A stretch of 64,000 nucleotides of DNA from an uncultured Actinomycetes bacterium (lineage in GTDB: Bacteria; Actinomycetota; Actinomycetes; Nanopelagicales; Nanopelagicaceae), in assembly GCA_937888825.1 (NCBI GenBank), contig CALBFE010000106.1, forward strand, positions 9,551-73,550, given 5' to 3'. Positions 1-64,000 of this stretch are shown here, in pieces. Position numbers and translations under genes: made by a program. A model generated the notes under the pieces. It was not told where the DNA came from, made no database searches, and saw only the letters and a list, made by a program, of their open reading frames with translations. Position 1 is the first letter of the stretch; the number at the start of each line of letters is the position of its first letter.

Positions 1-17
1 TTAAGGCTTGCTCCTAA

Positions 18-443
18 ATGTCTAGTAATCACTTAGCAATCTCTTTGAAGATTGATGCACCAATCCAAAAGGTTTGGGATTCGCTAGCGCAATGGGAAAA
101 ACAGAGTGAATGGATGCTTCAGACTAAAGTCTGGGTGACATCAGAAATAACCGAAGGCGTTGGAACATCCATAAATGCATTTACTGGGATAGGTCCATTA
201 GGAATTCTAGATTCAATGACAGTAACGGCATGGCAACCCCCACACACATGCGATGTGCTTCATACGGGGAAAATAATCAAAGGCACAGGCCGATTTCATT
301 TACGTGAACTCACTTCAAAGACAACGATCTTTGATTGGTCAGAAGAAGTTATCGCCCCACGCTTACTCTTTTTGGCGATGCTTCCTGCGCTCTATATTGG
401 TGTGCGCATCTCTTTATCCCGCTTTGCACGAACATTCCGCTAA
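18..443 (+). CDS. SRPBCC (polyketide cyclase/START-like) family protein
   Basis: 141 aa; 'IDAPIQKVWDSLAQWEKQSEW' N-terminal pattern typical of SRPBCC; usual neighbour of DUF3117. Confidence 0.75.
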   Translation: MSSNHLAISLKIDAPIQKVWDSLAQWEKQSEWMLQTKVWVTSEITEGVGTSINAFTGIGPLGILDSMTVTAWQPPHTCDVLHTGKIIKGTGRFHLRELTSKTTIFDWSEEVIAPRLLFLAMLPALYIGVRISLSRFARTFR

Positions 444-490
444 GACCATCTTCACCCGCATAGGCGTTAAGAGCCAGTAGCCTTATAACC

Positions 491-682
491 ATGAGCGAGT
501 CCCCAACATTGGCCCAGGTGCTGGCCTCGCTGCCTGAAGAAGAGCGGATCATCTTGACCTTGCACTACATGCGCCAAATGTCACCTGGAGAGATTGCCGT
601 AATGCTCAAAGTGCCAGAGCGCGCAGTTGATGCCGTAATTTCGACGGGAAAAGCGAGATTGAGCGCAGTTCTTGGCATATAA
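491..682 (+). CDS. Stand-alone sigma-70 region-4-like HTH protein
   Basis: 63 aa 'LASLPEEERIILTLHY..MSPGEIAVMLKVPERAV..ISTGKARL' matches the sigma region 4 pattern; TAGCCT -10 at 478-483. Confidence 0.7.
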   Translation: MSESPTLAQVLASLPEEERIILTLHYMRQMSPGEIAVMLKVPERAVDAVISTGKARLSAVLGI

Positions 683-768
683 ACCCTTCACGATTTCGCG
701 CTTGTGCTCTAAATACGAGATACTTCTCCTCTTGAACTTTCCCCGTCCATCTTTGAAGGAGTCCCCAC

Positions 769-948
769 ATGGCAGCCATGAAACCTCGTACCGGAGATGG
801 TCCAATGGAGGTCACCAAGGAGGCTCGCTCTCTCGTGATGCGAATTCCACTAGAAGGTGGCGGACGTCTAGTTGTTGAACTCAACTCTGAAGAAGCTAAT
901 AATCTCAGCGCCGCACTCCATGCCGCGGTTGCATTAGTTAAGAAGTAA
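769..948 (+). CDS. DUF3117 family protein (59 aa, below the ORF-track cutoff)
   Basis: Translated by hand: MAAMKPRTGDGPMEVTKEARSLVMRIPLEGGGRLVVELNSEEANNLSAALHAAVALVKK; SD GAAGGAG upstream; conserved actinobacterial MAAMKPRTGDGP start. Confidence 0.9.
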   Translation: MAAMKPRTGDGPMEVTKEARSLVMRIPLEGGGRLVVELNSEEANNLSAALHAAVALVKK

Positions 949-976
949 ATCACTAACAGGCGATAGCCTTCAACGC

Positions 977-2467
977 ATGTTCTGGACACTTAAAGCTGCC
1001 AAGCCCCAACTTTCATTAGCGAGTACCGCTGAGTCAATTGCGCTCGCTTTTGCTAAAGATTCCTCAGGTGTCATTTCATTTTCAGCTCCTGAAACTTTAG
1101 TTCGGGATATTGAAAAGTTTTTTGAAATCAATCTACTTGATGAGCTCGCATTCTTTTCACCATCAGGTAAAACGGGAGAGTTATTTGAAATTCCAGTCAG
1201 CGCCCAAGATGCTCAAACAGATCGAATCTTTTTAGTTGGTATTGGTGATTCATCAACTGCATCATTTCGAATTGCTGCCACAACAATTGCTCGAAAAGTT
1301 CGTGGAAAAAACACGACGGTGTATTCAGCATGTGCAATCAATAATAAAGATGTCAAAGCATATGCAATCGCTTTGACATTAGGTGCCTACCTTTGGAATC
1401 TAAAAACCGGAGAACCTGCAGGCAAGCCAACTTTCATAGTTGCCACTAATGAAAAAGAGGTTATAAATGTTGCTATCACTATTTCGAAAGCAATTACGCG
1501 CGCTCGTGATTTGGTTCATACGCCTTCTAATATTAAGACTCCTGCGTGGATGGCTACTAAAGCACAAGAATTCGCTAAAGGAACCGGGCTCACAGTAAAA
1601 GTACTTGCTGGAAAAGAACTTAAAGAGTTTGGTGGATTGCGCGCAGTCGGTAACTCTTCTCCAAAACCTGGACCACGCTTTATCGAAGTGGGCTATGCAC
1701 CTGCAAAGAAGAAAAATGCGATTAATGCCCTTCCGCACGTTGTTTTAGTGGGTAAAGGAATCACGTATGACACTGGTGGAATAAATCTCAAACGCCCCTA
1801 TGACTTGATGATTCCAATGAAAAGTGACATGGCAGGGGCGGCAGTAATTCTGGCAACGCTAGCTGCACTAGAAGAATTGCAGCCAAATATTCGAGTAACA
1901 GCTTTAATGATGTGTGCAGAGAACGCATTTTCAGGCACCGCCCAGCGCCCCAGTGATGTCATTACTCACTATGGCGGAACAACTGTTGAAGTAATTGATA
2001 CTGATGCAGAAGGCCGCTTAGTTCTAGCTGATGGCTTGGCATATGCTGATAAGAACTTGGATCCTGATTATTTAGTAGATATTGCAACTTTAACTGGATC
2101 GGCAACTCTTGGACTTGGTAAGCAATATGCCGCGATGTACACGCGCGATGAACAACTTGCACGTGATTTGGAATTAGCAGGAACTGAATCAGGCGATCGA
2201 GTCTGGCATATGCCTTTGATTGATGATTACAAAGATGCTCTTGAAAGTGATATCGCAGATTTCAACCATATAGCTAAAAAAGCAAAATATTCTGCAGGCT
2301 CAGTAACTGCCGCGCTATTCCTGGAACACTTTGCTGGCAATCGCCGTTGGGTTCACTTAGATATTGCTGGCACTGCACGAAGTGAAACTGATGCCGGGGA
2401 AAATCCTAAAGGTGGAACTGGCTATGGAGTCCGTTTACTAACCCAATGGATAATGAACCTAAAATGA
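977..2467 (+). CDS. pepA: Leucyl aminopeptidase (M17)
   Basis: Motifs LVGKGITYDTGG, KSDMAGAA, DTDAEGRLVLAD. Confidence 0.95.
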   Translation: MFWTLKAAKPQLSLASTAESIALAFAKDSSGVISFSAPETLVRDIEKFFEINLLDELAFFSPSGKTGELFEIPVSAQDAQTDRIFLVGIGDSSTASFRIAATTIARKVRGKNTTVYSACAINNKDVKAYAIALTLGAYLWNLKTGEPAGKPTFIVATNEKEVINVAITISKAITRARDLVHTPSNIKTPAWMATKAQEFAKGTGLTVKVLAGKELKEFGGLRAVGNSSPKPGPRFIEVGYAPAKKKNAINALPHVVLVGKGITYDTGGINLKRPYDLMIPMKSDMAGAAVILATLAALEELQPNIRVTALMMCAENAFSGTAQRPSDVITHYGGTTVEVIDTDAEGRLVLADGLAYADKNLDPDYLVDIATLTGSATLGLGKQYAAMYTRDEQLARDLELAGTESGDRVWHMPLIDDYKDALESDIADFNHIAKKAKYSAGSVTAALFLEHFAGNRRWVHLDIAGTARSETDAGENPKGGTGYGVRLLTQWIMNLK

Positions 2468-3090
2468 AAATAGATCCTCATGCGTACGCAGAAAACTTTA
2501 TAGCTGAAGATCCATTCAAAACTTATGCTCGTGCCCGTGGAGTTGAAATAGGAGCACACGATGTAACACCTGGAGTAGGGGCATATCTCAAACACTTGGC
2601 TTTTACGCTCTCCGCTCAGTCAGTCGTTGAAATAGGTACAGGATCAGGTGTTGGAAGTTTGTGGTTGCTAGATGGCATGCTAGTAAGTGGCACTCTGACT
2701 TCAATTGATGATGAGATGGAACATACTCAGATTGCAAAGATGGCATTTGCTGATGCAGAGATTTCACCGACTCGTTATAGATTAATTACTAACTCAGTAT
2801 TAGATGTAATATCAAAGTTAACCGATAGAGCCTATGACTTGGTTGTGGTCCGTCATGATCCTCAAGATTTAGCCTTTGTAATCAGTGAGGCACATCGTAT
2901 TTTACGAAGTGGCGGGGCAATGGTCATTGATAGCTTCTTTGGAGGCTCAAAGGTCAATGATCCTGCCCAGAGAGACCCTAAAACTGTGGCGCTTCGTGAT
3001 GCTGGGAAAATCATTAAAAATGACGCAGAGCATTGGGTGAGTACCTTGATCCCAACCGGTGATGGTTTGTTAGTTGCTACAAAGTTGTAG
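2464..3090 (+). CDS. SAM-dependent O-methyltransferase (Rv1220c-like)
   Basis: VVEIGTGSGVGSLW SAM motif; ATG 2464 overlaps pepA stop (ATGA), preferred over the track start 2446. Confidence 0.85.
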   Translation: MKIDPHAYAENFIAEDPFKTYARARGVEIGAHDVTPGVGAYLKHLAFTLSAQSVVEIGTGSGVGSLWLLDGMLVSGTLTSIDDEMEHTQIAKMAFADAEISPTRYRLITNSVLDVISKLTDRAYDLVVVRHDPQDLAFVISEAHRILRSGGAMVIDSFFGGSKVNDPAQRDPKTVALRDAGKIIKNDAEHWVSTLIPTGDGLLVATKL

Positions 3091-3102
3091 GAAGATACGA
3101 AC

Positions 3103-4227
3103 ATGATTTTTCCTAGAAAAAAGGTAACCCACAATGTTCGACCTTGGTGGGAAACAAGCGCCTCAAGTAAAAGCTCTAGAAGCAAGATCTTTATTACTGC
3201 CTTGCTTGCAAGCTGCCTCGGGGGATTTCTAGGAGTTACCGCAACAGGTGGAACTATCTTTAACTCTGCCAACATAGTTAATTCTTCAAGCACAATTGAG
3301 CGTGCTCCAGATTCTGTAGCAGGAATTGCTGCCAGAGTTTTACCTTCAGTAGTTTCGATTAATACACGCTCTTCATCTGGTCGCGGAGGAACTGGCTCAG
3401 GTTTCGTTTTTGATAGCAATGGTTACATTCTGACTAACAACCACGTTATTTCTGGAGTTGCTAACGGAAACGGTGCTATACGAGTCACTCTCAATAACGG
3501 TGATGTCTATAATGCAACGATAATTGGCCGCGATACTTCTTATGACTTAGCTATCATTAAAATTAGCGGAACCAATCTGCCAGCACTTGAATTTGGTGAT
3601 AGCGATAAAGTTGCTGTTGGCGATTCAGTTATTGCAATAGGTTCACCGCTTGGCCTTTCAGGAACTGTAACGCTGGGAATTATTAGTGCTAAAGATCGAC
3701 CTGTCACTGCCGGTGATTCTGGATCTGGAAGCTCTTTTATTAATGCTCTACAAACAGATGCAGCTATTAATCCAGGTAACTCTGGAGGCCCATTAGTAGA
3801 TGCAACAGGCGCCGTCATTGGTGTTAACTCTGCAATTGCATCCCTAGGTTCCTCATCTCAGACCGGTTCAATTGGTTTAGGTTTTGCAATACCTATAAAT
3901 CAGGCAAGAAAAACCGCCGATCAATTAATTAAATCTGGAAAAGCAACATATCCATTCCTAGGCGTCTCATTAGATATGAATTTCACCGGGGTTGGTGCAC
4001 TTGTGGCCAGTTCCAGCACAGCAATTTTGCCTGGTGGACCAGCAGCTATGGCAGGGATTCGTGCGGGTGATGTAATCGTCAAATTCGAAAATAAGGCAAT
4101 CGATTCCCCTGAGCAATTAATTGTTGCCATTCGCGCTATGAATGTGGGAGATAAGGTCACCCTGACTTACATTCGAGATAGCAAAGAGGTCACTGTCACC
4201 GTTACCTTGGTAGCTGGCAATAACTAG
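3103..4227 (+). CDS. htrA: HtrA/DegP serine protease with TM helix and PDZ domain
   Basis: Catalytic triad TNNHV / SYDLA / GNSGG; C-terminal PDZ. Confidence 0.93.
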   Translation: MIFPRKKVTHNVRPWWETSASSKSSRSKIFITALLASCLGGFLGVTATGGTIFNSANIVNSSSTIERAPDSVAGIAARVLPSVVSINTRSSSGRGGTGSGFVFDSNGYILTNNHVISGVANGNGAIRVTLNNGDVYNATIIGRDTSYDLAIIKISGTNLPALEFGDSDKVAVGDSVIAIGSPLGLSGTVTLGIISAKDRPVTAGDSGSGSSFINALQTDAAINPGNSGGPLVDATGAVIGVNSAIASLGSSSQTGSIGLGFAIPINQARKTADQLIKSGKATYPFLGVSLDMNFTGVGALVASSSTAILPGGPAAMAGIRAGDVIVKFENKAIDSPEQLIVAIRAMNVGDKVTLTYIRDSKEVTVTVTLVAGNN

Positions 4228-4255
4228 AGATCGAATTAGCAGGTAGGCTTTCGGT

Positions 4256-4561
4256 ATGTTCTTCGATATCGGCGCGGGTGAAATCCTCGGCCTGGCAATT
4301 TTAGGAATGATTCTGCTTGGTCCAGAGCGTCTTCCAAAAGCTGCCTCTGAAGCTGCCAAATGGGTAAAGAAGATTCGCGCTTTGTCACAGACAGCTACAG
4401 CTGAACTCCGTGAGAACTTAGGACCCGGCTTTGAGAATCTTCAGCCTGCAGATCTACATCCAAAAACATTCGTTAAGAAACAGTTAGGTGAGTTGTTGGA
4501 TGACACTCCAGCAGCAAAGCCAGCCCGACCAACTGCAAAGATTGATCCAGATCTCATATGA
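4256..4561 (+). CDS. tatB: Twin-arginine translocase subunit TatB
   Basis: MFFDIGAGEI..LGPERLP; conserved htrA-tatB-mrp order. Confidence 0.88.
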   Translation: MFFDIGAGEILGLAILGMILLGPERLPKAASEAAKWVKKIRALSQTATAELRENLGPGFENLQPADLHPKTFVKKQLGELLDDTPAAKPARPTAKIDPDLI

Positions 4562-5688
4562 GCCTCATTGATGCACTAACAAATGCGCTCACAACAGTTC
4601 AAGATCCCGAACTTCATCGCTCAATAACTGAGCTTGGAATGGTTGAAGATCTCACTGAGGTCAACGGCGATGTGAGTATTAAAATTTTATTAACGATTTC
4701 TGGGTGCCCCATGCAAGATCGCCTTCGTGGCGACATCACTACAGCGTTAAAAAATGTTGAGGGTGTTAAAACCGTAGATTTAGCTTTTGGAGTGATGTCA
4801 CAAGAACAACGGGATTATGTCAAGAAAGTTGTTCGAGGTGGTCGAGAGAAGACAATTACTTTTGCCCAACCAGAATCTCTTACTCGCGTTATTGGTATTG
4901 CATCGGGTAAAGGTGGCGTTGGTAAGTCTTCTGTGACTGCAAACCTAGGGGTTGCATTTGCTAAAAAAGGATTACGCGTTGGAATATTAGATGCAGATGT
5001 CTATGGCCACTCGATTCCCCGATTAATGGGCTTAATGGGTCAACGTCCAACTGCTATTGATCAACTCTTTATCCCACTTGAGTCATTTGGCGTAAAAGTG
5101 GTTTCTATGGAGATGTTTAAGCCAGAGCGCTCAGATCCTGTTGCATATCGTGGCCCACTCTTACACCGTGTTCTTGAACAACTTCTTTCAGATGCGCACT
5201 GGGGCGATTTAGATGTTCTGCTGATTGATTTACCACCTGGCACTGGGGATTTAGCTATCTCGCTAGGACAACTCATTCCTAACTCAGAGATAGTTGTTGT
5301 AACTACACCTCAAATTGCTGCAGCTGAGGTTGCAGAGCGTGCAGGAAGAATTGCACATCAGATTCACCAGCGCGTCATTGGTGTTATTGAAAACATGTCT
5401 GAATATGGCTGTCCAACTTGCGGTGAGAAAATTGCACTCTTTGGAGCAGGTGGAGGAGAAGAAACCTCTAAGCGTTTATCAGCACTTGTTGGCACTGATG
5501 TTCCACTTCTAGGCAAGATCGCCTTTAATCCAGAGCTTCGAACCGGTGGCGATGACGGAGTTCCGTTGGTTCAAGCTGCTCCTGAATCTGAATCTGCACA
5601 GACAATTCTTGCGATTGCAGAAATTCTTGTTAAACGCAGTAAATCTTTGGTGGGTGTTCGCTTAGGTATTTCGCCGGAGAGCAATTGA
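4558..5688 (+). CDS. mrp: Mrp/NBP35 Fe-S carrier ATPase with N-terminal DUF59
   Basis: ASGKGGVGKS, ILDADVYG, IDLPPGTGD, CPTCG. Confidence 0.93.
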   Translation: MSLIDALTNALTTVQDPELHRSITELGMVEDLTEVNGDVSIKILLTISGCPMQDRLRGDITTALKNVEGVKTVDLAFGVMSQEQRDYVKKVVRGGREKTITFAQPESLTRVIGIASGKGGVGKSSVTANLGVAFAKKGLRVGILDADVYGHSIPRLMGLMGQRPTAIDQLFIPLESFGVKVVSMEMFKPERSDPVAYRGPLLHRVLEQLLSDAHWGDLDVLLIDLPPGTGDLAISLGQLIPNSEIVVVTTPQIAAAEVAERAGRIAHQIHQRVIGVIENMSEYGCPTCGEKIALFGAGGGEETSKRLSALVGTDVPLLGKIAFNPELRTGGDDGVPLVQAAPESESAQTILAIAEILVKRSKSLVGVRLGISPESN

Positions 5689-6590
5689 TATCGCAAGGGG
5701 ATTCACGCGATAGCCATACGACTATTCCAGGAAGACCCGATTTAATTCGCCTTGGTGTTGGAATCATGGGAATTGGAACATCAGGTCCGCTGATTGCAAT
5801 GAGTGCAATGCCAATTCCCACATTGATATTTTGGAGAAATCTTGGTGGTTCACTGCTAACACTTCCATTTGCCCTCAAACATCCGAGAGATCGTGCAGGT
5901 ATTAAGTGGTCCATTCTGGCTGGCTTTATATTGGCAATTCACTTTGTTGGATTCTTTCTTGCGATGCGTTGGACAAGCGTTGCTGCTGGGACAGCACTTG
6001 TTGCATTGCAGCCAATCTTTGCCGCATTGTTTGTAAAACTCAGTGGAGGGCATATTCCCTCTAAAGCCTGGCTCGGAATGATCGTTAGTTTTTCAGGCGT
6101 GCTTTTGATTTCAGGAATTGATTTACAGATCTCTCTTCGTGCATTTTTAGGCGATGTAGCTGCACTTGTTTCGGCAGCCCTCGCCGCTCTTTACATGATT
6201 GCTGGATCACGTGCACAGCGCACAGTTGAAACAACTGTCTACACATCAGTCTGTTATTTCGTTTGCGCCATCACGGCATTGCCAATGGCGTTGGTGATGG
6301 GTTTTCCAATATTTAATTTCTCTGGGCGCGAATGGTGGATTCTTTTGGGTCTTGTTTTTGGCGCACAGATTCTGGGGCATTCGATGTTTAATGCAGCTCT
6401 CAAACGAGTATCACCGGCAATTGTTTCACTTATTATCTTTTTCGAAGTACCCGTTAGTTCACTACTTGCTATTTGGTGGCTTGGACAAAAACCACCACTT
6501 GGTATTTTGCCTGGGATTGCCTTGATTTTAATAGGATGCGTTCTAGTTGTTACTCGTTCAAGGCCTGATGTTGTGGAATTAGCACCATGA
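5685..6590 (+). CDS. DMT/EamA family transporter
   Basis: 301 aa, about 10 hydrophobic helices in two repeats; TTG start overlapping mrp stop. Confidence 0.8.
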   Translation: MISQGDSRDSHTTIPGRPDLIRLGVGIMGIGTSGPLIAMSAMPIPTLIFWRNLGGSLLTLPFALKHPRDRAGIKWSILAGFILAIHFVGFFLAMRWTSVAAGTALVALQPIFAALFVKLSGGHIPSKAWLGMIVSFSGVLLISGIDLQISLRAFLGDVAALVSAALAALYMIAGSRAQRTVETTVYTSVCYFVCAITALPMALVMGFPIFNFSGREWWILLGLVFGAQILGHSMFNAALKRVSPAIVSLIIFFEVPVSSLLAIWWLGQKPPLGILPGIALILIGCVLVVTRSRPDVVELAP

Positions 6591-7432
6591 TTGATTTACA
6601 TACACACACCAATAAAAGTGATGGCACGGATAGTCCACGCGAACTAGTTAATAAGGCAATAGTTCAAGGATTAACGGTCCTTGGAATAACTGATCACGAC
6701 ACAACTTTTAGTTGGCAAGAGGCTACTGAAACCTTGCGTGGCAATTTGAAATTAGCACTTGGTAGTGAAATTTCTTGTTTAACCGAAGACGGAATAAGCG
6801 TTCATATATTGGGACTCCTCTTTGATGGTGGCCACAAAGAAATGCAAGTAATGCTTGAAGAGACTCGCGACGGACGATTGCCTCGCATGCGCAAGATGGT
6901 TGAGAAGATGCAGGCAGCAGGCATTGGTATTTCAATGGCAGATGTTGAGGCAGCACGCCCTGACGGTGCAACACTTGGTCGCCCACATTTAGCTGATGCT
7001 TTGGTTAATAAAGGTGTCATATCTTCACGCGATGAAGCATTTCAAGGAATGCTCAATAATAATTCTGAATTTTATGTCTCACATGCAGCTCCAACTCCAG
7101 CCCAAGCAATTGCAATGATTCGAAGCGCTGGAGGAGTTGCCGTGATTGCTCATCCTTTTGCATCGCTTCGGGGCCAAATTCTTCAAGTAAGCGATTTTCA
7201 AGAGCTAGTAGATGCTGGTTTAAATGGAATTGAAGTTGACCATAGGGATCAAAATCCAGAGGAAAGAGCGATGTTGCGCTCAATTGCCACAGAATTGGAT
7301 TTAGTAATAACTGGCTCCAGCGACTATCACGGGAGCGGTAAACTTAACCGGCTTGCAGAATTTCAAACCAGCCCAGGGCAATGGGAAAAACTTGAATCTC
7401 TTGCCGATAAACGAAGGGTGGTAGGAGCATGA
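6587..7432 (+). CDS. PHP domain phosphoesterase (TrpH/YciV-like)
   Basis: IDLHTHT..SDG, ITDHD, GRPH, AHP, GSSDYHG. Confidence 0.9.
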   Translation: MIDLHTHTNKSDGTDSPRELVNKAIVQGLTVLGITDHDTTFSWQEATETLRGNLKLALGSEISCLTEDGISVHILGLLFDGGHKEMQVMLEETRDGRLPRMRKMVEKMQAAGIGISMADVEAARPDGATLGRPHLADALVNKGVISSRDEAFQGMLNNNSEFYVSHAAPTPAQAIAMIRSAGGVAVIAHPFASLRGQILQVSDFQELVDAGLNGIEVDHRDQNPEERAMLRSIATELDLVITGSSDYHGSGKLNRLAEFQTSPGQWEKLESLADKRRVVGA

Positions 7433-8040
7433 AAGTCAGCGCTCTAACCTTTGCAGTCCAATCATTTGTAACTCTATTTGTGATTATGGATCCACCCGGT
7501 GCTACACCAATTTTCTTGGCCTTAGTTGCTGATAAATCGCCAAAAGAGCGCAGAATCCTTGCAATAAAAGCTGCTTTAGTTTCACTACTAGTAATTTCAA
7601 TATTTGCCCTCTTTGGCCGCTTCATTTTGAGCTACCTCAATGTCTCTATTGCAGCATTGCAAGCAGCAGGAGCTCTATTGCTTTTGCTTATTTCTTTAGA
7701 TCTTTTAACTGGTGGTAAAGGTAGTGGTCGCGGTGAGTCTAAAGATGAGAACATCGCACTGGTTCCACTAGGAACCCCATTGCTAGCAGGACCTGGCGCA
7801 ATCGTTGCAACAATGATTTTCGTTCAGCAAATTGATGGCCCAAGCATGGCGATCGGCTTAGTTGGCGCAGTCATTGCAGTGCACGTTGCTATTGCAGCAG
7901 CGCTGATGGCATCAACAACGATTATGAAGGTGATTAAAGAAGCGGGCGTGACATTAGTAGCACGTATTGCTGGTCTTTTACTTGCCGCGATTGCAGTTCA
8001 GATGCTGGTTGATGCAATTCGCGTTTTTGTTACAACTTAA
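7429..8040 (+). CDS. MarC family membrane protein
   Basis: LFVIMDPPGATPIF, IALVPLGTPLLAGPGAI. Confidence 0.9.
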   Translation: MKVSALTFAVQSFVTLFVIMDPPGATPIFLALVADKSPKERRILAIKAALVSLLVISIFALFGRFILSYLNVSIAALQAAGALLLLLISLDLLTGGKGSGRGESKDENIALVPLGTPLLAGPGAIVATMIFVQQIDGPSMAIGLVGAVIAVHVAIAAALMASTTIMKVIKEAGVTLVARIAGLLLAAIAVQMLVDAIRVFVTT

Positions 8041-9371
8041 CTCTCTTTAAACTTCTTTGTTCGTGTGCGAGTTCGCTCAATCTTTGGCTTTGATTCGGCC
8101 TTCTTCTCAACGCGTTTTTCGGTAACTGCTTTTTGTTGTACAACAGGCTTGCTCTTAGTCAGACGTCCTGTGGAACCTGCTGGAATATCTAGTACTTCAT
8201 AGAGGTGTGGGGAAGAGGAATACGTCTCTTCTGGTTCAGCTAATCCAAGATCTAGAACTTGATTAATCATCTTCCATCTAGCTAATTCATCCCAGTCAAC
8301 GAATGTGACTGCAATTCCATGTGCACCGGCACGTGCTGTACGACCAATGCGGTGAACATAAGTCTTTTCATCTTCTGGGCACTGATAATTAATGACATGT
8401 GTAATTCCATCGATATCGATTCCTCGAGCAGCAACATCTGTTGCAACGAGAACATCTGACTTGCCCGCCTTGAAATCACCTAAAGCTTTTTCACGAGCGC
8501 TCTGTCCGAGATCTCCATGGATTGGTGCGGCCCTAAAGCCACGCTCCATAAGATCTTCTGCTGTCTTTTGGCAGGTGCGCTTAGTGCGACAAAAAACCAT
8601 TGTTGGTCCACGGCCTTCAGCCTGCAAAATACGGGCCAGCATCTCAATTTTATCCATGGCATGCGCGCGCAGAACATGCTGCTTAATGCGTGTAACAACC
8701 GCGCCTTCATCCTCTGAATCTTGAGTGCGAATATGAATAGGTTGATTCATAAAGCGTCGTGCGAGAGCGATGATGTCTCCAGGCATAGTTGCTGAGAACA
8801 ACATGGTTTGCATGCGATTAGGAGTATTCGCCAAAATCTTTTCAACATCAGGTAAGAAACCAAGATCTAACATTTCATCTGCTTCATCTAAAACTAGGCG
8901 TGATACTTGCTTTAAGCGCAGCTGGCCCTGGCGCGAGAGATCAAGTAAACGACCTGGTGTGCCAACAACGATTTCAATTCCAGCTTGCAGCGCTTCAATC
9001 TGCGGTTCAAATGCTCGCCCACCATAAACAGCTAGCGTTCTAATTCCACGGTTACTTGCTAACTCTTCAATGTCTTTTGTTACCTGTGTACATAATTCAC
9101 GCGTTGGAACGACGATCAGAACCTGTGGCATTCCTTTATGTTCAAAATCAGCCCACTCTGAATCATTTGGTGCAATTACTCTCTCGATAACAGGTACGCC
9201 GAAAGCTAGAGTTTTTCCAGTTCCAGTTTTAGCTTGGCCAATAACGTCACCATCACTAAGTGCGATAGGCAAAACCATCTCTTGAATAGCAAATGGGGCG
9301 ATGAAGCCGTGAGCATGCAGAGCTTCAATAGTTTCGGGGCGAAGTGGGAGTTCTGCGAAAGTTTTCGACAC
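8037..9371 (-). CDS. DEAD-box RNA helicase
   Basis: AKTGTGKT, PTREL, DEAD, SAT, HRIGRTAR motifs. Confidence 0.96.
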   Translation of the reverse strand: MSKTFAELPLRPETIEALHAHGFIAPFAIQEMVLPIALSDGDVIGQAKTGTGKTLAFGVPVIERVIAPNDSEWADFEHKGMPQVLIVVPTRELCTQVTKDIEELASNRGIRTLAVYGGRAFEPQIEALQAGIEIVVGTPGRLLDLSRQGQLRLKQVSRLVLDEADEMLDLGFLPDVEKILANTPNRMQTMLFSATMPGDIIALARRFMNQPIHIRTQDSEDEGAVVTRIKQHVLRAHAMDKIEMLARILQAEGRGPTMVFCRTKRTCQKTAEDLMERGFRAAPIHGDLGQSAREKALGDFKAGKSDVLVATDVAARGIDIDGITHVINYQCPEDEKTYVHRIGRTARAGAHGIAVTFVDWDELARWKMINQVLDLGLAEPEETYSSSPHLYEVLDIPAGSTGRLTKSKPVVQQKAVTEKRVEKKAESKPKIERTRTRTKKFKES

Positions 9372-9430
9372 GCTAAATGGCGCCAGAAATTTGTTTATTA
9401 GTGGTGCTCATAGAAGTAATCCTATCGGAG

Positions 9431-10042
9431 TTAATTGCGAGGGAAACCCGAAATTCCTCGCCACATGAGGTTGTTGACCAATTCAACTGCCTGTTCACGC
9501 GTTAATGTGCTGTCTCGGTCTAACCAATGACGTGCTGTTACTTGGGCATATCCAATCATTCCAACACCTAAGAGCATTGACGCTTCTTTTGGAAGACCTG
9601 TATCAATTGAAATAACGGCACTCGCTGCTGCCGCGCAGTCATATGTCATTCGATTAAGTCGCTCACGCACTGATGGCTCAACACTCATATCGCTTTCAAA
9701 TAGTAATCTAAAAGCTTCACCTTCTTTTTCAATAAAAGTGAAATATGCATCAACAGTGGCATGCACACGGTTGGCGTTATCAGGGGTGGAGGCAATTGCT
9801 TTCTGAATTTCAAAAACTAATGAATCAATATGCAAATCAAGAACTGCTAGATAGAGCTCTAATTTGGATGGGAAATGCTGATACAAAACTGGTTTGCTTA
9901 CATTTGCACGATCTGCGATTTCATCCATGGCAGCAGAGTGATAACCAGCGGCAGTGAAAACCTCAAGGGCTGCTGAGAGCAAAAGTGCACGACGCTCATC
10001 GCGAGGCAAACGCGGCTTATTTGATGTATCAACTGTGCTCAT
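9431..10042 (-). CDS. TetR family regulator
   Basis: N-terminal HTH 'AMDEIADRANVSKPVLYQHF'. Confidence 0.92.
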   Translation of the reverse strand: MSTVDTSNKPRLPRDERRALLLSAALEVFTAAGYHSAAMDEIADRANVSKPVLYQHFPSKLELYLAVLDLHIDSLVFEIQKAIASTPDNANRVHATVDAYFTFIEKEGEAFRLLFESDMSVEPSVRERLNRMTYDCAAAASAVISIDTGLPKEASMLLGVGMIGYAQVTARHWLDRDSTLTREQAVELVNNLMWRGISGFPRN

Positions 10043-10124
10043 TGGCGTAATCGTAGAGGCAGTAGAGGCGATTCGGCTAATAGCTGTAGCAACGCATGCG
10101 TAGATACGACAGAATTAACCTCCT

Positions 10125-11255
10125 ATGAAAACTCCACCGCTTGTTAATCCGGGCCCAGCATTAAGTGGTGAGCAAGCGCGTCGATATAGTCGTCAGATCG
10201 TGATTCCTCAGATTCAAGCAAGTGGCCAAGAACGCATTCGAAACGCAAAGATTTTGTGCATTGGTGCCGGTGGACTCGGTTCTCCCGCTCTTATGTATTT
10301 GGCAGCAGCAGGGGTTGGAACAATTGGAATTGTTGATTTCGACTCGGTGGATGAAACTAATCTGCATCGGCAAATTCTTTATGGCCAGTCAGATATTGGA
10401 AAGAAGAAGGTTGAAGTTGCAAGAACTAAAATTCAAGAAAGCAATCCTTTAGTTACAGTAAATACTTATCCAGTAAGAATTGATAGGACAAACGTCCTTG
10501 AAATTATGTCCAACTACGACATTATCATTGATGCAACTGATAACTTTGCTACGCGCTACTTAATTAATGATGCGGCAGTCTTACTCAATAAACCTTATGT
10601 ATGGGGTTCGGTTAATCGCTTTGATGGACAAGCTGCGATTTTTTGGAGCTCTCTTGGTCCATGTTATCGCTGTCTACATCCAACACCTCCTGCCCCGGGA
10701 ATAGTTCAAAACTGCGCAGAGGCAGGTGTGTTAGGAGTTTTATGTGCATCAATTGCATCTATGCAAGTAAATGAAGTAATTAAGGCAATTACGGGCATTG
10801 GCGAACTTCAAATTGGAAAGCTTATGATCTATGAAGGGCTGGAGGCGGAGTATTCAAAGATTGATATTCATAAAAACCCAGAATGTGTGATCTGTAGTGC
10901 GAATCCAACGCAGGTAAATCTCCTAGAGAACTACGAAAGTTTTTGCGGTGTATTTTCTACAGCTGAAATCTCAGTCGAAGAGCTAAAGAGAAAGTTTGCA
11001 GCCAATGAGAACTTTCTTCTCATTGATGTGAGAGAACCGGAGGAGTTCGCAGACTCTAGAATTACTGGATCAGTACTAATCCCTAAAGGCGGTTTTGTCG
11101 ACGCATCTGCTTTCAAACTACTTCCAAGAGATAAAGAGATTATTCTTCATTGTCGCTCTGGAGCCAGATCTGCAGAGTGTCTTGCACTTATTCAAGAGGC
11201 AGGCTTTACAAACTCACGCCACTTAGGTGGGGGAATACTTGCATGGGAGAAGTAA
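10125..11255 (+). CDS. moeB: MoeB/MoeZ-like adenylyltransferase with C-terminal rhodanese
   Basis: RYSRQ, GAGGLGS, NLHRQ, CYRC, C-terminal HCRSGARS rhodanese loop. Confidence 0.88.
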   Translation: MKTPPLVNPGPALSGEQARRYSRQIVIPQIQASGQERIRNAKILCIGAGGLGSPALMYLAAAGVGTIGIVDFDSVDETNLHRQILYGQSDIGKKKVEVARTKIQESNPLVTVNTYPVRIDRTNVLEIMSNYDIIIDATDNFATRYLINDAAVLLNKPYVWGSVNRFDGQAAIFWSSLGPCYRCLHPTPPAPGIVQNCAEAGVLGVLCASIASMQVNEVIKAITGIGELQIGKLMIYEGLEAEYSKIDIHKNPECVICSANPTQVNLLENYESFCGVFSTAEISVEELKRKFAANENFLLIDVREPEEFADSRITGSVLIPKGGFVDASAFKLLPRDKEIILHCRSGARSAECLALIQEAGFTNSRHLGGGILAWEK

Positions 11256-12109
11256 TGAAAAGTTCTTATCAGGGCTATCGAATACTCCTTGTGCATGCTC
11301 ATCCTGACGATGAAACAATTAACAATGGCGCAACCATGGCTCTTTATGCATCACTTGGAGCCCAAGTCACTTTGGTAACTTGCACGAGAGGAGAAGAAGG
11401 AGAAGTTTTAGTTCCTTCTCTTTCTTACTTAGCAAGTGGTGAAAAAGATGAGTTAGGAAAGCATCGCGAAACTGAATTAGCTCTTGCAATGAAAGTTTTG
11501 GGTATTTCAGATTTCAGGTTTCTAGGTCATTATCGAGATAGCGGAATGATGGGAACGGAACCAAATGAGCGCCCAGATGTTTTCTGGCAGGCGGATTTGG
11601 ATTTGGCCGCAAGGGAGCTTGTTAAAATAATTGAAGAAGTAAAACCTCATGTCCTGATTACTTATGATGAAATCGGTGGTTATGGTCACCCAGATCATAT
11701 AAAAGCGCATTTAGTGGCCATGAGGGCAAGTGAATTAGCAAAATGGCAAATACAAAAGATTTACTGGAACACTGTGCCTAAATCAGTTATTGCGCAGGGA
11801 ATGGAGGCGATGAAAGAGATTGGTTCAGATTTCTTTGGTGCTGAAAGCGTTGATGATTTACCGTTTGCTAAAGATGATTCCTTCGTCACGACTTTAATTG
11901 ATGGCAATGATTTTGTTGACGCCAAAATGGCTGCTATGAAAGCCCATGAAACTCAGATTGCATTAGATGGTCCATTCTTTGCACTCTCAAATAATCTAGG
12001 CTTACAAGTCTGGGGACATGAGTACTACACCTTAGTTAAAGGGCAAAAGAGCGAACCTTATGATGAACATGGCCGTGAAAACGATTTAACTTCAGGGGTA
12101 GTTCTGTAA
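11255..12109 (+). CDS. mshB: Mycothiol biosynthesis deacetylase
   Basis: AHPDDE, TCTRGEEGE, YRDSGMMG, GYGHPDHI; ATG 11255 overlaps moeB stop (the ORF-track start 11150 is too long). Confidence 0.85.
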   Translation: MKSSYQGYRILLVHAHPDDETINNGATMALYASLGAQVTLVTCTRGEEGEVLVPSLSYLASGEKDELGKHRETELALAMKVLGISDFRFLGHYRDSGMMGTEPNERPDVFWQADLDLAARELVKIIEEVKPHVLITYDEIGGYGHPDHIKAHLVAMRASELAKWQIQKIYWNTVPKSVIAQGMEAMKEIGSDFFGAESVDDLPFAKDDSFVTTLIDGNDFVDAKMAAMKAHETQIALDGPFFALSNNLGLQVWGHEYYTLVKGQKSEPYDEHGRENDLTSGVVL

Positions 12110-12420
12110 TGCGCAAGGTCTATGCGATTGCAATAGGTGCTGGTCTGGGTGTGGGCTCGGTATTTTTGCATTCAACCTTAGTTCCATTTGGTTTGATTTT
12201 TGTTTTACTTGCAACTGTGGTCGGTATTTGGAGTATTGGTCGTTTGTGGGGCGGACGAACTCTAAAAATATTGGCTGCAGTTGCATGGACATTTGTAGTG
12301 TTGCGCGCAGGTTTCCCAGGTATAAACGAGGAGTATTTGATTGAAGGTAGTGCTGTTGGAATTTCACTGATCAATCTGGGATTTTTAGCATTAGTACTTG
12401 CAATATTGCTTCCTGCTTAA
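12109..12420 (+). CDS. Small membrane protein (DUF6113-like) coupled to mshB
   Basis: 103 aa, four hydrophobic segments, TAATG overlap; usual mshB neighbour. Confidence 0.6.
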   Translation: MRKVYAIAIGAGLGVGSVFLHSTLVPFGLIFVLLATVVGIWSIGRLWGGRTLKILAAVAWTFVVLRAGFPGINEEYLIEGSAVGISLINLGFLALVLAILLPA

Positions 12421-13775
12421 CGCCAGTTCCAGGTTTGCCCTTCAGGACCATCCATAATTTCAAGTCCGCTTCCTTCCAACTCAATTCTTAACTCATCACT
12501 CTTAGCCCACTGCTTTTCACTTCTTGCGATTTGTCTCAGTTTCAGAATCTCCTCTTGTTCTGAAGTTAAAGGCTTGATTAATTCTTCACGATTAAGATCA
12601 AGACCTAATATTTGATCGGCAAAAAGAAATAACGCTGCGCGATTACTGAGGTCATCATTTTTTTCTAGGTTGCGCAGATATTGAATGGCTTTTGGCGTGT
12701 CCAAATCGTTATCAAGAATCTCTAAAAATACTTGATCTTTCACTGCGACCTGTGTTCCCCATGCTTGAACTTTTTTGCGCCAGCGTTTAAGAGTTGCATC
12801 TGCTGCTTCAATCGATGCCCACGTTAAATCCATTTGGGATCTATAGCGGTTTTCTAGAAAACATAATCTCACGGCAAGGGGATCAAAACCCCGATCTATA
12901 ACATCTTTAAGGAGGACAACGTTTCTGGCACTTTTAGACATCTTGCGCCCTTCAAAAAGCAGATGCTCACCATGAAGCCAAAGATCCACGCTCTCGTTTC
13001 CAGTGATTGCATTTGATTGAGCTCGTTCATTTTCATGATGAGGAAAACGCAGATCGATTCCTCCGACGTGAAGATTTATGTGTGAGTTTAAGAAGTGAAG
13101 TGACATTGCTGAACATTCAATATGCCATCCAGGAAAACCTGAGCCCCATGGTGAATCCCAAATCATTTCGCTACGTCCACTAGCGCTCTTCCAAAGCGCC
13201 CAGTCAGCATGAAAACGTTTCGCGCCATCTTCGCTGTACTCATGACGATGACCAGGCTTCAAGGCATCTAAGCGATTACCACTTATTGCGCCATAACTTG
13301 GAAATGCCTGGGCTGAAAAATAAACAGTGCCATCTTCACCTACATATGCAATCTCCTTGATGATGAGTTGTTCAATCATTGTGATCATTAACTCAATAGA
13401 TTCACTAGCTCTTGGATATGCATCTGCCTTTTCAATATTTAGACCCGCCAAGTCAATATGAAAAGACGCTTCATATCTTCGGGCCACTGTAAATGGATCA
13501 AGGGATTCTGCTTTAGCCTGGGCAAGCATTTTGTCTTCACTCTCAATATCTTCTGACATGTGCCCAACATCGGTAATATTTTGAATGAGCTTCACATTAA
13601 CGCCATTGGCTATGAGAACGCGACGCACCAGATCTGATAGTAGGAATGTTCTTAAATTTCCCACATGTGCATCACGATAAACCGTAGGCCCACAGCAATA
13701 CATTGTTGTCGTACCATTAGTTGAAGTGACAGGCGCAAGCTTTCGAGAAGCAGTGTCATAGAGTCGAAGGCTCAC
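12417..13775 (-). CDS. cysS: Cysteine--tRNA ligase
   Basis: CGPTVY, HVGN, GWHIEC, KMSKS and C-terminal anticodon-binding helices (SDELR..L...G..IMD..EG). Confidence 0.93.
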   Translation of the reverse strand: MSLRLYDTASRKLAPVTSTNGTTTMYCCGPTVYRDAHVGNLRTFLLSDLVRRVLIANGVNVKLIQNITDVGHMSEDIESEDKMLAQAKAESLDPFTVARRYEASFHIDLAGLNIEKADAYPRASESIELMITMIEQLIIKEIAYVGEDGTVYFSAQAFPSYGAISGNRLDALKPGHRHEYSEDGAKRFHADWALWKSASGRSEMIWDSPWGSGFPGWHIECSAMSLHFLNSHINLHVGGIDLRFPHHENERAQSNAITGNESVDLWLHGEHLLFEGRKMSKSARNVVLLKDVIDRGFDPLAVRLCFLENRYRSQMDLTWASIEAADATLKRWRKKVQAWGTQVAVKDQVFLEILDNDLDTPKAIQYLRNLEKNDDLSNRAALFLFADQILGLDLNREELIKPLTSEQEEILKLRQIARSEKQWAKSDELRIELEGSGLEIMDGPEGQTWNWR

Positions 13776-13972
13776 TTTTTTTCAACCACTTCTTTCCATA
13801 GAGCAATCTCATCATATGAAAATTCGATGAGTTTTCCATGTCGATTGCGCAGGGTGATGGGGGACTCGAGATGGCCCACGATGTCACGGAATCCACCCTC
13901 GGGATCATGCAAGCGGATGGTGACTCGCTTTCCGAGGAGGGCGCTAAATGTGGCCTCTAGACCCTGTTTCAT
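13772..13972 (-). CDS. Small hypothetical protein (SH3/Sm-like beta fold suspected)
   Basis: 66 aa 'LGKRVTIRLHDPEGGFRDIVGHL'; TATCGT -10 six nt upstream; overlaps cysS start. Confidence 0.6.
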   Translation of the reverse strand: MKQGLEATFSALLGKRVTIRLHDPEGGFRDIVGHLESPITLRNRHGKLIEFSYDEIALWKEVVEKK

Positions 13973-14070
13973 GGCTCAACGATAAACCTTAATTTCAAAT
14001 ATCGCGCCAGGAGAGCCGATACGATTACAATCTGGGAGTTGGTAACTAATATTTCTTACGGAGGCAAGTC

Positions 14071-14391
14071 GTGACTTATGTGATCGCTGAACCATGTATC
14101 GATGTAAAAGATAAATCGTGCATCGCTGAGTGTCCTGTGGACTGCATCTATGAAGGCGATCGCATGCTCTATATCCAAGCCGATGAATGTGTTGACTGTG
14201 GTGCGTGTGAGCCTGTGTGTCCGGTTGAGGCTATTTACTACGAAGATGATGTTCCACCACAGTGGAAGCAATTTGGAAAAGTTAATACAGAGTTTTTCGT
14301 TGAAATAGGTTCACCAGGTGGAGCCAACAAAGTCGGAGCAACTGGCACTGACCATGAACTTGTAAAAGCTATTCCCCCTAAGAGCGAGTAA
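14071..14391 (+). CDS. fdxA: 7Fe ferredoxin
   Basis: MTYVIAEPCIDVKDKSCIAECPVDCIY..CVDCGACEPVCP. Confidence 0.96.
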   Translation: MTYVIAEPCIDVKDKSCIAECPVDCIYEGDRMLYIQADECVDCGACEPVCPVEAIYYEDDVPPQWKQFGKVNTEFFVEIGSPGGANKVGATGTDHELVKAIPPKSE

Positions 14392-14397
14392 TTTTTC

Positions 14398-15462
14398 TTG
14401 CGCTCTTCACTCCCAGATTTCCCCTGGGACGCTCTTGCCCCTTATGGAGATAAGGCTCGTGCACACCCTGGCGGGATAATTGATCTCTCAGTTGGAACCC
14501 CTGTAGATCCCACACCTGAATTCATTCAAACAGCATTACGTGAAGCCTCTAATTCACCGAGTTATCCAGTAACTGCTGGCACACCAGAATTACGTGCAGC
14601 AATAACTGCTTGGGCCAAATCTCGTTTAGGTGCCACCGGTGATTTTGATGTTCTACCTGTCATTGGCTCTAAAGAGTTAGTTGCTTGGTTACCAACAATT
14701 TTAGAATCTAAAAAAGTTCTCATTCCAGAGATTGCTTATCCCACTTATCATGTGGGTGCATTAATCGCACAAGCACAATCAGTTCCTGTTCCAATCAGTG
14801 CAAAGAGCTGGCCTAGCGCTGATTTAGCTTGGATGAATTCACCATCAAATCCAACTGGACGAGTCCACAGCATTGAAGAAATAAAGGAATGTATTGCTTG
14901 GTCAAGAGCAAATGATGCTGTCTTGATTTCAGATGAGTGCTATTTGGAGTTTGATCACAATGCCACTTCGACATCTGTGATGGCTTTAACAGAAAGTAAT
15001 AACAAGAATATTTTGGCTGTTCACTCATTGTCTAAACGTTCTTCAATGGCTGGATATAGAGCCGCATTTATGGTGGGTGATTCTTCGCTCATCGCAAAGA
15101 TTCGTGAACTCAGAAAGCATGCAGGCATGATGGTTTCATTGCCGGTACAAAAAGCAATGACGGTTGCACTAGGTGATGATGCGCATGTTGCGCAGCAACG
15201 CGGGCGATATAACGCACGACGCGATGCTCTGCGCCCAGCACTTGAAGCCTGTGGATTTCGAATTGAATTTAGCGAGGCAGGTCTCTACATCTGGTGCACC
15301 CGTGATGAAGATGCATGGACAAGTGTTGATTGGTTAGCACAGCACGGAATCCTGGCGACCCCAGGCAGTTTCTATGGCGAAAAAGGTAAGAACCATATTC
15401 GCATCGCAATGACCGTGACTGATGCAGCCATAAAAGATGCAGTTAGTCGTTTAAAGGCTTAG
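14398..15462 (+). CDS. dapC: N-succinyl-diaminopimelate aminotransferase
   Basis: PLP class I: NSPSNPTG, SDECY, SLSKRS; fdxA-dapC synteny. Confidence 0.9.
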   Translation: MRSSLPDFPWDALAPYGDKARAHPGGIIDLSVGTPVDPTPEFIQTALREASNSPSYPVTAGTPELRAAITAWAKSRLGATGDFDVLPVIGSKELVAWLPTILESKKVLIPEIAYPTYHVGALIAQAQSVPVPISAKSWPSADLAWMNSPSNPTGRVHSIEEIKECIAWSRANDAVLISDECYLEFDHNATSTSVMALTESNNKNILAVHSLSKRSSMAGYRAAFMVGDSSLIAKIRELRKHAGMMVSLPVQKAMTVALGDDAHVAQQRGRYNARRDALRPALEACGFRIEFSEAGLYIWCTRDEDAWTSVDWLAQHGILATPGSFYGEKGKNHIRIAMTVTDAAIKDAVSRLKA

Positions 15463-15465
15463 CCG

Positions 15466-16473
15466 ATGACCGTTGGAATTCTTCTTGTAGGTGGCTTTGG
15501 TACGCGTTTGATGCCACTGACTAAAAACGCACCAAAACCAATGCTTACTGTTGCTGGTTTGCCAGTAACAGAGCATCAGCTAGCTCTGGCAAAAAGGGCA
15601 GGAATAACAACAGTAGTTCTTGCCACTTCTTATCTATCTGAGGTTTTTATTCCTTATTTTGGGGATGGATCTAAATGGGGGATGAAACTGCTCTATGCCG
15701 TTGAAAAAGAGCCCTTGGGCACAGGCGGGGCGATTAGAAATGCGGCAAAACTATTAGCGACTGATGAATCTGTAGTCGTCTTTAATGGTGATGTTTTGAG
15801 TTCACACAATTTAGCGCTGCAGATTCAAGAACATGAAGCAAATAATGCTGATGTAACCTTGCATCTAACAGCAGTTGAAGATGCTCGTGCTTATGGTTGT
15901 GTTCCAACTGATTCTGATGGTCGCATAACAGCTTTTCTAGAAAAAATGGAAAATCCAGTAACAAATACTATTAACGCTGGGTGCTATGTTTTTAAATCTT
16001 CAGTGATTCAATCAATAGAACCGAATCGAGTTGTCAGTGTTGAGAGAGAAGTTTTCCCAAATCTTGTTGCCAGCCATGGCAAAATCTTTGGTTTTATTGA
16101 TGATTCTTACTGGTTAGATATCGGCACACCACAAGCTCTGCTTAAGGGTTCAAGAGATTTAGTTACAGGGTCAGCCGATGCCTCTGCATTGACTGCAGAT
16201 CTTATTGAAAGTGCAGGCAAGGATTTCTTAATAATGAAAGGCGCTCAGGTGGATCCTTCTGCTCATATTGATGAGGGCAGTTGCATTTCTAGCGGCGCTA
16301 TAATTGGGGCGAGTGCCCACATTTCAGGGTCCATCATTGAATCTGGGGCCCAAGTGGGTGCCGGTGCAACAATCATTAATTCATTTATCGCATCTGGGGC
16401 AGTTGTGGCCAATTCAGTGAAAATATCGGCATCTTTTGTGACAAATACAGAAATAATTGAAATCCCTGCCTGA
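15466..16473 (+). CDS. NDP-sugar synthase, probably mannose-1-phosphate guanylyltransferase
   Basis: LVGGFGTRLMPLT..PKPM, EPLGTGGA, YWLDIGTP, C-terminal hexapeptide repeats. Confidence 0.88.
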   Translation: MTVGILLVGGFGTRLMPLTKNAPKPMLTVAGLPVTEHQLALAKRAGITTVVLATSYLSEVFIPYFGDGSKWGMKLLYAVEKEPLGTGGAIRNAAKLLATDESVVVFNGDVLSSHNLALQIQEHEANNADVTLHLTAVEDARAYGCVPTDSDGRITAFLEKMENPVTNTINAGCYVFKSSVIQSIEPNRVVSVEREVFPNLVASHGKIFGFIDDSYWLDIGTPQALLKGSRDLVTGSADASALTADLIESAGKDFLIMKGAQVDPSAHIDEGSCISSGAIIGASAHISGSIIESGAQVGAGATIINSFIASGAVVANSVKISASFVTNTEIIEIPA

Positions 16474-16512
16474 TTTGAGCGTGAATCTCTACTGATAGGG
16501 GGGCATCTCTAC

Positions 16513-16541
16513 TTGACTTATTCGACTTACACGCGTGTAAT
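16513..16541 (+). promoter_or_regulatory. Housekeeping-sigma promoter of whiB
   Basis: TTGACT (16513-18) - 17 bp - TGTAAT (16536-41), followed by TCACTC. Confidence 0.65.
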
Positions 16542-16603
16542 TCACTCTTAAGTAAGTCTTTTCCAAGAGGGATGAGACCTGAAGTTTTCAAGGAGAATCG
16601 ACT

Positions 16604-16903
16604 ATGCCGATTAAACCTGAAGCCACGAACTCCCCAACCCCTTCAACTGGCCCAAAAATCACACTAGCGACTGGCGAGAGTATTGAACTCTCTTGGCAAG
16701 AACGCGCATTGTGTGCGCAAACAGATCCAGAAGCATTCTTCCCTGAAAAAGGCGGCTCAACTCGCGAAGCAAAGCGTGTTTGTCTTTCCTGCGATGTTCG
16801 TTCAGAGTGTTTGGAATACGCACTTGCACACGACGAGCGTTTTGGAATTTGGGGCGGACTATCAGAGCGCGAACGTCGTCGCTTAAAGCGCCGTTCTGCG
16901 TAA
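16604..16903 (+). CDS. whiB: WhiB/WhiB2 (WhmD) Fe-S transcription factor
   Basis: WQERALCAQTDPEAFFPEKGGSTREAKRVC..C.VRSECL..GIWGGLSERERRRL. Confidence 0.95.
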   Translation: MPIKPEATNSPTPSTGPKITLATGESIELSWQERALCAQTDPEAFFPEKGGSTREAKRVCLSCDVRSECLEYALAHDERFGIWGGLSERERRRLKRRSA

Positions 16904-16942
16904 GCTTTTAATCCCAACTCTTTAAGAGATGGTGGTTTAGTT

Positions 16943-19900
16943 GTGGCAATAACAGATAGACATTTAGTCACCGCAATTGTTGTTACACACGACGGTGAAA
17001 CTTGGTTACCTGCAGTTGTTGCCGCAATAGCGTCACAAACTAGACCTGCAGATCAAATCATTGCAGTCGATACAGCATCAAATGATTCATCCACAAAACT
17101 TATTAAAGCGGCCCGCATTCCATTATTTGCAGCAGATCGTGATTGTGGATTTGGTGATGCTGTTGCGCTCGCAGTTGCAAAAATGCCTAAGCACATTGAA
17201 GGCAATAGTGAATGGATTTGGTTAATCCATGATGACTGCGCACCAACACCTACTGCACTTGAAAAACTATTAGAAGCAATTGATGATCGACCTCAAGTTG
17301 CAATGGTGGGACCAAAACTTCTTGGATGGCATGATCGCACACACATACTCGAAGCCGGAATAAGTATTGCTGGCAACGGTGCTCGCTGGACTGGTCTTGA
17401 AACCGATGAATATGACCAAGGCCAACATAATGGTATTCATGATGTTCTTTCAGTGAGTACGGCAGGTGCATTAATTCGCCGGGATATATTTGAAGAACTT
17501 GGTGGTTTTGATTCAAATCTTTCCCTATTTCGCGATGACATAGATTTTGGCTGGCGAGCCAGAGTTGCTGGGCATGGAGTTATAGCCACGACTGCTGCAG
17601 TTGCCCATCATGCTCAAGCTTCGGCATCAGAGCGACGCAGCGTGGACGTTAACGGAGCGTTCTTACATCGGCCATTACTTCTTGATCGTCGAAATGCTGC
17701 ATACGTTTTATTAGCTAACTCTTCATGGTGGATGATTCCTTGGCTATCGATTCAATTATTAGCTTCTGCGATGGCACGCTCTATTGGCTATTTGTTAGCA
17801 AAACTTCCTGGGTATGCAGCCGATGAACTATTAGCCGTGGCTACTTTGATTATTAGGCCGGCTGAGATAGTTAAAGCAAGAAGATTTAGAAAAACAAAGA
17901 GATTAGTATCTGCCCGAGTAATCTCTTCCTATATCCCACCTCGTTGGTCACAGATTCGTCTATCAGCGGCCCGCGTTGCAGAAGTAATTAGAGCAAGAGT
18001 TATTCCTGTCACGGAGAGCTCTTCAGCGCCTGTTTTAAATTCACTAGAAGAAGAAGATCTACTGGTACCCACTAAAAGTTTACAGATAAGTAAGTTTTTA
18101 AAAAACCCAGCAATTTTTGGATATTTATTGCTTGCCATAATTGTTTTGATTCAATCCCGAAATCGTTTTGGGGCCTTAAACGGCGGTGCACTGGCAGCAT
18201 CACCAAATGGTGCCCGGGATTTATGGGGACTCTATTTTGAATCATGGCACCAAGTTGGTATGGGTAGTTCACATGCTTCCCCAGCCTGGATTGCTGTGGT
18301 GGCAATGGCATCGACTCTGCTTCTAGGCAAAACACCATTTCTTATAACACTTTTCTTTTTAGTTGCACCACTTCTGATCATGTGGTCCGGCCACACATTC
18401 CTTCGAAAGCTTTCTAACAACCAATTCATTACTATTCCCGCTAGTTTCTTATATGCACTATCTCCAGTAGCTCTTGCCTCAGTGAACTCAGGGCGCCTAG
18501 CAACTCTTGTTGCGTTAATCATTGCTCCTCAAATTCCAATGATTCTGAGTAATTGGAAGCGAGTAGAGCTCAATAGCTGGCGTCGCGTCTACGGACTAAG
18601 TATTTTGTTAGCGGTCTTAACTTCATTTACCTTAATTACAACACTTGTGAGCCTAGGAGTCATAGGCTTTGCAATTGTCACTGATTATGATGAAAAACTT
18701 GCGAAATCCCAATTTCTTGCAAGAATTTATAAGCGTCTAACGTTGTTGATTTTCCCATTCTTACTGGTTGCACCATATTCCTTTGAAGCTCTCGTTAGTC
18801 CCGCTCGCTTTCTCGCAGAACCAGGTTTTAACCTTGCAGGAGGTTCAACTGCTTTAGTTCTTTCAGGTAATCCGGGCGGTGTTGGATCTCTGCCGTGGTG
18901 GACAATTAGTCCAATTCTACTTCTACTTATCATTGCTCTTTTTTCATCCTCCAATGCACGTTCTTTTGCACAAGTAGGTATCTCATTCATGTGCGCAGCA
19001 ATTTTATTTTCATCTGTCTCAATTACGGTGCACGGCAATAGCTCTGGCACACGCACATGGGTTGGAACATTATTAGTTGGCGTAACACTTGCCTCTGTCG
19101 CAGCTGGGGTTGTAATTCTGGACCGCTTACGAACTGTGCTGATTGCAAGCAATATTCACTACCGCCATATATTGGCTGGATTACTTTTAGTAATTACCGC
19201 AATTTATTCAGTCTCTAGCATTGGTTGGTCTATTACAGCTGGTGCTAATTCTCCAGTGCAGAGCAATATGAAAACAGTTATGCCGGCTTTCCTAACTGCC
19301 GAAGCTGATACCAAAACCTTAGTGTTACGCGAAGTGGGACCTGAGAACTCAAAATCAATTCAGTATTACATCTCACGTGGTGAGGATATTTCACTAGGTG
19401 AGCCTGATGTTGCACCGGGACAAGTACGAGAGATCGAGATTGCGGCCCAGGAACTCATTGATGGCTCTGGAATTAGCAGCAGTCAAGTATTTTCTGCATA
19501 TGGCATCAAATATGTATTTGTTAAGAATCCATTTAGCCGAAATGTGATTCGGACAATTGATGGTCTGGGTGGATTTGCGCGCACGTCAGCAACCTCAGCT
19601 GGTGTTGTTTGGAGAGTTACTGGCGTTACTGGAAGAATTATTTTTACGGCAAAAGATGGAACACGTTCTTTATTAGAAGCCGGTGAAGTTGGTGCTCGGA
19701 CCATGGTTTATGGTCCAGGCTCAATTACTTTGACTGAAACTTTTGATCGTTCATGGCAAATTCTGCAAAATGGCTATCGATTAGATCGTGCTAAAGATGA
19801 ACAGTCTTTGCCACAGTTCCAGGTGAAAGAAGCTGGGGAAATATCTCTGCTTCACGATGGAACTATCAGGCGGGCATGGCTATCACTGCAATTAATCGCA

Positions 19901-19975
19901 TGGACGCTTGTCATAATCTTGGCAGCACCGGCTGGTCGTAGAAAACGTGAAATTTCAGAGAAGGAGCTGGCATGA
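16943..19975 (+). CDS. GT2 glycosyltransferase with large multi-TM C-terminal region
   Basis: N-terminal GT-A (IWLIHDD), many TM helices; conserved whiB-GT2-DUF5719-DUF3499-manB block. Confidence 0.85.
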   Translation: MAITDRHLVTAIVVTHDGETWLPAVVAAIASQTRPADQIIAVDTASNDSSTKLIKAARIPLFAADRDCGFGDAVALAVAKMPKHIEGNSEWIWLIHDDCAPTPTALEKLLEAIDDRPQVAMVGPKLLGWHDRTHILEAGISIAGNGARWTGLETDEYDQGQHNGIHDVLSVSTAGALIRRDIFEELGGFDSNLSLFRDDIDFGWRARVAGHGVIATTAAVAHHAQASASERRSVDVNGAFLHRPLLLDRRNAAYVLLANSSWWMIPWLSIQLLASAMARSIGYLLAKLPGYAADELLAVATLIIRPAEIVKARRFRKTKRLVSARVISSYIPPRWSQIRLSAARVAEVIRARVIPVTESSSAPVLNSLEEEDLLVPTKSLQISKFLKNPAIFGYLLLAIIVLIQSRNRFGALNGGALAASPNGARDLWGLYFESWHQVGMGSSHASPAWIAVVAMASTLLLGKTPFLITLFFLVAPLLIMWSGHTFLRKLSNNQFITIPASFLYALSPVALASVNSGRLATLVALIIAPQIPMILSNWKRVELNSWRRVYGLSILLAVLTSFTLITTLVSLGVIGFAIVTDYDEKLAKSQFLARIYKRLTLLIFPFLLVAPYSFEALVSPARFLAEPGFNLAGGSTALVLSGNPGGVGSLPWWTISPILLLLIIALFSSSNARSFAQVGISFMCAAILFSSVSITVHGNSSGTRTWVGTLLVGVTLASVAAGVVILDRLRTVLIASNIHYRHILAGLLLVITAIYSVSSIGWSITAGANSPVQSNMKTVMPAFLTAEADTKTLVLREVGPENSKSIQYYISRGEDISLGEPDVAPGQVREIEIAAQELIDGSGISSSQVFSAYGIKYVFVKNPFSRNVIRTIDGLGGFARTSATSAGVVWRVTGVTGRIIFTAKDGTRSLLEAGEVGARTMVYGPGSITLTETFDRSWQILQNGYRLDRAKDEQSLPQFQVKEAGEISLLHDGTIRRAWLSLQLIAWTLVIILAAPAGRRKREISEKELA

Positions 19976-21282
19976 AATTCAAAAAGCCTCTTCTTTCCAT
20001 AACCGCACTTGTCACAAGCTTCCTGATTGCATCTGCGCTCACTACCGTCTCCAAGCCAAGTAGCTACTCTGAAAGCTATCCAGCGGTGGTTTGTCCTCCA
20101 ACTCTCAATGGTTTAACTTCGCAAATATCTATTTCTTCAACCAAAACCCAGTACCAACGATTGGAAAATCGAAGTAGTAAGACTTTGCCATTTAAGGCAC
20201 TTCGCTTCCCAGTATCCAAAGACTCATTAGTGATTACAGCTCTAGGAACCACCCCACTTATTTGGCAAAGCAGATCGGGAAGTTGGGCTGGAGGAACATT
20301 ATGCTCTGGGCCAAACGCAGCAGCTTGGTTTGTTGGTGGAACCGCTAACGTCACAACTCGCGGCCGATTAATTCTTGTCAATAGTGGATTAAGCGATGCC
20401 ATCGTAGATATTCAAAGTTACACCGAGAATGCAAAGCAACCGATTAAATCTGTAAATTTAAAGTCAAAGAGCTATATGCAACTTTCAATTGACTCACTTG
20501 CACCGGGTGATAGAGCTTTGGCCGTTCAGGTAATTCCAAGATCTGGTCGAGTCAATGCATTCATGATTGATGAACAAGGGGCAGGATTAAAAGCACTAGG
20601 TGGTGATTTTGTAAACTCCTATCCGGTTGCGAGTAAAGAAGTTGTAATCCCTGCTATACCCAATCAGCTTCCCAAAAAGGGGCAAAAAGCTTCTGCTTCA
20701 CATACGCTACGAATTCTTACCCCAGGCGATGTCGATACAACATTTACCTTAGAGGTTTTATCTGCCGACGGCAGATTTGTGCCGGTTGGAATGAGCTCAC
20801 GTTCGATTGATGCTGGCGTTGTATCTGAGTTTTCATTAGAGCCCAAAATTTCAGCAAGTGCCTTTGCAGTTCGAATCACTTCTCCAGAACCAATAGTTGC
20901 ATCGATTTCATCATCAGTAACAATTAGTGGGCACAAAGACTTTGTTTGGAGTACTGCCACACCACCTCTTACACCCATGACTATTGCTGTGACTGGACTA
21001 TCACCACTGATTGCATTTGCTGGCAATTCCATTTCCGTCAAGGTTCAAGCTAAATTAATAAATGGAAAAACTCTTAGCACAGTAGTTAAAGGAAGCGATA
21101 TTGCTACTTGGCGCGTTCCAGCAAATTCAAGGTCAATTACGATTGTATCCAGCACTAAAGGGGTCTTTGCTGGCGCCTTGATAGCCTCAAGTAATGGTTA
21201 TGGATTTATTCCTATCCAGAATGGCAGTGCTCTCACACGAGTAGAAGTTCCGAATTCAAACATTCGTGTTCTAAATCCCTAG
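19972..21282 (+). CDS. Secreted DUF5719-like protein
   Basis: N-terminal signal/TM, two Cys (VVCP, TLCSGP), synteny. Confidence 0.7.
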   Translation: MKFKKPLLSITALVTSFLIASALTTVSKPSSYSESYPAVVCPPTLNGLTSQISISSTKTQYQRLENRSSKTLPFKALRFPVSKDSLVITALGTTPLIWQSRSGSWAGGTLCSGPNAAAWFVGGTANVTTRGRLILVNSGLSDAIVDIQSYTENAKQPIKSVNLKSKSYMQLSIDSLAPGDRALAVQVIPRSGRVNAFMIDEQGAGLKALGGDFVNSYPVASKEVVIPAIPNQLPKKGQKASASHTLRILTPGDVDTTFTLEVLSADGRFVPVGMSSRSIDAGVVSEFSLEPKISASAFAVRITSPEPIVASISSSVTISGHKDFVWSTATPPLTPMTIAVTGLSPLIAFAGNSISVKVQAKLINGKTLSTVVKGSDIATWRVPANSRSITIVSSTKGVFAGALIASSNGYGFIPIQNGSALTRVEVPNSNIRVLNP

Positions 21283-21324
21283 TAATCCCTAATAATTGGT
21301 ACACAGGCCACTAATGTTCTAACC

Positions 21325-21696
21325 ATGAAGTCACCAGCACAGGTCGGACGAGCTTGCTCCCGTGTGGGCTGCCGTTCAGTTGCCGCGATGACTCTTACAT
21401 ATATTTATGCTGAATCAACTGCGGTAGTTGGACCTCTTGCAACTTATTCAGAACCACATGCATATGATCTATGTGCAATTCATGGTGAGCGTTTGAAAGT
21501 TCCACACGGATGGAATGTCATTAAGCAAGAGCTAACAGGAAATGAGCCTGGTCCATCAGATGATGATTTAATGGCGATCGCAGATGCCGTACGTGAAGTT
21601 GCAAAGCGAAGTGAAGAAGCACCGGCAGCTGTCGGTGAAGATACTTCACAGGCTTCAATTGGACGCCGAGGACATCTTCGAGCTGTTCCATCGTAA
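21325..21696 (+). CDS. DUF3499 family protein
   Basis: RACSRVGC..AAMTLTYIYAESTAVVGPLA..EPHAYDLC..H. Confidence 0.85.
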   Translation: MKSPAQVGRACSRVGCRSVAAMTLTYIYAESTAVVGPLATYSEPHAYDLCAIHGERLKVPHGWNVIKQELTGNEPGPSDDDLMAIADAVREVAKRSEEAPAAVGEDTSQASIGRRGHLRAVPS

Positions 21697-21706
21697 GGAT
21701 CAATTA

Positions 21707-23068
21707 ATGTCGCAAGAGATTGCAAATATTTTTAAAGCCTATGACATTCGTGGACTCGTTAATTTAGAAATAACTCCAGATTTCACTTTTGCTACAGGTG
21801 TTGCTTTTGCACACTTTCTGCAACAACAGCGTGAGCCGGGAACAGTTGTTATTGGTGAAGATATGCGTCCATCTTCAATTCCACTCGCAGATGCATTTTC
21901 TGCCGGTGTCACTTCTTTGGGAATGGATGTCATTCGAATTGGTTTGGCCTCAACAGATATGTTGTATTTTGCTTCAGGCAAACTTGGCTTACCAGGTGCG
22001 ATGTTTACGGCTAGCCATAACCCTGCGCAATATAACGGCATAAAACTCTGTCTGAGTAGCGCACGACCTATTGGTAAAGAATCAGGTTTACTTACCATTG
22101 AAAATTTTGTTCGAAAAGGTTCAGCACTTGAGCTTCGCTCTGTAGGTGTAGAAACTCAACGGGACATGCTTGAGGAATATGTGGATCACCTTTTAAGCCT
22201 GGTGGATCTTTCCTATATTCGTCCGCTTAAAATCGTTATAGATGCAGGAAATGGAATGGCTGGGCACACAGCTCCAGCGATATTTGCCCGTTTAAACTGT
22301 GAAGTAATCCCAATGTACTTTGAACTAGATGGAACTTTCCCAAATCATGAGGCCAATCCAATTGATGAAAAGAATCTAGGAGATCTTCAAAAGGCAGTTA
22401 TCAAACACAAAGCAGATTTAGGTTTAGCTTTTGATGGTGATGCCGATCGCTGCTTTTTAGTTGACGAGAAAGCTAATGCAATTAATCCATCTGACTTAAC
22501 ATCCTTGATTGCAGAGCGGGAACTAAAGAAAAATCCTGGTGCAACGATTATTTATAATTTAATCTCATCACGTGCTGTATTGGAAGTTATTGAAGAGAAT
22601 AGTGGCGTTGGACTTCGCTCGCGTGTTGGTCATTCTTATATAAAGAAAATGATGGCTGAGAGTAAAGCGATTTTTGGTGGGGAACATTCAGGCCACTTCT
22701 ATTTTGATGATTTCTGGAGAGCAGATTCAGGAGCACTTGCTGCTCTGCATGCAATCGCAGCACTGGGGGAATCTGATCAACCTATGTCAGAGATTTTGAG
22801 GCCGTATCAGCGGTATTCACTCAGTGGTGAAATTAATTCCAAAGTTGCCGATACGCAGGCGGCAACTGCATTAGTTGAATCCACATACAGTTCAATGGCC
22901 GGGGTTACAATCGATTATCTTGATGGACTCACGGTTAATGGCGACACATGGTGGTTTAATCTTCGGCCATCAAACACGGAGCCGCTACTTCGACTCAACG
23001 TTGAGGCCAGGGAGCCAGGGCGCATGCAAGAGCTACGTGATGAGGTTCTCGCCCTTATTCGTGGCTAG
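21707..23068 (+). CDS. manB: Phosphomannomutase/phosphoglucomutase
   Basis: FKAYDIRG, TASHNP, FDGDADR, GGEHSGH; ATG 21707 preferred over the track start 21584. Confidence 0.93.
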   Translation: MSQEIANIFKAYDIRGLVNLEITPDFTFATGVAFAHFLQQQREPGTVVIGEDMRPSSIPLADAFSAGVTSLGMDVIRIGLASTDMLYFASGKLGLPGAMFTASHNPAQYNGIKLCLSSARPIGKESGLLTIENFVRKGSALELRSVGVETQRDMLEEYVDHLLSLVDLSYIRPLKIVIDAGNGMAGHTAPAIFARLNCEVIPMYFELDGTFPNHEANPIDEKNLGDLQKAVIKHKADLGLAFDGDADRCFLVDEKANAINPSDLTSLIAERELKKNPGATIIYNLISSRAVLEVIEENSGVGLRSRVGHSYIKKMMAESKAIFGGEHSGHFYFDDFWRADSGALAALHAIAALGESDQPMSEILRPYQRYSLSGEINSKVADTQAATALVESTYSSMAGVTIDYLDGLTVNGDTWWFNLRPSNTEPLLRLNVEAREPGRMQELRDEVLALIRG

Positions 23069-23147
23069 GTGCGCGTCTTCATTACTCGCTTTAGGCGTGG
23101 GGGCAGTAACCTAGGCTCCTGACCGCAGTCGATAAAAGGAGCTTTTT
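23065..23147 (+). promoter_or_regulatory. Structured leader/terminator-like element upstream of ahcY
   Basis: Pairings CTAGGT(23065-70)/ACCTAG(23109-14), TTACT(23082-86)/AGTAA(23105-09), GCTCCT(23115-20)/AGGAGC(23137-42, includes SD), then TTTTT. Confidence 0.4.
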
Positions 23148-24434
23148 GTGAACGTACCAGTTACTTCTACTCTTCCAAAGCACGATATTGCAGATGCATC
23201 TCTTGCTGCACAGGGACGCATGCGCATTGAATGGGCAGAGCGCAATATGCCTGTTCTTTCTCAAATCCGTGAACGCTTTGAAAAGTCACAGCCATTTGCT
23301 GGTGTTCGCATCTCTGCATGCATGCACGTAACAACTGAGACAGCTGTTTTAATGCGCGTTCTAAAAGCTGGCGGCGCTGATATTGCGCTATGTGCATCAA
23401 ATCCACTTTCAACTCAAGATGACACTGCAGCAGCTTTGGTCCATGAATATGGAATCTCTGTTTTTGCTCGTAACGCAGTTGATCGTGATGGTTACTACAA
23501 GCACATCAACGCTTCTCTTGATATCGAACCACACCAAGTTTTCGATGATGGTTGCGACCTCGTCAACACTCTTCACACAACTCGCAAAGAGTTAATTCCA
23601 AATATTGCTGGTGGTTGCGAAGAAACTACAACAGGGGTTATTCGTCTGAACCAGATGGCAAAAGATGGTGCACTTCAGTTCCCAATGATTGCTGTTAACG
23701 ACACAGACACAAAACACATGTTCGATAACCGCTATGGAACAGGTCAATCAACTCTTGATGCAGTATTTCGTTCAACTAACTTCCTTCTAGCAGGACGCAT
23801 TCTTGTTGTTGCTGGATTTGGTTACTGCGGTAAGGGTGTTGCAGAACGCGCTAAGGGAATGGGCGCAGATGTCATCGTTACTGAAATTGATCCCACCAAA
23901 GCATTAGATGCCATGATGCAAGGTTTCCGCGTTATGCCAATGGCAGATGCTGCAAAGGTTGGCGATGTTTTCATTACGGTTACAGGTAACCGCGATGTAT
24001 TGCGTGATGAGCACTTTGCAGTCATGAAGGACGGCGCAATCATGGCTAACTCAGGTCACTTTGATATTGAAATCGATGTAGCTTGGCTAGAACAGCATGC
24101 AGTTAAGAAGAATGCAAAGATGCGTCATCAGACTGATGAATATGTCATGGCCGATGGTCGCCGTTTGCTTCTTCTTGCTGAAGGACGTCTTGTAAACCTT
24201 GGTGCAGCAGAAGGTCACCCAGCATCAGTTATGGATATGTCATTTTCTGATCAGGCGCTTACTGCTGAATACCTTGTTAAGGAAGCTAAGAACTTGAAGC
24301 CTGGTGTTCACAACGTTCCTACATATATTGATAAGGAAGTTGCTAGCTTGAAGTTAAAGAGCATGGGCGGTCACATTGACACACTTACTCCAGCACAAGA
24401 TATGTACTTGAACTCTTGGGAGCACGGTAGCTAA
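23148..24434 (+). CDS. ahcY: S-adenosylhomocysteine hydrolase (short form)
   Basis: [45 protein letters not shown]. Confidence 0.96.
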
Positions 24435-25120
24435 TGACATTGGTTATGGTCGTCGATGACGACCAGGACCTTGCCGAAATGCTCGGCATTGTTTTAACCG
24501 GTGCAGGCATTGATGTAGACCTCGTAAGTCGCGGGGATGAAGTTCTTGATGTATTTCGTAACAATCCACCAGATTTAGTTCTGTTGGATGTTATGTTGCC
24601 TGGACTCGATGGAATTGAAGTGTGTAAATTGATTCGTGCGGAATCAATGGTTCCAATCATTATGTTGACGGCAAAGGGTGATTCACACGATGTTGTACGT
24701 GGGCTTGAAGCTGGCGCAGATGATTACATGCTTAAGCCATTTAGACATCCATCAGAGTTAATTGCCCGTATTCGCACTCGCTTGCGCCGAACAAATGTTG
24801 ATATTGCTGGCCTATTAACTATTGGCGACTTAGCCATTGATGTTCAAGCCCATCAAGTTTTGCGGGCAGGCAAACAGATTTCATTGACTCGATTAGAGTT
24901 TGATTTATTAGTAGCACTTGCTAAAGAGCCTGGACGAGTATTTAGGCGTGATGCGTTGCTCAGTGAAGTATGGGGCTATCGCCATTCCACTGATACGCGC
25001 CTTGTAAATGTCCACGTTCAACGTCTTCGCTCCAAGATCGAACATGATCCAGAGCGACCTGAGATTGTGGTTACTGTGCGCGGAGTTGGTTATAAAGCTG
25101 GAGTGATGGGCGGTTCCTAA
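24434..25120 (+). CDS. mtrA: OmpR-family response regulator MtrA
   Basis: Receiver + wHTH; 'DTRLVNVHVQRLRSKIEHDPERPE' MtrA signature; synteny. Confidence 0.92.
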   Translation: MTLVMVVDDDQDLAEMLGIVLTGAGIDVDLVSRGDEVLDVFRNNPPDLVLLDVMLPGLDGIEVCKLIRAESMVPIIMLTAKGDSHDVVRGLEAGADDYMLKPFRHPSELIARIRTRLRRTNVDIAGLLTIGDLAIDVQAHQVLRAGKQISLTRLEFDLLVALAKEPGRVFRRDALLSEVWGYRHSTDTRLVNVHVQRLRSKIEHDPERPEIVVTVRGVGYKAGVMGGS

Positions 25121-25123
25121 GAT

Positions 25124-26674
25124 ATGAACCGTATCTTCTTACACTTTCGTAATTCACTTGCAACTAGAGTGATTATCTCAACTGTTCTGCTTTCCCTAGG
25201 CGTTGTATACCTGACTGGCTCTGCTCTCAACTCACAGCTAGCCACCGGAATTAAGAAAGTAAATCTGGAATCTTCGCGTATTGAAGCCCGTTCAACAATA
25301 TTTTCAGCTGAATATCGCTTTCTACTGGCTGAAGGCGAAGAAGAGGCTGCTGTGTTTAAAGTTATCAACGACATCATTAGCTCTGCTACTTCACTTACTT
25401 CGAATGAGAATACCAGAGAAGTTGTCTTCATTCGCAGCCCTGGCAACAGTCGCATTCAAAATTATGAAATTACCTCTAATCAAGTTGATCCGGTATCAAT
25501 TCTTGAGAATTTAAGTAAGCGTGTACGAAAAAATCCAGATTTAGTTTCTTCCAATATCACTATCCAATACGCAGGTGGCTTAAGAATTCCTGGTCTAGCT
25601 TTTGGTCAAAAAGTTCAGATCCCTGGGGCTGGCCAGTATGAGATGTATATGCTCTTTTCATTGGCTAACCAAAATGCAACACTAGATTTGATTCAACGTC
25701 TTTTGCTATTAACAGGCTTGGTCTTGGTTCTATTGATTGCATTAATTGTTTGGCTAGTAGTTCGCCAAGTTGTTCGACCCGTTCGGGAGGCGGCCGCGAT
25801 TGCAACTCAGTTTACATCTGGAGATTTTCGCCAACGTATGAAAGTAGTCTCACAAGATGAAATCGCCACTTTGGGAACTGCTTTTAATGAAATGGCAGAG
25901 TCATTAGAGAAACAGATTGCGCGTCTAGAAAACCTTTCTCGGGTACAGCAACGCTTTGTTTCAGATGTTTCTCATGAACTTCGTACACCGCTGACGACTC
26001 TTCGAATGGCCTCTGAAGTAATTAACGCTTCACGCGATAGTTTTAACCCAGTGGTTACTAGAAGTACTGAACTCTTAGTCGCCCAGCTAGATCGCTTTGA
26101 ACGCTTACTTGAGGATTTACTTGAAGTAAGCCGATTTGATGCCGAAGTTGCTGTCATTGAAGCCGTTGACTTCGACATTGTTTTGTTAGCTAATCGATGT
26201 GCACAGGACTTGGAGCTCGTGGCCCGAGAGCGATCTACAGATCTTCGCATTTACTGCATTGCCGAGAGTATTACTGTGAAAGCAGATATTAGAAGAGTTG
26301 AGCGCATCCTACGTAACTTGTTCTCAAATGCCATCGATCATGCTGAAGAAAAGCCTGTGGCAGTCACAATTGTGGCAAGTGAGCATGATGTGGCAGTTGG
26401 TGTGAGAGATCATGGAATTGGTTTAGATGAAAACGCCCTTACCCGAGTATTTGATCGGTTCTGGCGCGCTGATCCTTCACGAGCAAGAACACGTGGTGGC
26501 ACTGGTTTGGGACTTTCAATTGCACTAGAAGATGCTCGTTTGCATAATGGAGAGCTCGAAGCATGGGGAAGACTTGGTAAAGGCGCTCATTTTGTATTAA
26601 CACTGCCACGTCAAACTCGACAAGGAATTGAATCACGCTTGATTAAATTAATACCAGATGATGTACACGTCTAG
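25124..26674 (+). CDS. mtrB: Sensor histidine kinase MtrB
   Basis: HAMP, SDVSHELRTPL, FDRFWRADPSRARTRGGTGLGL. Confidence 0.92.
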   Translation: MNRIFLHFRNSLATRVIISTVLLSLGVVYLTGSALNSQLATGIKKVNLESSRIEARSTIFSAEYRFLLAEGEEEAAVFKVINDIISSATSLTSNENTREVVFIRSPGNSRIQNYEITSNQVDPVSILENLSKRVRKNPDLVSSNITIQYAGGLRIPGLAFGQKVQIPGAGQYEMYMLFSLANQNATLDLIQRLLLLTGLVLVLLIALIVWLVVRQVVRPVREAAAIATQFTSGDFRQRMKVVSQDEIATLGTAFNEMAESLEKQIARLENLSRVQQRFVSDVSHELRTPLTTLRMASEVINASRDSFNPVVTRSTELLVAQLDRFERLLEDLLEVSRFDAEVAVIEAVDFDIVLLANRCAQDLELVARERSTDLRIYCIAESITVKADIRRVERILRNLFSNAIDHAEEKPVAVTIVASEHDVAVGVRDHGIGLDENALTRVFDRFWRADPSRARTRGGTGLGLSIALEDARLHNGELEAWGRLGKGAHFVLTLPRQTRQGIESRLIKLIPDDVHV

Positions 26675-26722
26675 TGTCCACAAGCACGTTAGCCTGAATT
26701 CTTTTCACGGTAACTTGCCATT

Positions 26723-27358
26723 GTGCAAGTTTTTTCAGAGCTGAGCCAGCTGCTCTTTCCAACTAGATGTTATGGATGTAATGCTATTGGAATTTCTATT
26801 TGCTCAAATTGCCGTAGAGAATGGCATCCTCACTACTACCTCACGCACATTCAAGGGTTACAAGTAAATTCAGCAGTTCTATATTCTCCAACTGCAAGCA
26901 AGATTATCTTGGCAGCTAAAGAGCATGGTTTAAAAGGGGCTGATGAGTTAATCATTGAGGCCATTGTTCATGTTCTCAGTAGGGCTAATTTTGATAAATA
27001 TAATGTGCGGTTAGTTCCGATTCCCTCATCGGCGATAAATAAGCGAAGAAGAGGTAGAAGTTTTATTCCCGACATTTGTAATGAAATTTCTGCGAGAACT
27101 TCCATACCTATAGTTCCAGCTTTGACAATTCTTCGGAAGGTCAAAGATCAGAGCACCCTTAATGCAAAGGCAAGGCTCAATAATATGCGTGGAGCTTTTG
27201 GAATAGCCGAGAATATTTATCCTCGGGGTGACTTAATTCTCATTGATGATGTTGTCACTACAGGGGCCACAGTCTCTGAGGCGGCCAGAGCCCTGAATTC
27301 ACATGGATTTACGGTCTTGGGCTCAGTTACCGCTTGCGTGGCTCAACCTCTACGATAG
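26723..27358 (+). CDS. comF: ComF family protein (Zn ribbon + PRTase)
   Basis: CYGC..CSNC, LILIDDVVTTGAT; TAACTT -10 six nt before GTG. Confidence 0.85.
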   Translation: MQVFSELSQLLFPTRCYGCNAIGISICSNCRREWHPHYYLTHIQGLQVNSAVLYSPTASKIILAAKEHGLKGADELIIEAIVHVLSRANFDKYNVRLVPIPSSAINKRRRGRSFIPDICNEISARTSIPIVPALTILRKVKDQSTLNAKARLNNMRGAFGIAENIYPRGDLILIDDVVTTGATVSEAARALNSHGFTVLGSVTACVAQPLR

Positions 27359-27410
27359 GGGTCTGGAAAGAGAGATTTGATCAGTTCATGAGCTTTGAAA
27401 GGTTGCATTG

Positions 27411-30083
27411 ATGCCAGCGTTTTTTGACAGGCTTATGCGTGCAGGTGAAGGTCGCATCCTTCGGGAGCTGAGCAAGATTGTTGTTGTCGTTAATGGACAT
27501 GAATCTCGCATTGTTGCAATGTCAGATTCAGAGCTTCGCTCACAAACCGAACTGTTCAAAGAGCGCTTTTCTAATGGTGAATCTCTAGATGATTTGATGC
27601 CAGAAGCATTTGCTGTCGTGCGTGAAGCTGCAAAGCGAACCCTGGGGCAGCGACATTACGATGTTCAAATTATGGGTGGCGCCGCACTTCATAAAGGCAA
27701 TATCGCAGAAATGCGAACTGGTGAAGGAAAGACTTTAGTTGCAACTTTGCCATCTTATTTAAATGCACTTGCTGACCGTGGAGTTCACGTTGTTACAACA
27801 AATGATTATTTAGCAGAGCGCGACAGTGAATGGATGGGACGTATTCACCGCTTCTTAGGATTAAAAGTTGGCGTGATTTTGGCCAATATGACTCCCTCAG
27901 AGCGACGTGAGGCATACCTAGCTGATATTACATATGGAACAAATAATGAATTTGGTTTTGATTATTTACGTGACAATATGGCATGGACCCTTGAAGAGTG
28001 CGTGCAACGTGATCATTTCTTCGCTGTTGTCGATGAAGTTGACTCTATTTTAATTGATGAAGCTCGTACCCCATTAATCATTAGTGGACCAGCTGATAAA
28101 GCCACGAAGTGGTACATGGAGTTTGCAAACCTTGTAGGCAAATTGCAGCGCGATGTTCATTATGAAGTTGATGAAAAGAAGCGCACCATTGGAATCCTTG
28201 AAGATGGTGTAACAAAAGTTGAAGAGCTTCTACAAATCGGAAACCTTTATGAGGCTGCCAATACCCCAATGATTGGTTACCTCAATAACGCAGTGCGGGC
28301 AAAAGAGCTCTTTAAGCGTGATAAAGATTATGTAGTCATGAATGGTGAACTTCTCATCGTTGATGAGCACACCGGTCGTATGTTGGCTGGACGTCGCTAT
28401 AGCGAGGGTTTACATCAAGCGCTAGAAGCAAAAGAGCGCATTGAAATCAAGGATGAAAACCAAACTCTTGCAACTATTACATTACAGAACTATTTCCGTC
28501 TTTACGACAAGCTCTCAGGTATGACTGGTACAGCTATGACTGAGGCCTCTGAATTTCATCAGATTTATAAACTGGGTGTTGTTCCTATCCCAACAAATCG
28601 CTCAATGGTTCGCATTGATCAACCTGACCTTGTTTATAAATCTGAGGCTGGCAAATTCATCGCAGTTACGGCTGATATTGCTGAAAAATATCGCAAGGGT
28701 CAACCAGTTCTAGTTGGAACTGTCAGTGTTGAAAAATCAGAAGAACTATCTAGTTTTCTTCGCAAAGCCGGAGTTCCACATGAGGTTCTTAACGCTAAGC
28801 ACCACGAGCGCGAAGCAGCAATTATCGCTCGCGCAGGTGTTAGAGGCGCAGTAACCGTTGCAACAAATATGGCTGGTCGCGGCACTGACATCATGCTCGG
28901 TGGAAACCCTGAGTTCATGGCAGATTTCGAATTACAACGGCGAGGCCTTTCTCCAGTTGATGATGCAGAGCAATATGAAAAAGCGTGGCCAGATGAAATT
29001 ACTCGCCAAAAGGAAGCCGTTGCACTAGGTCATGAAGAAGTAATTGCTCTTGGTGGACTTTATGTTTTAGGAACCGAGCGACATGAATCTCGACGCATTG
29101 ATAATCAGCTGCGTGGTCGTTCTGGTCGTCAAGGCGATCCTGGTGAATCACGTTTCTATCTCTCACTTCAAGATGAACTCATGCGTCGATTTAACTCAGG
29201 AATGGTTGAGCGCTTCTTAACGGCCGCAGGTATCCCCGAAGATGCCCCAATTGAATCTAAAATGGTCAGTAACGCTATTCGCTCAGCGCAGACACAGGTT
29301 GAATCTCAGAACTTTGAAATGCGTAAAAATGTTTTGAAGTATGACGATGTAATGAATCGCCAGCGCCAAGTTGTTTATGGTGAGCGCCGGATGGTTCTAG
29401 AAGGTGCTGATATTGAGGATCAGGTGGCGACTTTCGTTAGTGACACCTTGACTGCCTACGTCAGCATGGCTACCTCAGAAGGTTATTCAGAGGATTGGGA
29501 TCTAGATACTCTATGGAATGCACTTAAAACCATTTACCCAATCTCATTTACTATTGATGAACTTGTTGCCCGAGTTGGTTCACGAAATGGATTAGATGCA
29601 GAGTTCTTAACTGCTGCAGTAATTCAAGATTGCCAAGCAGCTTATGCAAAGCGTGAAGAGTCACTTGCTTCAGAAGTGATGCGTGAATTAGAGCGCAAGG
29701 TTTTGCTCTCTGTTCTAGATCGTAAATGGCGCGAGCATCTTTATGAGATGGATTATCTGCAAGAGGGAATTGGCCTCCGAGCTATGGCTCAGCGTGATCC
29801 ACTCGTTGAATATCAACGCGAAGGCTTTGATTTGTTCTCAGCGATGATGGATGCAATCAAGGAAGAGATAGCAGGATTCCTCTTCAATATCGAAGTAACT
29901 GTTGAAGCCTCAAGCAAGGAAGTAAGTGGTGCAGGCCTTGAAGCTAAGCCATTGTCTTCGAGTGGTCTTCAATATACAACTGCAGATGAATCTGGTGTGA
30001 AAACTACTGGAGATGTTTCGCGTAATGCACAATGTCCATGTGGCTCAGGTAAGAAATATAAGCGTTGTCATGGCGGTGCTTAA
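27411..30083 (+). CDS. secA: Preprotein translocase ATPase SecA
   Basis: [38 protein letters not shown]-terminal [14 protein letters not shown]. Confidence 0.98.
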
Positions 30084-30604
30084 AGCAAGTTAAGGGCAGT
30101 ACACAACCACCGCTTATCAATGCCTTCGAACCTAACAAGCATCACACGTAATCGATCCTCAAATCGAATAGTGATTGTTGCTTCACAAATTCCATCTAAC
30201 GGTTCCTGAATATGGATCTTACGAAGGTGGCCAATCTCTTTCTGTGTGCCTGCTTGTCGGACTAAGTCAGAGAAGATTCTGTGATGACACAAAGATTCAA
30301 CTTGCCTGGGTGAGCGCCGTCCCGCCCAAATTTCAACAATTGAATGGGCAAAGCGCTCTGTCCAAACTCCGAGTTCAGGGAGATCTCTTGCAGAAGTGGG
30401 TTCAGGGGCAAAATCTGGATCAAACTCATCATCAAATCGAGATGGAACTAAATAGAGTTTGCTGGGTTTGAATTGTGTAGTCAGTGGCTGAGGTCGGAAG
30501 ATTTCTAGTAGCGGATGCTGCCAGTCGATATTTGTTGCACTTACTAGCTTCTCTATGCGAAAACTACTTATCGAAATCTCTTCAGTTACTGGGTTGGTTG
30601 TCAT
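30080..30604 (-). CDS. Rv3235 family protein
   Basis: '[15 protein letters not shown]', '[10 protein letters not shown]'; convergent on secA; ATG 30604 preferred (track start 30646). Confidence 0.75.
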
Positions 30605-30708
30605 GAGTGAAGGCTTTAACTTTTCACAGGTTTTGTGGTCAACCATTGGGTTGAATTCTTCTCATCACAAAGGATGAGTGTGGATAAGGATGGCGTCATT
30701 GTCTGTCA

Positions 30709-31326
30709 ATGCAATTGGGTGCACTCATGAGAAAACCACCTTCAAGTAGTCGATCCAGAATGCCATTAGCAATCTCCCTCATTATTGCTTCCTTTATTTC
30801 AGCCTTCTTTTTGGCCAGTTTTTCCCAATCGACGACGCAGTATTGGGTTGCAAATATTGACTTGCAGAGTGGACATCAAATCTCAACTGGAGATCTTTCG
30901 CTTATGGATTTGGATCTATCAGCAAGTTCCATGATTTATCTATCAAAAGATTTAGATCCGCTAGGACAAGTAGTCATAAAGAATGTCGATGCGGGGGAAG
31001 TTATGGCCATCAACTCGGTGAGTTCCACAGCCAAGACAATGGCCAGTAGCGCTGTTCCACTGAGTATTCGATCTGTTGACCTTGCTGCTGGAATCTATGT
31101 TGGAGCATTAGTAGATATCTATTGGGTAATAGATAGCCTTAATGGTGAAGCTCCCCAGGATCCAATTCTTATTCTTGGCAGCGTTCCAATCATCAGTGCT
31201 GATGCGAAGAGTAAGAACTTTGGCACAGACGCAGCGATAACAGTTTCAGTGGAACAAACGCAGGTGCTTCGCCTTTTATCTGCCACAACTTCTGGTCGCC
31301 TGGTGGTGATTAGTTCGAATGTCTAG
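30709..31326 (+). CDS. SAF-domain membrane protein (CpaB/RcpC-like)
   Basis: TM then 'QYWVANIDLQSGHQISTGDL' SAF pattern; 'GALVDIYWV'. Confidence 0.7.
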   Translation: MQLGALMRKPPSSSRSRMPLAISLIIASFISAFFLASFSQSTTQYWVANIDLQSGHQISTGDLSLMDLDLSASSMIYLSKDLDPLGQVVIKNVDAGEVMAINSVSSTAKTMASSAVPLSIRSVDLAAGIYVGALVDIYWVIDSLNGEAPQDPILILGSVPIISADAKSKNFGTDAAITVSVEQTQVLRLLSATTSGRLVVISSNV

Positions 31327-32413
31327 CCAAGAATTGCCAGTTGTAATCACGGCCATATCAGATGCCCAGTTCGAAGGCTTTGTTTCTGGAACTCTCTTTG
31401 CCCAGGGATGGAGTGTCGTTTTCAGGGCTATTGATACTGAAGCACTTGAGAGGTATTGCATTAGTAATCCAGAACAAGCTGCCTGCTCACTTCTTATCTA
31501 TTCGCCAGATCTACCAGGAATTACCAATGATGTAGTGGCGCACTTAACTACAAAAGTCAAACAAATAGTTGGATTTTCATCAAAAACTAACCCAGGGTTT
31601 GTAGACTTGCATCCAAATCCAGCAACTGCCACTGACCTTGTGAGTATTGTGCGAGGGTTTGTTCGCGCACCAATGTTGCGCCAAGTAAGTCAGGTAAGTC
31701 GCGCCAACCGCAAAGCTCACGTCATAGCAATTGGATCTGCAGGCAGTGACACAGGGTGCTCAACTATCGCCCTCAATCTGGCTATGGAGTTGAGCGTCTT
31801 AGGTAAATCAACGCTGCTTATAGATGCAAATTTTAGAGCACCATCTATTGCTGCCCTCATTGCAATTCGAAATGTACAGTCTGAGTCAGGATGGCGAACG
31901 ATTGCTCCTCAACTAGCAATTGCTGAGATTACTCAGCAAGAGGCTGGAACTATTGATCAGTTGATGGAGAGTGCAACGCAGAGTTTTGACAACATTGTTA
32001 TTGATTTGGGATCGATATCAGGTCTTTCTAATCGATTAACAGATAGGCGGTGGACATCAACTATGACCACTTGGAGTTGTGACCAGGGTGATGAGTTAAT
32101 GGTTATTGCTCGCCCAGATCTACTTGGAATTCATCGGTTAGAACAGGTTTGTGGCCTGCTTGAAAAAACTTCGATTAGATCTGCACTTAGCTTCACACTC
32201 AACATGCGATCTCAAGGTAAGAAAGGTGCTGATGAAGAAGCCCAATTCTTGGCAATTACTACACGATTGAGACCATTGTGTGTTCGAGTCATTAGCCGTG
32301 ATCTTCGGGCAGCATCCAAGGCCCTGGAGGAAAAATCCACACTCATAGAGGTCAATATGCGCTCTGCACTGCGTAAATCAATTGCAACAATGGCCAGTGA
32401 GCTCAAGCGCTAA
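31319..32413 (+). CDS. Receiver-like + MinD/CpaE-like P-loop protein with degenerate Walker A
   Basis: VIAIGSAGSDTGCST, LLIDAN, IVIDLG; overlaps SAF gene. Confidence 0.65.
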   Translation: MSSQELPVVITAISDAQFEGFVSGTLFAQGWSVVFRAIDTEALERYCISNPEQAACSLLIYSPDLPGITNDVVAHLTTKVKQIVGFSSKTNPGFVDLHPNPATATDLVSIVRGFVRAPMLRQVSQVSRANRKAHVIAIGSAGSDTGCSTIALNLAMELSVLGKSTLLIDANFRAPSIAALIAIRNVQSESGWRTIAPQLAIAEITQQEAGTIDQLMESATQSFDNIVIDLGSISGLSNRLTDRRWTSTMTTWSCDQGDELMVIARPDLLGIHRLEQVCGLLEKTSIRSALSFTLNMRSQGKKGADEEAQFLAITTRLRPLCVRVISRDLRAASKALEEKSTLIEVNMRSALRKSIATMASELKR

Positions 32414-32432
32414 CTTCTAATACTATTAAGGC

Positions 32433-32819
32433 ATGCGAGCCTATCTTCCAATATCTCATGATGAGCTTGTGGCCTTCCTCAATTCTGGAAGTAAAATCCT
32501 TGAATCAATTTTGGCCCCGACACCTTTTTATGTCGGTGAAAATGAAGATTTAGATGATGAAGAGATTGAATATCTCTTATCTCTTGAGGCAGCACAAGCC
32601 GCTATTGAACTGCGTTCATCAGATAAAGCACCTGGAATTGTTTTGGCTATTGAGTTAGAAGACAAGCAGATAAATACAGTCAATGAAAATTCAGTCACCT
32701 TAAACTCGCCAATCACATGGGAACAAGTTCAATGTGCACTCCTTCTCTTTCCTGATGAAGAAGAACTTATCTGGTTTGCAACCCAAGAAATTGGAATAAA
32801 CTTAGGGGAGTGGAAGTAA
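32433..32819 (+). CDS. DUF6912-like protein
   Basis: MRAYLP..., C-terminal 'ELIWFATQEI'; usual position before pdtaS. Confidence 0.65.
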   Translation: MRAYLPISHDELVAFLNSGSKILESILAPTPFYVGENEDLDDEEIEYLLSLEAAQAAIELRSSDKAPGIVLAIELEDKQINTVNENSVTLNSPITWEQVQCALLLFPDEEELIWFATQEIGINLGEWK

Positions 32820-32820
32820 C

Positions 32821-34290
32821 ATGCCCCAGTTTGAGACATTAATCCATAGCCGCAGCTCGGTAACAATTGATCAGGCCCAAAAGCTGCGTGAACTGGTTGC
32901 TGATTGGCAATTGCTCGCAGACCTCTCTTTTGCAGATCTGATTCTTTGGGTTCCTATTCGAAAAGATATGAAGATGTGGCCAACGGGACATGTGGCTGTG
33001 GCACATATTCGTCCAACAACTGCGGCAACGGTTTTCACTAATGATGTAATTGGTGATGAAGTAATGTGGGGGAGCCGTCCAAGAATTGATTCTGCGCTAT
33101 CAAGTGCTGAGATAGTTCGCGATTCAGAGGCTGAACAAGTCGGCGAACTAATGATTAAAGAAGAAGCAGTTCCTGTTCTTTTTGATGGTCAAGTTATAGC
33201 CGTTATTACTCGACTCCGCAATGCCGATTTAATGCGCTCACCTAGTCGCCTTGAATTAAATTATCGCGAGATTGCGCACAGCCTTTATCGAATGGTGGCC
33301 CAAGGTTCGTTTCCTTACTCAGATGCGGGTTCACTTTTTGAGCCAGTACCACGTGTGGGAGATGGCCTGATTCGCCTGGATGTGAATGGTGTTATTTCAT
33401 ATGCAAGTCCCAATGCTCGATCTGCATTTAGCCGAATGGGATGGAAAAGTGAGATTGAAAATAACAAATTAGGAGAAGTCGCCGAAGCAGTAGCTAAAAA
33501 TTCTCCCAATCCCCATGAAGAAGGAATTCGCACACGTCTTAATGGAAAGACATTGCGACGCGTTGATATTGATAATCAGGGAGCAACTATTGACCTGCTA
33601 GTGCTTCCATTGTTGCAAGGGGAAGATCGAATCGGTGCCATAGTTTTATTGCAAAATGTGACCGAACTTCGCAGACGAGACAGGGCCCTTGTTACCAAGG
33701 ACGCAACTATTCGGGAAATCCACCACCGTGTTAAAAACAACCTTCAGACTGTTTCAGCCCTTCTTCGCTTGCAAGCTCGCAGAATCGAAGATCCAAGTGC
33801 GTCTTCGGCCCTTAATGAAGCAGTACGTCGCATTGCCTCCATTGCACTTGTTCATGACACGCTTTCAACAAGTAGTGAAAACACAGTTGCCTTTGATGAA
33901 GTTCTTACAAGTTTGATAACTCATGCACTTGAACTAAGTCCTCGAATGGGAGAGTTGCGAATTGAGAGAAAAGGTGAACTTGGATCACTTGAGTCTAGGC
34001 TTGCAACTCCGCTCTCACTTGTTGTCACAGAGTTAATGCACAACGCACTAGAACATGGCTTGGCCGAGCAAGGCTCTGTTCTCTCGATTGAATTATCTCG
34101 ATATAACAATGAGTGTGTTATCAACATAACCGATGATGGAGTTGGCTTACCTGAAGATTTTGACTTAGCAACATCTTCAAATCTAGGACTTCAGATTGTT
34201 AGAACGTTGACAGAAAATGAACTCAAAGGTGTGTTGAAATTAGAATCTACTGATTCAGGCACGCAAGCAAACTTGCGCTTCCCACTTTAG
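32821..34290 (+). CDS. pdtaS: PdtaS-like cytoplasmic GAF/PAS sensor kinase
   Basis: WQLLADLSFADL, REIHHRVKNNLQ, ELMHNALEHG, SSNLGLQIV; adjacent to whiB1. Confidence 0.88.
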   Translation: MPQFETLIHSRSSVTIDQAQKLRELVADWQLLADLSFADLILWVPIRKDMKMWPTGHVAVAHIRPTTAATVFTNDVIGDEVMWGSRPRIDSALSSAEIVRDSEAEQVGELMIKEEAVPVLFDGQVIAVITRLRNADLMRSPSRLELNYREIAHSLYRMVAQGSFPYSDAGSLFEPVPRVGDGLIRLDVNGVISYASPNARSAFSRMGWKSEIENNKLGEVAEAVAKNSPNPHEEGIRTRLNGKTLRRVDIDNQGATIDLLVLPLLQGEDRIGAIVLLQNVTELRRRDRALVTKDATIREIHHRVKNNLQTVSALLRLQARRIEDPSASSALNEAVRRIASIALVHDTLSTSSENTVAFDEVLTSLITHALELSPRMGELRIERKGELGSLESRLATPLSLVVTELMHNALEHGLAEQGSVLSIELSRYNNECVINITDDGVGLPEDFDLATSSNLGLQIVRTLTENELKGVLKLESTDSGTQANLRFPL

Positions 34291-34556
34291 AATTGGTTTT
34301 GCTGCTCCATTAAACGCGCACGATTACGTGCAGCTCTACGCTTAAGTGCACGACGTTCATCTTCTGAAAGCCCGCCCCAAACTCCAGCATCTTGTCCGCT
34401 CTCTAGCGCCCAAGCAAGACATGGTTCTTTAACGATGCAACGGTTACAAACCTTTTTAGCTTCTTCAATTTGAGTAATTGCAGGTCCAGTATTTCCAACT
34501 GGGAAGAAAAGCTCAGGATCTTCATCACGGCAGGCTGATTGATGTCGCCAATCCAT
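34287..34556 (-). CDS. whiB1: WhiB1/WblE transcription factor
   Basis: MDWRHQSACRDEDPELFFPVGNTGPA..GVWGGLSEDERRALKRR. Confidence 0.95.
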   Translation of the reverse strand: MDWRHQSACRDEDPELFFPVGNTGPAITQIEEAKKVCNRCIVKEPCLAWALESGQDAGVWGGLSEDERRALKRRAARNRARLMEQQNQF

Positions 34557-34728
34557 GGGATGCCCCCTTCATATAAAAGATTTAGGCATACCCAAATCAC
34601 GTAAATTCTTTCGGTGGATATACGCACATCGATGTGGCGCAAGAAGGTCATTCTCCCTTGTCAGGCAGTGATAAACAAGGATGAATCGAAAAAGATTGAG
34701 AAAATTAGGGTGATATGCGTCAAGTGAG

Positions 34729-34800
34729 TGCCCCCGACAGGAATCGAACCTGTGCACCCGCCTCCGGAGGGCGGTGCTCTATCCCCTGAGCTACGGGGGC
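34729..34800 (-). tRNA. tRNA-Arg (CCG)
   Basis: GCCCCCG-TAGCTCAGGGGATAGAGC-A-CCGCC CT CCG GA GGCGG-GTGC-ACAGG TTCGATT CCTGT-CGGGGGC-A; CCA not encoded. Confidence 0.97.
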
Positions 34801-34863
34801 TCATGAGCATGCCTAGGTTATCAGCGGGTGCAGTTATCTCGCGATACTGTCAGAATGAGCGCT

Positions 34864-35391
34864 ATGAGTTCAATTGCATATTTTGCAACAGGTTGCTTTT
34901 GGGGTGCTGAGCGCCGTTTTTGGCAGATGGATGGCGTGAAAGAAACTTCTGTTGGATACATGGGTGGCACAGGAGCAAACCCATCATATGAACAAGTGTG
35001 CACCGGTGTTACTGGTCATGCTGAAATGGTTGCAATTACATTCGAAGAGTCACAAGTGAGTTATCAGAGATTGCTGGAAGAGTTTTGGACAATGCATGAT
35101 CCAACCTCTTTAAATCAACAAGGTGGAGATATCGGAACGCAGTACCGAAGCGCTATCTTCACAACTACTCCTGAGCAATATATGACTGCAGTAGATTCTC
35201 GAAATGCTTATCAAAACGTTTTGACTTCTGCAGGCTTAGATGAGATTGTCACTGAGATTAAGAGCGCTGAAGGAATTGAGTACTTCTTAGCTGAGGAATA
35301 TCACCAAAAGTATTTGCAGAAAAACCCCAACGGATATGACTGCCACTCCAGCACAGGGGTTGCCTATCCCAGTGCAGGAATTAATGCATGA
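34864..35391 (+). CDS. msrA: Peptide methionine sulfoxide reductase A
   Basis: GCFWG, GYMGG, YEQVCTG.TGHAE, DIGTQYRS, AEEYHQKY; start could also be 34855. Confidence 0.95.
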   Translation: MSSIAYFATGCFWGAERRFWQMDGVKETSVGYMGGTGANPSYEQVCTGVTGHAEMVAITFEESQVSYQRLLEEFWTMHDPTSLNQQGGDIGTQYRSAIFTTTPEQYMTAVDSRNAYQNVLTSAGLDEIVTEIKSAEGIEYFLAEEYHQKYLQKNPNGYDCHSSTGVAYPSAGINA

Positions 35392-35801
35392 GCGAGAAAA
35401 ATTATCCTATTTCAATAGATGAAGCAGCCCTTAAGGACAAGCTAGATTCACTTTCCTATGATGTACTGCGAAACGCTGCAACTGAGCGACCATTTACTGG
35501 TGAATACACCGACACCGACAAGGTGGGTGTCTATAAGTGCAAAGCGTGTAGTGCCCAACTTTTCCGCAGTGAAACAAAGTTTCACTCAGGGTGCGGGTGG
35601 CCTTCTTTCTATGCGCCAACCGCTGATGATGCAGTCGAGCTCATTGAAGATCGTTCATTATTTCCACGAGTGCGAACTGAAGTCAGATGCGCAGCCTGTG
35701 GTTCACACCTAGGCCATATCTTTAAAGGTGAGGGTTATGACGTTCCAACAGATGAGCGCTGGTGTATTAACTCAGTCTCATTGATCCTTGAGGATATTTA
35801 G
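35388..35801 (+). CDS. msrB: Methionine-R-sulfoxide reductase B
   Basis: TERPFTGEY, CKAC, KFHSGCGWPSF, HLGH.F, RWCINS. Confidence 0.95.
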   Translation: MSEKNYPISIDEAALKDKLDSLSYDVLRNAATERPFTGEYTDTDKVGVYKCKACSAQLFRSETKFHSGCGWPSFYAPTADDAVELIEDRSLFPRVRTEVRCAACGSHLGHIFKGEGYDVPTDERWCINSVSLILEDI

Positions 35802-36442
35802 TAGTCCAAGCCCCGGCTTTCATGGACTGCCTGATAGCAGTACCACGCAACAACACTTCGATATGGATGTAATTTTTCACCCTTGAGATCTAAAGCTTTA
35901 GCCACAGTTTCTTCTTTGTTTTTATGGATGATGTCCCAACCTCGGCGCACCGCTAAGTCTCCTGTAGGCCACACATCTAAGCGCCCCAATTGAAACATCA
36001 TGAACATCTCAACAGTCCAACGGCCAATACCCCATAGAGAAGTTAATTTGTCATAGATCTCTTGGTCATTATGGATTTCATCAATGGAATCTATAGGAAT
36101 TGTTTTATCAACAACTGCGCTAGCTAACCCCTTTATTGTGCGGGCTTTTGCACCTGAAACACCTATTTCTCGCAAGGAAACGTCATCGAGTGTGATTAAC
36201 TTCTTAGCGTTAATCGTTCCCTTACACAGATCAACCAAGCGCCCATGAATTGTCTCTGCGGCCTTTACGGCTAACTGCTGAGAGATAACTGAACTTACTA
36301 AGGATTCAAAATGAGACTGCTTTGGAAGGTTGCGACCAATTGTGCACAGCGGTCGGTGATCAATCAGTGGTGCAAACTTGCGATCCATCTCTGCGACTTC
36401 TGCAACAATGCGTCGCATTTTTTGCGCAGAGTGGACCGTCAT
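35798..36442 (-). CDS. DNA-3-methyladenine glycosylase II (AlkA-like, HhH-GPD)
   Basis: SVISQQLA, LWGIGRWTVEMF, WP.GDLAV, PYRS. Confidence 0.85.
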   Translation of the reverse strand: MTVHSAQKMRRIVAEVAEMDRKFAPLIDHRPLCTIGRNLPKQSHFESLVSSVISQQLAVKAAETIHGRLVDLCKGTINAKKLITLDDVSLREIGVSGAKARTIKGLASAVVDKTIPIDSIDEIHNDQEIYDKLTSLWGIGRWTVEMFMMFQLGRLDVWPTGDLAVRRGWDIIHKNKEETVAKALDLKGEKLHPYRSVVAWYCYQAVHESRGLDY

Positions 36443-36445
36443 AAA

Positions 36446-37039
36446 TTAGAGGGAGAAACGTGGATATTCGTCGGTAACCATGATGAGTGCATAACCGACA
36501 ATACGGTTCCAATAGGCAATAGTTCCCACTACACCTTCTGCACACCACTCAGGGTAATTACCAGTAAGGACAACACTTACCCAAGCAAAGATTGTGAGGA
36601 AGAAGGCATAGATGGCATAAATGAAACCAACTACATAAAGAGGAATTGCTAAGAACCACTTCACAAGAGGCAGGTATCGGTTAAGGGATTTTGGATCTAC
36701 TTCTGGGAAAGTCACACTCACAACATCATTTTCTTCCAATGAAGGATATTCATCAGTAAGTACGAGCAGATATGCATCAACACGCGATGAGAGAGAAAGG
36801 AAGGCTTCATTGAAAGCTAACAAATATGATGGGTATGCCTGGCGGAAAACTATGGACAGAGCTACGGGCAGAACAAAAAATCCTGCTACCCATGACATGT
36901 TGCCAGAATCAAATTGTTGCGGTGCAAATGATGCGACAAAGATAGCCATTGGAAGGATAAGGATGATGCGAAATAGTGCGGTGAGGCGATTTCGTTCTGT
37001 CAGGGACACATCAATCTGGGTTTCGATTTGATTACTCAT
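36446..37039 (-). CDS. DUF4389 membrane protein
   Basis: Two repeats ending 'LTDEYPS' and 'VTDEYPRF'; RNRLT..FR.IL..P. Confidence 0.8.
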   Translation of the reverse strand: MSNQIETQIDVSLTERNRLTALFRIILILPMAIFVASFAPQQFDSGNMSWVAGFFVLPVALSIVFRQAYPSYLLAFNEAFLSLSSRVDAYLLVLTDEYPSLEENDVVSVTFPEVDPKSLNRYLPLVKWFLAIPLYVVGFIYAIYAFFLTIFAWVSVVLTGNYPEWCAEGVVGTIAYWNRIVGYALIMVTDEYPRFSL

Positions 37040-37157
37040 AACCACCAATTTAGCGCTAATTTGATTCAAACTATTGCCATTTGCAGTGCTGATGCCCTAG
37101 TTTGCAGTCTCTTGCGGAATTATTTGCAGGTTTTTACAGTGTGTGTGGGGGCGCTCA

Positions 37158-38171
37158 ATGGCTGGAATTAAGGAAGTTGCAGAGGAAGCCGGAGTCTCCA
37201 CGGCAACTGTTTCACGAGCCCTTCGCGGCCTTCACCATGTAAATGACTCCACTCGATTAAAGATTATTGCAGCTGCCGAGAAATTAAACTATCCGCTCAC
37301 ACCTATCAAGGGTAATACCGCCTTTGGACGAACAAATAGCGTTGGAGTTGTCGCACCTTATATTTCACGCTGGTATTTCTCACAAGTAATTAGCGGAGCC
37401 GAGCAAGCATTACGCGAAGCAGGTCTAGATCTTCTTCTCTATAACTTCAGTCAAATGAAAGGCCGAGAAAGGTTATTTCAACACCAGTTACTCAAGGGCC
37501 GTGTTGACGCACTCATTGTTATCAGCTTGCCACCAACAGCTGAGGAATTTGATTCCATGCTTAGCCTTGGTATTCCAATTGCCTTGATTGGTATGGAGCA
37601 TGAAAAATGTGCTTCTGTAAAAATTGATGATATTGCGGGTTCTCGTTCTGCAACTCAACATTTAGTCAATCAAGGACATAAGAAAATCGGATTAATGTCA
37701 GGGCGTCCTGATGATCCATTTAATTTCAGCGTTCCACAAGATCGCCGCAAAGGTTTCATGCAAGTGTTAGCAGAAAACGGCCTGGAGTGGTTACCTCAGC
37801 GTGAAGTCCATGGTGATTTCACAATGCATACTGCTGCCCGCGCAATGGATGATTTATTAGCTCGCCCTAACCGACCAACAGCCATTTTTTGTGAATCTGA
37901 TGAGATGGCCATGGGGGCTATGCAAGCACTACGTCGACATGGATTAAAAGCTCCAGATGATATTTCTATTGTTGGTTTTGATGGCCATGAGATGGCAGAG
38001 TTTTCAGAGCTCACAACTATTGAACAACCCGTGCAACTCATGGGTGAAATGGCGGCCTGGTCGATTATGGAGAGATTGCGCAAACCAAATATTGATCCAC
38101 CTTCACTCGTACTGCCAACAACATTGGTCGTGCGAAATTCAACGCGTCGAATTAGCCCGAAAGAGGCTTAG
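37158..38171 (+). CDS. LacI family regulator
   Basis: IKEVAEEAGVSTATVSRAL HTH; PDDISIVGFD. Confidence 0.93.
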   Translation: MAGIKEVAEEAGVSTATVSRALRGLHHVNDSTRLKIIAAAEKLNYPLTPIKGNTAFGRTNSVGVVAPYISRWYFSQVISGAEQALREAGLDLLLYNFSQMKGRERLFQHQLLKGRVDALIVISLPPTAEEFDSMLSLGIPIALIGMEHEKCASVKIDDIAGSRSATQHLVNQGHKKIGLMSGRPDDPFNFSVPQDRRKGFMQVLAENGLEWLPQREVHGDFTMHTAARAMDDLLARPNRPTAIFCESDEMAMGAMQALRRHGLKAPDDISIVGFDGHEMAEFSELTTIEQPVQLMGEMAAWSIMERLRKPNIDPPSLVLPTTLVVRNSTRRISPKEA

Positions 38172-38184
38172 TTATAGCCTCTTT
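38160..38184. terminator. Probable intrinsic terminator after lacI-type gene
   Basis: Perfect 9-bp stem AAAGAGGCT / AGCCTCTTT with a 7-nt loop spanning the stop codon. Confidence 0.55.
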
Positions 38185-38218
38185 CACTAAATGAGTGGGG
38201 CAGGGTAACCTTGCCGTC

Positions 38219-39388
38219 ATGTCTGATAACAAAGTTATTGCGCCTGCGCTTAGTGAACTTCTTACCCGTAGCTCTGAGAAATGGCGAGGATTTGCAGCAG
38301 ATGTTCTGCCTTTGCCAGTTATGGAGATGGACTTTCCAATAGCTCAGCCAATTCGTGATGTTTTACTTGAGATGGTGACGAGCTCAGATCTTGGGTATTT
38401 AGGCCCAGTTCCTGAGTTAGCTGACGGCTTTGCAGAATTTTGCGCCAAGCGTTGGGGCTGGGAAATAGATAAGTCACAGGTAAGAATTGCAGCAGATGTT
38501 GGAGTTGGCTGCGTTGAGGTTTTGCGCGTCTTTACAGCGCCAGGTGATCGCATACTCATTAACTCACCGGTGTATCAAAACTTCTATAATTGGATAGATG
38601 AAGTTAAGTTAGAAAAAGTGGATATTCCATTTGTGAACTCCGGTTCCCAAAACGATGATGTTAATCCTTGGAGCTTAGATCTAGATGAAGTTGAAAAAGC
38701 ATATGCCTCCGGTATAAAAGTTCATCTTCTGTGTTCTCCCCACAATCCGTTGGGTCGAATTTATTCACGTGCAGAGCTGACTCGAATTGCAGATATGGCC
38801 AAAAAATATGGTGTCATCGTAATCAGCGATGAGATTCATTCACCTTTAGTCTTTAAATCACATGAGTTTGTCCCATTCTTGGCCATAAGCGAAACTGCAC
38901 GAGAAGTGGGTGTTGCTCTAAATTCTGCCTCTAAAGGCTGGAATATTGCCGGACTAAAATCAGCTTTAATTATTTCGCAAAATGATGCCATTGATGAAGT
39001 TCTAAAATTAATGCCGCCAGCTGTTAAATTTCGATCTTCAATTCTTGGTGCATTTGCATCTGCAGCAGCTTTCAAAGATGGTGGAGTCTGGCTGGATTCA
39101 GTCATTAATACATTGGAAGAGAATTCTTTGATGGTGCGCGATCTGCTCAGCGCCAAACTTCCTTCAGTTAAGACACATTTGCCACAGTCCAGCTACGTTG
39201 CTTGGCTGGATTTAAGCGCACTTAATCTAGGTGAGAACCCTGCTCAAACTCTATTAGAGCGCGGCAAGGTTGCCTTTAACGCTGGACATTTATACGGGGC
39301 ACAAAGCTCACAGTTCGTGCGTTTAAATTATGCGACTAGCCCAACAATTCTGACGGAGGCAATAGATCGAATTGTGAAATCTTTATAG
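38219..39388 (+). CDS. MalY/PatB PLP-dependent C-S lyase
   Basis: KW....DVLPLPVMEMDF, LCSPHNPLG, ISDEIH, SASKGWNIAGLK. Confidence 0.88.
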   Translation: MSDNKVIAPALSELLTRSSEKWRGFAADVLPLPVMEMDFPIAQPIRDVLLEMVTSSDLGYLGPVPELADGFAEFCAKRWGWEIDKSQVRIAADVGVGCVEVLRVFTAPGDRILINSPVYQNFYNWIDEVKLEKVDIPFVNSGSQNDDVNPWSLDLDEVEKAYASGIKVHLLCSPHNPLGRIYSRAELTRIADMAKKYGVIVISDEIHSPLVFKSHEFVPFLAISETAREVGVALNSASKGWNIAGLKSALIISQNDAIDEVLKLMPPAVKFRSSILGAFASAAAFKDGGVWLDSVINTLEENSLMVRDLLSAKLPSVKTHLPQSSYVAWLDLSALNLGENPAQTLLERGKVAFNAGHLYGAQSSQFVRLNYATSPTILTEAIDRIVKSL

Positions 39389-40902
39389 TGACAAACTATG
39401 ACGTTGCAATTATTGGTGGCGGCCATAACGGCCTTGTTGCAGCAACATATTTAGCTAAAGCCGGTAAATCGGTAGTTATTCTTGAGGCTAATGCAGAAGT
39501 AGGCGGTGCAACGACGAGTGTTCGAGCATTTCCCCAATACGATGCCATGCTCTCTCGTTACTCGTATTTGATTTCACTACTGCCAGATCAGATTGCGAGT
39601 GATCTAGACTTAAATTTTGAACGCATTTCACGTACTGTTTCTAGTTACACGCCTTACTCTCGAAATGGCAAGGATTCAGGGCTGTATGTGGCGCGTGAAT
39701 GGGATAAAGAAACTGAAAATTCTTTCAATGAATTAGATCCAACTGGTGCAGAGTGGGCAGCCTGGCAGGATTTTTATAATGAAATTGCAGAGTTCGCCGT
39801 CAAAATTGCTCCCTCTATGCTTCACCCGTTAAAGAACCGTAGTGAGTTAAAAGCAGAGATCAATATGCCAGAAGTGTGGGATTACTTGATGGAGCGCCCA
39901 ATCGGTGAAGTAATTGAGGCGCGCTTTAAAGATGATTTAGTTCGTGGAGTAATTCTAACCGATGCTCTGATTGGAACATTTTCTTCAGCACATGAAATGC
40001 AAGCAAACATCTGCTTCTTGTATCACTTAATTGGAAATGGTACCGGTGAGTGGAAAGTTCCAAGGGGTGGAATGGGAGCCTTGGTTAAAGAGTTAGTACG
40101 TGTTGCAACTGCGGCTGGTGTGGAGATTAAAGTTAATTCAAGAGTTTCATCAGTTAGTACAACTGCTGATAATGCAACTCTTACACTTGCAGATGGCACA
40201 TCAATTAACTCTAGTTATATTTTAAGTAATGCTGCTCCACAAGTTTTAGCTCGACTTCGAGGAAAAACTCCACCTGCCAGTCTTGAAGGCTCGCAGATGA
40301 AGATTAATATTTTACTGAAGTCCTTACCTCAATTAAAATCTGGAATAGATCCACGATTGGCTTTTGCCGGAACATTTCACGCCTATGAATCTTTTGCCGA
40401 GTGTGAATCAACTTATCTGGATGCAAAAGCTGGAAATATGCCAGGAATGCTTCCTATTGAAATGTACTGTCACACGCTCACTGATCCATCCATTCTTAGT
40501 ACCGAGCTGCAAGAAGCGGGATATCAAACTCTTACACTCTTTGGTTTACACACCCCAGCTGCCCTCTTTGATGCTGACAATGAAGGCGCAAAAGCTGCAG
40601 CACTCAAAGCTGCACTAGCTTCACTTAACCAATATTTAGTTGAGCCAATTGAAAATGTCATTGCTGCTATTGAAGTTAAGTCTCCTTTAGATATTGAGGG
40701 CGATGTCGGTCTGCCTCGCGGCAATATCTTCCATAAGGATTTGAGTTTTCCTTTCCGTGAAGATAACCAGGAAATGCGCTGGGGCGTGGAAACCGATGAT
40801 CCCCGCATCTTTATCTGCGGAGCAGGAGCAATTCGTGGTGGAGGCGTAAGCGGTATTCCCGGCCACAACGCTGCAATGGCAGTGCTGGAAGCATCAGCAT
40901 AG
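39388..40902 (+). CDS. FAD-dependent oxidoreductase, phytoene-dehydrogenase superfamily
   Basis: IGGGHNGLVAA, PRGGMG, GNIFH, GGGVSGIPGHNAA. Confidence 0.85.
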   Translation: MTNYDVAIIGGGHNGLVAATYLAKAGKSVVILEANAEVGGATTSVRAFPQYDAMLSRYSYLISLLPDQIASDLDLNFERISRTVSSYTPYSRNGKDSGLYVAREWDKETENSFNELDPTGAEWAAWQDFYNEIAEFAVKIAPSMLHPLKNRSELKAEINMPEVWDYLMERPIGEVIEARFKDDLVRGVILTDALIGTFSSAHEMQANICFLYHLIGNGTGEWKVPRGGMGALVKELVRVATAAGVEIKVNSRVSSVSTTADNATLTLADGTSINSSYILSNAAPQVLARLRGKTPPASLEGSQMKINILLKSLPQLKSGIDPRLAFAGTFHAYESFAECESTYLDAKAGNMPGMLPIEMYCHTLTDPSILSTELQEAGYQTLTLFGLHTPAALFDADNEGAKAAALKAALASLNQYLVEPIENVIAAIEVKSPLDIEGDVGLPRGNIFHKDLSFPFREDNQEMRWGVETDDPRIFICGAGAIRGGGVSGIPGHNAAMAVLEASA

Positions 40903-40911
40903 GATGAGCAG

Positions 40912-41967
40912 ATGAGTAAAAAAATTGAAACCAGCGCGATCACTGCAGGACGTCCACCAGTCATGCCCGATGCACCACTTAATCCTTCAATTGATTTAAC
41001 TTCAACTTTTCATTCAGGTGGTCCTATTGGTTATGGGCGTTACGGAAACCAAACATGGACATCTTTAGAAGAAGCAATAAGTGAGTTAGAGGGGGGGCAA
41101 ACTCTTGCATTTTCTTCTGGCATGGCAGCGATAAGTGCGGTCTTTTCAATTCTTCCCATGGGTGCGCCAATTATTGCCTCTAACCAGGGCTATAGCGGTG
41201 TTATGAGTTTGCTAAATTCTTTTCATGCAAGTGGTCGTTTAGAAGTTAGATTTGTAGATGTTGTAAACACGCAAGAAGTAATTGATGCAATGAATGGTGC
41301 TGCACTCATCTGGCTTGAGTCACCTACTAATCCATGTCTAGACGTTGCTGATCTTGAAAAGTTAATCGCTGCAGCTAAGAAATTGGGAATTGGCGTGGCA
41401 GTGGATAATACTTTTGCAACTCCACTTGTGCAAAATCCTTTAGCAATGGGTGCTGACATAGTGATGCACTCTGTCACCAAGTTCCTATCTGGTCATAGCG
41501 ATGTTTTGATGGGTTCGCTTTCTACAAATGATCCAGCTCTCTATAAGCGCTTGCACGATTCACGCAGTTTTAATGGATCTATCCCAGGACCATTTGAGGC
41601 TTGGCTAGCACTGCGTGGACTTCGCACATTCCCGCTTCGCTTTAATAAATCACAAGAAAGCGCTAAGGAGTTAGTCCAACGACTTGAGAGCCACCAGAAG
41701 ATCACTCGGGTTCGCTACCCAGGTTTTGGTGCCATTGTTTCTTTTGAAGTTGATGGAACTGCAGAACAGACCCAAAAAGTATGCGAATCATCAACGTTGA
41801 TTGCCCATGCCACATCTTTAGGTGGTGTTGAATCGCTGTGGGAGCGCAGGCGACGCTGGCCAATTGAAAGTCCAACAGTTCCAGAGCAGCTCATTCGTTT
41901 ATCGGTGGGCTGTGAGCACGTTGATGATATTTGGGACGACATATCTAGGGCCCTCAACTCTATCTAG
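40912..41967 (+). CDS. Cys/Met-metabolism PLP enzyme (cystathionine gamma-synthase/lyase family)
   Basis: [49 protein letters not shown]. Confidence 0.88.
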
Positions 41968-42001
41968 CGCGGGAAAGTGCAATAGAGAGTATTTTTATCC
42001 T

Positions 42002-42151
42002 ATGGTCAAAGCCTTCCGCCGAGTCATTGCAGCAGTAGCTGTTGCCGTGTTGGCTTTTCGAGCCGTGGGCTCCTTTCTTTCATGGATAGAACATCAAGAG
42101 GACTCCACTGCATCTACGTGGGTCGATGAAGATGAGTTTGAAGATGTCTGA
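42002..42151 (+). CDS. Small single-TM protein with acidic tail (49 aa)
   Basis: MVKAFRRVIAAVAVAVLAFRAVGSFLSWIEHQEDSTASTWVDEDEFEDV; TATTTT -10 six nt upstream; overlaps next gene. Confidence 0.55.
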   Translation: MVKAFRRVIAAVAVAVLAFRAVGSFLSWIEHQEDSTASTWVDEDEFEDV

Positions 42152-42527
42152 TTCAACATACGTTGCAGGAACATGCAACATTGGACAAAAAGAGATTCGC
42201 AGAAGAGTCTTTGTTGCAGTTGTCGGCTTAGTCCTCTCACTATCATCTTTGATAACAATGATTTTTGTGAGCGCACCTCGCGGTGCACGAGTAGGAATAT
42301 TCTTGCCGCTAATGGTGGCAGCCGTGGGTTATGTTCAATCCCGCAGTAAGTTTTGTCTTGCTTATGGTTTTGCTGGCACGTTCAATTTCGGCAAACTCGG
42401 AGATTTATCAGGCGTGAGTGACCCACAAGACAGAGCAGCAGATCGTGCCACAGCGCTAAAGATTCTTGGCAAATCATTCCTGCTTGCTTTCGTAGCGACA
42501 TTGGCGGTTCTAGTACTACCCTTATGA
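42144..42527 (+). CDS. Uncharacterised membrane protein with 'YVAGTCNIG' and 'FCLAYG' motifs
   Basis: 127 aa, about 3 TM helices, translationally coupled on both sides. Confidence 0.65.
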   Translation: MSDSTYVAGTCNIGQKEIRRRVFVAVVGLVLSLSSLITMIFVSAPRGARVGIFLPLMVAAVGYVQSRSKFCLAYGFAGTFNFGKLGDLSGVSDPQDRAADRATALKILGKSFLLAFVATLAVLVLPL

Positions 42528-42868
42528 GCATGAAGATTCAAATTCATGCACGTAATGCCGAACTTGCCGAAGATTTTAGAGAAATAGTAGAAGAGAAATT
42601 AAATTCCATGGAGCGCTTTGGCGTGGTCATTGACCGCGTTGAAGTAGAAATACTCCATGAAGCCAATCCACGTCTAGGTAAACACTCACACCGAGTGATT
42701 GTGACTTCTCATGGTTCAGGACCACTACTTCGCGCCGAAGCGAGCGAATTCAATGATCTTGCTGCCTTTGATGGCGCAATGAAGATCTTTGATATTCAAA
42801 TCCGTAAAATTCACGAAAAAAGCAAAGATCGCAATCGAGAAACGTTGAGAGACAAAGAGATTATCTAA
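42524..42868 (+). CDS. hpf: Short HPF/RaiA ribosome hibernation factor
   Basis: IQIHARN.E....FREIVEEKL..., 'LLRAEASEFNDLAAFD.A...IQIRK'; no C-terminal domain. Confidence 0.75.
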   Translation: MSMKIQIHARNAELAEDFREIVEEKLNSMERFGVVIDRVEVEILHEANPRLGKHSHRVIVTSHGSGPLLRAEASEFNDLAAFDGAMKIFDIQIRKIHEKSKDRNRETLRDKEII

Positions 42869-43770
42869 ACAATCTCACTGCCATCTTTTCTAGTTGCAGT
42901 CAGGCTGGCTACCGTAGTAATAACCAAGCTTGCAACGATGACGCCTAAACTAACTTCCAATCCGATTTCTGGAATATGAACACCAGCAATTTCATCAATT
43001 CCAATACCGTGAAAAGCCTCCATGATCATTTTTGTTCCTATGAAACCCAGAATAAATGAGAGCCCCTTAGACAGAAATACCAACCGGGCTAATAAGCCTT
43101 CAAGTAAGAAATAGAGCTGGCGCAATCCCATAAGAGCAAAGACATTAGCTGTAGTGACAATGTATGGGTCTTTTGTTAAGCCAAAAATCGCAGGAATTGA
43201 ATCCAGAGAGAAGACTAAGTTAGTGAGTCCGAGGGCGACTAAGGCAATTGCAAAGGTACTAAATCCACGCTTTTTTAGCAGAGCAACAACTTTTCCTTCT
43301 TTCCACTCCTCATCTTCATTCTCCTTTGCTAACTGCCAAGCCGTATAGATAAGGAAAATCCCAAAGAGAAAGAAGATACTGGCAAAGCGGGAAATCAAGG
43401 CTGCACCGAGTGGGATTAGAAGTCCACGGATTGCAATTGTGAGCATGATGCCTAGCAAGAGGACTAACTGCTGCGCCTCTTTTTGAACTTTAAGGCTTGC
43501 TAAAATAATGATAAAAACAAAGATGTTATCTACTGACAACGCATATTCTGTGAGCCAACCAGCAAAGAATTCTTTCTGGCCTTGATTAGTTGCCCAATGA
43601 GGCAATAGGGCACCAAAAACCAGTGCAGCTGCAATATAGAAAAATGTCCAAAAAGATGCTTCGAGCATTGAAGTTTTTTTATTGCGTCGAATTACTGCAA
43701 TCCCTAGATCAAAGAGAATCATTGCCGCCAGTACAGCAATTGTAATAATCCAGGTCGATGTCGATTCCAT
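42865..43770 (-). CDS. TerC/Alx family membrane protein
   Basis: FFAGWLTEYALSVDNIF, VFSLDSIPA, NVFALMGLRQLYF. Confidence 0.9.
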   Translation of the reverse strand: MESTSTWIITIAVLAAMILFDLGIAVIRRNKKTSMLEASFWTFFYIAAALVFGALLPHWATNQGQKEFFAGWLTEYALSVDNIFVFIIILASLKVQKEAQQLVLLLGIMLTIAIRGLLIPLGAALISRFASIFFLFGIFLIYTAWQLAKENEDEEWKEGKVVALLKKRGFSTFAIALVALGLTNLVFSLDSIPAIFGLTKDPYIVTTANVFALMGLRQLYFLLEGLLARLVFLSKGLSFILGFIGTKMIMEAFHGIGIDEIAGVHIPEIGLEVSLGVIVASLVITTVASLTATRKDGSEIV

Positions 43771-43786
43771 GGGCGTAGTCTGCCAG

Positions 43787-45394
43787 TCAAGCTAAGAACC
43801 AAGCACTAGAACGTGCTGGAATCACCTTTTTTCCATCACGAGCATCTACTATGCCTCCACTAACGATTATTAGTTTGCCGGTTGCATCACACTCTTTGGC
43901 AGAATCTGAAAGATTCATGACCACAGTGACAGATCCTCTGAGATAAGAGAGCAAAGAATCGTTTTTGTGGCCGTGTTGGGAAGATTCAAGCCAGGTAATT
44001 CCACCTGATCCAACTAAGAATTCCTTGCGTAGCTCTAGTGCATTTCGATACAAATGTAATGAGCTCTTAGGATCAGCTAATTCATTCTCAACAGTTAAAT
44101 CTTCCCAGCTCTGTGAAATTGGTAACCATGGCTTTCCAGTGCTAAATCCAAAAGGTGTTGTGTCTCCACTCCAAGGAAGCGGCACTCGTGCGCCATCTCT
44201 GCCTTTAATCGCACCATTGGTTCTAAAAAACGTTGGGTCTTGGCGATCTGAATCTTGTAATTGTCCATCAGGCAGTCCTAATTCTTGACCAGCAAAAACA
44301 TATGCAGAGCCAGGCAGTCCAAATACAAAAAGTGCCAGAGCGCGTGCTTGTTCATCACCTATCCGGCTAGCAACACGCGTTGAATCATGATTGCTCAGGG
44401 CCCATGTTGGTAGGGCATTAACTGTTGCATTAAGTGATATTGATCGTTCAACCAGATCGAATAGAACATCTGAATTAAACTCGGCCGTTAGTAAATCAAA
44501 GTTAAAGACCTGATGAAGTTCATCTGTTCGAATATAACGCGTTGCATTCACAGGAGGGTGAACCCAGGCCTCAGCAACTGCCATGATCTCGCGATCACCG
44601 TATGAGTCAAAGAGCTTGCGCCATTTTCTATAAATCTCATGCACACCTTGGCGATCAAAATAAGGCACCGTCAGCAAGAGCGCATTGCGCTTCTGAGAAT
44701 CCATTGCAACATCAAGGCGTAACGCGTTACTCAATCCTTGTGGATCAAAGTGGTTCGTTAAAACATCTTCCTTTATCAACCCATGGGCCACATCAACTCT
44801 GAAACCATCTACACCTAAATCAATCCAAAAGCGCAAAGTCTTTTCAAAATCGGCATTTACTTCAGGGTTTTCCCAATTCAAATCTGGTTGTGATGAATCA
44901 AAAAGGTGTAAATAGAACTGTCCATCTTCTACTTGAGTCCATGATGGGCCGCCAAAAATTGAGATCCAGTTATTTGGGGGAGTTCCATCTTCATTTGCAT
45001 CATAGAAATGGAATCGATCACGCTCTTTAGAACCGGGGTTAGATTTTAGAGCTGCTTGAAACCATTCATGTTGATCAGAGAAGTGATTAGGTACGATATC
45101 GGCAATTACTCGTAGGTCGCGCTTATGGGCCTGCACAATTAGTTCTTTAGCATCTTCTAAATTTCCAAAACGTGGATCAACATCGCGTGGATTAGCTACG
45201 TCATATCCGCCATCTCTATTTGGGGATGTATAAAAAGGGCTCAGCCAGAGTGCATCCACACCTAGGCTTTTTACATAATCCAACTTGCTGGTGACTCCAG
45301 GTAGATCGCCCTCACCATCGCCATTGCTATCAAAGAATGAGCGGGGATAGATCTGATAAATCGTGGCTTCTTTCCACCACGGTGAGGAGTTCAT
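43787..45394 (-). CDS. GH13 alpha-glucosidase
   Basis: WWKEATIYQIYPRSF, DIVPNH, GFRVDVAH, AVAEAW, SNHD. Confidence 0.93.
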   Translation of the reverse strand: MNSSPWWKEATIYQIYPRSFFDSNGDGEGDLPGVTSKLDYVKSLGVDALWLSPFYTSPNRDGGYDVANPRDVDPRFGNLEDAKELIVQAHKRDLRVIADIVPNHFSDQHEWFQAALKSNPGSKERDRFHFYDANEDGTPPNNWISIFGGPSWTQVEDGQFYLHLFDSSQPDLNWENPEVNADFEKTLRFWIDLGVDGFRVDVAHGLIKEDVLTNHFDPQGLSNALRLDVAMDSQKRNALLLTVPYFDRQGVHEIYRKWRKLFDSYGDREIMAVAEAWVHPPVNATRYIRTDELHQVFNFDLLTAEFNSDVLFDLVERSISLNATVNALPTWALSNHDSTRVASRIGDEQARALALFVFGLPGSAYVFAGQELGLPDGQLQDSDRQDPTFFRTNGAIKGRDGARVPLPWSGDTTPFGFSTGKPWLPISQSWEDLTVENELADPKSSLHLYRNALELRKEFLVGSGGITWLESSQHGHKNDSLLSYLRGSVTVVMNLSDSAKECDATGKLIIVSGGIVDARDGKKVIPARSSAWFLA

Positions 45395-45558
45395 GTGATG
45401 AATTTAAACGACCGTGATGAACTCAAGCAATGCAAGAAGACTGAAACATAGGTCAGATATGTCTCGCTTTTATAACGATTTAACTCTTAGGACCGGCCTC
45501 TACATCAGGGATCAATTGATGTATTTTTCTTGATAAAAGGCGAAGTTCAGTTAATTCT

Positions 45559-46008
45559 CTACCGGGTTGGAGAAGGTGAAGATTTCTTACTTTTCACATT
45601 ATTGAGTAGTTCTAATTCAACTAACTTTATTGATTTCATGGGTGGGGCAGGAAGAGAACCAAGCGCAGCTATCGCGGCATCACGGGCAACGCTGGCAGAA
45701 GTGATAGCGATTCTTTGTTCAGAAAGTATTTCATTTTTGTCGGTAGCGGTTTTAGCAAACTTCATTGCCGTGCGAGCCTCACGGTTTGCAACATTAACAA
45801 CACGCATAAATTTTCGATTTATTCGATCTCGAGCTTTTTCTCGAGCTTCAACCAAAGCTAGGTATCGATCTAATTCTAATTTGTACTCCTTCATCAATAT
45901 TTTATGATCAGGAGAGGGGGAGGGTGTTGGATCAGCTGATGCATGCATGGAGGTTGAAAACAGGAGGACCAGGGACATAACAAGTAGTGCCAACCCTCTG
46001 ATTCTCAT
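45559..46008 (-). CDS. Secreted helical protein flanked by Pro/Ser motifs
   Basis: Signal peptide MRIRGLALLVMSLVLLFSTSMHASA, then DPTPSPSP, Ala/Arg-rich helices, SPSPTR; track start 46023 also possible. Confidence 0.6.
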   Translation of the reverse strand: MRIRGLALLVMSLVLLFSTSMHASADPTPSPSPDHKILMKEYKLELDRYLALVEAREKARDRINRKFMRVVNVANREARTAMKFAKTATDKNEILSEQRIAITSASVARDAAIAALGSLPAPPMKSIKLVELELLNNVKSKKSSPSPTR

Positions 46009-46031
46009 GCCTAAATGATGCATCTATCTGT

Positions 46032-46047
46032 TGTGATTTTTCTGTGA
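46032..46047 (-). promoter_or_regulatory. OmpR/PhoP-type tandem direct repeat
   Basis: TCACA-N6-TCACA on the minus strand (11-bp period) in the 83-bp gap between the TCS and the secreted-protein ORF. Confidence 0.5.
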
Positions 46048-46106
46048 AATGCCTTTGGGGGTGAAGATTTATTGGATTTAGCGCCCCATCATGCAAGAGT
46101 GCTCCT

Positions 46107-46790
46107 ATGGCGCAGTTGATTATGATCGTTGATGACGAACCAGGGGTCCGAGCACTCCTCAATGACACCTTGCGTGTTTCCGGCTTTGAGACAGTGGAAG
46201 CAACTGATGGGATGTCGGCGTTAACGCTACTGCGAACCCATAAGCCAGATCTCCTAGTTATCGATATCAATATGCCACTCATGGATGGCTTTGAATTGGT
46301 TGAGCGCTTGCGCAGTACCAATGATTTTACGCCGGTGCTAATGCTCACAGCACGTGAAGACAAAGCCGACATCACGCGGGGCCTAAAAATTGGTGCTGAT
46401 GATTATGTTATTAAGCCCTTTGGAATCGAAGAGTTAATTTTGCGCATTAAAGCTATTTTACGTCGGTCAACAAAGAATGTTGATATGCCTTCTCTGCTCT
46501 TATGCGGTCCAATCTCAATCAATGATGATGAGCACTTAGTAACTTTTAATGGTGAAGAAGTAGATCTTTCTCCGACCGAGTATCGATTGTTACAGATTCT
46601 GGTGGAGAAGAAGGGCAGAGTACTCAGCAAAAATCTTCTGCTGGATGAGGTTTGGGGTATAACTTTTGAATCTGAGAGCACAGTCGTAGACACTTATATT
46701 TCATATCTGCGCAAGAAACTCCACCGAGATGGTTTTGAAGGTATTAAGACGGTTCGCGGTGTGGGATTTCAAATCCAGGAGCCTAAATAG
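46107..46790 (+). CDS. OmpR-family response regulator (PhoP/TcrX/MprA-like)
   Basis: IVDDEP, IDINMP..DG, GADDYVIKPF, VVDTYISYLRKKL. Confidence 0.93.
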   Translation: MAQLIMIVDDEPGVRALLNDTLRVSGFETVEATDGMSALTLLRTHKPDLLVIDINMPLMDGFELVERLRSTNDFTPVLMLTAREDKADITRGLKIGADDYVIKPFGIEELILRIKAILRRSTKNVDMPSLLLCGPISINDDEHLVTFNGEEVDLSPTEYRLLQILVEKKGRVLSKNLLLDEVWGITFESESTVVDTYISYLRKKLHRDGFEGIKTVRGVGFQIQEPK

Positions 46791-46795
46791 TTTTC

Positions 46796-47944
46796 ATGAA
46801 AAATAGAACTAGGCAACTCATCTCAACCGCCCTTGTTACTTCGATCCTCTCTATTCTCATTGGTGGCTTTGCTGTCGTGAGCACATATCGCAGTGAGATT
46901 GCAATTATTGATAAACGAATTAATCAAATTGAAAGTGATGTTCAAGTAAATCCGCTGGATGCAGTCAGTATTGCCCTGCTCAGTATCGAGCAAAATAATC
47001 TTGATTTAACTTTGGGTTTTGTAACTCCTAGCGGTGAAGTAACTATTTTGCATAAATCTATTGGTACACAACTAGATGGGCCTGATCTTCGAGTTCGCAC
47101 TATCTCAATCCCTGAAGGGGAAATGTTAATTATTGTTGCTTCCCTAGTTGATATAAATCGCTCTCTCGATATTAATCTCTGGAAACTCTTAATTTTTATT
47201 ATTTTTGCAAATATCCTTGCATCAATTGCAACTTCACTCCTCTCTCGTTCTGGTACTGCAGCTCAAGAGCGGGCACAAAGAGAGAAAATGCAGGAGTTTT
47301 TAGGTGATGCAGCACATGAACTGCGCACACCTATGACAGTTGTTAAGGGTTATGCCGAGCTACTCAAAGGCAAGCAGTTAGACCCAGAGCGAGAAAGAGC
47401 TGCCTTTGATCGACTCAATAGTGAGTTAAAGCGAATGGATTTTCTGATCGGTGATTTATTAATGTTGGCCCAGCTAGGCGAGGAAGGCAATATTGATTTT
47501 GAAAGCATTGATATAGCTGAATTAGTTCGTGAGAATATCTCAGATTTTAAAGAAATTGCACCGACTCATCCAGTCACCTCTCGCATAGATACAAGCGCAG
47601 TATTGATTGGCTCTGAAAAGTATTTACAGCGATTTATCCAAAACGCTTTAACTAATATTCGCTTACACACTCCCGCAAGCACTTTGGTTCGAGTCAGCGT
47701 TAGCGACGACAAGCAGATCACAATCATTATTGAAGACAGCGGTCCGGGGCTGCCTCCAGAATCTTATGGAGAGAAAATCCGTGGGCTCAAGCGCTTTGAT
47801 AGATCTCGCTCCCGAGATACTGGGGGCACGGGTCTGGGCATGAGCATAATGAACGCGGTCATTGAAAGACATAAAGGAACATTTACTCTTCGCAAAAGCG
47901 AACTTGGTGGGCTAGCAATTGAAGTTCACCTGCCTCACGCTTAG
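46796..47944 (+). CDS. Sensor histidine kinase
   Basis: Two TM, GDAAHELRTPM, QNALTN, EDSGPG, RSRDTGGTGLGM. Confidence 0.92.
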   Translation: MKNRTRQLISTALVTSILSILIGGFAVVSTYRSEIAIIDKRINQIESDVQVNPLDAVSIALLSIEQNNLDLTLGFVTPSGEVTILHKSIGTQLDGPDLRVRTISIPEGEMLIIVASLVDINRSLDINLWKLLIFIIFANILASIATSLLSRSGTAAQERAQREKMQEFLGDAAHELRTPMTVVKGYAELLKGKQLDPERERAAFDRLNSELKRMDFLIGDLLMLAQLGEEGNIDFESIDIAELVRENISDFKEIAPTHPVTSRIDTSAVLIGSEKYLQRFIQNALTNIRLHTPASTLVRVSVSDDKQITIIIEDSGPGLPPESYGEKIRGLKRFDRSRSRDTGGTGLGMSIMNAVIERHKGTFTLRKSELGGLAIEVHLPHA

Positions 47945-48031
47945 ACTTCATAGGTGAAATCCCTCTCGGTAGTTCTTCCAACTATTTACCCTCACGAAAA
48001 GGGCACCGCGGTAATTTCGCCTAAGTGACCT

Positions 48032-49225
48032 ATGCCTCTATCAATAGAACAAGTATTAGACGAGGCATGTGCGCTGATCTGTGACACAAAAACTTTAGTC
48101 CGCGTGGTTTTATCCGGTCGTCGTCGCAATATGCAGGTTGAGCATGAGCGTATTGATATGAGAGCAGTTGAAATCAAAGGTTCCATCGTTTTACAACTCA
48201 CCTACAGCGATGGCAAAGCCACAACCACAAAAAACATTGCACCAAATAAATCAGAAGTCCTGCAACTACTCTCTAGTGGGTATGCAAATATAACTGTGGA
48301 TAGTGTGGATGGATCCATGAGTATTCGTGTGACAAAGAGTGGTGAAGCACAAGTCCATCATGAAAAGAAGGTCCTTGAGCAAAACCTTTCTCATGATAAG
48401 AAAAAGGAACGTTTACTGGATCCAGCTGATCCATTTTTACGTGAAGTTGGCATTGCCGATCATAAGGGCCAAATCAAGCCATCGAAAAATGATAAATACA
48501 AGCAGGTAGAAGAGTTCCTGCGTCTATTAGTACCAACCCTTAACTCTGCAATTGAAGCTGGCCAGATTGCAAAGCCAAGTAAAGATAAACCGCTCTCAAT
48601 TGTTGATTTGGGTTGTGGCCATGCTTATTTAACTTTTGCAGCGCATCAATATCTAAAGAGTATTGGAATGCCTGTTCATGTAACGGGTATTGATATTCGC
48701 TCGGCCTCAAGAGATCGAAACAATGAAATTGCCCAAACTCTGGGCATTTCAGAGACGATTACTTTTAAAGCTGAAGAAATTGCATCTACAACAGCTGCGC
48801 AAGCAGATGTTGCCATTTCACTTCATGCCTGCGACACCGCAACAGATGATGCAATTGCTTGGGCAGTAAATGGCGGAGCAAAGCTTTTATTGATTGCTCC
48901 ATGTTGTCATCACGATATTCAAAAGCAGATGGAGCAAAGCCCAGAGCCTTGGGGAGCAATTACCAAATTTGGTGTGATGAAAGAGCGTATGGGTGATTTA
49001 CTCACCGATGCTTTGCGCGCACAGATATTGCGCATTGTTGGATATCGAGTTGAGATTATTGAGTTCATTGGGGGAGAACACACACCTCGAAATATCATGA
49101 TTCGTGCAGTAAAGACTGGGGCGCAACCTGATGCGCTAGATATCGATAGATATCGTGAAATCACCACACAATGGGGCGTAGTACCAGCCCTTTCAAAGAA
49201 AATTTCTACCTTCACTATCGGTTAG
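48032..49225 (+). CDS. SAM-dependent methyltransferase (Methyltransf_32-like)
   Basis: IVDLGCGHAYLTF, LHACDTATD, APCCH, HTPRN. Confidence 0.85.
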   Translation: MPLSIEQVLDEACALICDTKTLVRVVLSGRRRNMQVEHERIDMRAVEIKGSIVLQLTYSDGKATTTKNIAPNKSEVLQLLSSGYANITVDSVDGSMSIRVTKSGEAQVHHEKKVLEQNLSHDKKKERLLDPADPFLREVGIADHKGQIKPSKNDKYKQVEEFLRLLVPTLNSAIEAGQIAKPSKDKPLSIVDLGCGHAYLTFAAHQYLKSIGMPVHVTGIDIRSASRDRNNEIAQTLGISETITFKAEEIASTTAAQADVAISLHACDTATDDAIAWAVNGGAKLLLIAPCCHHDIQKQMEQSPEPWGAITKFGVMKERMGDLLTDALRAQILRIVGYRVEIIEFIGGEHTPRNIMIRAVKTGAQPDALDIDRYREITTQWGVVPALSKKISTFTIG

Positions 49226-50560
<1,335 letters not shown>

Positions 50561-50563
50561 AGG

Positions 50564-51064
50564 ATGAAGATGAATTCAAGATCAAGAAACCTAGCTATCG
50601 CAGCAGTAATCGCACTTGCGATTACATCCCTTTCAGCATGTGGAGGAAAAGACACAGTGGCAGAAACAACTTCTAATGGTCTACCGGCTGTAACAGCTAA
50701 CGCTGGTGAAGCACCAACAATCACGGCGCCAACGGGTACAGCTCCAACAACTCTTCAAACACAGGACATCATTGTTGGAACAGGTACAGAAATTCAAGCC
50801 TCTTCTACTCTGACAGTTCATTACACATTGATGACATGGTCTAATGGTTCAATCGTTGAATCTTCATGGTCTGGTGGACAGCCAGCAACATTTCCACTCT
50901 CCGGTGTTATCGCAGGATGGCAACAGGGGTTACCTGGGGCAAAAGTTGGCGGTCGTCGCTTACTCGTTATCCCAGCAGATCTTGGTTATGGCCCAAATGG
51001 TTCAGGCCCAATTGGTCCCAATGAAACATTGATCTTTGTTGTTGATATTGTCGCTGTTTCTTAA
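50564..51064 (+). CDS. FKBP-type PPIase lipoprotein
   Basis: Lipobox LSAC; VHY, SSW, VIAGWQQGL, GGRRLLVIP.DLGYG, TLIFVVD. Confidence 0.92.
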   Translation: MKMNSRSRNLAIAAVIALAITSLSACGGKDTVAETTSNGLPAVTANAGEAPTITAPTGTAPTTLQTQDIIVGTGTEIQASSTLTVHYTLMTWSNGSIVESSWSGGQPATFPLSGVIAGWQQGLPGAKVGGRRLLVIPADLGYGPNGSGPIGPNETLIFVVDIVAVS

Positions 51065-51712
51065 ATGAAAAAGGTTTTTGCTGAGTTTCTTGGCACAGCC
51101 CTTTTAGTTGCAATCGTCGTTGGTTCAGGCATTATGGCCACGAATCTTTCCCAAGATGTTGGCGTGCAACTACTCATTAATACGATTTCAACTGTTTTTG
51201 GCTTGTATGTATTAATCACAATTTTGGCACCAATAAGCGGAGCCCATTTCAATCCTGTTGTAACAATGGTTGATCTCATCCAAGGCAAGAGCTCAACGGT
51301 TCAATTTATTCAATACTCACTCGCCCAAGTACTAGGTGCGATAACAGGTGCCATGCTGGCTAATGCAATGTTTAGCCACTCATTGCTTGAAACCTCAACC
51401 AAGATTCGTTCTGGTGGCAATCTCTATATAGGTGAAATTGTTGCCACTGCCGGTTTAATCCTTGTCATTAATTTATTGGTTAACCAGAAAAACCTTGCAG
51501 CAATTCCGGCTGCGGTTGCCGTCTGGATCGGAAGCGCCTATTTCTTCACAAGTTCTACCTCCTTTGCAAACCCTGCAGTCACTATCGGACGAACCTTGAG
51601 TGACTCTTTTGCTGGGATTGCGCCAGAGTGTGCACCGAAGTTCATTGCTGCTCAAGTACTTGGCGCTTTGATTGGCTTGGGCTTAACAAAGGTTCTAACT
51701 CATGACAAATAA
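51065..51712 (+). CDS. MIP/aquaporin, AqpS-like
   Basis: SGAHFNPVVT and STSFANPAVT loops; overlaps arsC. Confidence 0.85.
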   Translation: MKKVFAEFLGTALLVAIVVGSGIMATNLSQDVGVQLLINTISTVFGLYVLITILAPISGAHFNPVVTMVDLIQGKSSTVQFIQYSLAQVLGAITGAMLANAMFSHSLLETSTKIRSGGNLYIGEIVATAGLILVINLLVNQKNLAAIPAAVAVWIGSAYFFTSSTSFANPAVTIGRTLSDSFAGIAPECAPKFIAAQVLGALIGLGLTKVLTHDK

Positions 51713-52103
51713 GCCAAGAGTACTTTTTGTTTGTGTGCATAACGCTGGTCGTTCTCAAATGGCAGCTGGATTTATGAAGGCATTAGGGCAAGATCGCATA
51801 GAAGTTCTCTCTGCAGGTTCTGCACCTAAGGACTCAATTAATCCCATAGCCATTCAAGCCATGGCAGAACTTGGGATAGACATTGCACATAATGTTCCAA
51901 AGATTCTCACACCAGAGGCAGTTCAAGCATCTGATGCAGTAATAACAATGGGCTGTGGGGATGCTTGCCCGTTCTATCCAGGCAAGCGTTATGAGGATTG
52001 GGTGTTAGAAGATCCTGCGGGGCAGGGGATTGAGTCAGTGCGAGTGATTAGAGATGAAATCAAGAAGCGCGTGGAAACTTTGCTTGCTGAACTCCTTGCT
52101 TAA
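51702..52103 (+). CDS. arsC: LMW-PTP-type arsenate reductase
   Basis: VLFVCVHNAGRSQMA (CX5R), MGCGDACP, EDPAG. Confidence 0.9.
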   Translation: MTNKPRVLFVCVHNAGRSQMAAGFMKALGQDRIEVLSAGSAPKDSINPIAIQAMAELGIDIAHNVPKILTPEAVQASDAVITMGCGDACPFYPGKRYEDWVLEDPAGQGIESVRVIRDEIKKRVETLLAELLA

Positions 52104-52837
52104 GAAAGTAAGAATTTAGCTCCAGCTATTAGTAGGACAAAGCCTAAAGCCCGTTTAACCCCAACGGATGAGAATCTTTTGATGCCAAAACGAGTTCCAA
52201 TGAATGCTCCGAGTAATACGGCAACTAAGAAGATGGGTAGCTCGCTAGGGAGTGAAGAAGTAGATTGAAAGTTGCCAAGTAATCCAGCGGTTGAGTTAAC
52301 AAAGATAAAAGCAGCAACAGTTCCGCTAGCTGCTTTCACACTCACCCAACCTAGCCAAATGATGAGGGGGGAGAGGAATATGCCGCCTCCTGTGCCAGTA
52401 ATGCCAGAGAGCAAACCAACGCATGCGCCCATAAAGATCGCTAGAGGCTTGTTTACTTCTCTATGAGCCTTATCCGTTTGCAACGCTTGCACCAAAAAGC
52501 GCACACCAGATAACAACAACAGCACGCCAATAACTGGCCTATAAACATCACTTGGCAGATTAATTCGCCCACCTAAGTATGCTGCAGGCACAGAGCCCAG
52601 ACTTAGGTTTAAAAAGAGTGATTTATGAAAGAGATTGCTTTTGATATAGCGAAGGCAGGTATAGGAAGAGACAAAGATGTTAAGAGTCAGCGCAGTTGGC
52701 TTTATAACAACTGGGGGCAGATCAAAAAGCGTCATTACGGCTATATATGCCGAAGCACCTGCGTGCCCCACCGATGTATAGAGAATTGCTCCCAGAAATA
52801 AGCACCCAGCAATGAGGAGCGTCTGTGCTTCAAACAC
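52100..52837 (-). CDS. TSUP (TauE/SafE) family permease
   Basis: VGHAGAS and SGITGTGGGIFLSP repeats, about 8 TM. Confidence 0.85.
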   Translation of the reverse strand: MFEAQTLLIAGCLFLGAILYTSVGHAGASAYIAVMTLFDLPPVVIKPTALTLNIFVSSYTCLRYIKSNLFHKSLFLNLSLGSVPAAYLGGRINLPSDVYRPVIGVLLLLSGVRFLVQALQTDKAHREVNKPLAIFMGACVGLLSGITGTGGGIFLSPLIIWLGWVSVKAASGTVAAFIFVNSTAGLLGNFQSTSSLPSELPIFLVAVLLGAFIGTRFGIKRFSSVGVKRALGFVLLIAGAKFLLS

Positions 52838-53763
52838 TACTGAACGGCTTTAACTATCTGCTCACTGAGCCATGTGCGAAGGCTGTAGGCATCATCAACC
52901 ATAAAACCATGGCCAAAGAATCCATGAATCATTCCTGGGTATTCCTTCATTGTCACAGGCACGCCTGCTTTTTCTAGCGCAGCTGCATAGTTTGCCCCAT
53001 CATCGCGCAAGACATCATGCTCGGCTAAACCGATAATTGCTGGTGCAACGTTTTTGAAAGAAGTTGCTCGCGCAGGAATGGCATATTTATTGTTCATGTG
53101 CGCCTCTGGAACATAGAGTCCCCAACACCACTGCATTCCAACACTTTCCAAACCGAAACCAGTCTCATGGGCAAGGTATGACTTGGACTGAAAGTCGGTA
53201 TCAAGACATGGATAGATAAGCATTTGGTAGGCCAACTTCACATCACCAGTATCGGCAGCTTTGAGTGCAACTGCTGCAGCTAAATTGCCTCCAGCGCTAT
53301 CTCCTCCCACGCCAATCTTTGTAGGATCAATTCCAAGGCGCGCAGCGTTCTTTGCAACCCAGAGCAGACCTGCATAACAATCATCAAAAGGTGTTGGGAA
53401 TGGATGCTCTGGTGCTTTCTGGTAGTTAATTCCAATTACTACAAAACCAGTCTCGGCTGCGATGTTAGACATCTGTGGGGCATAGCGAAGTGTCCAACTA
53501 AAGACCCAGCCTCCGCCATGGAAATAAACAAGGGCAGGAGCATTAGGTTTTACGTTTTTAGGACGAAAAATAACGGCATGCAGATCTGCGGTAGGTGAAG
53601 TGAAATAGGTATTTTCAGTGTGCACATCATTAGATTCAGGACCTGCATACTTTAGGTAATCAGCCGCATCTGCTCTGCGCTCTTCTAAAGTTGCATCAGC
53701 CGGCATTGGATTATTGGCGGCGGTGTAGTCGAGGAAAGCTCTGGTCTGTGGATGCATAGTCAT
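52837..53763 (-). CDS. HSL-family alpha/beta hydrolase (esterase)
   Basis: HGGGW, GDSAGG, HDVLRDD, HGF. Confidence 0.92.
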   Translation of the reverse strand: MTMHPQTRAFLDYTAANNPMPADATLEERRADAADYLKYAGPESNDVHTENTYFTSPTADLHAVIFRPKNVKPNAPALVYFHGGGWVFSWTLRYAPQMSNIAAETGFVVIGINYQKAPEHPFPTPFDDCYAGLLWVAKNAARLGIDPTKIGVGGDSAGGNLAAAVALKAADTGDVKLAYQMLIYPCLDTDFQSKSYLAHETGFGLESVGMQWCWGLYVPEAHMNNKYAIPARATSFKNVAPAIIGLAEHDVLRDDGANYAAALEKAGVPVTMKEYPGMIHGFFGHGFMVDDAYSLRTWLSEQIVKAVQ

Positions 53764-53813
53764 AGGCGCTAGGGTATTCCAAGTCGCAATACTTCACCCC
53801 TACAATTTCACTC

Positions 53814-54206
53814 ATGCCCATCGCCCATCATGTTTACACCGCTGTTGATTGTGCTCATCCAGCATCTCTAGCCCGTTTCTACGCAGAGCTAACTGGATGG
53901 GAGGTTGGCCCTATAGAGGATTCTGAAGGTAAAGTTGAGTGGGTAGATTTATTCAACAACGGCCAACGGATGATGGCCTTCCAAAAAGTCAGTAACTATC
54001 AAGCCCCAACCTGGCCAGAAGGTCCAATTCCACAGCAATTACATTTTGATTTTCATGTTCCAGATTTAGATATCGGTGAGAAAAAAATATTGGCAATTGG
54101 TGCCACAAAGCATGAAGTGCAACCAGGCAAGAACTTTAGGGTTTACTTAGATCCTGAGGGTCATCCATTTTGTTTAGTGAAGAGTCTTCAGCTGAGTAGG
54201 GAGTAA
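53814..54206 (+). CDS. VOC/glyoxalase family protein
   Basis: DCAHPASLARFY, PQQLHFDF, DPEGHPFCL. Confidence 0.88.
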   Translation: MPIAHHVYTAVDCAHPASLARFYAELTGWEVGPIEDSEGKVEWVDLFNNGQRMMAFQKVSNYQAPTWPEGPIPQQLHFDFHVPDLDIGEKKILAIGATKHEVQPGKNFRVYLDPEGHPFCLVKSLQLSRE

Positions 54207-54242
54207 TTAGAGTTAAGCCAGCGGCAGTTAAGAAAATAACCA

Positions 54243-54395
54243 TTACGTGTGTAAAGGGGTTTGCGCATCACTTATTCCACCAGAGGCTGCATTCACCACA
54301 ATGATTAAACCGATTGAAGTTCCAAGGGCTACGGCCACAAGCAATGTCTGCCGCATTCGTTGTCTTAGCTCGCGAGGCAGATAAGTCAAAAACAT
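54243..54395 (-). pseudogene. 5' remnant of a MacB/FtsX-type ABC permease
   Basis: MFLTYLPRELRQRMRQTLLVAVALGTSIGLIIVVNAASGGISDAQTPLHT* with SD GGGGG; resembles the N-terminus of actinobacterial ABC permeases but stops after 50 aa. Confidence 0.65.
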
Positions 54396-54556
54396 TGAGC
54401 CCCCTTGAAATTGTAAGTAAATCATTAGGCAACTTAGGGGTATCAGCCTGAATCAGGAAGAAAATTTGCTGAGAAAGATGTGTGAATATCTCCCTACCTG
54501 GGAGCCAAATAGGCGTGATGTGATGGATTCTCCGGCGACTCTCAAGCAAATTCGGG

Positions 54557-55495
54557 GTGCTGGGGGTTGTTTTCAATTATTTTCAACCAGTGAAAGAAAG
54601 CGTCCGAATCCTTAAAAACCTTGAAGATGAGTCCATTGAAATCCTTCGAGAAACTGCCGCTACCTTCGCTAAGCCCGTGATGATGTATTCCATAGGCAAG
54701 GACTCATCGGTCCTATTGCACTTAGCTAAAAAAGCTTTTTATCCTGGCTTTATTCCTTTCCCCCTCTTGCATGTGGATACAACATGGAAGTTCAAAGAGA
54801 TGATTGCATTTCGTGATCAGGTTGTAGCCGATGCAAAAGTCAATCTCATCGTCCATACTAATCAAGATGGTGTTGCAGCTGGTATTAATCCATTCACATC
54901 AGGGATTTCTGAATACACCCGGGTAATGAAAACTGTTGCATTGCGTCAAGCTTTAGATGAACATCGTTTTGACGCAGCAATTGGTGGATCGCGACGTGAT
55001 GAAGAAAAATCACGGGCGAAAGAAAGAATCTTTAGTGTTCGAGGTGCTGGACATTCGTGGAACCCTCGAGCCCAGCGTCCTGAACTATGGCGCTCTTATA
55101 ACACCCGGCTTGCATCGCAGGAGACTATGCGCGTATTTCCACTTTCTGATTGGACAGAATCAGATATTTGGATGTACATATTGCAAGAAAATATTGAGGT
55201 TAACCCTTTGTACTTTGCTAAGCCACGCCCCATGGTTGCACGTGGGGATCAATGGATCATGGTTGATGACGAACGCTTTCCTTTGCTAGATGGTGAAACA
55301 CCACAAATGCGCACAATGCGCTTTAGAACTCTCGGTTGCTATCCATTAACAGCTGCCGTGGATTCAGAAGCACAAACAATTGAAGAGATTGTCGAAGAAG
55401 TTCTGCAGGTCAAACTTTCAGAACGTGCCACACGTCTAATCGATGGCGCTGGCGAAGACTCCATGGAGAAGAAAAAGACTGAAGGTTATTTCTAA
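54557..55495 (+). CDS. cysD: Sulfate adenylyltransferase subunit 2 (NodP-like)
   Basis: [41 protein letters not shown]; true start may be GTG 54590. Confidence 0.96.
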
Positions 55496-57318
55496 TGTCT
55501 AGATCGGTAATCAGGTTACTGACCTGCGGCAGCGTCGATGATGGTAAGAGCACACTGATAGGACGCTTATTGGTCGAGACTGACAGCGTTCCACACGACA
55601 CAATTAGCGCCGCTCGCTTCACACGTAGGAGTGGCTCAACAATTTCTTCAGGTGAAGTTGATTACAGCCTGTTAACTGATGGATTAGAAGCCGAGCGCGA
55701 GCAAGGCATTACCATCGATGTTGCCTATCGATCAATGTCACTTCGTGATGGAAAACGTTTAATAATTTCAGATGCACCAGGCCATGAGCAGTACACCAGA
55801 AATATGGTTGTTGCAGCCTCCCGGGCCGATATTGGCTTAGTACTAGTTGATGCAACTAAAGGTGTGCGCACTCAAACCCTTCGCCATTCCACTATCTGCG
55901 CAATCATGGGAGTTAAGCGAATAATTGTTGCAATTAACAAGTTAGATGCGCTGGGATATTCTCAAGAGGTATACACGCAGATTCACAATGAGCTTAGTCC
56001 ACTATTTACCAAATTAGGAATTGATGACGTTCGTTTCATTCCAATGAGTGCACTCAATGGTGACAACGTCACTACTGCAAGCTCGACGATGAGCTGGTAT
56101 TCAGGTGAGACATTGCTAGATGCTATTCAAGGATGGAATCCTGCAGCTCATGTTGGTAGTGATTCACGCATGGACATTCAATTAATTTCACGAGCCGAAG
56201 ATTTTCGTGGAGTCTCTGGAACAGTTCACGGTGCTGGATTTGCTGCAGGTGATAAAGTCACCGTCCTGCCATCTAAGCAGAAGGCTACAATTGCAAAGAT
56301 TGTTACCTACAACAATGAGAATGCAACCGCTGGCGATTTAGAGTCAGTGACATTAGTGCTAGAGCCTGATATTGATGCCACACGAGGCGATGTCATCGTA
56401 AATGATGGAAATGAATTAGAGATTTCAAACCGCTATCAGGCAAAAATCGTGTGGTTGCATGAAGAACCCCTTGTTCAAAGCCGTTCCTATCTCTTAATTT
56501 CTGGCCCTACTCAAGCTCCCGTAACGATTTCCAAGATTAAGTATGTACTTGATGTAGTTAGCGGTGAGGAAAAACCAGCTCAAAAGCTTCAGGTAAATGA
56601 GATTGGTTTGGTCGAAATCGCAACTGATCGTGCGATTGCCCTTGAGCCGTATTCCCAATCGCGACAGTACGGAAATTTTGTAATTGTCGATCGCCTTACT
56701 CAACAAACAGTTGGAGCAGGGATGGTCGAGCATTCACTGCGCAGAGGCACGAACATCACTCATCAGGCATATGAAGTGGCAAGAAGTGATCGTTCTCTAC
56801 AAAAATCACAAAAGGCACAGATTATTTGGCTCACAGGTTTATCTGGTTCTGGTAAGTCAACTATTGCTAATGAGTTAGCCAAGCAGCTCTTTGCCCAAGG
56901 TTTCCATGCCTATGTCCTAGATGGAGATAACTTGCGCTCAGGGTTAAATATGGATTTGGGTTTCACACCAGAAGATAGAGCAGAAAATGTGCGCCGAGTT
57001 TCTGAGGTCGCAAAATTGATGCTTGATTCCGGATTAATTGTGATTACAGCTCTGGTCAGTCCCTTTGAAACCGATCGCCAGAGAGCACGCAGCCTGGTTG
57101 AAGAGGGTGAGTTCATGGAAATCTTTATCGATACGCCAATAGAAATCTGTAGAGCACGCGACCCTAAGAGTCTCTACAAGAAAGCAGACAGTGGCAAAAT
57201 CCCTAACTTCACCGGCATTGGCCAAGAGTATGAAGTTCCATTGCACCCTGAGTTAGTCATTGATGGCACAAAACCATTATTGGACTCAGTAAAGCTAATC
57301 ATGGCGCGCATTCAATGA
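55495..57318 (+). CDS. cysNC: Fused ATP sulfurylase GTPase subunit / APS kinase (NodQ-like)
   Basis: GSVDDGKSTLIGRLL, DAPGHEQYTRNM, NKLD; C-terminal WLTGLSGSGKST, LDGDNLR, NFTGI...YEVP. Confidence 0.96.
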   Translation: MSRSVIRLLTCGSVDDGKSTLIGRLLVETDSVPHDTISAARFTRRSGSTISSGEVDYSLLTDGLEAEREQGITIDVAYRSMSLRDGKRLIISDAPGHEQYTRNMVVAASRADIGLVLVDATKGVRTQTLRHSTICAIMGVKRIIVAINKLDALGYSQEVYTQIHNELSPLFTKLGIDDVRFIPMSALNGDNVTTASSTMSWYSGETLLDAIQGWNPAAHVGSDSRMDIQLISRAEDFRGVSGTVHGAGFAAGDKVTVLPSKQKATIAKIVTYNNENATAGDLESVTLVLEPDIDATRGDVIVNDGNELEISNRYQAKIVWLHEEPLVQSRSYLLISGPTQAPVTISKIKYVLDVVSGEEKPAQKLQVNEIGLVEIATDRAIALEPYSQSRQYGNFVIVDRLTQQTVGAGMVEHSLRRGTNITHQAYEVARSDRSLQKSQKAQIIWLTGLSGSGKSTIANELAKQLFAQGFHAYVLDGDNLRSGLNMDLGFTPEDRAENVRRVSEVAKLMLDSGLIVITALVSPFETDRQRARSLVEEGEFMEIFIDTPIEICRARDPKSLYKKADSGKIPNFTGIGQEYEVPLHPELVIDGTKPLLDSVKLIMARIQ

Positions 57319-58067
57319 ACTGGATTCTTTTTGCTTTAGCTGGATCAGTTGCTCAATTTGTTGATGGCACTTTAGGGATGGGCTTTGGCCTATTAAGTTC
57401 TACCCTTTTACTGACTTTGGGGGCATCGGCTGCCCTATCCTCGACAGCGGTGCACATGGCAGAGATTTGTACGACTTTGGCATCAGGCGCATCGCATTGG
57501 CACGCAGAAAATATTGATAAAAACGTATTGCGTCGTCTGGCAATTCCTGGCGGAGTTGGTGCATTTTTGGGGGCAACTTTTTTATCTTTTATTGATCTCA
57601 CCAACGGTCGAATCTTTGTATCAACGTTGCTTTTATTCCTTGGATTCTTACTGCTCTATCGAAACTTGTTTTCCAATCAGCAGACAAACGCTATTGAAAT
57701 TAAGAACCCACGCTTTCTTACCTATCTAGGCTTTACAGGTGGTTTTATAGATGCAGCAGGTGGCGGCGGATGGGGCCCGTTAGTAACTCCCACTTTGCTT
57801 TCTACAACCAGTACAGAACCTAGAAAAGTCATTGGAACAGTAAGTGCGTCCGAATTCATTGTGGCCGTTGCAGCAAGTACGGGCTTTCTTATCAACTTCA
57901 ATCGCGTTGACATTGATTGGAGCGTGGTGGGTGGGTTGGCTTTGGGTGGAACGATTATGGCGCCTATTGCTGCTCGTATCGTAAGAAATCTGCCCCGTAA
58001 ACAACTGGGTCTTTTTGTTGCACTAGCTATTATTGCAATAAATGGTTACCGAATCATTATTGGTTAA
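57315..58067 (+). CDS. TSUP (TauE/SafE) permease, candidate sulfate transporter
   Basis: QFVDGTLGMGFG, DAAGGGGWGP; ATGA overlap with cysNC. Confidence 0.85.
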   Translation: MNWILFALAGSVAQFVDGTLGMGFGLLSSTLLLTLGASAALSSTAVHMAEICTTLASGASHWHAENIDKNVLRRLAIPGGVGAFLGATFLSFIDLTNGRIFVSTLLLFLGFLLLYRNLFSNQQTNAIEIKNPRFLTYLGFTGGFIDAAGGGGWGPLVTPTLLSTTSTEPRKVIGTVSASEFIVAVAASTGFLINFNRVDIDWSVVGGLALGGTIMAPIAARIVRNLPRKQLGLFVALAIIAINGYRIIIG

Positions 58068-58072
58068 GTTGA

Positions 58073-59005
58073 CTAGTAGTACTGCTCGATCTCTATCCCT
58101 TGGGAGTAGAGTTCTTGAAGAATCTGAGAATATCTTCTTTCAAAGGCATTAGGATTTTTCACAACTTTAGCCCAATCTCCTTGAGACATTTTTTCAGCAA
58201 GTAGAACTTCGTCATAGTATTTACGCAAGGTATCGTTGTCATCAAGATTTAAAAAAGTGAGAACCTTTCGATATGTCGCATCACGATCGTGAACTATGAA
58301 ATCCTCTAATCGCACGGTGATGTGGTTATCTTCTGGAATTTTCTTTAACGCTAAGAAAGACTTTTCGATTCTGCCCTTCCACCATTCCAGCGCTTCTTCG
58401 GGCGTGCTTGGGCCCCATTTTTCTTTACTAACCGACAATGCGACATCACGACCATCGCGAACCATATTTATAAATAATGAGTTTGGCATGAAGCGGGAGA
58501 TGCGATTGGCATTTTGAATATTTAAAGGAGTTGAATCGGCAAAATATTTAACGCTTTGATCCTTAAGTTGAGCTCTAGATAGTTCAAAAAAGAGGTCTTG
58601 GGATGCCCCCAGTAGATCCTCTTTTGATTTGAAATCAAAGCGTTCAAGAGCACGATTGAGATCCTCGCGCTCTATTCCCTGTACTAAACCTCGAGGTTTG
58701 CCCGTTTTACCCTCCTGGCTCCACCATCTGGTAGAAATTCTTTCTCTGAAAACCTGATGCTTGCTCTTTCCAAGCAGCAGAGAAGTACGTAAAAAAACTC
58801 TTTTTCTCACCTCGCGCCGGCTGGTTTCAAAAGCTAGGGGCCTGCCAAAGTTGAGATCCAACAGACCGGCACGGTCAGTGAGATATTTAATTTCACGGGG
58901 CATGCTGGTGTGAAATTCGGGGTGGCGGGTCAGGCAATTGACGATAGCCGTAGTGCCGCTACGACCTGTACCACCTGAAAAAACAGGTGTGAAATCAATA
59001 CGCAT
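58073..59005 (-). CDS. Sulfotransferase (Sulfotransfer_3-like), paralog A
   Basis: 5'-PSB GTGRSGTT; 3'-PB MVRDGRDVALS. Confidence 0.88.
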   Translation of the reverse strand: MRIDFTPVFSGGTGRSGTTAIVNCLTRHPEFHTSMPREIKYLTDRAGLLDLNFGRPLAFETSRREVRKRVFLRTSLLLGKSKHQVFRERISTRWWSQEGKTGKPRGLVQGIEREDLNRALERFDFKSKEDLLGASQDLFFELSRAQLKDQSVKYFADSTPLNIQNANRISRFMPNSLFINMVRDGRDVALSVSKEKWGPSTPEEALEWWKGRIEKSFLALKKIPEDNHITVRLEDFIVHDRDATYRKVLTFLNLDDNDTLRKYYDEVLLAEKMSQGDWAKVVKNPNAFERRYSQILQELYSQGIEIEQYY

Positions 59006-59055
59006 CTAGATATCTTAAGGTCGTAAATCCTCTTATGTGGCGATAATCTGTCTGT

Positions 59056-60024
59056 GTGGCATATTCACCGAAAACTCACATTCCAGTTCCGATATTTATA
59101 GGCGGCACAGGTAGAAGTGGCACCACGATTCTTGGAGATATGCTCAATGAGCATTCATTGATTAGAACTAGCAATCCTACCGAGATCAAATTTCTGGCTA
59201 ATAGAGGTGGCTTACTTGATGTAATTTTTGGATCACAGAGCTCTAATATATTAAAGCGTCAACAAATATCTGTGTTGTACTTTCGGACTCGGAGAGAAAG
59301 AAAACGCAAAGATGCTCTAGCTAGGACTATTCGAGTTCAAGAGTTTAGAGAAAAGCTTTGGCAAAAGTGGTGGGAGATTGACGCAAAACCACCGCATGGA
59401 CCAGGCCTACATGTTGGAATAATGAAAGAAGTACTGACAGATATTGTCAATAAATTTGAAAAGTCAATGAATAAAAGTCCAGCCCGTGCTGGAAGACGAT
59501 TTATGGACAGATTTATATCCTCCCAGTTTGATTCAACTAGCAAAAAGAAATATTGGGTCGAGACCACACCCATGAATATTTCGTATGCCCAACACTTAAC
59601 CACTCTTTATCCTCAAGCACGTTTTATCGTAATGCGGCGCGATCCTCGAGATGTTATTGCCTCTCTTATAACTAAAGACTGGGGGCCATCAACGCCGCTG
59701 GAGGGTATTGAATGGATTGAAAAAAGATTACGTTCAGATGCCCATGGTCAAAGTTTTATCCCCAAAAGCCAACTGCTCGTTATTAATCTGGAAGATTTAG
59801 TTACGAACAATCCTGAGCAGACCTATAACAAGATATTAAAGTTTCTTGCAATTGAAGACGAGCCTGCAGTGCGAACTTTTCACCAAGAAAAAATGAATGG
59901 CGATCTTGCATCCTCTGGTCGCTGGAAAAGTCAAATAGATTCACCGGAGTTTGTTTCCGCAACCGCACAAATGTTGCAACGCTTAAAGGACGAGGCAATC
60001 GAATCCGGCTTAATCTTGATGTAG
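59056..60024 (+). CDS. Sulfotransferase (Sulfotransfer_3-like), paralog B
   Basis: 5'-PSB GTGRSGTT; WVETTP; 3'-PB MRRDPRDVIAS. Confidence 0.88.
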   Translation: MAYSPKTHIPVPIFIGGTGRSGTTILGDMLNEHSLIRTSNPTEIKFLANRGGLLDVIFGSQSSNILKRQQISVLYFRTRRERKRKDALARTIRVQEFREKLWQKWWEIDAKPPHGPGLHVGIMKEVLTDIVNKFEKSMNKSPARAGRRFMDRFISSQFDSTSKKKYWVETTPMNISYAQHLTTLYPQARFIVMRRDPRDVIASLITKDWGPSTPLEGIEWIEKRLRSDAHGQSFIPKSQLLVINLEDLVTNNPEQTYNKILKFLAIEDEPAVRTFHQEKMNGDLASSGRWKSQIDSPEFVSATAQMLQRLKDEAIESGLILM

Positions 60025-60104
60025 CCCCAATCTCACAAGGTATTCCCAGGATTATTACAACTATTTGGCGCCTGACACACTGTTTTACCCTATAGATTAA
60101 AAAT

Positions 60105-60983
60105 ATGATATCTGCTGAAAATCTTCCCAAGCATCAAAGAGTTCGTGTTGGTTTAGTTGGATTCGGTAAAACCGGACGAGCCGTGGCTTCGGTATTGCTG
60201 CACGACAAAACAATTGATTTAGTGTGGGTGGTGAGGAAAAGTAACACTCTTGATATGCGCTCAGTACCAGAGTTTCTTGGAATCGAATCAGATGAAGATG
60301 GCACCATTCACTGCACTGATGCTGTGGATTTTGAATCCCTACAAGCAAGCTCGCCAGTAGATGCAATAATTGACTTCAGTTCCGAATCGGGCATGGATTA
60401 CTACGGTGAAAGTGCCGCCGAGCTTGGCATAACAATAGTCTCAGCCATTTCAAATCTTTCAAACGCAAGAATTAATTCACTCAAGAATTACTCTAAAACT
60501 ACCCGAGTCTTATGGTCTCCAAATATAACTTTGGGAATTAATTTTCTGATAGTTGCCGCTAAAACTCTACAAGAACTAGCGCCTCAGGCTGATGTGTCAA
60601 TTCTCGAGGAGCACTTCAAATTAAAACCAGAGGTTTCTGGAACTGCGCTAAAGATTTCTGCTGCGCTAAATTTAGATCCAGAGGACATTCGAACAATTCG
60701 AGCTGGTGGAATTATTGGAGTTCATGAAGTTCTTTTTGGATTCCCCTTCCAAACGGTCAGGTTAAAGCACGAGTCAATTTCCCGAGAATCATTTGGAAAT
60801 GGGGCTAAATTCGGCCTCATGGAGATCCAAAAGCGTGACATTGGTTTCTACAATATGGAGGATTTAGTGGGAAAATTCTTTGTTGATGCGAATAGTAAAT
60901 ACGCCACAACTCCTAACCCAAAGATAGAAAACAAAGGCTTGCTGGGTAAGGTCATTAGATTTCTCTACCACCGCTTTGGATAG
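60105..60983 (+). CDS. DapB-like NAD(P)-dependent reductase, divergent
   Basis: GLVGFGKTG, IIDFS, WSPNITLGIN, EEHFKLKPEVSGTA, IRAGGIIGVHEV, R.SFG.GA. Confidence 0.75.
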   Translation: MISAENLPKHQRVRVGLVGFGKTGRAVASVLLHDKTIDLVWVVRKSNTLDMRSVPEFLGIESDEDGTIHCTDAVDFESLQASSPVDAIIDFSSESGMDYYGESAAELGITIVSAISNLSNARINSLKNYSKTTRVLWSPNITLGINFLIVAAKTLQELAPQADVSILEEHFKLKPEVSGTALKISAALNLDPEDIRTIRAGGIIGVHEVLFGFPFQTVRLKHESISRESFGNGAKFGLMEIQKRDIGFYNMEDLVGKFFVDANSKYATTPNPKIENKGLLGKVIRFLYHRFG

Positions 60984-61039
60984 AGCTATTAGTCATTTAA
61001 TGATTGATTTACAGATAAATCCCGGGTTCACTTACGTAA

Positions 61040-61078
61040 GTGGGTAGTGAAGGACTTGAACCCCAACACGGGTTATGT
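61040..61078 (-). other. Degenerate tRNA 3' half (possible att-site remnant)
   Basis: Minus strand: CATAA CCCGT GTT GGGG TTCAAGT CCTTC ACTACCC A C, i.e. anticodon-loop-like, T-arm and acceptor 3' strand; no intact 5' half. Confidence 0.4.
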
Positions 61079-61546
61079 ACTCTCATGGTCCACATATTGA
61101 TGTAACCGAGCTTGAACTATCTCTCATATTAGGGAAGTGCTCTGACATCTTCCACATTTTGAACTGATATTGGACAGTTAGGGCTCTTACTTTCCATCCT
61201 CAAATGCTTCGGTCAATGTCATACGTTGGGGTATTGAGTTGACTGGGAATGAGGACTCCTCCCACATCTCAGCTCCGACCAAAGAAGCCGTAGAGTCAAA
61301 ATTGTAGTGAGCAAGATTGTCATTCCTTTGACCCATTACACCGATATATCCGTTTTCAAATAGGGGAGAGTTGATCCCTATCTGGGGTGAGAAAAGCCAT
61401 GAAGGCAAGGAGTAGCCAATCTGTCTAAAAAAACTACAATAAGGAAGTGACAACCAGACTCAAAGTAGTCATCTTGCATCTAGCATCCCAGGCTGTAATC
61501 AACTGTTGCTAACTGATAGAGATACACGTGCGCGTGCATTGGCTCA

Positions 61547-63409
61547 GTGATGAACGCTCAAACGCCACGCCCAGTAGATCTTCCCCACACCGACAACTGG
61601 AATGAAGCCGACATTATTGCTGGTCCATCCACGCTAGCCGATCGCCAGCAATGGCGCAGCAGATTAGTCGATTGGCGTAAAGATGCAGCCACAGGACTTA
61701 ATTACGACGACAACGCTTATCAATCCGCCGAACTTTTTAATAATCCATCATACAGTGTTGCTTTAATCTGGTTATGGGATGAACTTCTCTTTGATTTTTC
61801 AACTCAAGAATTTACGCCCGATAAGTTATTAGCAGATGCACAAAAGTTCGGTAGCTTTGATGGGATCATTTTGTGGCATGCATATCCAGTCATTGGGATT
61901 GATTCACGTAATCAATTTGATTTCTATAATGATGTTCCAGGTCTTGCTCAACTGATTACCAACTTTCAAAAAGCTGGCGTCAAAGTTTATTTGAACTACA
62001 ACCCGTGGGATAAATGGACTAGGCGTGAATCCACTACAGATCAGTTTGGTTTAGCACAACTAATTAAGCGATTTAATTTTGATGGCGTTTTTCTTGATAC
62101 GTTGAAATCAGCTGATCCTGATTTTATGGCACCAATTATTGATGTCAAACCTGACATCGTTTTAGGCGGCGAAGCGACAGTTCAGCAAGAGCGAGTCTGC
62201 GATCACACAATGTCGTGGGGTCAGTGGTTTGTTGATAGCGAAATTCCAGGGGTTTTGCGCGCTAAATATTTTGAACCACGACACATGATTCATCAGACAC
62301 GTCGCTGGGATCGATCCCACATTGGCGAATTACATATTGCCTGGCTCAACGGTGCGGGAATGTTGATTTGGGAAGCAGTCTTTGGCTCCTGGGTAGGTTG
62401 GAATAACTATGAAGTCTGCATGTGGCGCGAGATGGTCAGCGTTCTACGCGATCATCATCCGCTCATAGTTCATGGTCATTGGGAGCCGCTGACGCAGCTA
62501 TCTGCAGCTGCCGAGGCCGCGCATCTCTATGCCTCTTCCTTTAAACTAGATGGCTGGCAGTTAATTACCATCATTAATAAAAGTAGGAATGATTACTTAG
62601 GAGTCCTTGCTTGCGGCCTGAGTGGATTAATTCCAGCAGGGGGAGTTGGTGCAATATCGATTACTCCATCGGGTGCATCGTTGCTGCCGTTTACATATAT
62701 GAAAAGTGATCAAGGTTTCCCTACCCGTACACCTGCGCGCCAATTAGATCTAGTTGGGTCCCTTACCACTTTGACGTATTCACATCGACACCGCGAATGT
62801 GGGTTTTATGAACAACCTGGCTTCATTAATACATGGAAACCAACACGTCCTGCCTTACATGAGTTCATCACTGGGGACATAGAAGTTCCGGTCGTGAATG
62901 GAGTACTCGATACATACGAAGTTAGCAATAGAGAGTTTTATGAGTTTATGCAAGCCACTCACTATGTGCCAGAAGTATCTAATCGCTTTCTTTCTCATTG
63001 GGTTAACGGCGCACCACTTACTGATCAACTTGATAACCCCATTGTCTATGTCGATCTTGATGATGCAGTTGCCTATTCAAGATGGAAGGGCTCTGAAGTT
63101 CCCAATGAATGGAACTGGCAGTTCAATGCAGATTCGATTGTACATCGAGCAACTAGCGTGTGGAATTTAACCAATAGCATTCATAGTGATGGCCGTACGC
63201 GTTTCTTAATTCTCAAGGGCGGCAGTACGTTTAATATTCACAACGGCCAAGGTGCACAGTCACCCACTGGACTTGCCGAATCTGATTGGTATATTGATGG
63301 TGGAATACAAGATAGTTCGTGGAATGAAAAACTATTATTGATGGGTGCGGGCATGTCGCGCTCAGAAAATATCGGTTTTCGATGCTTTAGGCCACACAGG
63401 GGTAACTAA
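61547..63409 (+). CDS. Fusion of a TIM-barrel/GH-like N-terminal domain and an FGE-sulfatase (SUMF1)-fold C-terminal domain
   Basis: C-terminal YEVSNREF..F..AT.Y, PIVYV..DDAVAY.RW.G, KGGS, IGFRC; N-terminal WHAYP, YNPWD, DGVFLDT. Confidence 0.7.
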   Translation: MMNAQTPRPVDLPHTDNWNEADIIAGPSTLADRQQWRSRLVDWRKDAATGLNYDDNAYQSAELFNNPSYSVALIWLWDELLFDFSTQEFTPDKLLADAQKFGSFDGIILWHAYPVIGIDSRNQFDFYNDVPGLAQLITNFQKAGVKVYLNYNPWDKWTRRESTTDQFGLAQLIKRFNFDGVFLDTLKSADPDFMAPIIDVKPDIVLGGEATVQQERVCDHTMSWGQWFVDSEIPGVLRAKYFEPRHMIHQTRRWDRSHIGELHIAWLNGAGMLIWEAVFGSWVGWNNYEVCMWREMVSVLRDHHPLIVHGHWEPLTQLSAAAEAAHLYASSFKLDGWQLITIINKSRNDYLGVLACGLSGLIPAGGVGAISITPSGASLLPFTYMKSDQGFPTRTPARQLDLVGSLTTLTYSHRHRECGFYEQPGFINTWKPTRPALHEFITGDIEVPVVNGVLDTYEVSNREFYEFMQATHYVPEVSNRFLSHWVNGAPLTDQLDNPIVYVDLDDAVAYSRWKGSEVPNEWNWQFNADSIVHRATSVWNLTNSIHSDGRTRFLILKGGSTFNIHNGQGAQSPTGLAESDWYIDGGIQDSSWNEKLLLMGAGMSRSENIGFRCFRPHRGN

Positions 63410-63508
63410 TGGCTGAGGCTTTTACTCGTTCGATCAGAATTAATCAGCCCTTGTATTCATCCAAAGGATAATAATTCTTAACGAAATTTATTTCGTTGGG
63501 AGCATGTC

Positions 63509-64000
63509 CTAGATATCTGATTGCGAACCTGGCTCTCCTTTTACGCCCTTCCATACGGTCAGCTGGGGGAATGGGAACTCAATCTCTGCCTCATCGAAAC
63601 GTTCCTTAACCAGGAATCGTAACTTTCGCGCCAAGTCCCATTGCTTTCCCGCTGTCACCCTAACTACAACCCGAAAATCAATCGAACTTTCAGCCAAACG
63701 TTCGACGCCCAGCAATTCAGGAAAATCGATTAAAAATTCTTTAACACCGGCCATTGTTGAGTACTCCTGCAAAATAGCAAGGATTGTTTTTTCAACCATC
63801 TTTAAATCACTCTTATAGGCCACACTAATATCTAGAATCATGCGCGACCACTCTTGGCTCTTATTGGCCACTCGTTCAATAGAGCCATTTGGAACATGCC
63901 AGAGCGTTCCATCAAGTGCGCGAACTCTGGTGCTCTTTAGAGTCACAGACTCGACCACGCCCACAGCCTCACCTAAATCCACGATATCGCCTACGCCATA
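63509..64000 (-). CDS. MscS-family mechanosensitive channel (5' part outside window)
   Basis: YGVGDIVDLGEAVGVVE.VTL.ST.VR..DG...HVPNG, EIEFPFPQ; frame is open to the window edge. Confidence 0.88.
   Translation of the reverse strand, partial: YGVGDIVDLGEAVGVVESVTLKSTRVRALDGTLWHVPNGSIERVANKSQEWSRMILDISVAYKSDLKMVEKTILAILQEYSTMAGVKEFLIDFPELLGVERLAESSIDFRVVVRVTAGKQWDLARKLRFLVKERFDEAEIEFPFPQLTVWKGVKGEPGSQSDI

Follow-up and report, generated by a model that had tools for sequence, protein, structure and literature searches.

A predicted sulfation module conserved across freshwater Nanopelagicales

Six open reading frames were confirmed at positions 54557-60983 of the window, the whole stretch of 64 kb (64,000 nucleotides) of Nanopelagicales DNA that was analyzed. 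They encode CysD, CysNC, a TSUP/TauE-family permease, two predicted sulfotransferases (ST1 and ST2) and a DapB-like reductase, and we consider it likely that they constitute a self-contained, laterally mobile sulfation unit rather than a fragment of a sulfate assimilation pathway. The dedicated cassette for PAPS synthesis and sulfotransfer put forward in a preliminary description of this DNA is conserved as a unit in many Nanopelagicales species and chromosomal contexts. The implication is that abundant lake bacteria, the freshwater acI, probably produce an undescribed sulfated product. The preliminary description knew of no such pathway in this lineage, and we likewise found no paper describing the module in the literature searched. 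The basic pairing of a PAPS supply with a sulfotransferase is already known from nodPQH, cysDNC/stf and raxPQ/raxST.

The first gene, cysD (54557..55495, plus strand), encodes the small subunit of sulfate adenylyltransferase. In addition to a PF01507 match, its product exceeds the cut-offs of TIGR02039 (474.6 bits; cut-off 396.6) and NF009214 (466.6; cut-off 413), and orthologues at about 40 loci are 69-94% identical. Because these orthologues are 301-303 aa long, the real start of cysD may lie ~11 codons further downstream. The overlapping cysNC (55495..57318, plus strand) encodes a fusion of the ATP sulfurylase GTPase subunit with APS kinase, and matches NF004035, the bifunctional CysN/APS kinase family, with 747.5 bits (cut-off 715). 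CysNC is 607 aa long in all orthologues. Its GTP_EFTU domain spans residues 5-212 and its APS_kinase domain residues 441-590 (216.9 bits), and the sequence shows both the P-loop GLSGSGKST and an LDGDN motif. The TSUP/TauE-family permease gene (57315..58067, plus strand; PF01925, 139.5 bits) directly follows cysNC in most loci, and its orthologues are 69-92% identical. Some variants lack TauE and have a 75-aa DUF2061 membrane protein in its place. Translational coupling of these three genes, as previously claimed, is plausible given that the cysD/cysNC and cysNC/TauE junctions overlap as TAATG and ATGA, respectively. The cited precedent for the permease also holds: Corynebacterium glutamicum CysZ, a TSUP-family protein, was shown genetically to be a high-affinity sulfate permease. 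By analogy, the module TauE probably imports sulfate, the alternative being export of the product. Upstream of the cassette, a second TauE gene occupies 52100-52837 (minus strand).

ST1 (58073..59005, minus strand; PF13469, 70.4 bits) and ST2 (59056..60024, plus strand; PF13469, 85.2 bits) are predicted PAPS-dependent sulfotransferases of the Sulfotransfer_3 family. ST1 converges on TauE with 5 nt between the genes and diverges from ST2 with 50 bp between them. The PAPS motifs had been described as intact, and in both proteins the 5'-PSB loop indeed reads GGTGRSGTT and the 3'-PB motif RD(G/P)RD...S; the conserved motifs of ST1 are GGTGRSGTT, P-x-E-I-K and RDGRD...S. Both are predicted to be cytoplasmic, because their P-loops begin at residues 16 (ST2) and 11 (ST1) and leave no room for a signal peptide. 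ST2 is the sulfotransferase most often retained among module variants, and ST1, an accessory paralogue, is found in most of them, not all. ST2 has about 1007 homologues, and an alignment of 13 sequences with 52-73% identity contains 98 invariant columns. The nearest PDB folds to its structure model (pLDDT 79.5) are TPST1/2 (Foldseek E 3.6e-7, TM 0.56), followed by Stf9, CurM-ST, OLS-ST (CurM/OLS structures 4gbm and 4gox) and Stf1. Tyrosylprotein sulfotransferases (TPSTs) are the closest solved relatives by sequence as well (profile search, E 2e-11), at an identity of only about 17%, and ST2 also has a weak NCBIfam match to the Nod-factor sulfotransferase NoeE. In identical contigs, a third Sulfotransfer_3 gene, a BTAD regulator and a GYD protein are encoded directly beyond the window end. 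The preliminary description suggested phage or grazer evasion as a possible role of a sulfated surface; viral contigs contained only relatives with 26-29% identity.

The DapB-like NAD(P)H oxidoreductase (60105..60983, plus strand) matches DapB_N (48.1 bits) and DapB_C (61.3 bits), and its score of 100.5 against TIGR00036 falls under the equivalog cut-off of 122. It has the two-domain DapB fold (TM about 0.65), with a GxGxxG dinucleotide loop, an SGTA substrate loop and a catalytic His and Lys; conserved positions include His170 and Lys174, and Phe171 takes the place of the second His. It differs from DapB in its shortened DAPSGTA loop and in its genomic context, which is sulfate activation or transport rather than lysine biosynthesis, and it is nearer to the long proteobacterial type than to the 245-aa actinobacterial DapB. 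Its place in the cassette stands, as it is a true recurrent partner of the module, but it is bound to cysDNC-TauE more tightly than had been assumed, even where no sulfotransferase is present. This association occurs in four architectures, one of which is cysD-cysNC-TauE-DapB-like without any adjacent sulfotransferase; in other genomes the DapB-like gene adjoins a SulP-family transporter. A simple model in which PAPS is made and then used by the adjacent sulfotransferases does not explain the variant that lacks them, suggesting that PAPS or APS may have another consumer there or that its sulfotransferases may lie at another locus.

About 60 Nanopelagicales loci, including some in isolate genomes, carry cysD-cysNC-(TauE) together with at least one of ST1, ST2 and the DapB-like gene, in seven architectures. 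A sulfotransferase and/or DapB-like gene lies immediately 3' of cysNC in 57 of the 57 loci tallied, a frequency that is biased by the seeding of the locus sets on ST2 or DapB-like. Chance cannot plausibly account for the arrangement, as dozens of independent contigs share this gene order. The module occupies at least four unrelated chromosomal contexts, beside argG-FKBP, riboflavin genes, a two-component system, or, in one case, an S-methyltransferase and an adjacent tRNA, and amino acid identity between species is 59-94%. One module-bearing genome (L013) is that of isolate MRE-203, which is named in a paper on the sulfur needs of the lineage. The module is apparently transcribed: metatranscriptome contigs with at least 99% identity cover cysD, cysNC, TauE, ST1, ST2 and the DapB-like gene, although these contigs are assembled, neither strand-resolved nor quantitative, and may include DNA carry-over.

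In the mechanism we propose, sulfate would enter the cell, putatively via the co-translated TSUP permease. APS would be formed by CysD together with the GTPase portion of CysNC and converted to PAPS by the fused APS kinase domain, as suggested by strong family membership and intact motifs. ST2 and ST1 would act in the cytoplasm, passing the sulfo group to the hydroxyl or amine group of an acceptor not encoded by the module, and the DapB-like reductase may make or process this acceptor. Recycling of PAP would presumably fall to a CysQ-type phosphatase with its gene outside the module; none was seen. We tentatively favor a soluble, low-molecular-weight metabolite as the acceptor, the anionic sulfate ester of which could be kept in the cell or exported. 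The main alternatives are envelope glycoconjugates and tyrosine in a peptide or protein.

An envelope acceptor, such as a sulfated glycolipid, a cell wall glycan or a glycosylated lipophilic molecule built by glycosyltransferases encoded elsewhere, was the leading candidate in the preliminary description, and we regard it as possible, if rather unlikely. Sulfotransferases of the same family, both paralogues and orthologues, lie directly beside a 464-aa GT-B glycosyltransferase (MurG/MGT-like, weak matches) in three arrangements and lineages (L026-29, L072/L079 and L082/L083), but they are only 33-51% identical to the window sulfotransferases. The NoeE match and the presence of mycobacterial Stf1 and Stf9 among the fold neighbors of ST2 are consistent with such an acceptor, as are the NlpC/P60 and M23 wall hydrolases that adjoin some modules, although these neighbors vary between loci. 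The gene context of the module gives no support to a surface glycan or lipid: its flanks are unrelated housekeeping genes without glycan or lipid biosynthesis genes, and a glycosyltransferase, lipid or polysaccharide export gene accompanies the cysDNC module in 0 of about 60 loci. ST1 and ST2 are, moreover, predicted to be soluble. It is less probable still that they modify tyrosine (or Ser/Thr) in a peptide or protein, as Xanthomonas RaxST does with RaxPQ. The similarity to TPSTs in sequence and fold favors this activity, but the identity is low, and PF13469 includes sulfotransferases that do not act on proteins, with CurM/OLS and Stf almost as close. One paralogue lies 26 nt 3' of the methionine aminopeptidase gene in the cluster rplO-secY-adk-map-ST-rpsM-rpsK-rpsD-rpoA (about nine loci), and another follows a PepP-type M24 aminopeptidase (five loci); however, these are only 33-37% identical to ST1 and ST2. 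Neither a conserved small ORF for a precursor peptide nor a gene for a peptidase-containing ABC exporter or for secretion travels with the module, and its minimal versions leave no space for a precursor-peptide ORF.

We think it very unlikely that the module instead feeds sulfur assimilation, either through canonical reductive genes elsewhere or with the DapB-like enzyme helping to reduce activated sulfate. In favor of this role, the C. glutamicum assimilatory cluster uses precisely this combination, cysDN and a TSUP gene, for uptake and activation, the DapB-like gene occurs with cysD-cysNC-TauE in the absence of a sulfotransferase and beside a SulP-family transporter, and the search for cysH and sir covered the 64 kb, its flanks and the module loci. 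Within that scope, neither gene was found in the 64 kb and flanks or in about 60 module loci. Among the annotated ORFs, which comprised every window ORF of at least 110 aa, there was no PAPS/APS reductase (apart from the CysD match) or sulfite reductase, in agreement with the earlier observation at the locus itself. Most module variants are linked to sulfotransferases, and the DapB fold is not known to carry a flavin, an Fe-S cluster or siroheme with which sulfur could be reduced. Published work on the lineage found complete assimilatory sulfate reduction in no Nanopelagicales isolate and a requirement for methionine or cysteine in the tested strains, in line with the earlier statement that cultured acI need reduced sulfur for growth. 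Because actinobacterial assimilation proceeds via APS reductase without an APS kinase, the fused kinase would be superfluous for it and points to sulfotransfer. Incomplete pathways do occur in genome-streamlined lineages, and the module encodes no acceptor, as might be expected if it were the remains of an ancestral cys operon in decay, with neighbors there by chance and no present function. We give this explanation almost no credence: all ORFs are intact with conserved lengths (607 aa for CysNC at all loci), the catalytic motifs do not vary, and the conservation between species, the relocation of the block to several contexts and the detected transcripts all argue against decay.

Several known systems resemble the predicted sulfation unit in part. 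Sinorhizobium nodP-nodQ and nodH likewise join a CysD/CysNC-type PAPS-synthesis pair to a PAPS-dependent sulfotransferase, which serves Nod-factor sulfation and not cysteine synthesis, in a host with a housekeeping route for assimilation as well. Both the lipo-chitooligosaccharide acceptor and the nod genes that make it are known and are linked to the system. NodH comes from another sulfotransferase family than the acI enzymes, and to our knowledge nodPQ/nodH has neither a TSUP permease nor a DapB-like partner. Mycobacterium tuberculosis cysD-cysNC and stf0-stf3, which function in the formation of sulfolipid-1 and the sulfated menaquinone S881, are closer in being actinobacterial, with APS kinase fused to CysN, and in the fold similarity of Stf1 and Stf9 to ST2. 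Mycobacterial assimilation branches at APS via APS reductase, leaving PAPS for sulfotransfer only. Mycobacteria also assimilate sulfate (cysH, sirA), and their stf genes are scattered, whereas the acI lineage is reported to lack assimilation and its sulfotransferases are joined with cysDNC and a permease in one mobile block. In Xanthomonas oryzae, raxP/raxQ provide a CysD/CysNC-like PAPS supply for RaxST, a TPST-like cytoplasmic enzyme that sulfates tyrosine in the RaxX peptide. In raxST-raxA-raxB-raxX, the sulfotransferase is linked to genes for the precursor peptide and a peptidase-containing ABC exporter, neither of which is present in the acI module.

The C. glutamicum fpr2-cysIXHDNYZ cluster includes genes for APS reductase (cysH), sulfite reductase (cysI) and cofactors but none for an APS kinase. 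It shares with the acI module the linkage of cysD and cysN to a TSUP-family permease, there CysZ, and is otherwise its reverse, as the acI module has a kinase and sulfotransferases in place of reductases. The CurM/OLS sulfotransferase domains, which group structurally with ST2 among PAPS-dependent sulfotransferases, provide a precedent for a sulfate ester as a transient activated intermediate, in which the sulfate is a leaving group and which a partner enzyme processes. These are polyketide synthase domains acting on ACP-bound beta-hydroxyacyl chains, whereas the acI sulfotransferases are free-standing, without a polyketide synthase, and have a DapB-like reductase as their recurrent partner.

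The preliminary description had placed six genes in this part of the window, namely cysD (54557-55495), cysNC (55495-57318), a TauE/TSUP permease gene (57315-58067), two sulfotransferase genes, ST1 (58073-59005, minus strand) and ST2 (59056-60024), and a DapB-like gene (60105-60983). All six ORFs are present, and curated profiles back their identities. CysD exceeded the cut-offs of both TIGR02039 (474.6 bits versus 396.6) and NF009214 (466.6 bits versus 413) in profile searches, and its PP-loop is readable as SIGKDS. CysNC, 607 aa long at all loci, scored 747.5 bits against NF004035 (cut-off 715). Its APS-kinase domain (PF01583) is complete, spanning residues 441-590 and aligning to positions 2-152 of the 152 in the profile, and its translation carries the GTPase and kinase motifs GSVDDGKST, DAPGH, NKLD, GLSGSGKST and LDGDN. 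From these sequences, CysD and CysNC are predicted to form APS and then PAPS, at a cost of two ATP and one GTP per sulfate. The junctions between cysD and cysNC (TAATG) and between cysNC and TauE (ATGA) both overlap, in agreement with the earlier proposal that the three genes are translationally coupled. TauE and ST1 converge with 5 nt between them, and ST1 and ST2 diverge from a 50-bp spacer.

The permease matches PF01925 over its full length (residues 7-243 of 250; 139.5 bits versus 32.6). TSUP sequences predict neither substrate nor transport direction. The precedent invoked in the preliminary description holds, in that the TSUP protein CysZ, from the cys cluster of Corynebacterium glutamicum, is the high-affinity sulfate importer there; by analogy with CysZ, and given its ATGA coupling to cysNC, TauE is a candidate sulfate importer. 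Most modules that lack TauE have a 75-aa DUF2061 membrane protein between ST1 and ST2 (L089:9764-9991; also the homologous loci L015, L016, L022, L023 and L090). A second TauE/TSUP gene lies within window positions 52100-53763 on the minus strand, abutting a hormone-sensitive-lipase-type esterase gene with which it shares base 52837; this esterase scored 283 bits against LipP1 and 236 bits against chloramphenicol hydrolase, both below the cut-offs.

ST1 and ST2 belong to the Sulfotransfer_3 family (PF13469; 70.4 and 85.2 bits, respectively). The 5'-PSB loop GGTGRSGTT (ST2 residues 16-24) and the 3'-PB motif RDPRD...S203 are invariant among ST2 orthologues and kept in ST1 and in a third sulfotransferase, so that the PAPS motifs of the two window proteins are intact, as had been claimed. 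Across ST2 orthologues that are 52-73% identical, 98 columns are invariant, among them those of a family-specific block, KWWxIDAxxPHGxGL. That third enzyme, also of the Sulfotransfer_3 family and 314 aa long (minus strand; L001:15440-18062 region), is paralogous to ST1 and ST2, the three being 31-34% identical with the same motifs. In contigs identical to this one, an MscS channel, this third sulfotransferase, a BTAD regulator (244 aa) and a GYD-domain protein lie beyond the 3' end of the window, so the island of this genome carries three sulfotransferases. An AlphaFold model of ST2 (pLDDT 79.5, pTM 0.82) retrieved only sulfotransferases among its Foldseek matches at E ≤0.001 (22 of 22). Human and tick tyrosylprotein sulfotransferases (TPSTs) were nearest (E 3.6e-7, TM 0.56), followed by mycobacterial Stf9, the sulfotransferase domains of CurM and OLS, and Stf1. 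A profile search of PDB sequences concurs (TPST1 at E 2e-11). TPST1/2 are thus the best matches, yet identity is only ~17%, and CurM and the Stf proteins are nearly as close. The invariant Glu43 of ST2 sits two residues off the aligned TPST Glu position.

Would PAPS made by this module serve sulfation or assimilation? As first noted, the 64-kb window holds no cysH or sulfite reductase: among all its ORFs of at least 110 aa, Pfam searches and the annotations of identical contigs returned no APS/PAPS reductase and no sulfite reductase, and neither cysH nor sulfite reductase is annotated in the module loci. The fused APS kinase is informative independently of these missing genes. Mycobacterium tuberculosis uses an APS reductase to free sulfite from APS. 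So does C. glutamicum, which has no APS kinase at all. Because actinobacterial assimilation proceeds via APS reductase, PAPS in this phylum is a sulfo-donor rather than an assimilation intermediate. The reported need of cultured acI bacteria for reduced sulfur, mentioned in the preliminary description, is borne out by earlier genome and physiology papers, in which the pathway of the lineage is incomplete and methionine or cysteine stimulates growth; Hamilton et al. 2017 do not mention sulfate. In a 2025 cultivation paper, none of the isolates has all assimilatory sulfate reduction genes, and these isolates include 'P. perrara MRE-203', which bears the module (L013). The initial observation is confirmed, and its interpretation as dedicated sulfation is partly supported: PAPS genes coupled to at least one sulfotransferase recur as the same block in ~45 sulfotransferase-seeded loci in several contexts, but no acceptor genes are linked to it.

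Two other regions of the window bear on sulfur. At 10125-13775, genes for a MoeZ-like ThiF-rhodanese fusion, a PIG-L deacetylase (MshB-like) and a class-I CysS/MshC-like ligase point to mycothiol and sulfur-carrier chemistry, which fits the reported CysO-type route to cysteine in acI. At 37143-41967, the gene of a LacI-type regulator precedes those of an aminotransferase, a 504-aa FAD amine-oxidase-like protein and a Cys/Met-metabolism PLP enzyme, and this may be a locus for uptake or conversion of reduced-sulfur amino acids.

We mapped the window proteins onto ~150 fetched loci and tallied the genes directly 3' of cysNC. Since the loci were seeded on ST2 or DapB-like, the frequencies of architectures are biased, which leaves their existence unaffected. 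TauE followed by ST1 (minus strand) and ST2 was found at 15 loci (two more were cut by a contig end), and the same arrangement with DapB-like added at nine, including the window and seven near-identical contigs (one more cut). TauE was followed by ST2 alone at six loci (four more cut), by DapB-like with no sulfotransferase at six, and by ST1 (minus strand) and DapB-like at four (one more, with a further sulfotransferase, cut). TauE was missing from ST1(minus)-ST2-DapB-like modules at five loci and from ST1(minus)-ST2 modules at four. The block has at least four unrelated sites on the chromosome: 3' of argG-FKBP(-MIP-arsC), 3' of riboflavin and fpg genes between fasciclin genes, 3' of a two-component system, and 3' of an S-methyltransferase gene and a tRNA. 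The tRNA, which directly precedes cysD in the common variant cysD-cysNC-TauE-ST1-DapB-like (L100:2688-2761), is consistent with insertion of an island at a tRNA. In MRE-203, an alpha-amylase, a small transporter, cysD, cysNC, TauE, ST1 and ST2 form an insertion between conserved flanks. Window positions 58000-62000, which span ST1, ST2, DapB-like and the next spacer, have a GC content of 0.415-0.424 versus ~0.45 for cysD-cysNC and the flanks. A phage-borne origin of the family was considered and rejected, as viral contigs hold only relatives at 26-29% identity.

In species-representative genomes, ST2 relatives are nearly all from Nanopelagicales (Candidatus Planktophila, Nanopelagicus and 'acI'), including closed isolate genomes. 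Among closed genomes of isolates, the module is present in OZ254154 (MRE-203), OZ254131 (MRE-226), OZ254157 (RoE-11) and OZ254162 (OrE-3). A few syntenic, low-GC, acI-like freshwater MAG records bear the titles 'Streptomyces griseus' or 'Bifidobacterium breve' (L011, L030, L041 and L088) and are evidently mislabelled submissions. Metatranscriptome-assembled contigs from several runs match each module gene at ≥99% identity; these contigs, neither strand-resolved nor quantitative, agree with in situ transcription. Within 53.7-61.7 kb, consensus promoter and terminator sites were less frequent than in shuffled controls, and such scans are therefore uninformative on operon structure. Rfam at its gathering threshold returned no riboswitch or other RNA in the whole window; at E ≤1, applied to the gap 5' of cysD and to the regions flanking DapB-like in L095 and L100, its one match was the L100 tRNA. 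That 350-nt gap (54207-54556) has no convincing gene and is not conserved at other module loci; gene callers put a 35-aa ORF on its plus strand, and its minus strand has a 60-aa ORF with one hydrophobic helix (54243-54425).

The DapB-like protein is more than a syntenic neighbor of the module. It occurs with cysDNC-TauE, with sulfotransferases or with SulP, and never with dap genes. Its gene sits 3' of ST2 in one lineage, takes the position of ST2 behind ST1 in a highly abundant variant (183 indexed blocks of the collection), is flanked by two sulfotransferase genes in L067, and lies directly 3' of TauE in the variant with no sulfotransferase nearby. Given this last arrangement, either the sulfotransferases have their genes elsewhere or something else consumes activated sulfate; the idea that it (L124-131) belongs to the lineage of the Nanopelagicus loci that have ST2 without cysDNC (L026-29) was discarded, as the two share no DNA and differ in GC. 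Elsewhere the DapB-like gene stands alone or adjoins a SulP-family anion transporter, as in other Planktophila genomes where it lies between a CBS-domain protein and a SulP (PF00916) transporter (L095:6477-9792; also L096 and L097) and neither cysDNC nor a sulfotransferase is within 7 kb. Matches to DapB-like also outnumber those to ST2 (3138 versus 1007).

The protein has both DapB domains, but its TIGR00036 score (100.5 bits) is below the equivalog cut-off of 122, and NCBI names its relatives only 'DapB C-terminal domain-containing protein'; cluster members bear that name or 'hypothetical protein'. Thirteen diverse members are 67-75% identical with 124 invariant columns. Its model shows the DapB fold in the long form typical of proteobacteria, and the best 47 Foldseek matches are all DapB (E down to 1.7e-13). 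The catalytic His170 and Lys174 are invariant and the SGTA loop is retained, but the complete substrate motif is absent: the sequence reads E-E-H-F-K-L-K-P-E-V-S-G-T-A versus H-H-x-x-K-x-D-A-P-S-G-T-A in DapB, with Phe171 in place of the second His and a loop one residue shorter. A search for a canonical second dapB found none in 1.78 Mb of fetched loci, and is uninformative because all of these are centered on the module. We propose that this protein would make or process the acceptor.

The leads on the acceptor are drawn from paralogues and are therefore indirect. A glycoconjugate is suggested by a 464-aa GT-B glycosyltransferase (weak MurG/MGT-like matches) that directly adjoins a family sulfotransferase, one of them the Nanopelagicus ST2 orthologue, in three arrangements and lineages, both divergent and convergent (L026:8428-10921; also L027-29, L072, L079, L082 and L083). 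A peptide or protein is suggested by the TPST-like fold and by paralogues beside aminopeptidase genes: one lies 26 nt 3' of methionine aminopeptidase in rplO-secY-adk-map-[ST]-rpsM-rpsK-rpsD-rpoA (L057:9977-10885; also L055, L056, L058, L070, L071, L073, L075 and L076), and another lies 3' of a PepP-type M24 aminopeptidase and 5' of two crcB fluoride-channel genes (L062:1245-4545; also L061, L064, L065 and L068). Both kinds of acceptor are thus kept in play. At the module loci themselves, no acceptor-biosynthesis genes are linked, the flanks being ordinary genes of unrelated housekeeping function (alpha-amylase, lipoyl synthase, alcohol dehydrogenases, response regulators, M48 peptidase/LemA and dCTP deaminase). 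No conserved small ORF that could encode a peptide substrate lies beside the module, of which the minimal versions leave no space for one, and no dedicated exporter adjoins it. We exclude a 620-aa neighbor (61547-63409, plus strand) from the system, since it is confined to this genome type and its C-terminal formylglycine-generating-enzyme match lacks the catalytic Cys pair (KGGSTFNIHNG); its N-terminal 450 aa match no family.

Because glycan, lipid, peptide and exporter genes are not linked, the sulfotransferases are soluble and cytoplasmic, and the genes that are linked encode a soluble reductase and an anion permease, our first choice is a soluble low-molecular-weight acceptor, a choice made tentatively and with rather less than even confidence. 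A bolder and, taken as a whole, improbable version holds that cysD-cysNC-TSUP and DapB-like are the fixed core, that the sulfotransferases are interchangeable, and that the product is an undescribed organosulfur metabolite. Its precursor would be a cyclic imino- or hydroxy-dicarboxylate similar to an intermediate of the DAP pathway, and the sulfate ester would either be exported as the end product or serve as a transient leaving group, displaced reductively by the DapB-like protein in a logic analogous to that of CurM. If this were true, very abundant freshwater bacteria that rely on others for reduced sulfur would be an unrecognized source of a specific dissolved organosulfur compound.

Bacteria of the acI/Nanopelagicales are often the most numerous in lakes and are textbook cases of genome streamlining and reduced-sulfur dependence. 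The presence of a costly module that is conserved, mobile and apparently transcribed in reportedly non-assimilating cells implies a selected sulfated product, which may be a modified protein, a metabolite for signalling or defense, or a modification of the cell surface. Its identity would add a biological organosulfate source to freshwater sulfur and carbon cycling and could account for strain-level differences in niche or in interactions with phages and grazers; isolates that bear the module, such as MRE-203, make this directly testable. A wider use of PAPS in this order than so far recognized is suggested by the recurrent DapB-like gene and by the sulfotransferase paralogue lodged within the secY-adk-map cluster of ribosomal genes. 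The preliminary description knew of no such pathway in this lineage, and we likewise found none in the searchable literature, nor any description of the module in the papers searched, among which acI genome papers were incompletely covered. RaxST-type systems have a linked precursor peptide gene and exporter, neither of which was found next to the module. Like nodPQ-nodH, mycobacterial cysDNC with stf, and raxPQ-raxST, the module would dedicate PAPS supply to a sulfotransferase. Unlike them, it has no linked acceptor genes, packs its genes, a TSUP permease included, into one compact mobile block, recurs with a DapB-like partner, and resides in a lineage reportedly unable to assimilate sulfate.

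Follow-up and report, generated by a model that had tools for sequence, protein, structure and literature searches.

The window (the whole 64-kb stretch of DNA that was analysed) contains a gene encoding a protein in which a glycosidase-like barrel precedes a domain of the FGE/SUMF1 fold. We call it the TIM-FGE gene (Table 1). Upstream of it lies a sulfation module, whose genes were confirmed by Pfam as CysD, CysNC, TauE, two sulfotransferases (Sulfotransfer_3) and a DapB-like gene. A third sulfotransferase gene is situated beyond the window end, so that the TIM-FGE gene is flanked by sulfotransferases on both sides. The adjacency to a sulfation locus, noted in an initial annotation of this DNA made from the sequence alone, is real. 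The same annotation had found no sulfatase in the window, and a regular-expression search of all open reading frames of at least 150 aa likewise gave no sulfatase signature. The motifs that it had quoted for the TIM-FGE protein are all present at the expected places in the reading frame.

Of the two candidate start codons, ATG at 61550 is likely to be the true one. Residue numbers throughout follow the 620-aa product of the GTG start. A protein identical to that in the window is indexed in 88 blocks of the collection and was read on 24 contigs. The N-terminal segment has no signal-peptide-like hydrophobic stretch in its sequence, and therefore the TIM-FGE protein is probably cytoplasmic. In relatives the protein also occurs fused to PfkB or to ARH (ADP-ribosylglycohydrolase), both of them cytoplasmic, which points the same way.

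Table 1. Features of the TIM-FGE gene and of the region upstream of it (window positions; residues in the 620-aa numbering).
Feature	Position	Strand	Residues	Evidence and remarks
Sulfation module (CysD, CysNC, TauE, two sulfotransferases, DapB-like)	54557..60983			Pfam
Spacer	60984..61472			No recognisable homology; between DapB-like gene and ARH2 relic; holds junction of two unrelated gene sets
ARH2 3'-end relic	61473..61550	+		25 codons, LASSIPGCNQLLLTDRDTRARALAQ, plus TGA overlapping the ATG start (TGATG)
TIM-FGE gene	61550..63409	+		619 aa from ATG 61550; identical to database protein P0001
TIM-FGE gene as in ORF list	61547..63409	+		620 aa from GTG 61547
N-terminal segment	61547..61741	+	1-65	Long helix at 30-51 (DSSP of model)
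(beta/alpha)8 barrel	61742..62476	+	~66-310	AF2 model, Foldseek
Barrel strands b1 to b4			70-75, 106-110, 146-151, 180-183	
Barrel strands b5 to b8			205-209, 222-226, 247-251, 271-274	
Motifs, N-terminal part			110-114, 121-127, 151-155, 179-185, 207-209	WHAYP, RNQFDFY, YNPWD, DGVFLDT, GGE
D184 codon	62096..62098	+	184	In DGVFLDT, C-terminal end of b4; candidate nucleophile
E209 codon	62171..62173	+	209	In GGE, end of b5; candidate general acid/base
D230 codon	62234..62236	+	230	After b6; alternative candidate acid/base; invariant in alignment A1
All-beta 'domain C'-like sandwich	62477..62686	+	~311-380	DSSP strands within 311-379; Foldseek
FGE/SUMF1-fold domain	62759..63406	+	~405-620	Pfam PF03781, PDB matches
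Motifs, C-terminal part			457-464, 498-513, 557-560, 561-570, 610-613	YEVSNREF, PIVYVDLDDAVAYSRW, KGGS, TFNIHNGQGA, GFRC

Glycosidase-like barrel and FGE-like domain

The first full-length AF2 model, based on 29 sequences, was poor at aa 209-255; its pTM of 0.82 suggests that the domains of the full-length protein have a fixed arrangement. A second model, of aa 1-400 with a 77-sequence alignment, cured the weak region and reached a pLDDT of 94.7 and a pTM of 0.93. In this model eight beta-strands alternate with helices and are followed by a beta-sandwich. The best Foldseek matches were ZgGH129, GH13 and GH27 enzymes (E 2e-12 to 1e-8, TMq 0.45-0.52, 10-14% identity) with GH129 at the top (E 2e-12, TMq 0.51), and the alignments to GH13 and GH129 run across both the barrel and the sandwich. 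On the sequence level, the barrel region had no match in Pfam, NCBIfam or PDB searches even at permissive thresholds (in Pfam none at E<=1), and no GH-family model from Pfam or NCBIfam matches the TIM-FGE protein.

The order of a barrel and a beta-sandwich is common to the TIM-FGE protein, GH129 (the 3,6-anhydro-D-galactosidase ZgGH129, PDB 5opq/8rzk), GH13 (TVAII, neopullulanase, NPDE) and GH27 (3a21), and the conserved acidic residues after b4 and b5/b6 fall at the nucleophile and acid/base sites of these clans. Thus on the fold level the protein belongs with the GH13/GH129/GH27-type barrels. However, the likeness is distant (TM ~0.5), and the TIM-FGE protein has an obligatory C-terminal FGE-like domain. 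It does not have the sequence hallmarks of GH13 (PF00128, regions I-IV, the D-E-D triad): the motifs DGxxLDxxK, following b4, and GGE, following b5, are similar to regions II and III, and region IV (HD) was not identified.

In GH13, GH27 and GH129 the nucleophile comes after b4. The candidate residue at this position, D184, is invariant in the family alignment A1; in A3, an alignment of 77 sequences that reaches down to about 25% identity, its conservation is 90% or more. For E209 the figure is 90% or more in both alignments. Judging by topology and conservation rather than by a residue-level structural alignment, D184 may be the nucleophile, and E209 or D230 the general acid/base.

The C-terminal domain matches Pfam PF03781 with an E-value of 3.6e-11 (43.6 bits against a cut-off of 23.3), the match covering only positions 39-124 of the 255 in the profile. 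The family profile matches PDB chains of FGE, SUMF1 and SUMF2 with E-values of 4e-13 to 4e-10. By these profile comparisons, the assignment to the FGE fold is far above chance. The fold is shared with FGE/SUMF1 and with its inactive paralog pFGE/SUMF2 (PDB 1y4j), where the family profile gives E-values of 4e-13 to 1e-11. In contrast to both, the domain sits behind a glycosidase-like barrel in a protein that is probably cytoplasmic, with no sulfatase signature in the window's reading frames of at least 150 aa.

The TIM-FGE protein of the window has cysteines at positions 218, 291, 356, 418 and 613 only, of which C418 and C613 are the sole ones in the C-terminal domain. It contains no CxxxxC past GGS, as KGGS is followed by TFNIHNGQGAQSPTGLAESDWY. 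In the acI clade GGS is followed by an insertion of about 12 aa, NIHNGQGAQSPTGLAE (alignment A1). None of the 139 relatives checked has the cysteine pair in register. As the copper-binding pair is absent, the TIM-FGE protein cannot make formylglycine. SUMF2 and PvdO are presumably also devoid of the catalytic cysteines.

The central motif PVxxVxxxDAxAYxxW is common to the domain and to EgtB, OvoA and SenA. However, the latter have an N-terminal DinB-type 3-His iron domain, whereas no DinB domain was found in the TIM-FGE protein by Pfam. The NCBIfam and PDB matches to this group are weak; in NCBIfam they amount to 23.4 bits against a cut-off of 420 for SenA and 18 bits against 360 for EgtB, each over some 40-55 residues. 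A redox role of the FGE-like domain was considered and rejected, as both the cysteine pair and an iron-binding partner domain are absent. The best reading is that this domain is a non-redox binding or structural module. It has its own strongly conserved, family-specific motifs, RxRE (414-417) and WKPxxPxxH (430-438), which might point to a contribution of the domain to catalysis.

One alternative is that the protein is not a hydrolase. The barrel might be a glycoside phosphorylase, a transglycosylase or an isomerase (cf. sucrose phosphorylase, GlgE, TreS), or the FGE-like domain might itself be catalytic as a nonheme iron enzyme. GH13-like barrels include phosphorylases, transferases and isomerases as well as hydrolases, and Foldseek matched the barrel with GlgE and trehalose synthase, among others. 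Nothing speaks directly against a phosphorylase or transferase; a catabolic operon with a kinase (see below) fits hydrolysis and phosphorolysis equally. The iron-enzyme variant agrees with the family's database name, 'SUMF1/EgtB/PvdO family nonheme iron enzyme', and with family-specific invariant residues in and before the FGE-like domain; against it stand the missing cysteine pair, the missing DinB or 3-His domain and the low NCBIfam scores given above. Overall, we consider a non-hydrolytic TIM-FGE protein rather improbable.

These results agree with several proposals of the initial annotation. The N-terminal ~400 aa, described there as a GH-like TIM barrel, do model as a (beta/alpha)8 barrel and match GH barrels in Foldseek. 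The 'cysteine-less FGE fold' is supported by the Pfam match, by the family-profile matches to PDB and by the absence of CxxxxC. The statement that the protein is not a sulfatase maturase is supported by the lack of the cysteine pair throughout the family and by the absence of an EgtB-type DinB or iron domain from the protein. Finally, no characterised protein matches it over the full length in Pfam, PDB or family-profile searches.

The TIM-FGE family and its operon

The TIM-FGE family has more than 2000 matches, forming 253 clusters at 50% identity (E<1e-30), and 594 loci in named genomes. A survey of gene neighbourhoods, which the initial annotation had recommended, revealed in the relatives an operon that is strongly conserved and different from the context in the window. 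Among the fetched loci, 72 are long enough to show both sides of the gene, and about 70 of these have the full operon order: a LacI-family regulator, two ABC permeases, a sugar-binding protein, two ARH-family genes, an optional ribokinase-like PfkB gene, the TIM-FGE gene, a CaiB-type CoA-transferase and a CitE-type acyl-CoA lyase. The regulator is RbsR-like, and PfkB scores 241 bits with the ribokinase model TIGR02152. The CoA-transferase resembles CaiB/Frc, and the lyase RipC/CitE. The ARH-like partners have only distant PDB matches (ARH3, DraG, MJ1187) or none, and thus give no clue to the substrate.

Natural fusions join the TIM-FGE protein to ARH (P0004), to PfkB (P0124, P0129) and to an esterase (P0125). 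The protein of the window is an ortholog of the TIM-FGE protein of the actinobacterial operon. It is 85% identical to P0002, whose gene stays in the operon, and 57-67% identical over the full length to other acI orthologs, and all residues invariant in alignment A1 are kept. Two distant members of the superfamily adjoin GH62, or DeoC and an epimerase, instead of ARH or ribokinase genes; therefore the link to ribose is shown for the actinobacterial clade only.

Literature searches on the operon, on 'ribofuranosidase' and on FGE-TIM fusions returned nothing relevant, and no activity, substrate or product has been reported for any member. A parallel is provided by the Rus loci (ribose utilisation systems) of Bacteroidetes. 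These are ribokinase-centred catabolic loci with variable enzymes, including ADP-ribosylglycohydrolases, GHs of unassigned families and 'FGE'-annotated genes, and were proposed to free ribose from ribose-containing nutrients; one of their enzymes, RusGH, has weak cation-dependent pNP-ribofuranosidase activity (Glowacki et al., bioRxiv 10.1101/574913). The likeness is one of gene content and annotation, as both systems have ribokinase, ARH, GH-like and 'FGE' genes. However, the Rus loci are built on SusC/D and occur in another phylum, whereas the actinobacterial operon adds the CoA-transferase and the CitE-like lyase.

The stranded copy and its sulfation neighbours

Apart from the 25-codon relic of ARH2, the ancestral upstream ARH-family gene, none of the operon partners is present in the 64-kb window, the downstream CoA-transferase and lyase being absent as well. 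In tblastn the relic is 64% identical to the C-terminal 25 residues of the ARH2 protein from locus L004. DNA alignment with five in-operon relatives demonstrates that homology begins at about 61470, with none upstream. Thus the gene is a stranded copy in the lineage of the window, and a breakpoint at about 61470 removed everything upstream except 25 ARH codons; what was left lies beside the sulfation module, which is a mobile one. The orphan context is the same on every contig encoding the identical protein.

The spacer (60984..61472) contains no ARH similarity, no tRNA and no Rfam family. A promoter and terminator scan of it gave matches, promoter-like ones included, that are not above the shuffled expectation. 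A metatranscriptome contig spans positions 61113-61557, and parts of the gene are represented in assembled metatranscriptome contigs of near-identical sequence at a depth like that of the neighbours, although these contigs may stem from DNA carry-over.

The orphan protein is intact. It deviates at 4 of 161 near-invariant columns, all changes being conservative, while most in-operon orthologs deviate at 0-7. A relative-rate test against the in-operon sister detected no acceleration of the branch since the split at 15% aa divergence (p>=0.15). Ten full-length variants from the population are 1-5 substitutions apart and carry no truncating change. With differences between the contigs at no more than 0.3% of sites, within-population dN/dS was set aside.

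One possibility is that the gene is a functionless remnant, stranded by a recent deletion or recombination that took away the importer, the hydrolases, the regulator and the promoter, and not yet degraded. This would fit the loss of all partners but the short relic and the absence of promoter-like sites above expectation. The relic has not diverged further than the gene (~64% against 58% aa identity to L004), as expected of a recent event, and the population is nearly clonal, which leaves little time for decay. However, a reading frame of 1.86 kb has stayed intact in a streamlined genome, and the few conservative deviations, the unchanged rate, the lack of truncated variants and the possible transcripts all argue against it. 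We regard a functionless remnant as unlikely, if still a serious candidate.

As the gene is flanked by sulfotransferase genes on both sides, its recruitment into the function of the island also has to be considered. In that case the neighbouring module would make a sulfated glycan or glycoconjugate, which the protein would act on, trim or recycle. The gene shows no sign of decay, its context is fixed in an abundant population and recurs in many samples, and the RNA contigs have depths like those of the neighbours. However, the DapB-like gene of the module was found in 47 other contigs, in many cases together with CysD, CysNC, TauE and a sulfotransferase. The TIM-FGE gene is present in none of the 47, of which about 20 include at least 2.5 kb of downstream sequence. 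The closest relative and nearly all loci showing both sides have the gene in the ribose-type operon, and the ARH relic shows that it arrived as a fragment of such an operon. Moreover, the gene is separated from the module by 560 bp of unrelated spacer, and neither the protein nor the window has a sulfatase or sulfo-sugar enzyme signature. Recruitment by the island is thus very improbable, and the sulfation module is judged to be context, not functionally tied to the TIM-FGE gene.

The initial annotation therefore stands in part. Its barrel, its exclusion of a maturase and its lack of a characterised full-length match are retained, whereas a functional tie with the sulfation locus or with sulfated glycans is not supported, given the operon of the relatives, the ARH2 relic and the module contigs without the gene, and nothing supports the thio-metabolite enzyme offered as an alternative.

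Proposed function and significance

We favour, with moderate confidence, the explanation that the gene encodes an orphaned cytoplasmic glycosidase-like enzyme from a ribose-conjugate catabolic operon, with a non-redox FGE-like domain and accidental sulfation neighbours. The operon would import a ribose-containing glycoconjugate, from which the ARH-like enzymes would release ribose for phosphorylation by the kinase. The barrel protein would cleave a second glycosidic bond, using D184 as the nucleophile and E209 or D230 as the acid/base. Its mechanism would probably be retaining, as in the nearest folds, and the FGE-like domain would serve substrate binding or structure. An acidic aglycone would then pass to the CoA-transferase and the lyase. 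In the window, the adjacency to the sulfation genes would be an accident of island mosaicism, and the intact orphan may either still be useful alone or have been stranded too recently for decay.

In its broader form the proposal is more tentative, and we put it forward as a possibility. The family may be a new GH family lacking a Pfam model and remotely similar to GH129, GH13 and GH27, with a cysteine-less FGE/C-type-lectin-like domain as an integral substrate-binding part. Together with the two ARH-like enzymes it would work in a hitherto undescribed pathway for the consumption of a ribose-containing glycoconjugate by very abundant freshwater (acI) and soil Actinobacteria.

For the window itself the outcome is sobering. 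Genome mosaicism is the best explanation for the adjacency to the sulfation genes, and therefore the function of neither neighbour should be guessed from it.

In databases, thousands of entries for this family carry the name 'SUMF1/EgtB/PvdO family nonheme iron enzyme' or else 'formylglycine-generating enzyme family protein'. As the cysteines are absent throughout the family and a glycosidase-like barrel that no family model covers makes up the larger part of the protein, such names are misleading. Hundreds of actinobacterial species, among them acI, the most abundant freshwater bacteria, have the highly conserved ten-gene operon of which the TIM-FGE family is a marker. If ARH-type enzymes indeed act there in the catabolism of small molecules, they would put their fold to a new use.

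Gene, protein fold and candidate active site

The TIM-FGE gene, which encodes a GH-like barrel joined to an FGE-like domain, yields 620 residues when counted from GTG. The start is more likely the ATG at 61550, which gives the 619-residue protein P0001 of public collections and shares bases with the stop of a relic upstream frame (TGATG). The sole Pfam domain is FGE-sulfatase (PF03781, E 3.6e-11), the match spanning just profile positions 39-124 of 255. PDB sequence searches reached FGE/SUMF1, SUMF2, CalU17, EgtB, SenA and OvsA via the same central segment. The first ~440 residues have no matches in Pfam, NCBIfam or PDB sequences.

The barrel proposed for this N-terminal part in the initial annotation was recovered by modelling, and all the barrel and FGE motifs quoted there were found in the sequence at the expected positions. 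The AlphaFold2 model of residues 1-400, built from 77 sequences extending to ~25% identity, is confident (pLDDT 94.7, pTM 0.93). Its eight predicted strands alternate with helices as a (beta/alpha)8 barrel, and an all-beta domain lies C-terminal to it. The full-length model (29 sequences) has pLDDT 77 and pTM 0.82 and is poor at residues 209-255. Foldseek comparison of the model of residues 1-400 with the PDB produced matches of 10-14% identity: ZgGH129 3,6-anhydro-D-galactosidase (5opq, 8rzk; E 2e-12, TMq 0.51), many GH13 enzymes (TVAII, neopullulanase, NPDE, maltogenic amylase, GlgE, TreS; E 1e-10 to 1e-8, TMq 0.45-0.51) and GH27 beta-L-arabinopyranosidase (3a21; E 4e-8, TMq 0.43). The full-length model retrieved the same families.

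Almost invariant residues in the 77 sequences include D78, D105, D119, N122, Q123, D125, W154, D155, D184, E209, H246 and R253. Strand b4 ends at D184 (DGVFLDT) and strand b5 at E209 (GGE), while D230, C-terminal to b6, is invariant in the actinobacterial set. The nucleophile comes after b4 in GH13, GH27, GH36 and GH129 alike; the acid/base comes after b5 in the first of these families and after b6 in the other three. By transfer from these clans, D184, E209 and D230 are candidate catalytic residues. Three orthologs in the actinobacterial alignment, P0070, P0071 and P0076, differ at 11-20 of ~160 near-invariant positions, P0070 having GGQ instead of GGE and DGVFQDS instead of DGVFLDT. Such copies may be decaying or may have taken on a new function.

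The FGE-like domain had been described as a cysteine-less fold that is no sulfatase maturase, and this description holds. None of the five cysteines (218, 291, 356, 418, 613) forms CxxxxC after GGS, and the FGE cysteine pair is in register in none of the 139 relatives having both the GGS and GFRC landmarks. Three regular-expression matches among these were rejected as unrelated cysteines. The protein contains no DinB-type iron domain, and its NCBIfam EgtB and SenA matches score 18-23 bits against cut-offs of 360-420. The FGE-like domain was found in all 19 diverse full-length relatives scanned, and the pTM of the full-length model suggests that the domain arrangement is fixed. Thus we read it as a putative binding or structural module, non-redox and obligatory for the barrel. 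For this family the database label "SUMF1/EgtB/PvdO family nonheme iron enzyme" is not supported.

Positions of the features discussed (nucleotides for genes and contigs; residues in the 620-residue numbering)
Feature	Location	Positions	Remark
TIM-FGE ORF	window, + strand	61547..63409	from GTG
ARH2 relic	window	61473-61550	25 codons LASSIPGCNQLLLTDRDTRARALAQ, then stop
ARH2 C-terminus, tblastn match	window	61473-61547	25 residues, 64% identity
Spacer	window	60984-61472	no match in any comparison made
tRNA (ARAGORN) and Rfam search	window	60800-61700	none found
LacI-family regulator gene	window	37158-38150	26% identical to the RbsR-like repressor of the operon
Metatranscriptome contigs	window	61113-61557, 62382-62919, 62981-63310	>=99% identity
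Third Sulfotransfer_3 gene, with BTAD-domain regulator	L007	12946-13890	just past the MscS gene, right of the window
ARH2-TIM-FGE fusion P0004	L006	6969-10172	1067-residue ORF
Distant superfamily member	L095	894-3485	863 residues
Distant superfamily member	L096	9001-12168	1055 residues
Barrel strands b1-b8	model of residues 1-400	70-75, 106-110, 146-151, 180-183, 205-209, 222-226, 247-251, 271-274	helices between
All-beta domain	model of residues 1-400	311-379	
FGE-sulfatase PF03781	TIM-FGE protein	454-530	

The native operon

The family is large: a word-indexed search gave more than 2000 matches, there are 253 clusters at 50% identity (E<1e-30), and 594 loci were confirmed in species-representative genomes. 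The same neighbours recur in Kribbella, Amycolatopsis and Nanopelagicaceae contexts. Ten partner proteins were mapped onto the 80 top-ranking loci. In ~70 of the 72 loci that show both sides, the order is LacI, permease, permease, solute-binding protein, ADP-ribosylglycohydrolases ARH1 and ARH2, (PfkB), TIM-FGE, CoA-transferase and HpcH/CitE-type lyase. It is kept in Kribbella, Amycolatopsis, Saccharopolyspora, Prauserella, Cellulomonas, Promicromonospora, Isoptericola, Nocardioides, Catenulispora, Microbacterium, Nocardiopsis, Sphaerisporangium and Planktophila, and is present too in one Limnocylindria MAG.

By NCBIfam, the regulator is RbsR-like, the PfkB protein ribokinase-like (TIGR02152, 241 bits, slightly below the 300-bit cut-off), the CoA-transferase CaiB/Frc-like and the lyase RipC/CitE-like; the last matches acyl-CoA lyase beta chains and citrate lyase beta in the PDB (E 4e-29). 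ARH1 and ARH2 are distant relatives of DraG, Tri1, ARH3 and MJ1187. The tie of TIM-FGE to the operon is strengthened by natural fusions with ARH2, in an acI population where the stop codon is lost (P0004; found on three contigs, its cluster having 15 member sequences), and with PfkB (P0124, P0129). A fusion with an esterase also occurs (P0125). Taken as a whole, the operon appears to import and break down a compound that contains ribose, has at least one further glycosidic bond and possibly carries an acidic aglycone.

Two distant superfamily members, on L095 and L096, neighbour a GH62 gene, or DeoC-family aldolase and epimerase genes; no ARH or ribokinase genes were found beside them. The long forms P0208 and P0252 have N-terminal extensions faintly like sugar-binding domains.

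A literature search turned up no publication on the operon or on this protein family. Closest among described systems are the ribose-utilisation (Rus) loci of Bacteroidetes. The variable enzymes encoded there include ADP-ribosylglycohydrolases, a GH that is not assigned to a family and shows weak pNP-ribofuranosidase activity, and products of FGE-labelled genes (10.1101/574913).

The orphan copy and its sulfation neighbourhood

When the operon proteins were compared with the window by tblastn, only three matches were obtained: the TIM-FGE gene, a LacI gene and a C-terminal piece of ARH2. The relic stop overlaps the TIM-FGE ATG in the same arrangement as in intact operons. In DNA alignments, homology with five in-operon relatives starts at ~61470 and continues into the start codon; upstream of this point similarity to them is absent. 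Downstream, the place of the CoA-transferase and lyase is taken by a convergent MscS-type channel gene. The orphan context is common to all six contigs displayed, of 24 read with an identical protein (JGI, ENA and NCBI samples), and extends past the right end of the window to a third sulfotransferase and a BTAD regulator. P0002, at 85% identity the nearest of the other orthologs, retains the full operon, and the 66-67% orthologs likewise lie within it. The LacI-family regulator of the window probably serves an unrelated sugar regulon.

Pfam confirmed CysD, CysNC, TauE, two Sulfotransfer_3 and DapB-like genes next to TIM-FGE, and with the third Sulfotransfer_3 gene sulfotransferases flank the orphan on both sides. 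The initially suggested connection with sulfation or sulfated glycans was not supported. We fetched 48 metagenome loci with relatives of the DapB-like protein and mapped the relevant genes. Many retain adjoining CysD, CysNC and TauE, with sulfotransferase present or absent, and TIM-FGE occurs in none of the 47 outside the window's own population, ~20 of which offer at least 2.5 kb downstream of the DapB-like gene. Hence the adjacency is peculiar to this lineage, and the best explanation is that a flexible region was put together as a mosaic. The far end of the TIM-FGE region varies among contigs (GmrSD, TetR and ion channel variants), and promoter-like matches in the spacer are no more frequent than shuffled expectation. 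On freshwater contigs L106-L108, L111, L119-L127 and L143 the DapB-like gene (59-76% identity) stands with CysD, CysNC and TauE, sulfotransferases being present in some, not all. Within the PAPS module, the DapB-like enzyme thus seems to be more constant than the sulfotransferases.

The orphan may retain its function or may have been stranded very recently. Judged against 28 other aligned orthologs, it is altered in 4 of 161 near-invariant columns (K22D, G103S, I217V, V499I), most in-operon orthologs having 0-7 such deviations. A relative-rate test against P0002 with six outgroups gave no significant acceleration (p>=0.15; 26 versus 17 unique changes at most). Ten full-length variants of the 90% cluster are 1-5 substitutions apart, none with a truncating change; the population is too clonal for dN/dS. 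Contigs from one metatranscriptome cover parts of the gene at depths resembling those of neighbouring genes, these contigs being assembled and strandless, with DNA carry-over possible. The data fit either reading, and we lean weakly towards retained function.

The window protein is thus an orphan belonging to a large, uncharacterised family, and its native role is probably one step of a so far undescribed operon for ribose-conjugate catabolism.
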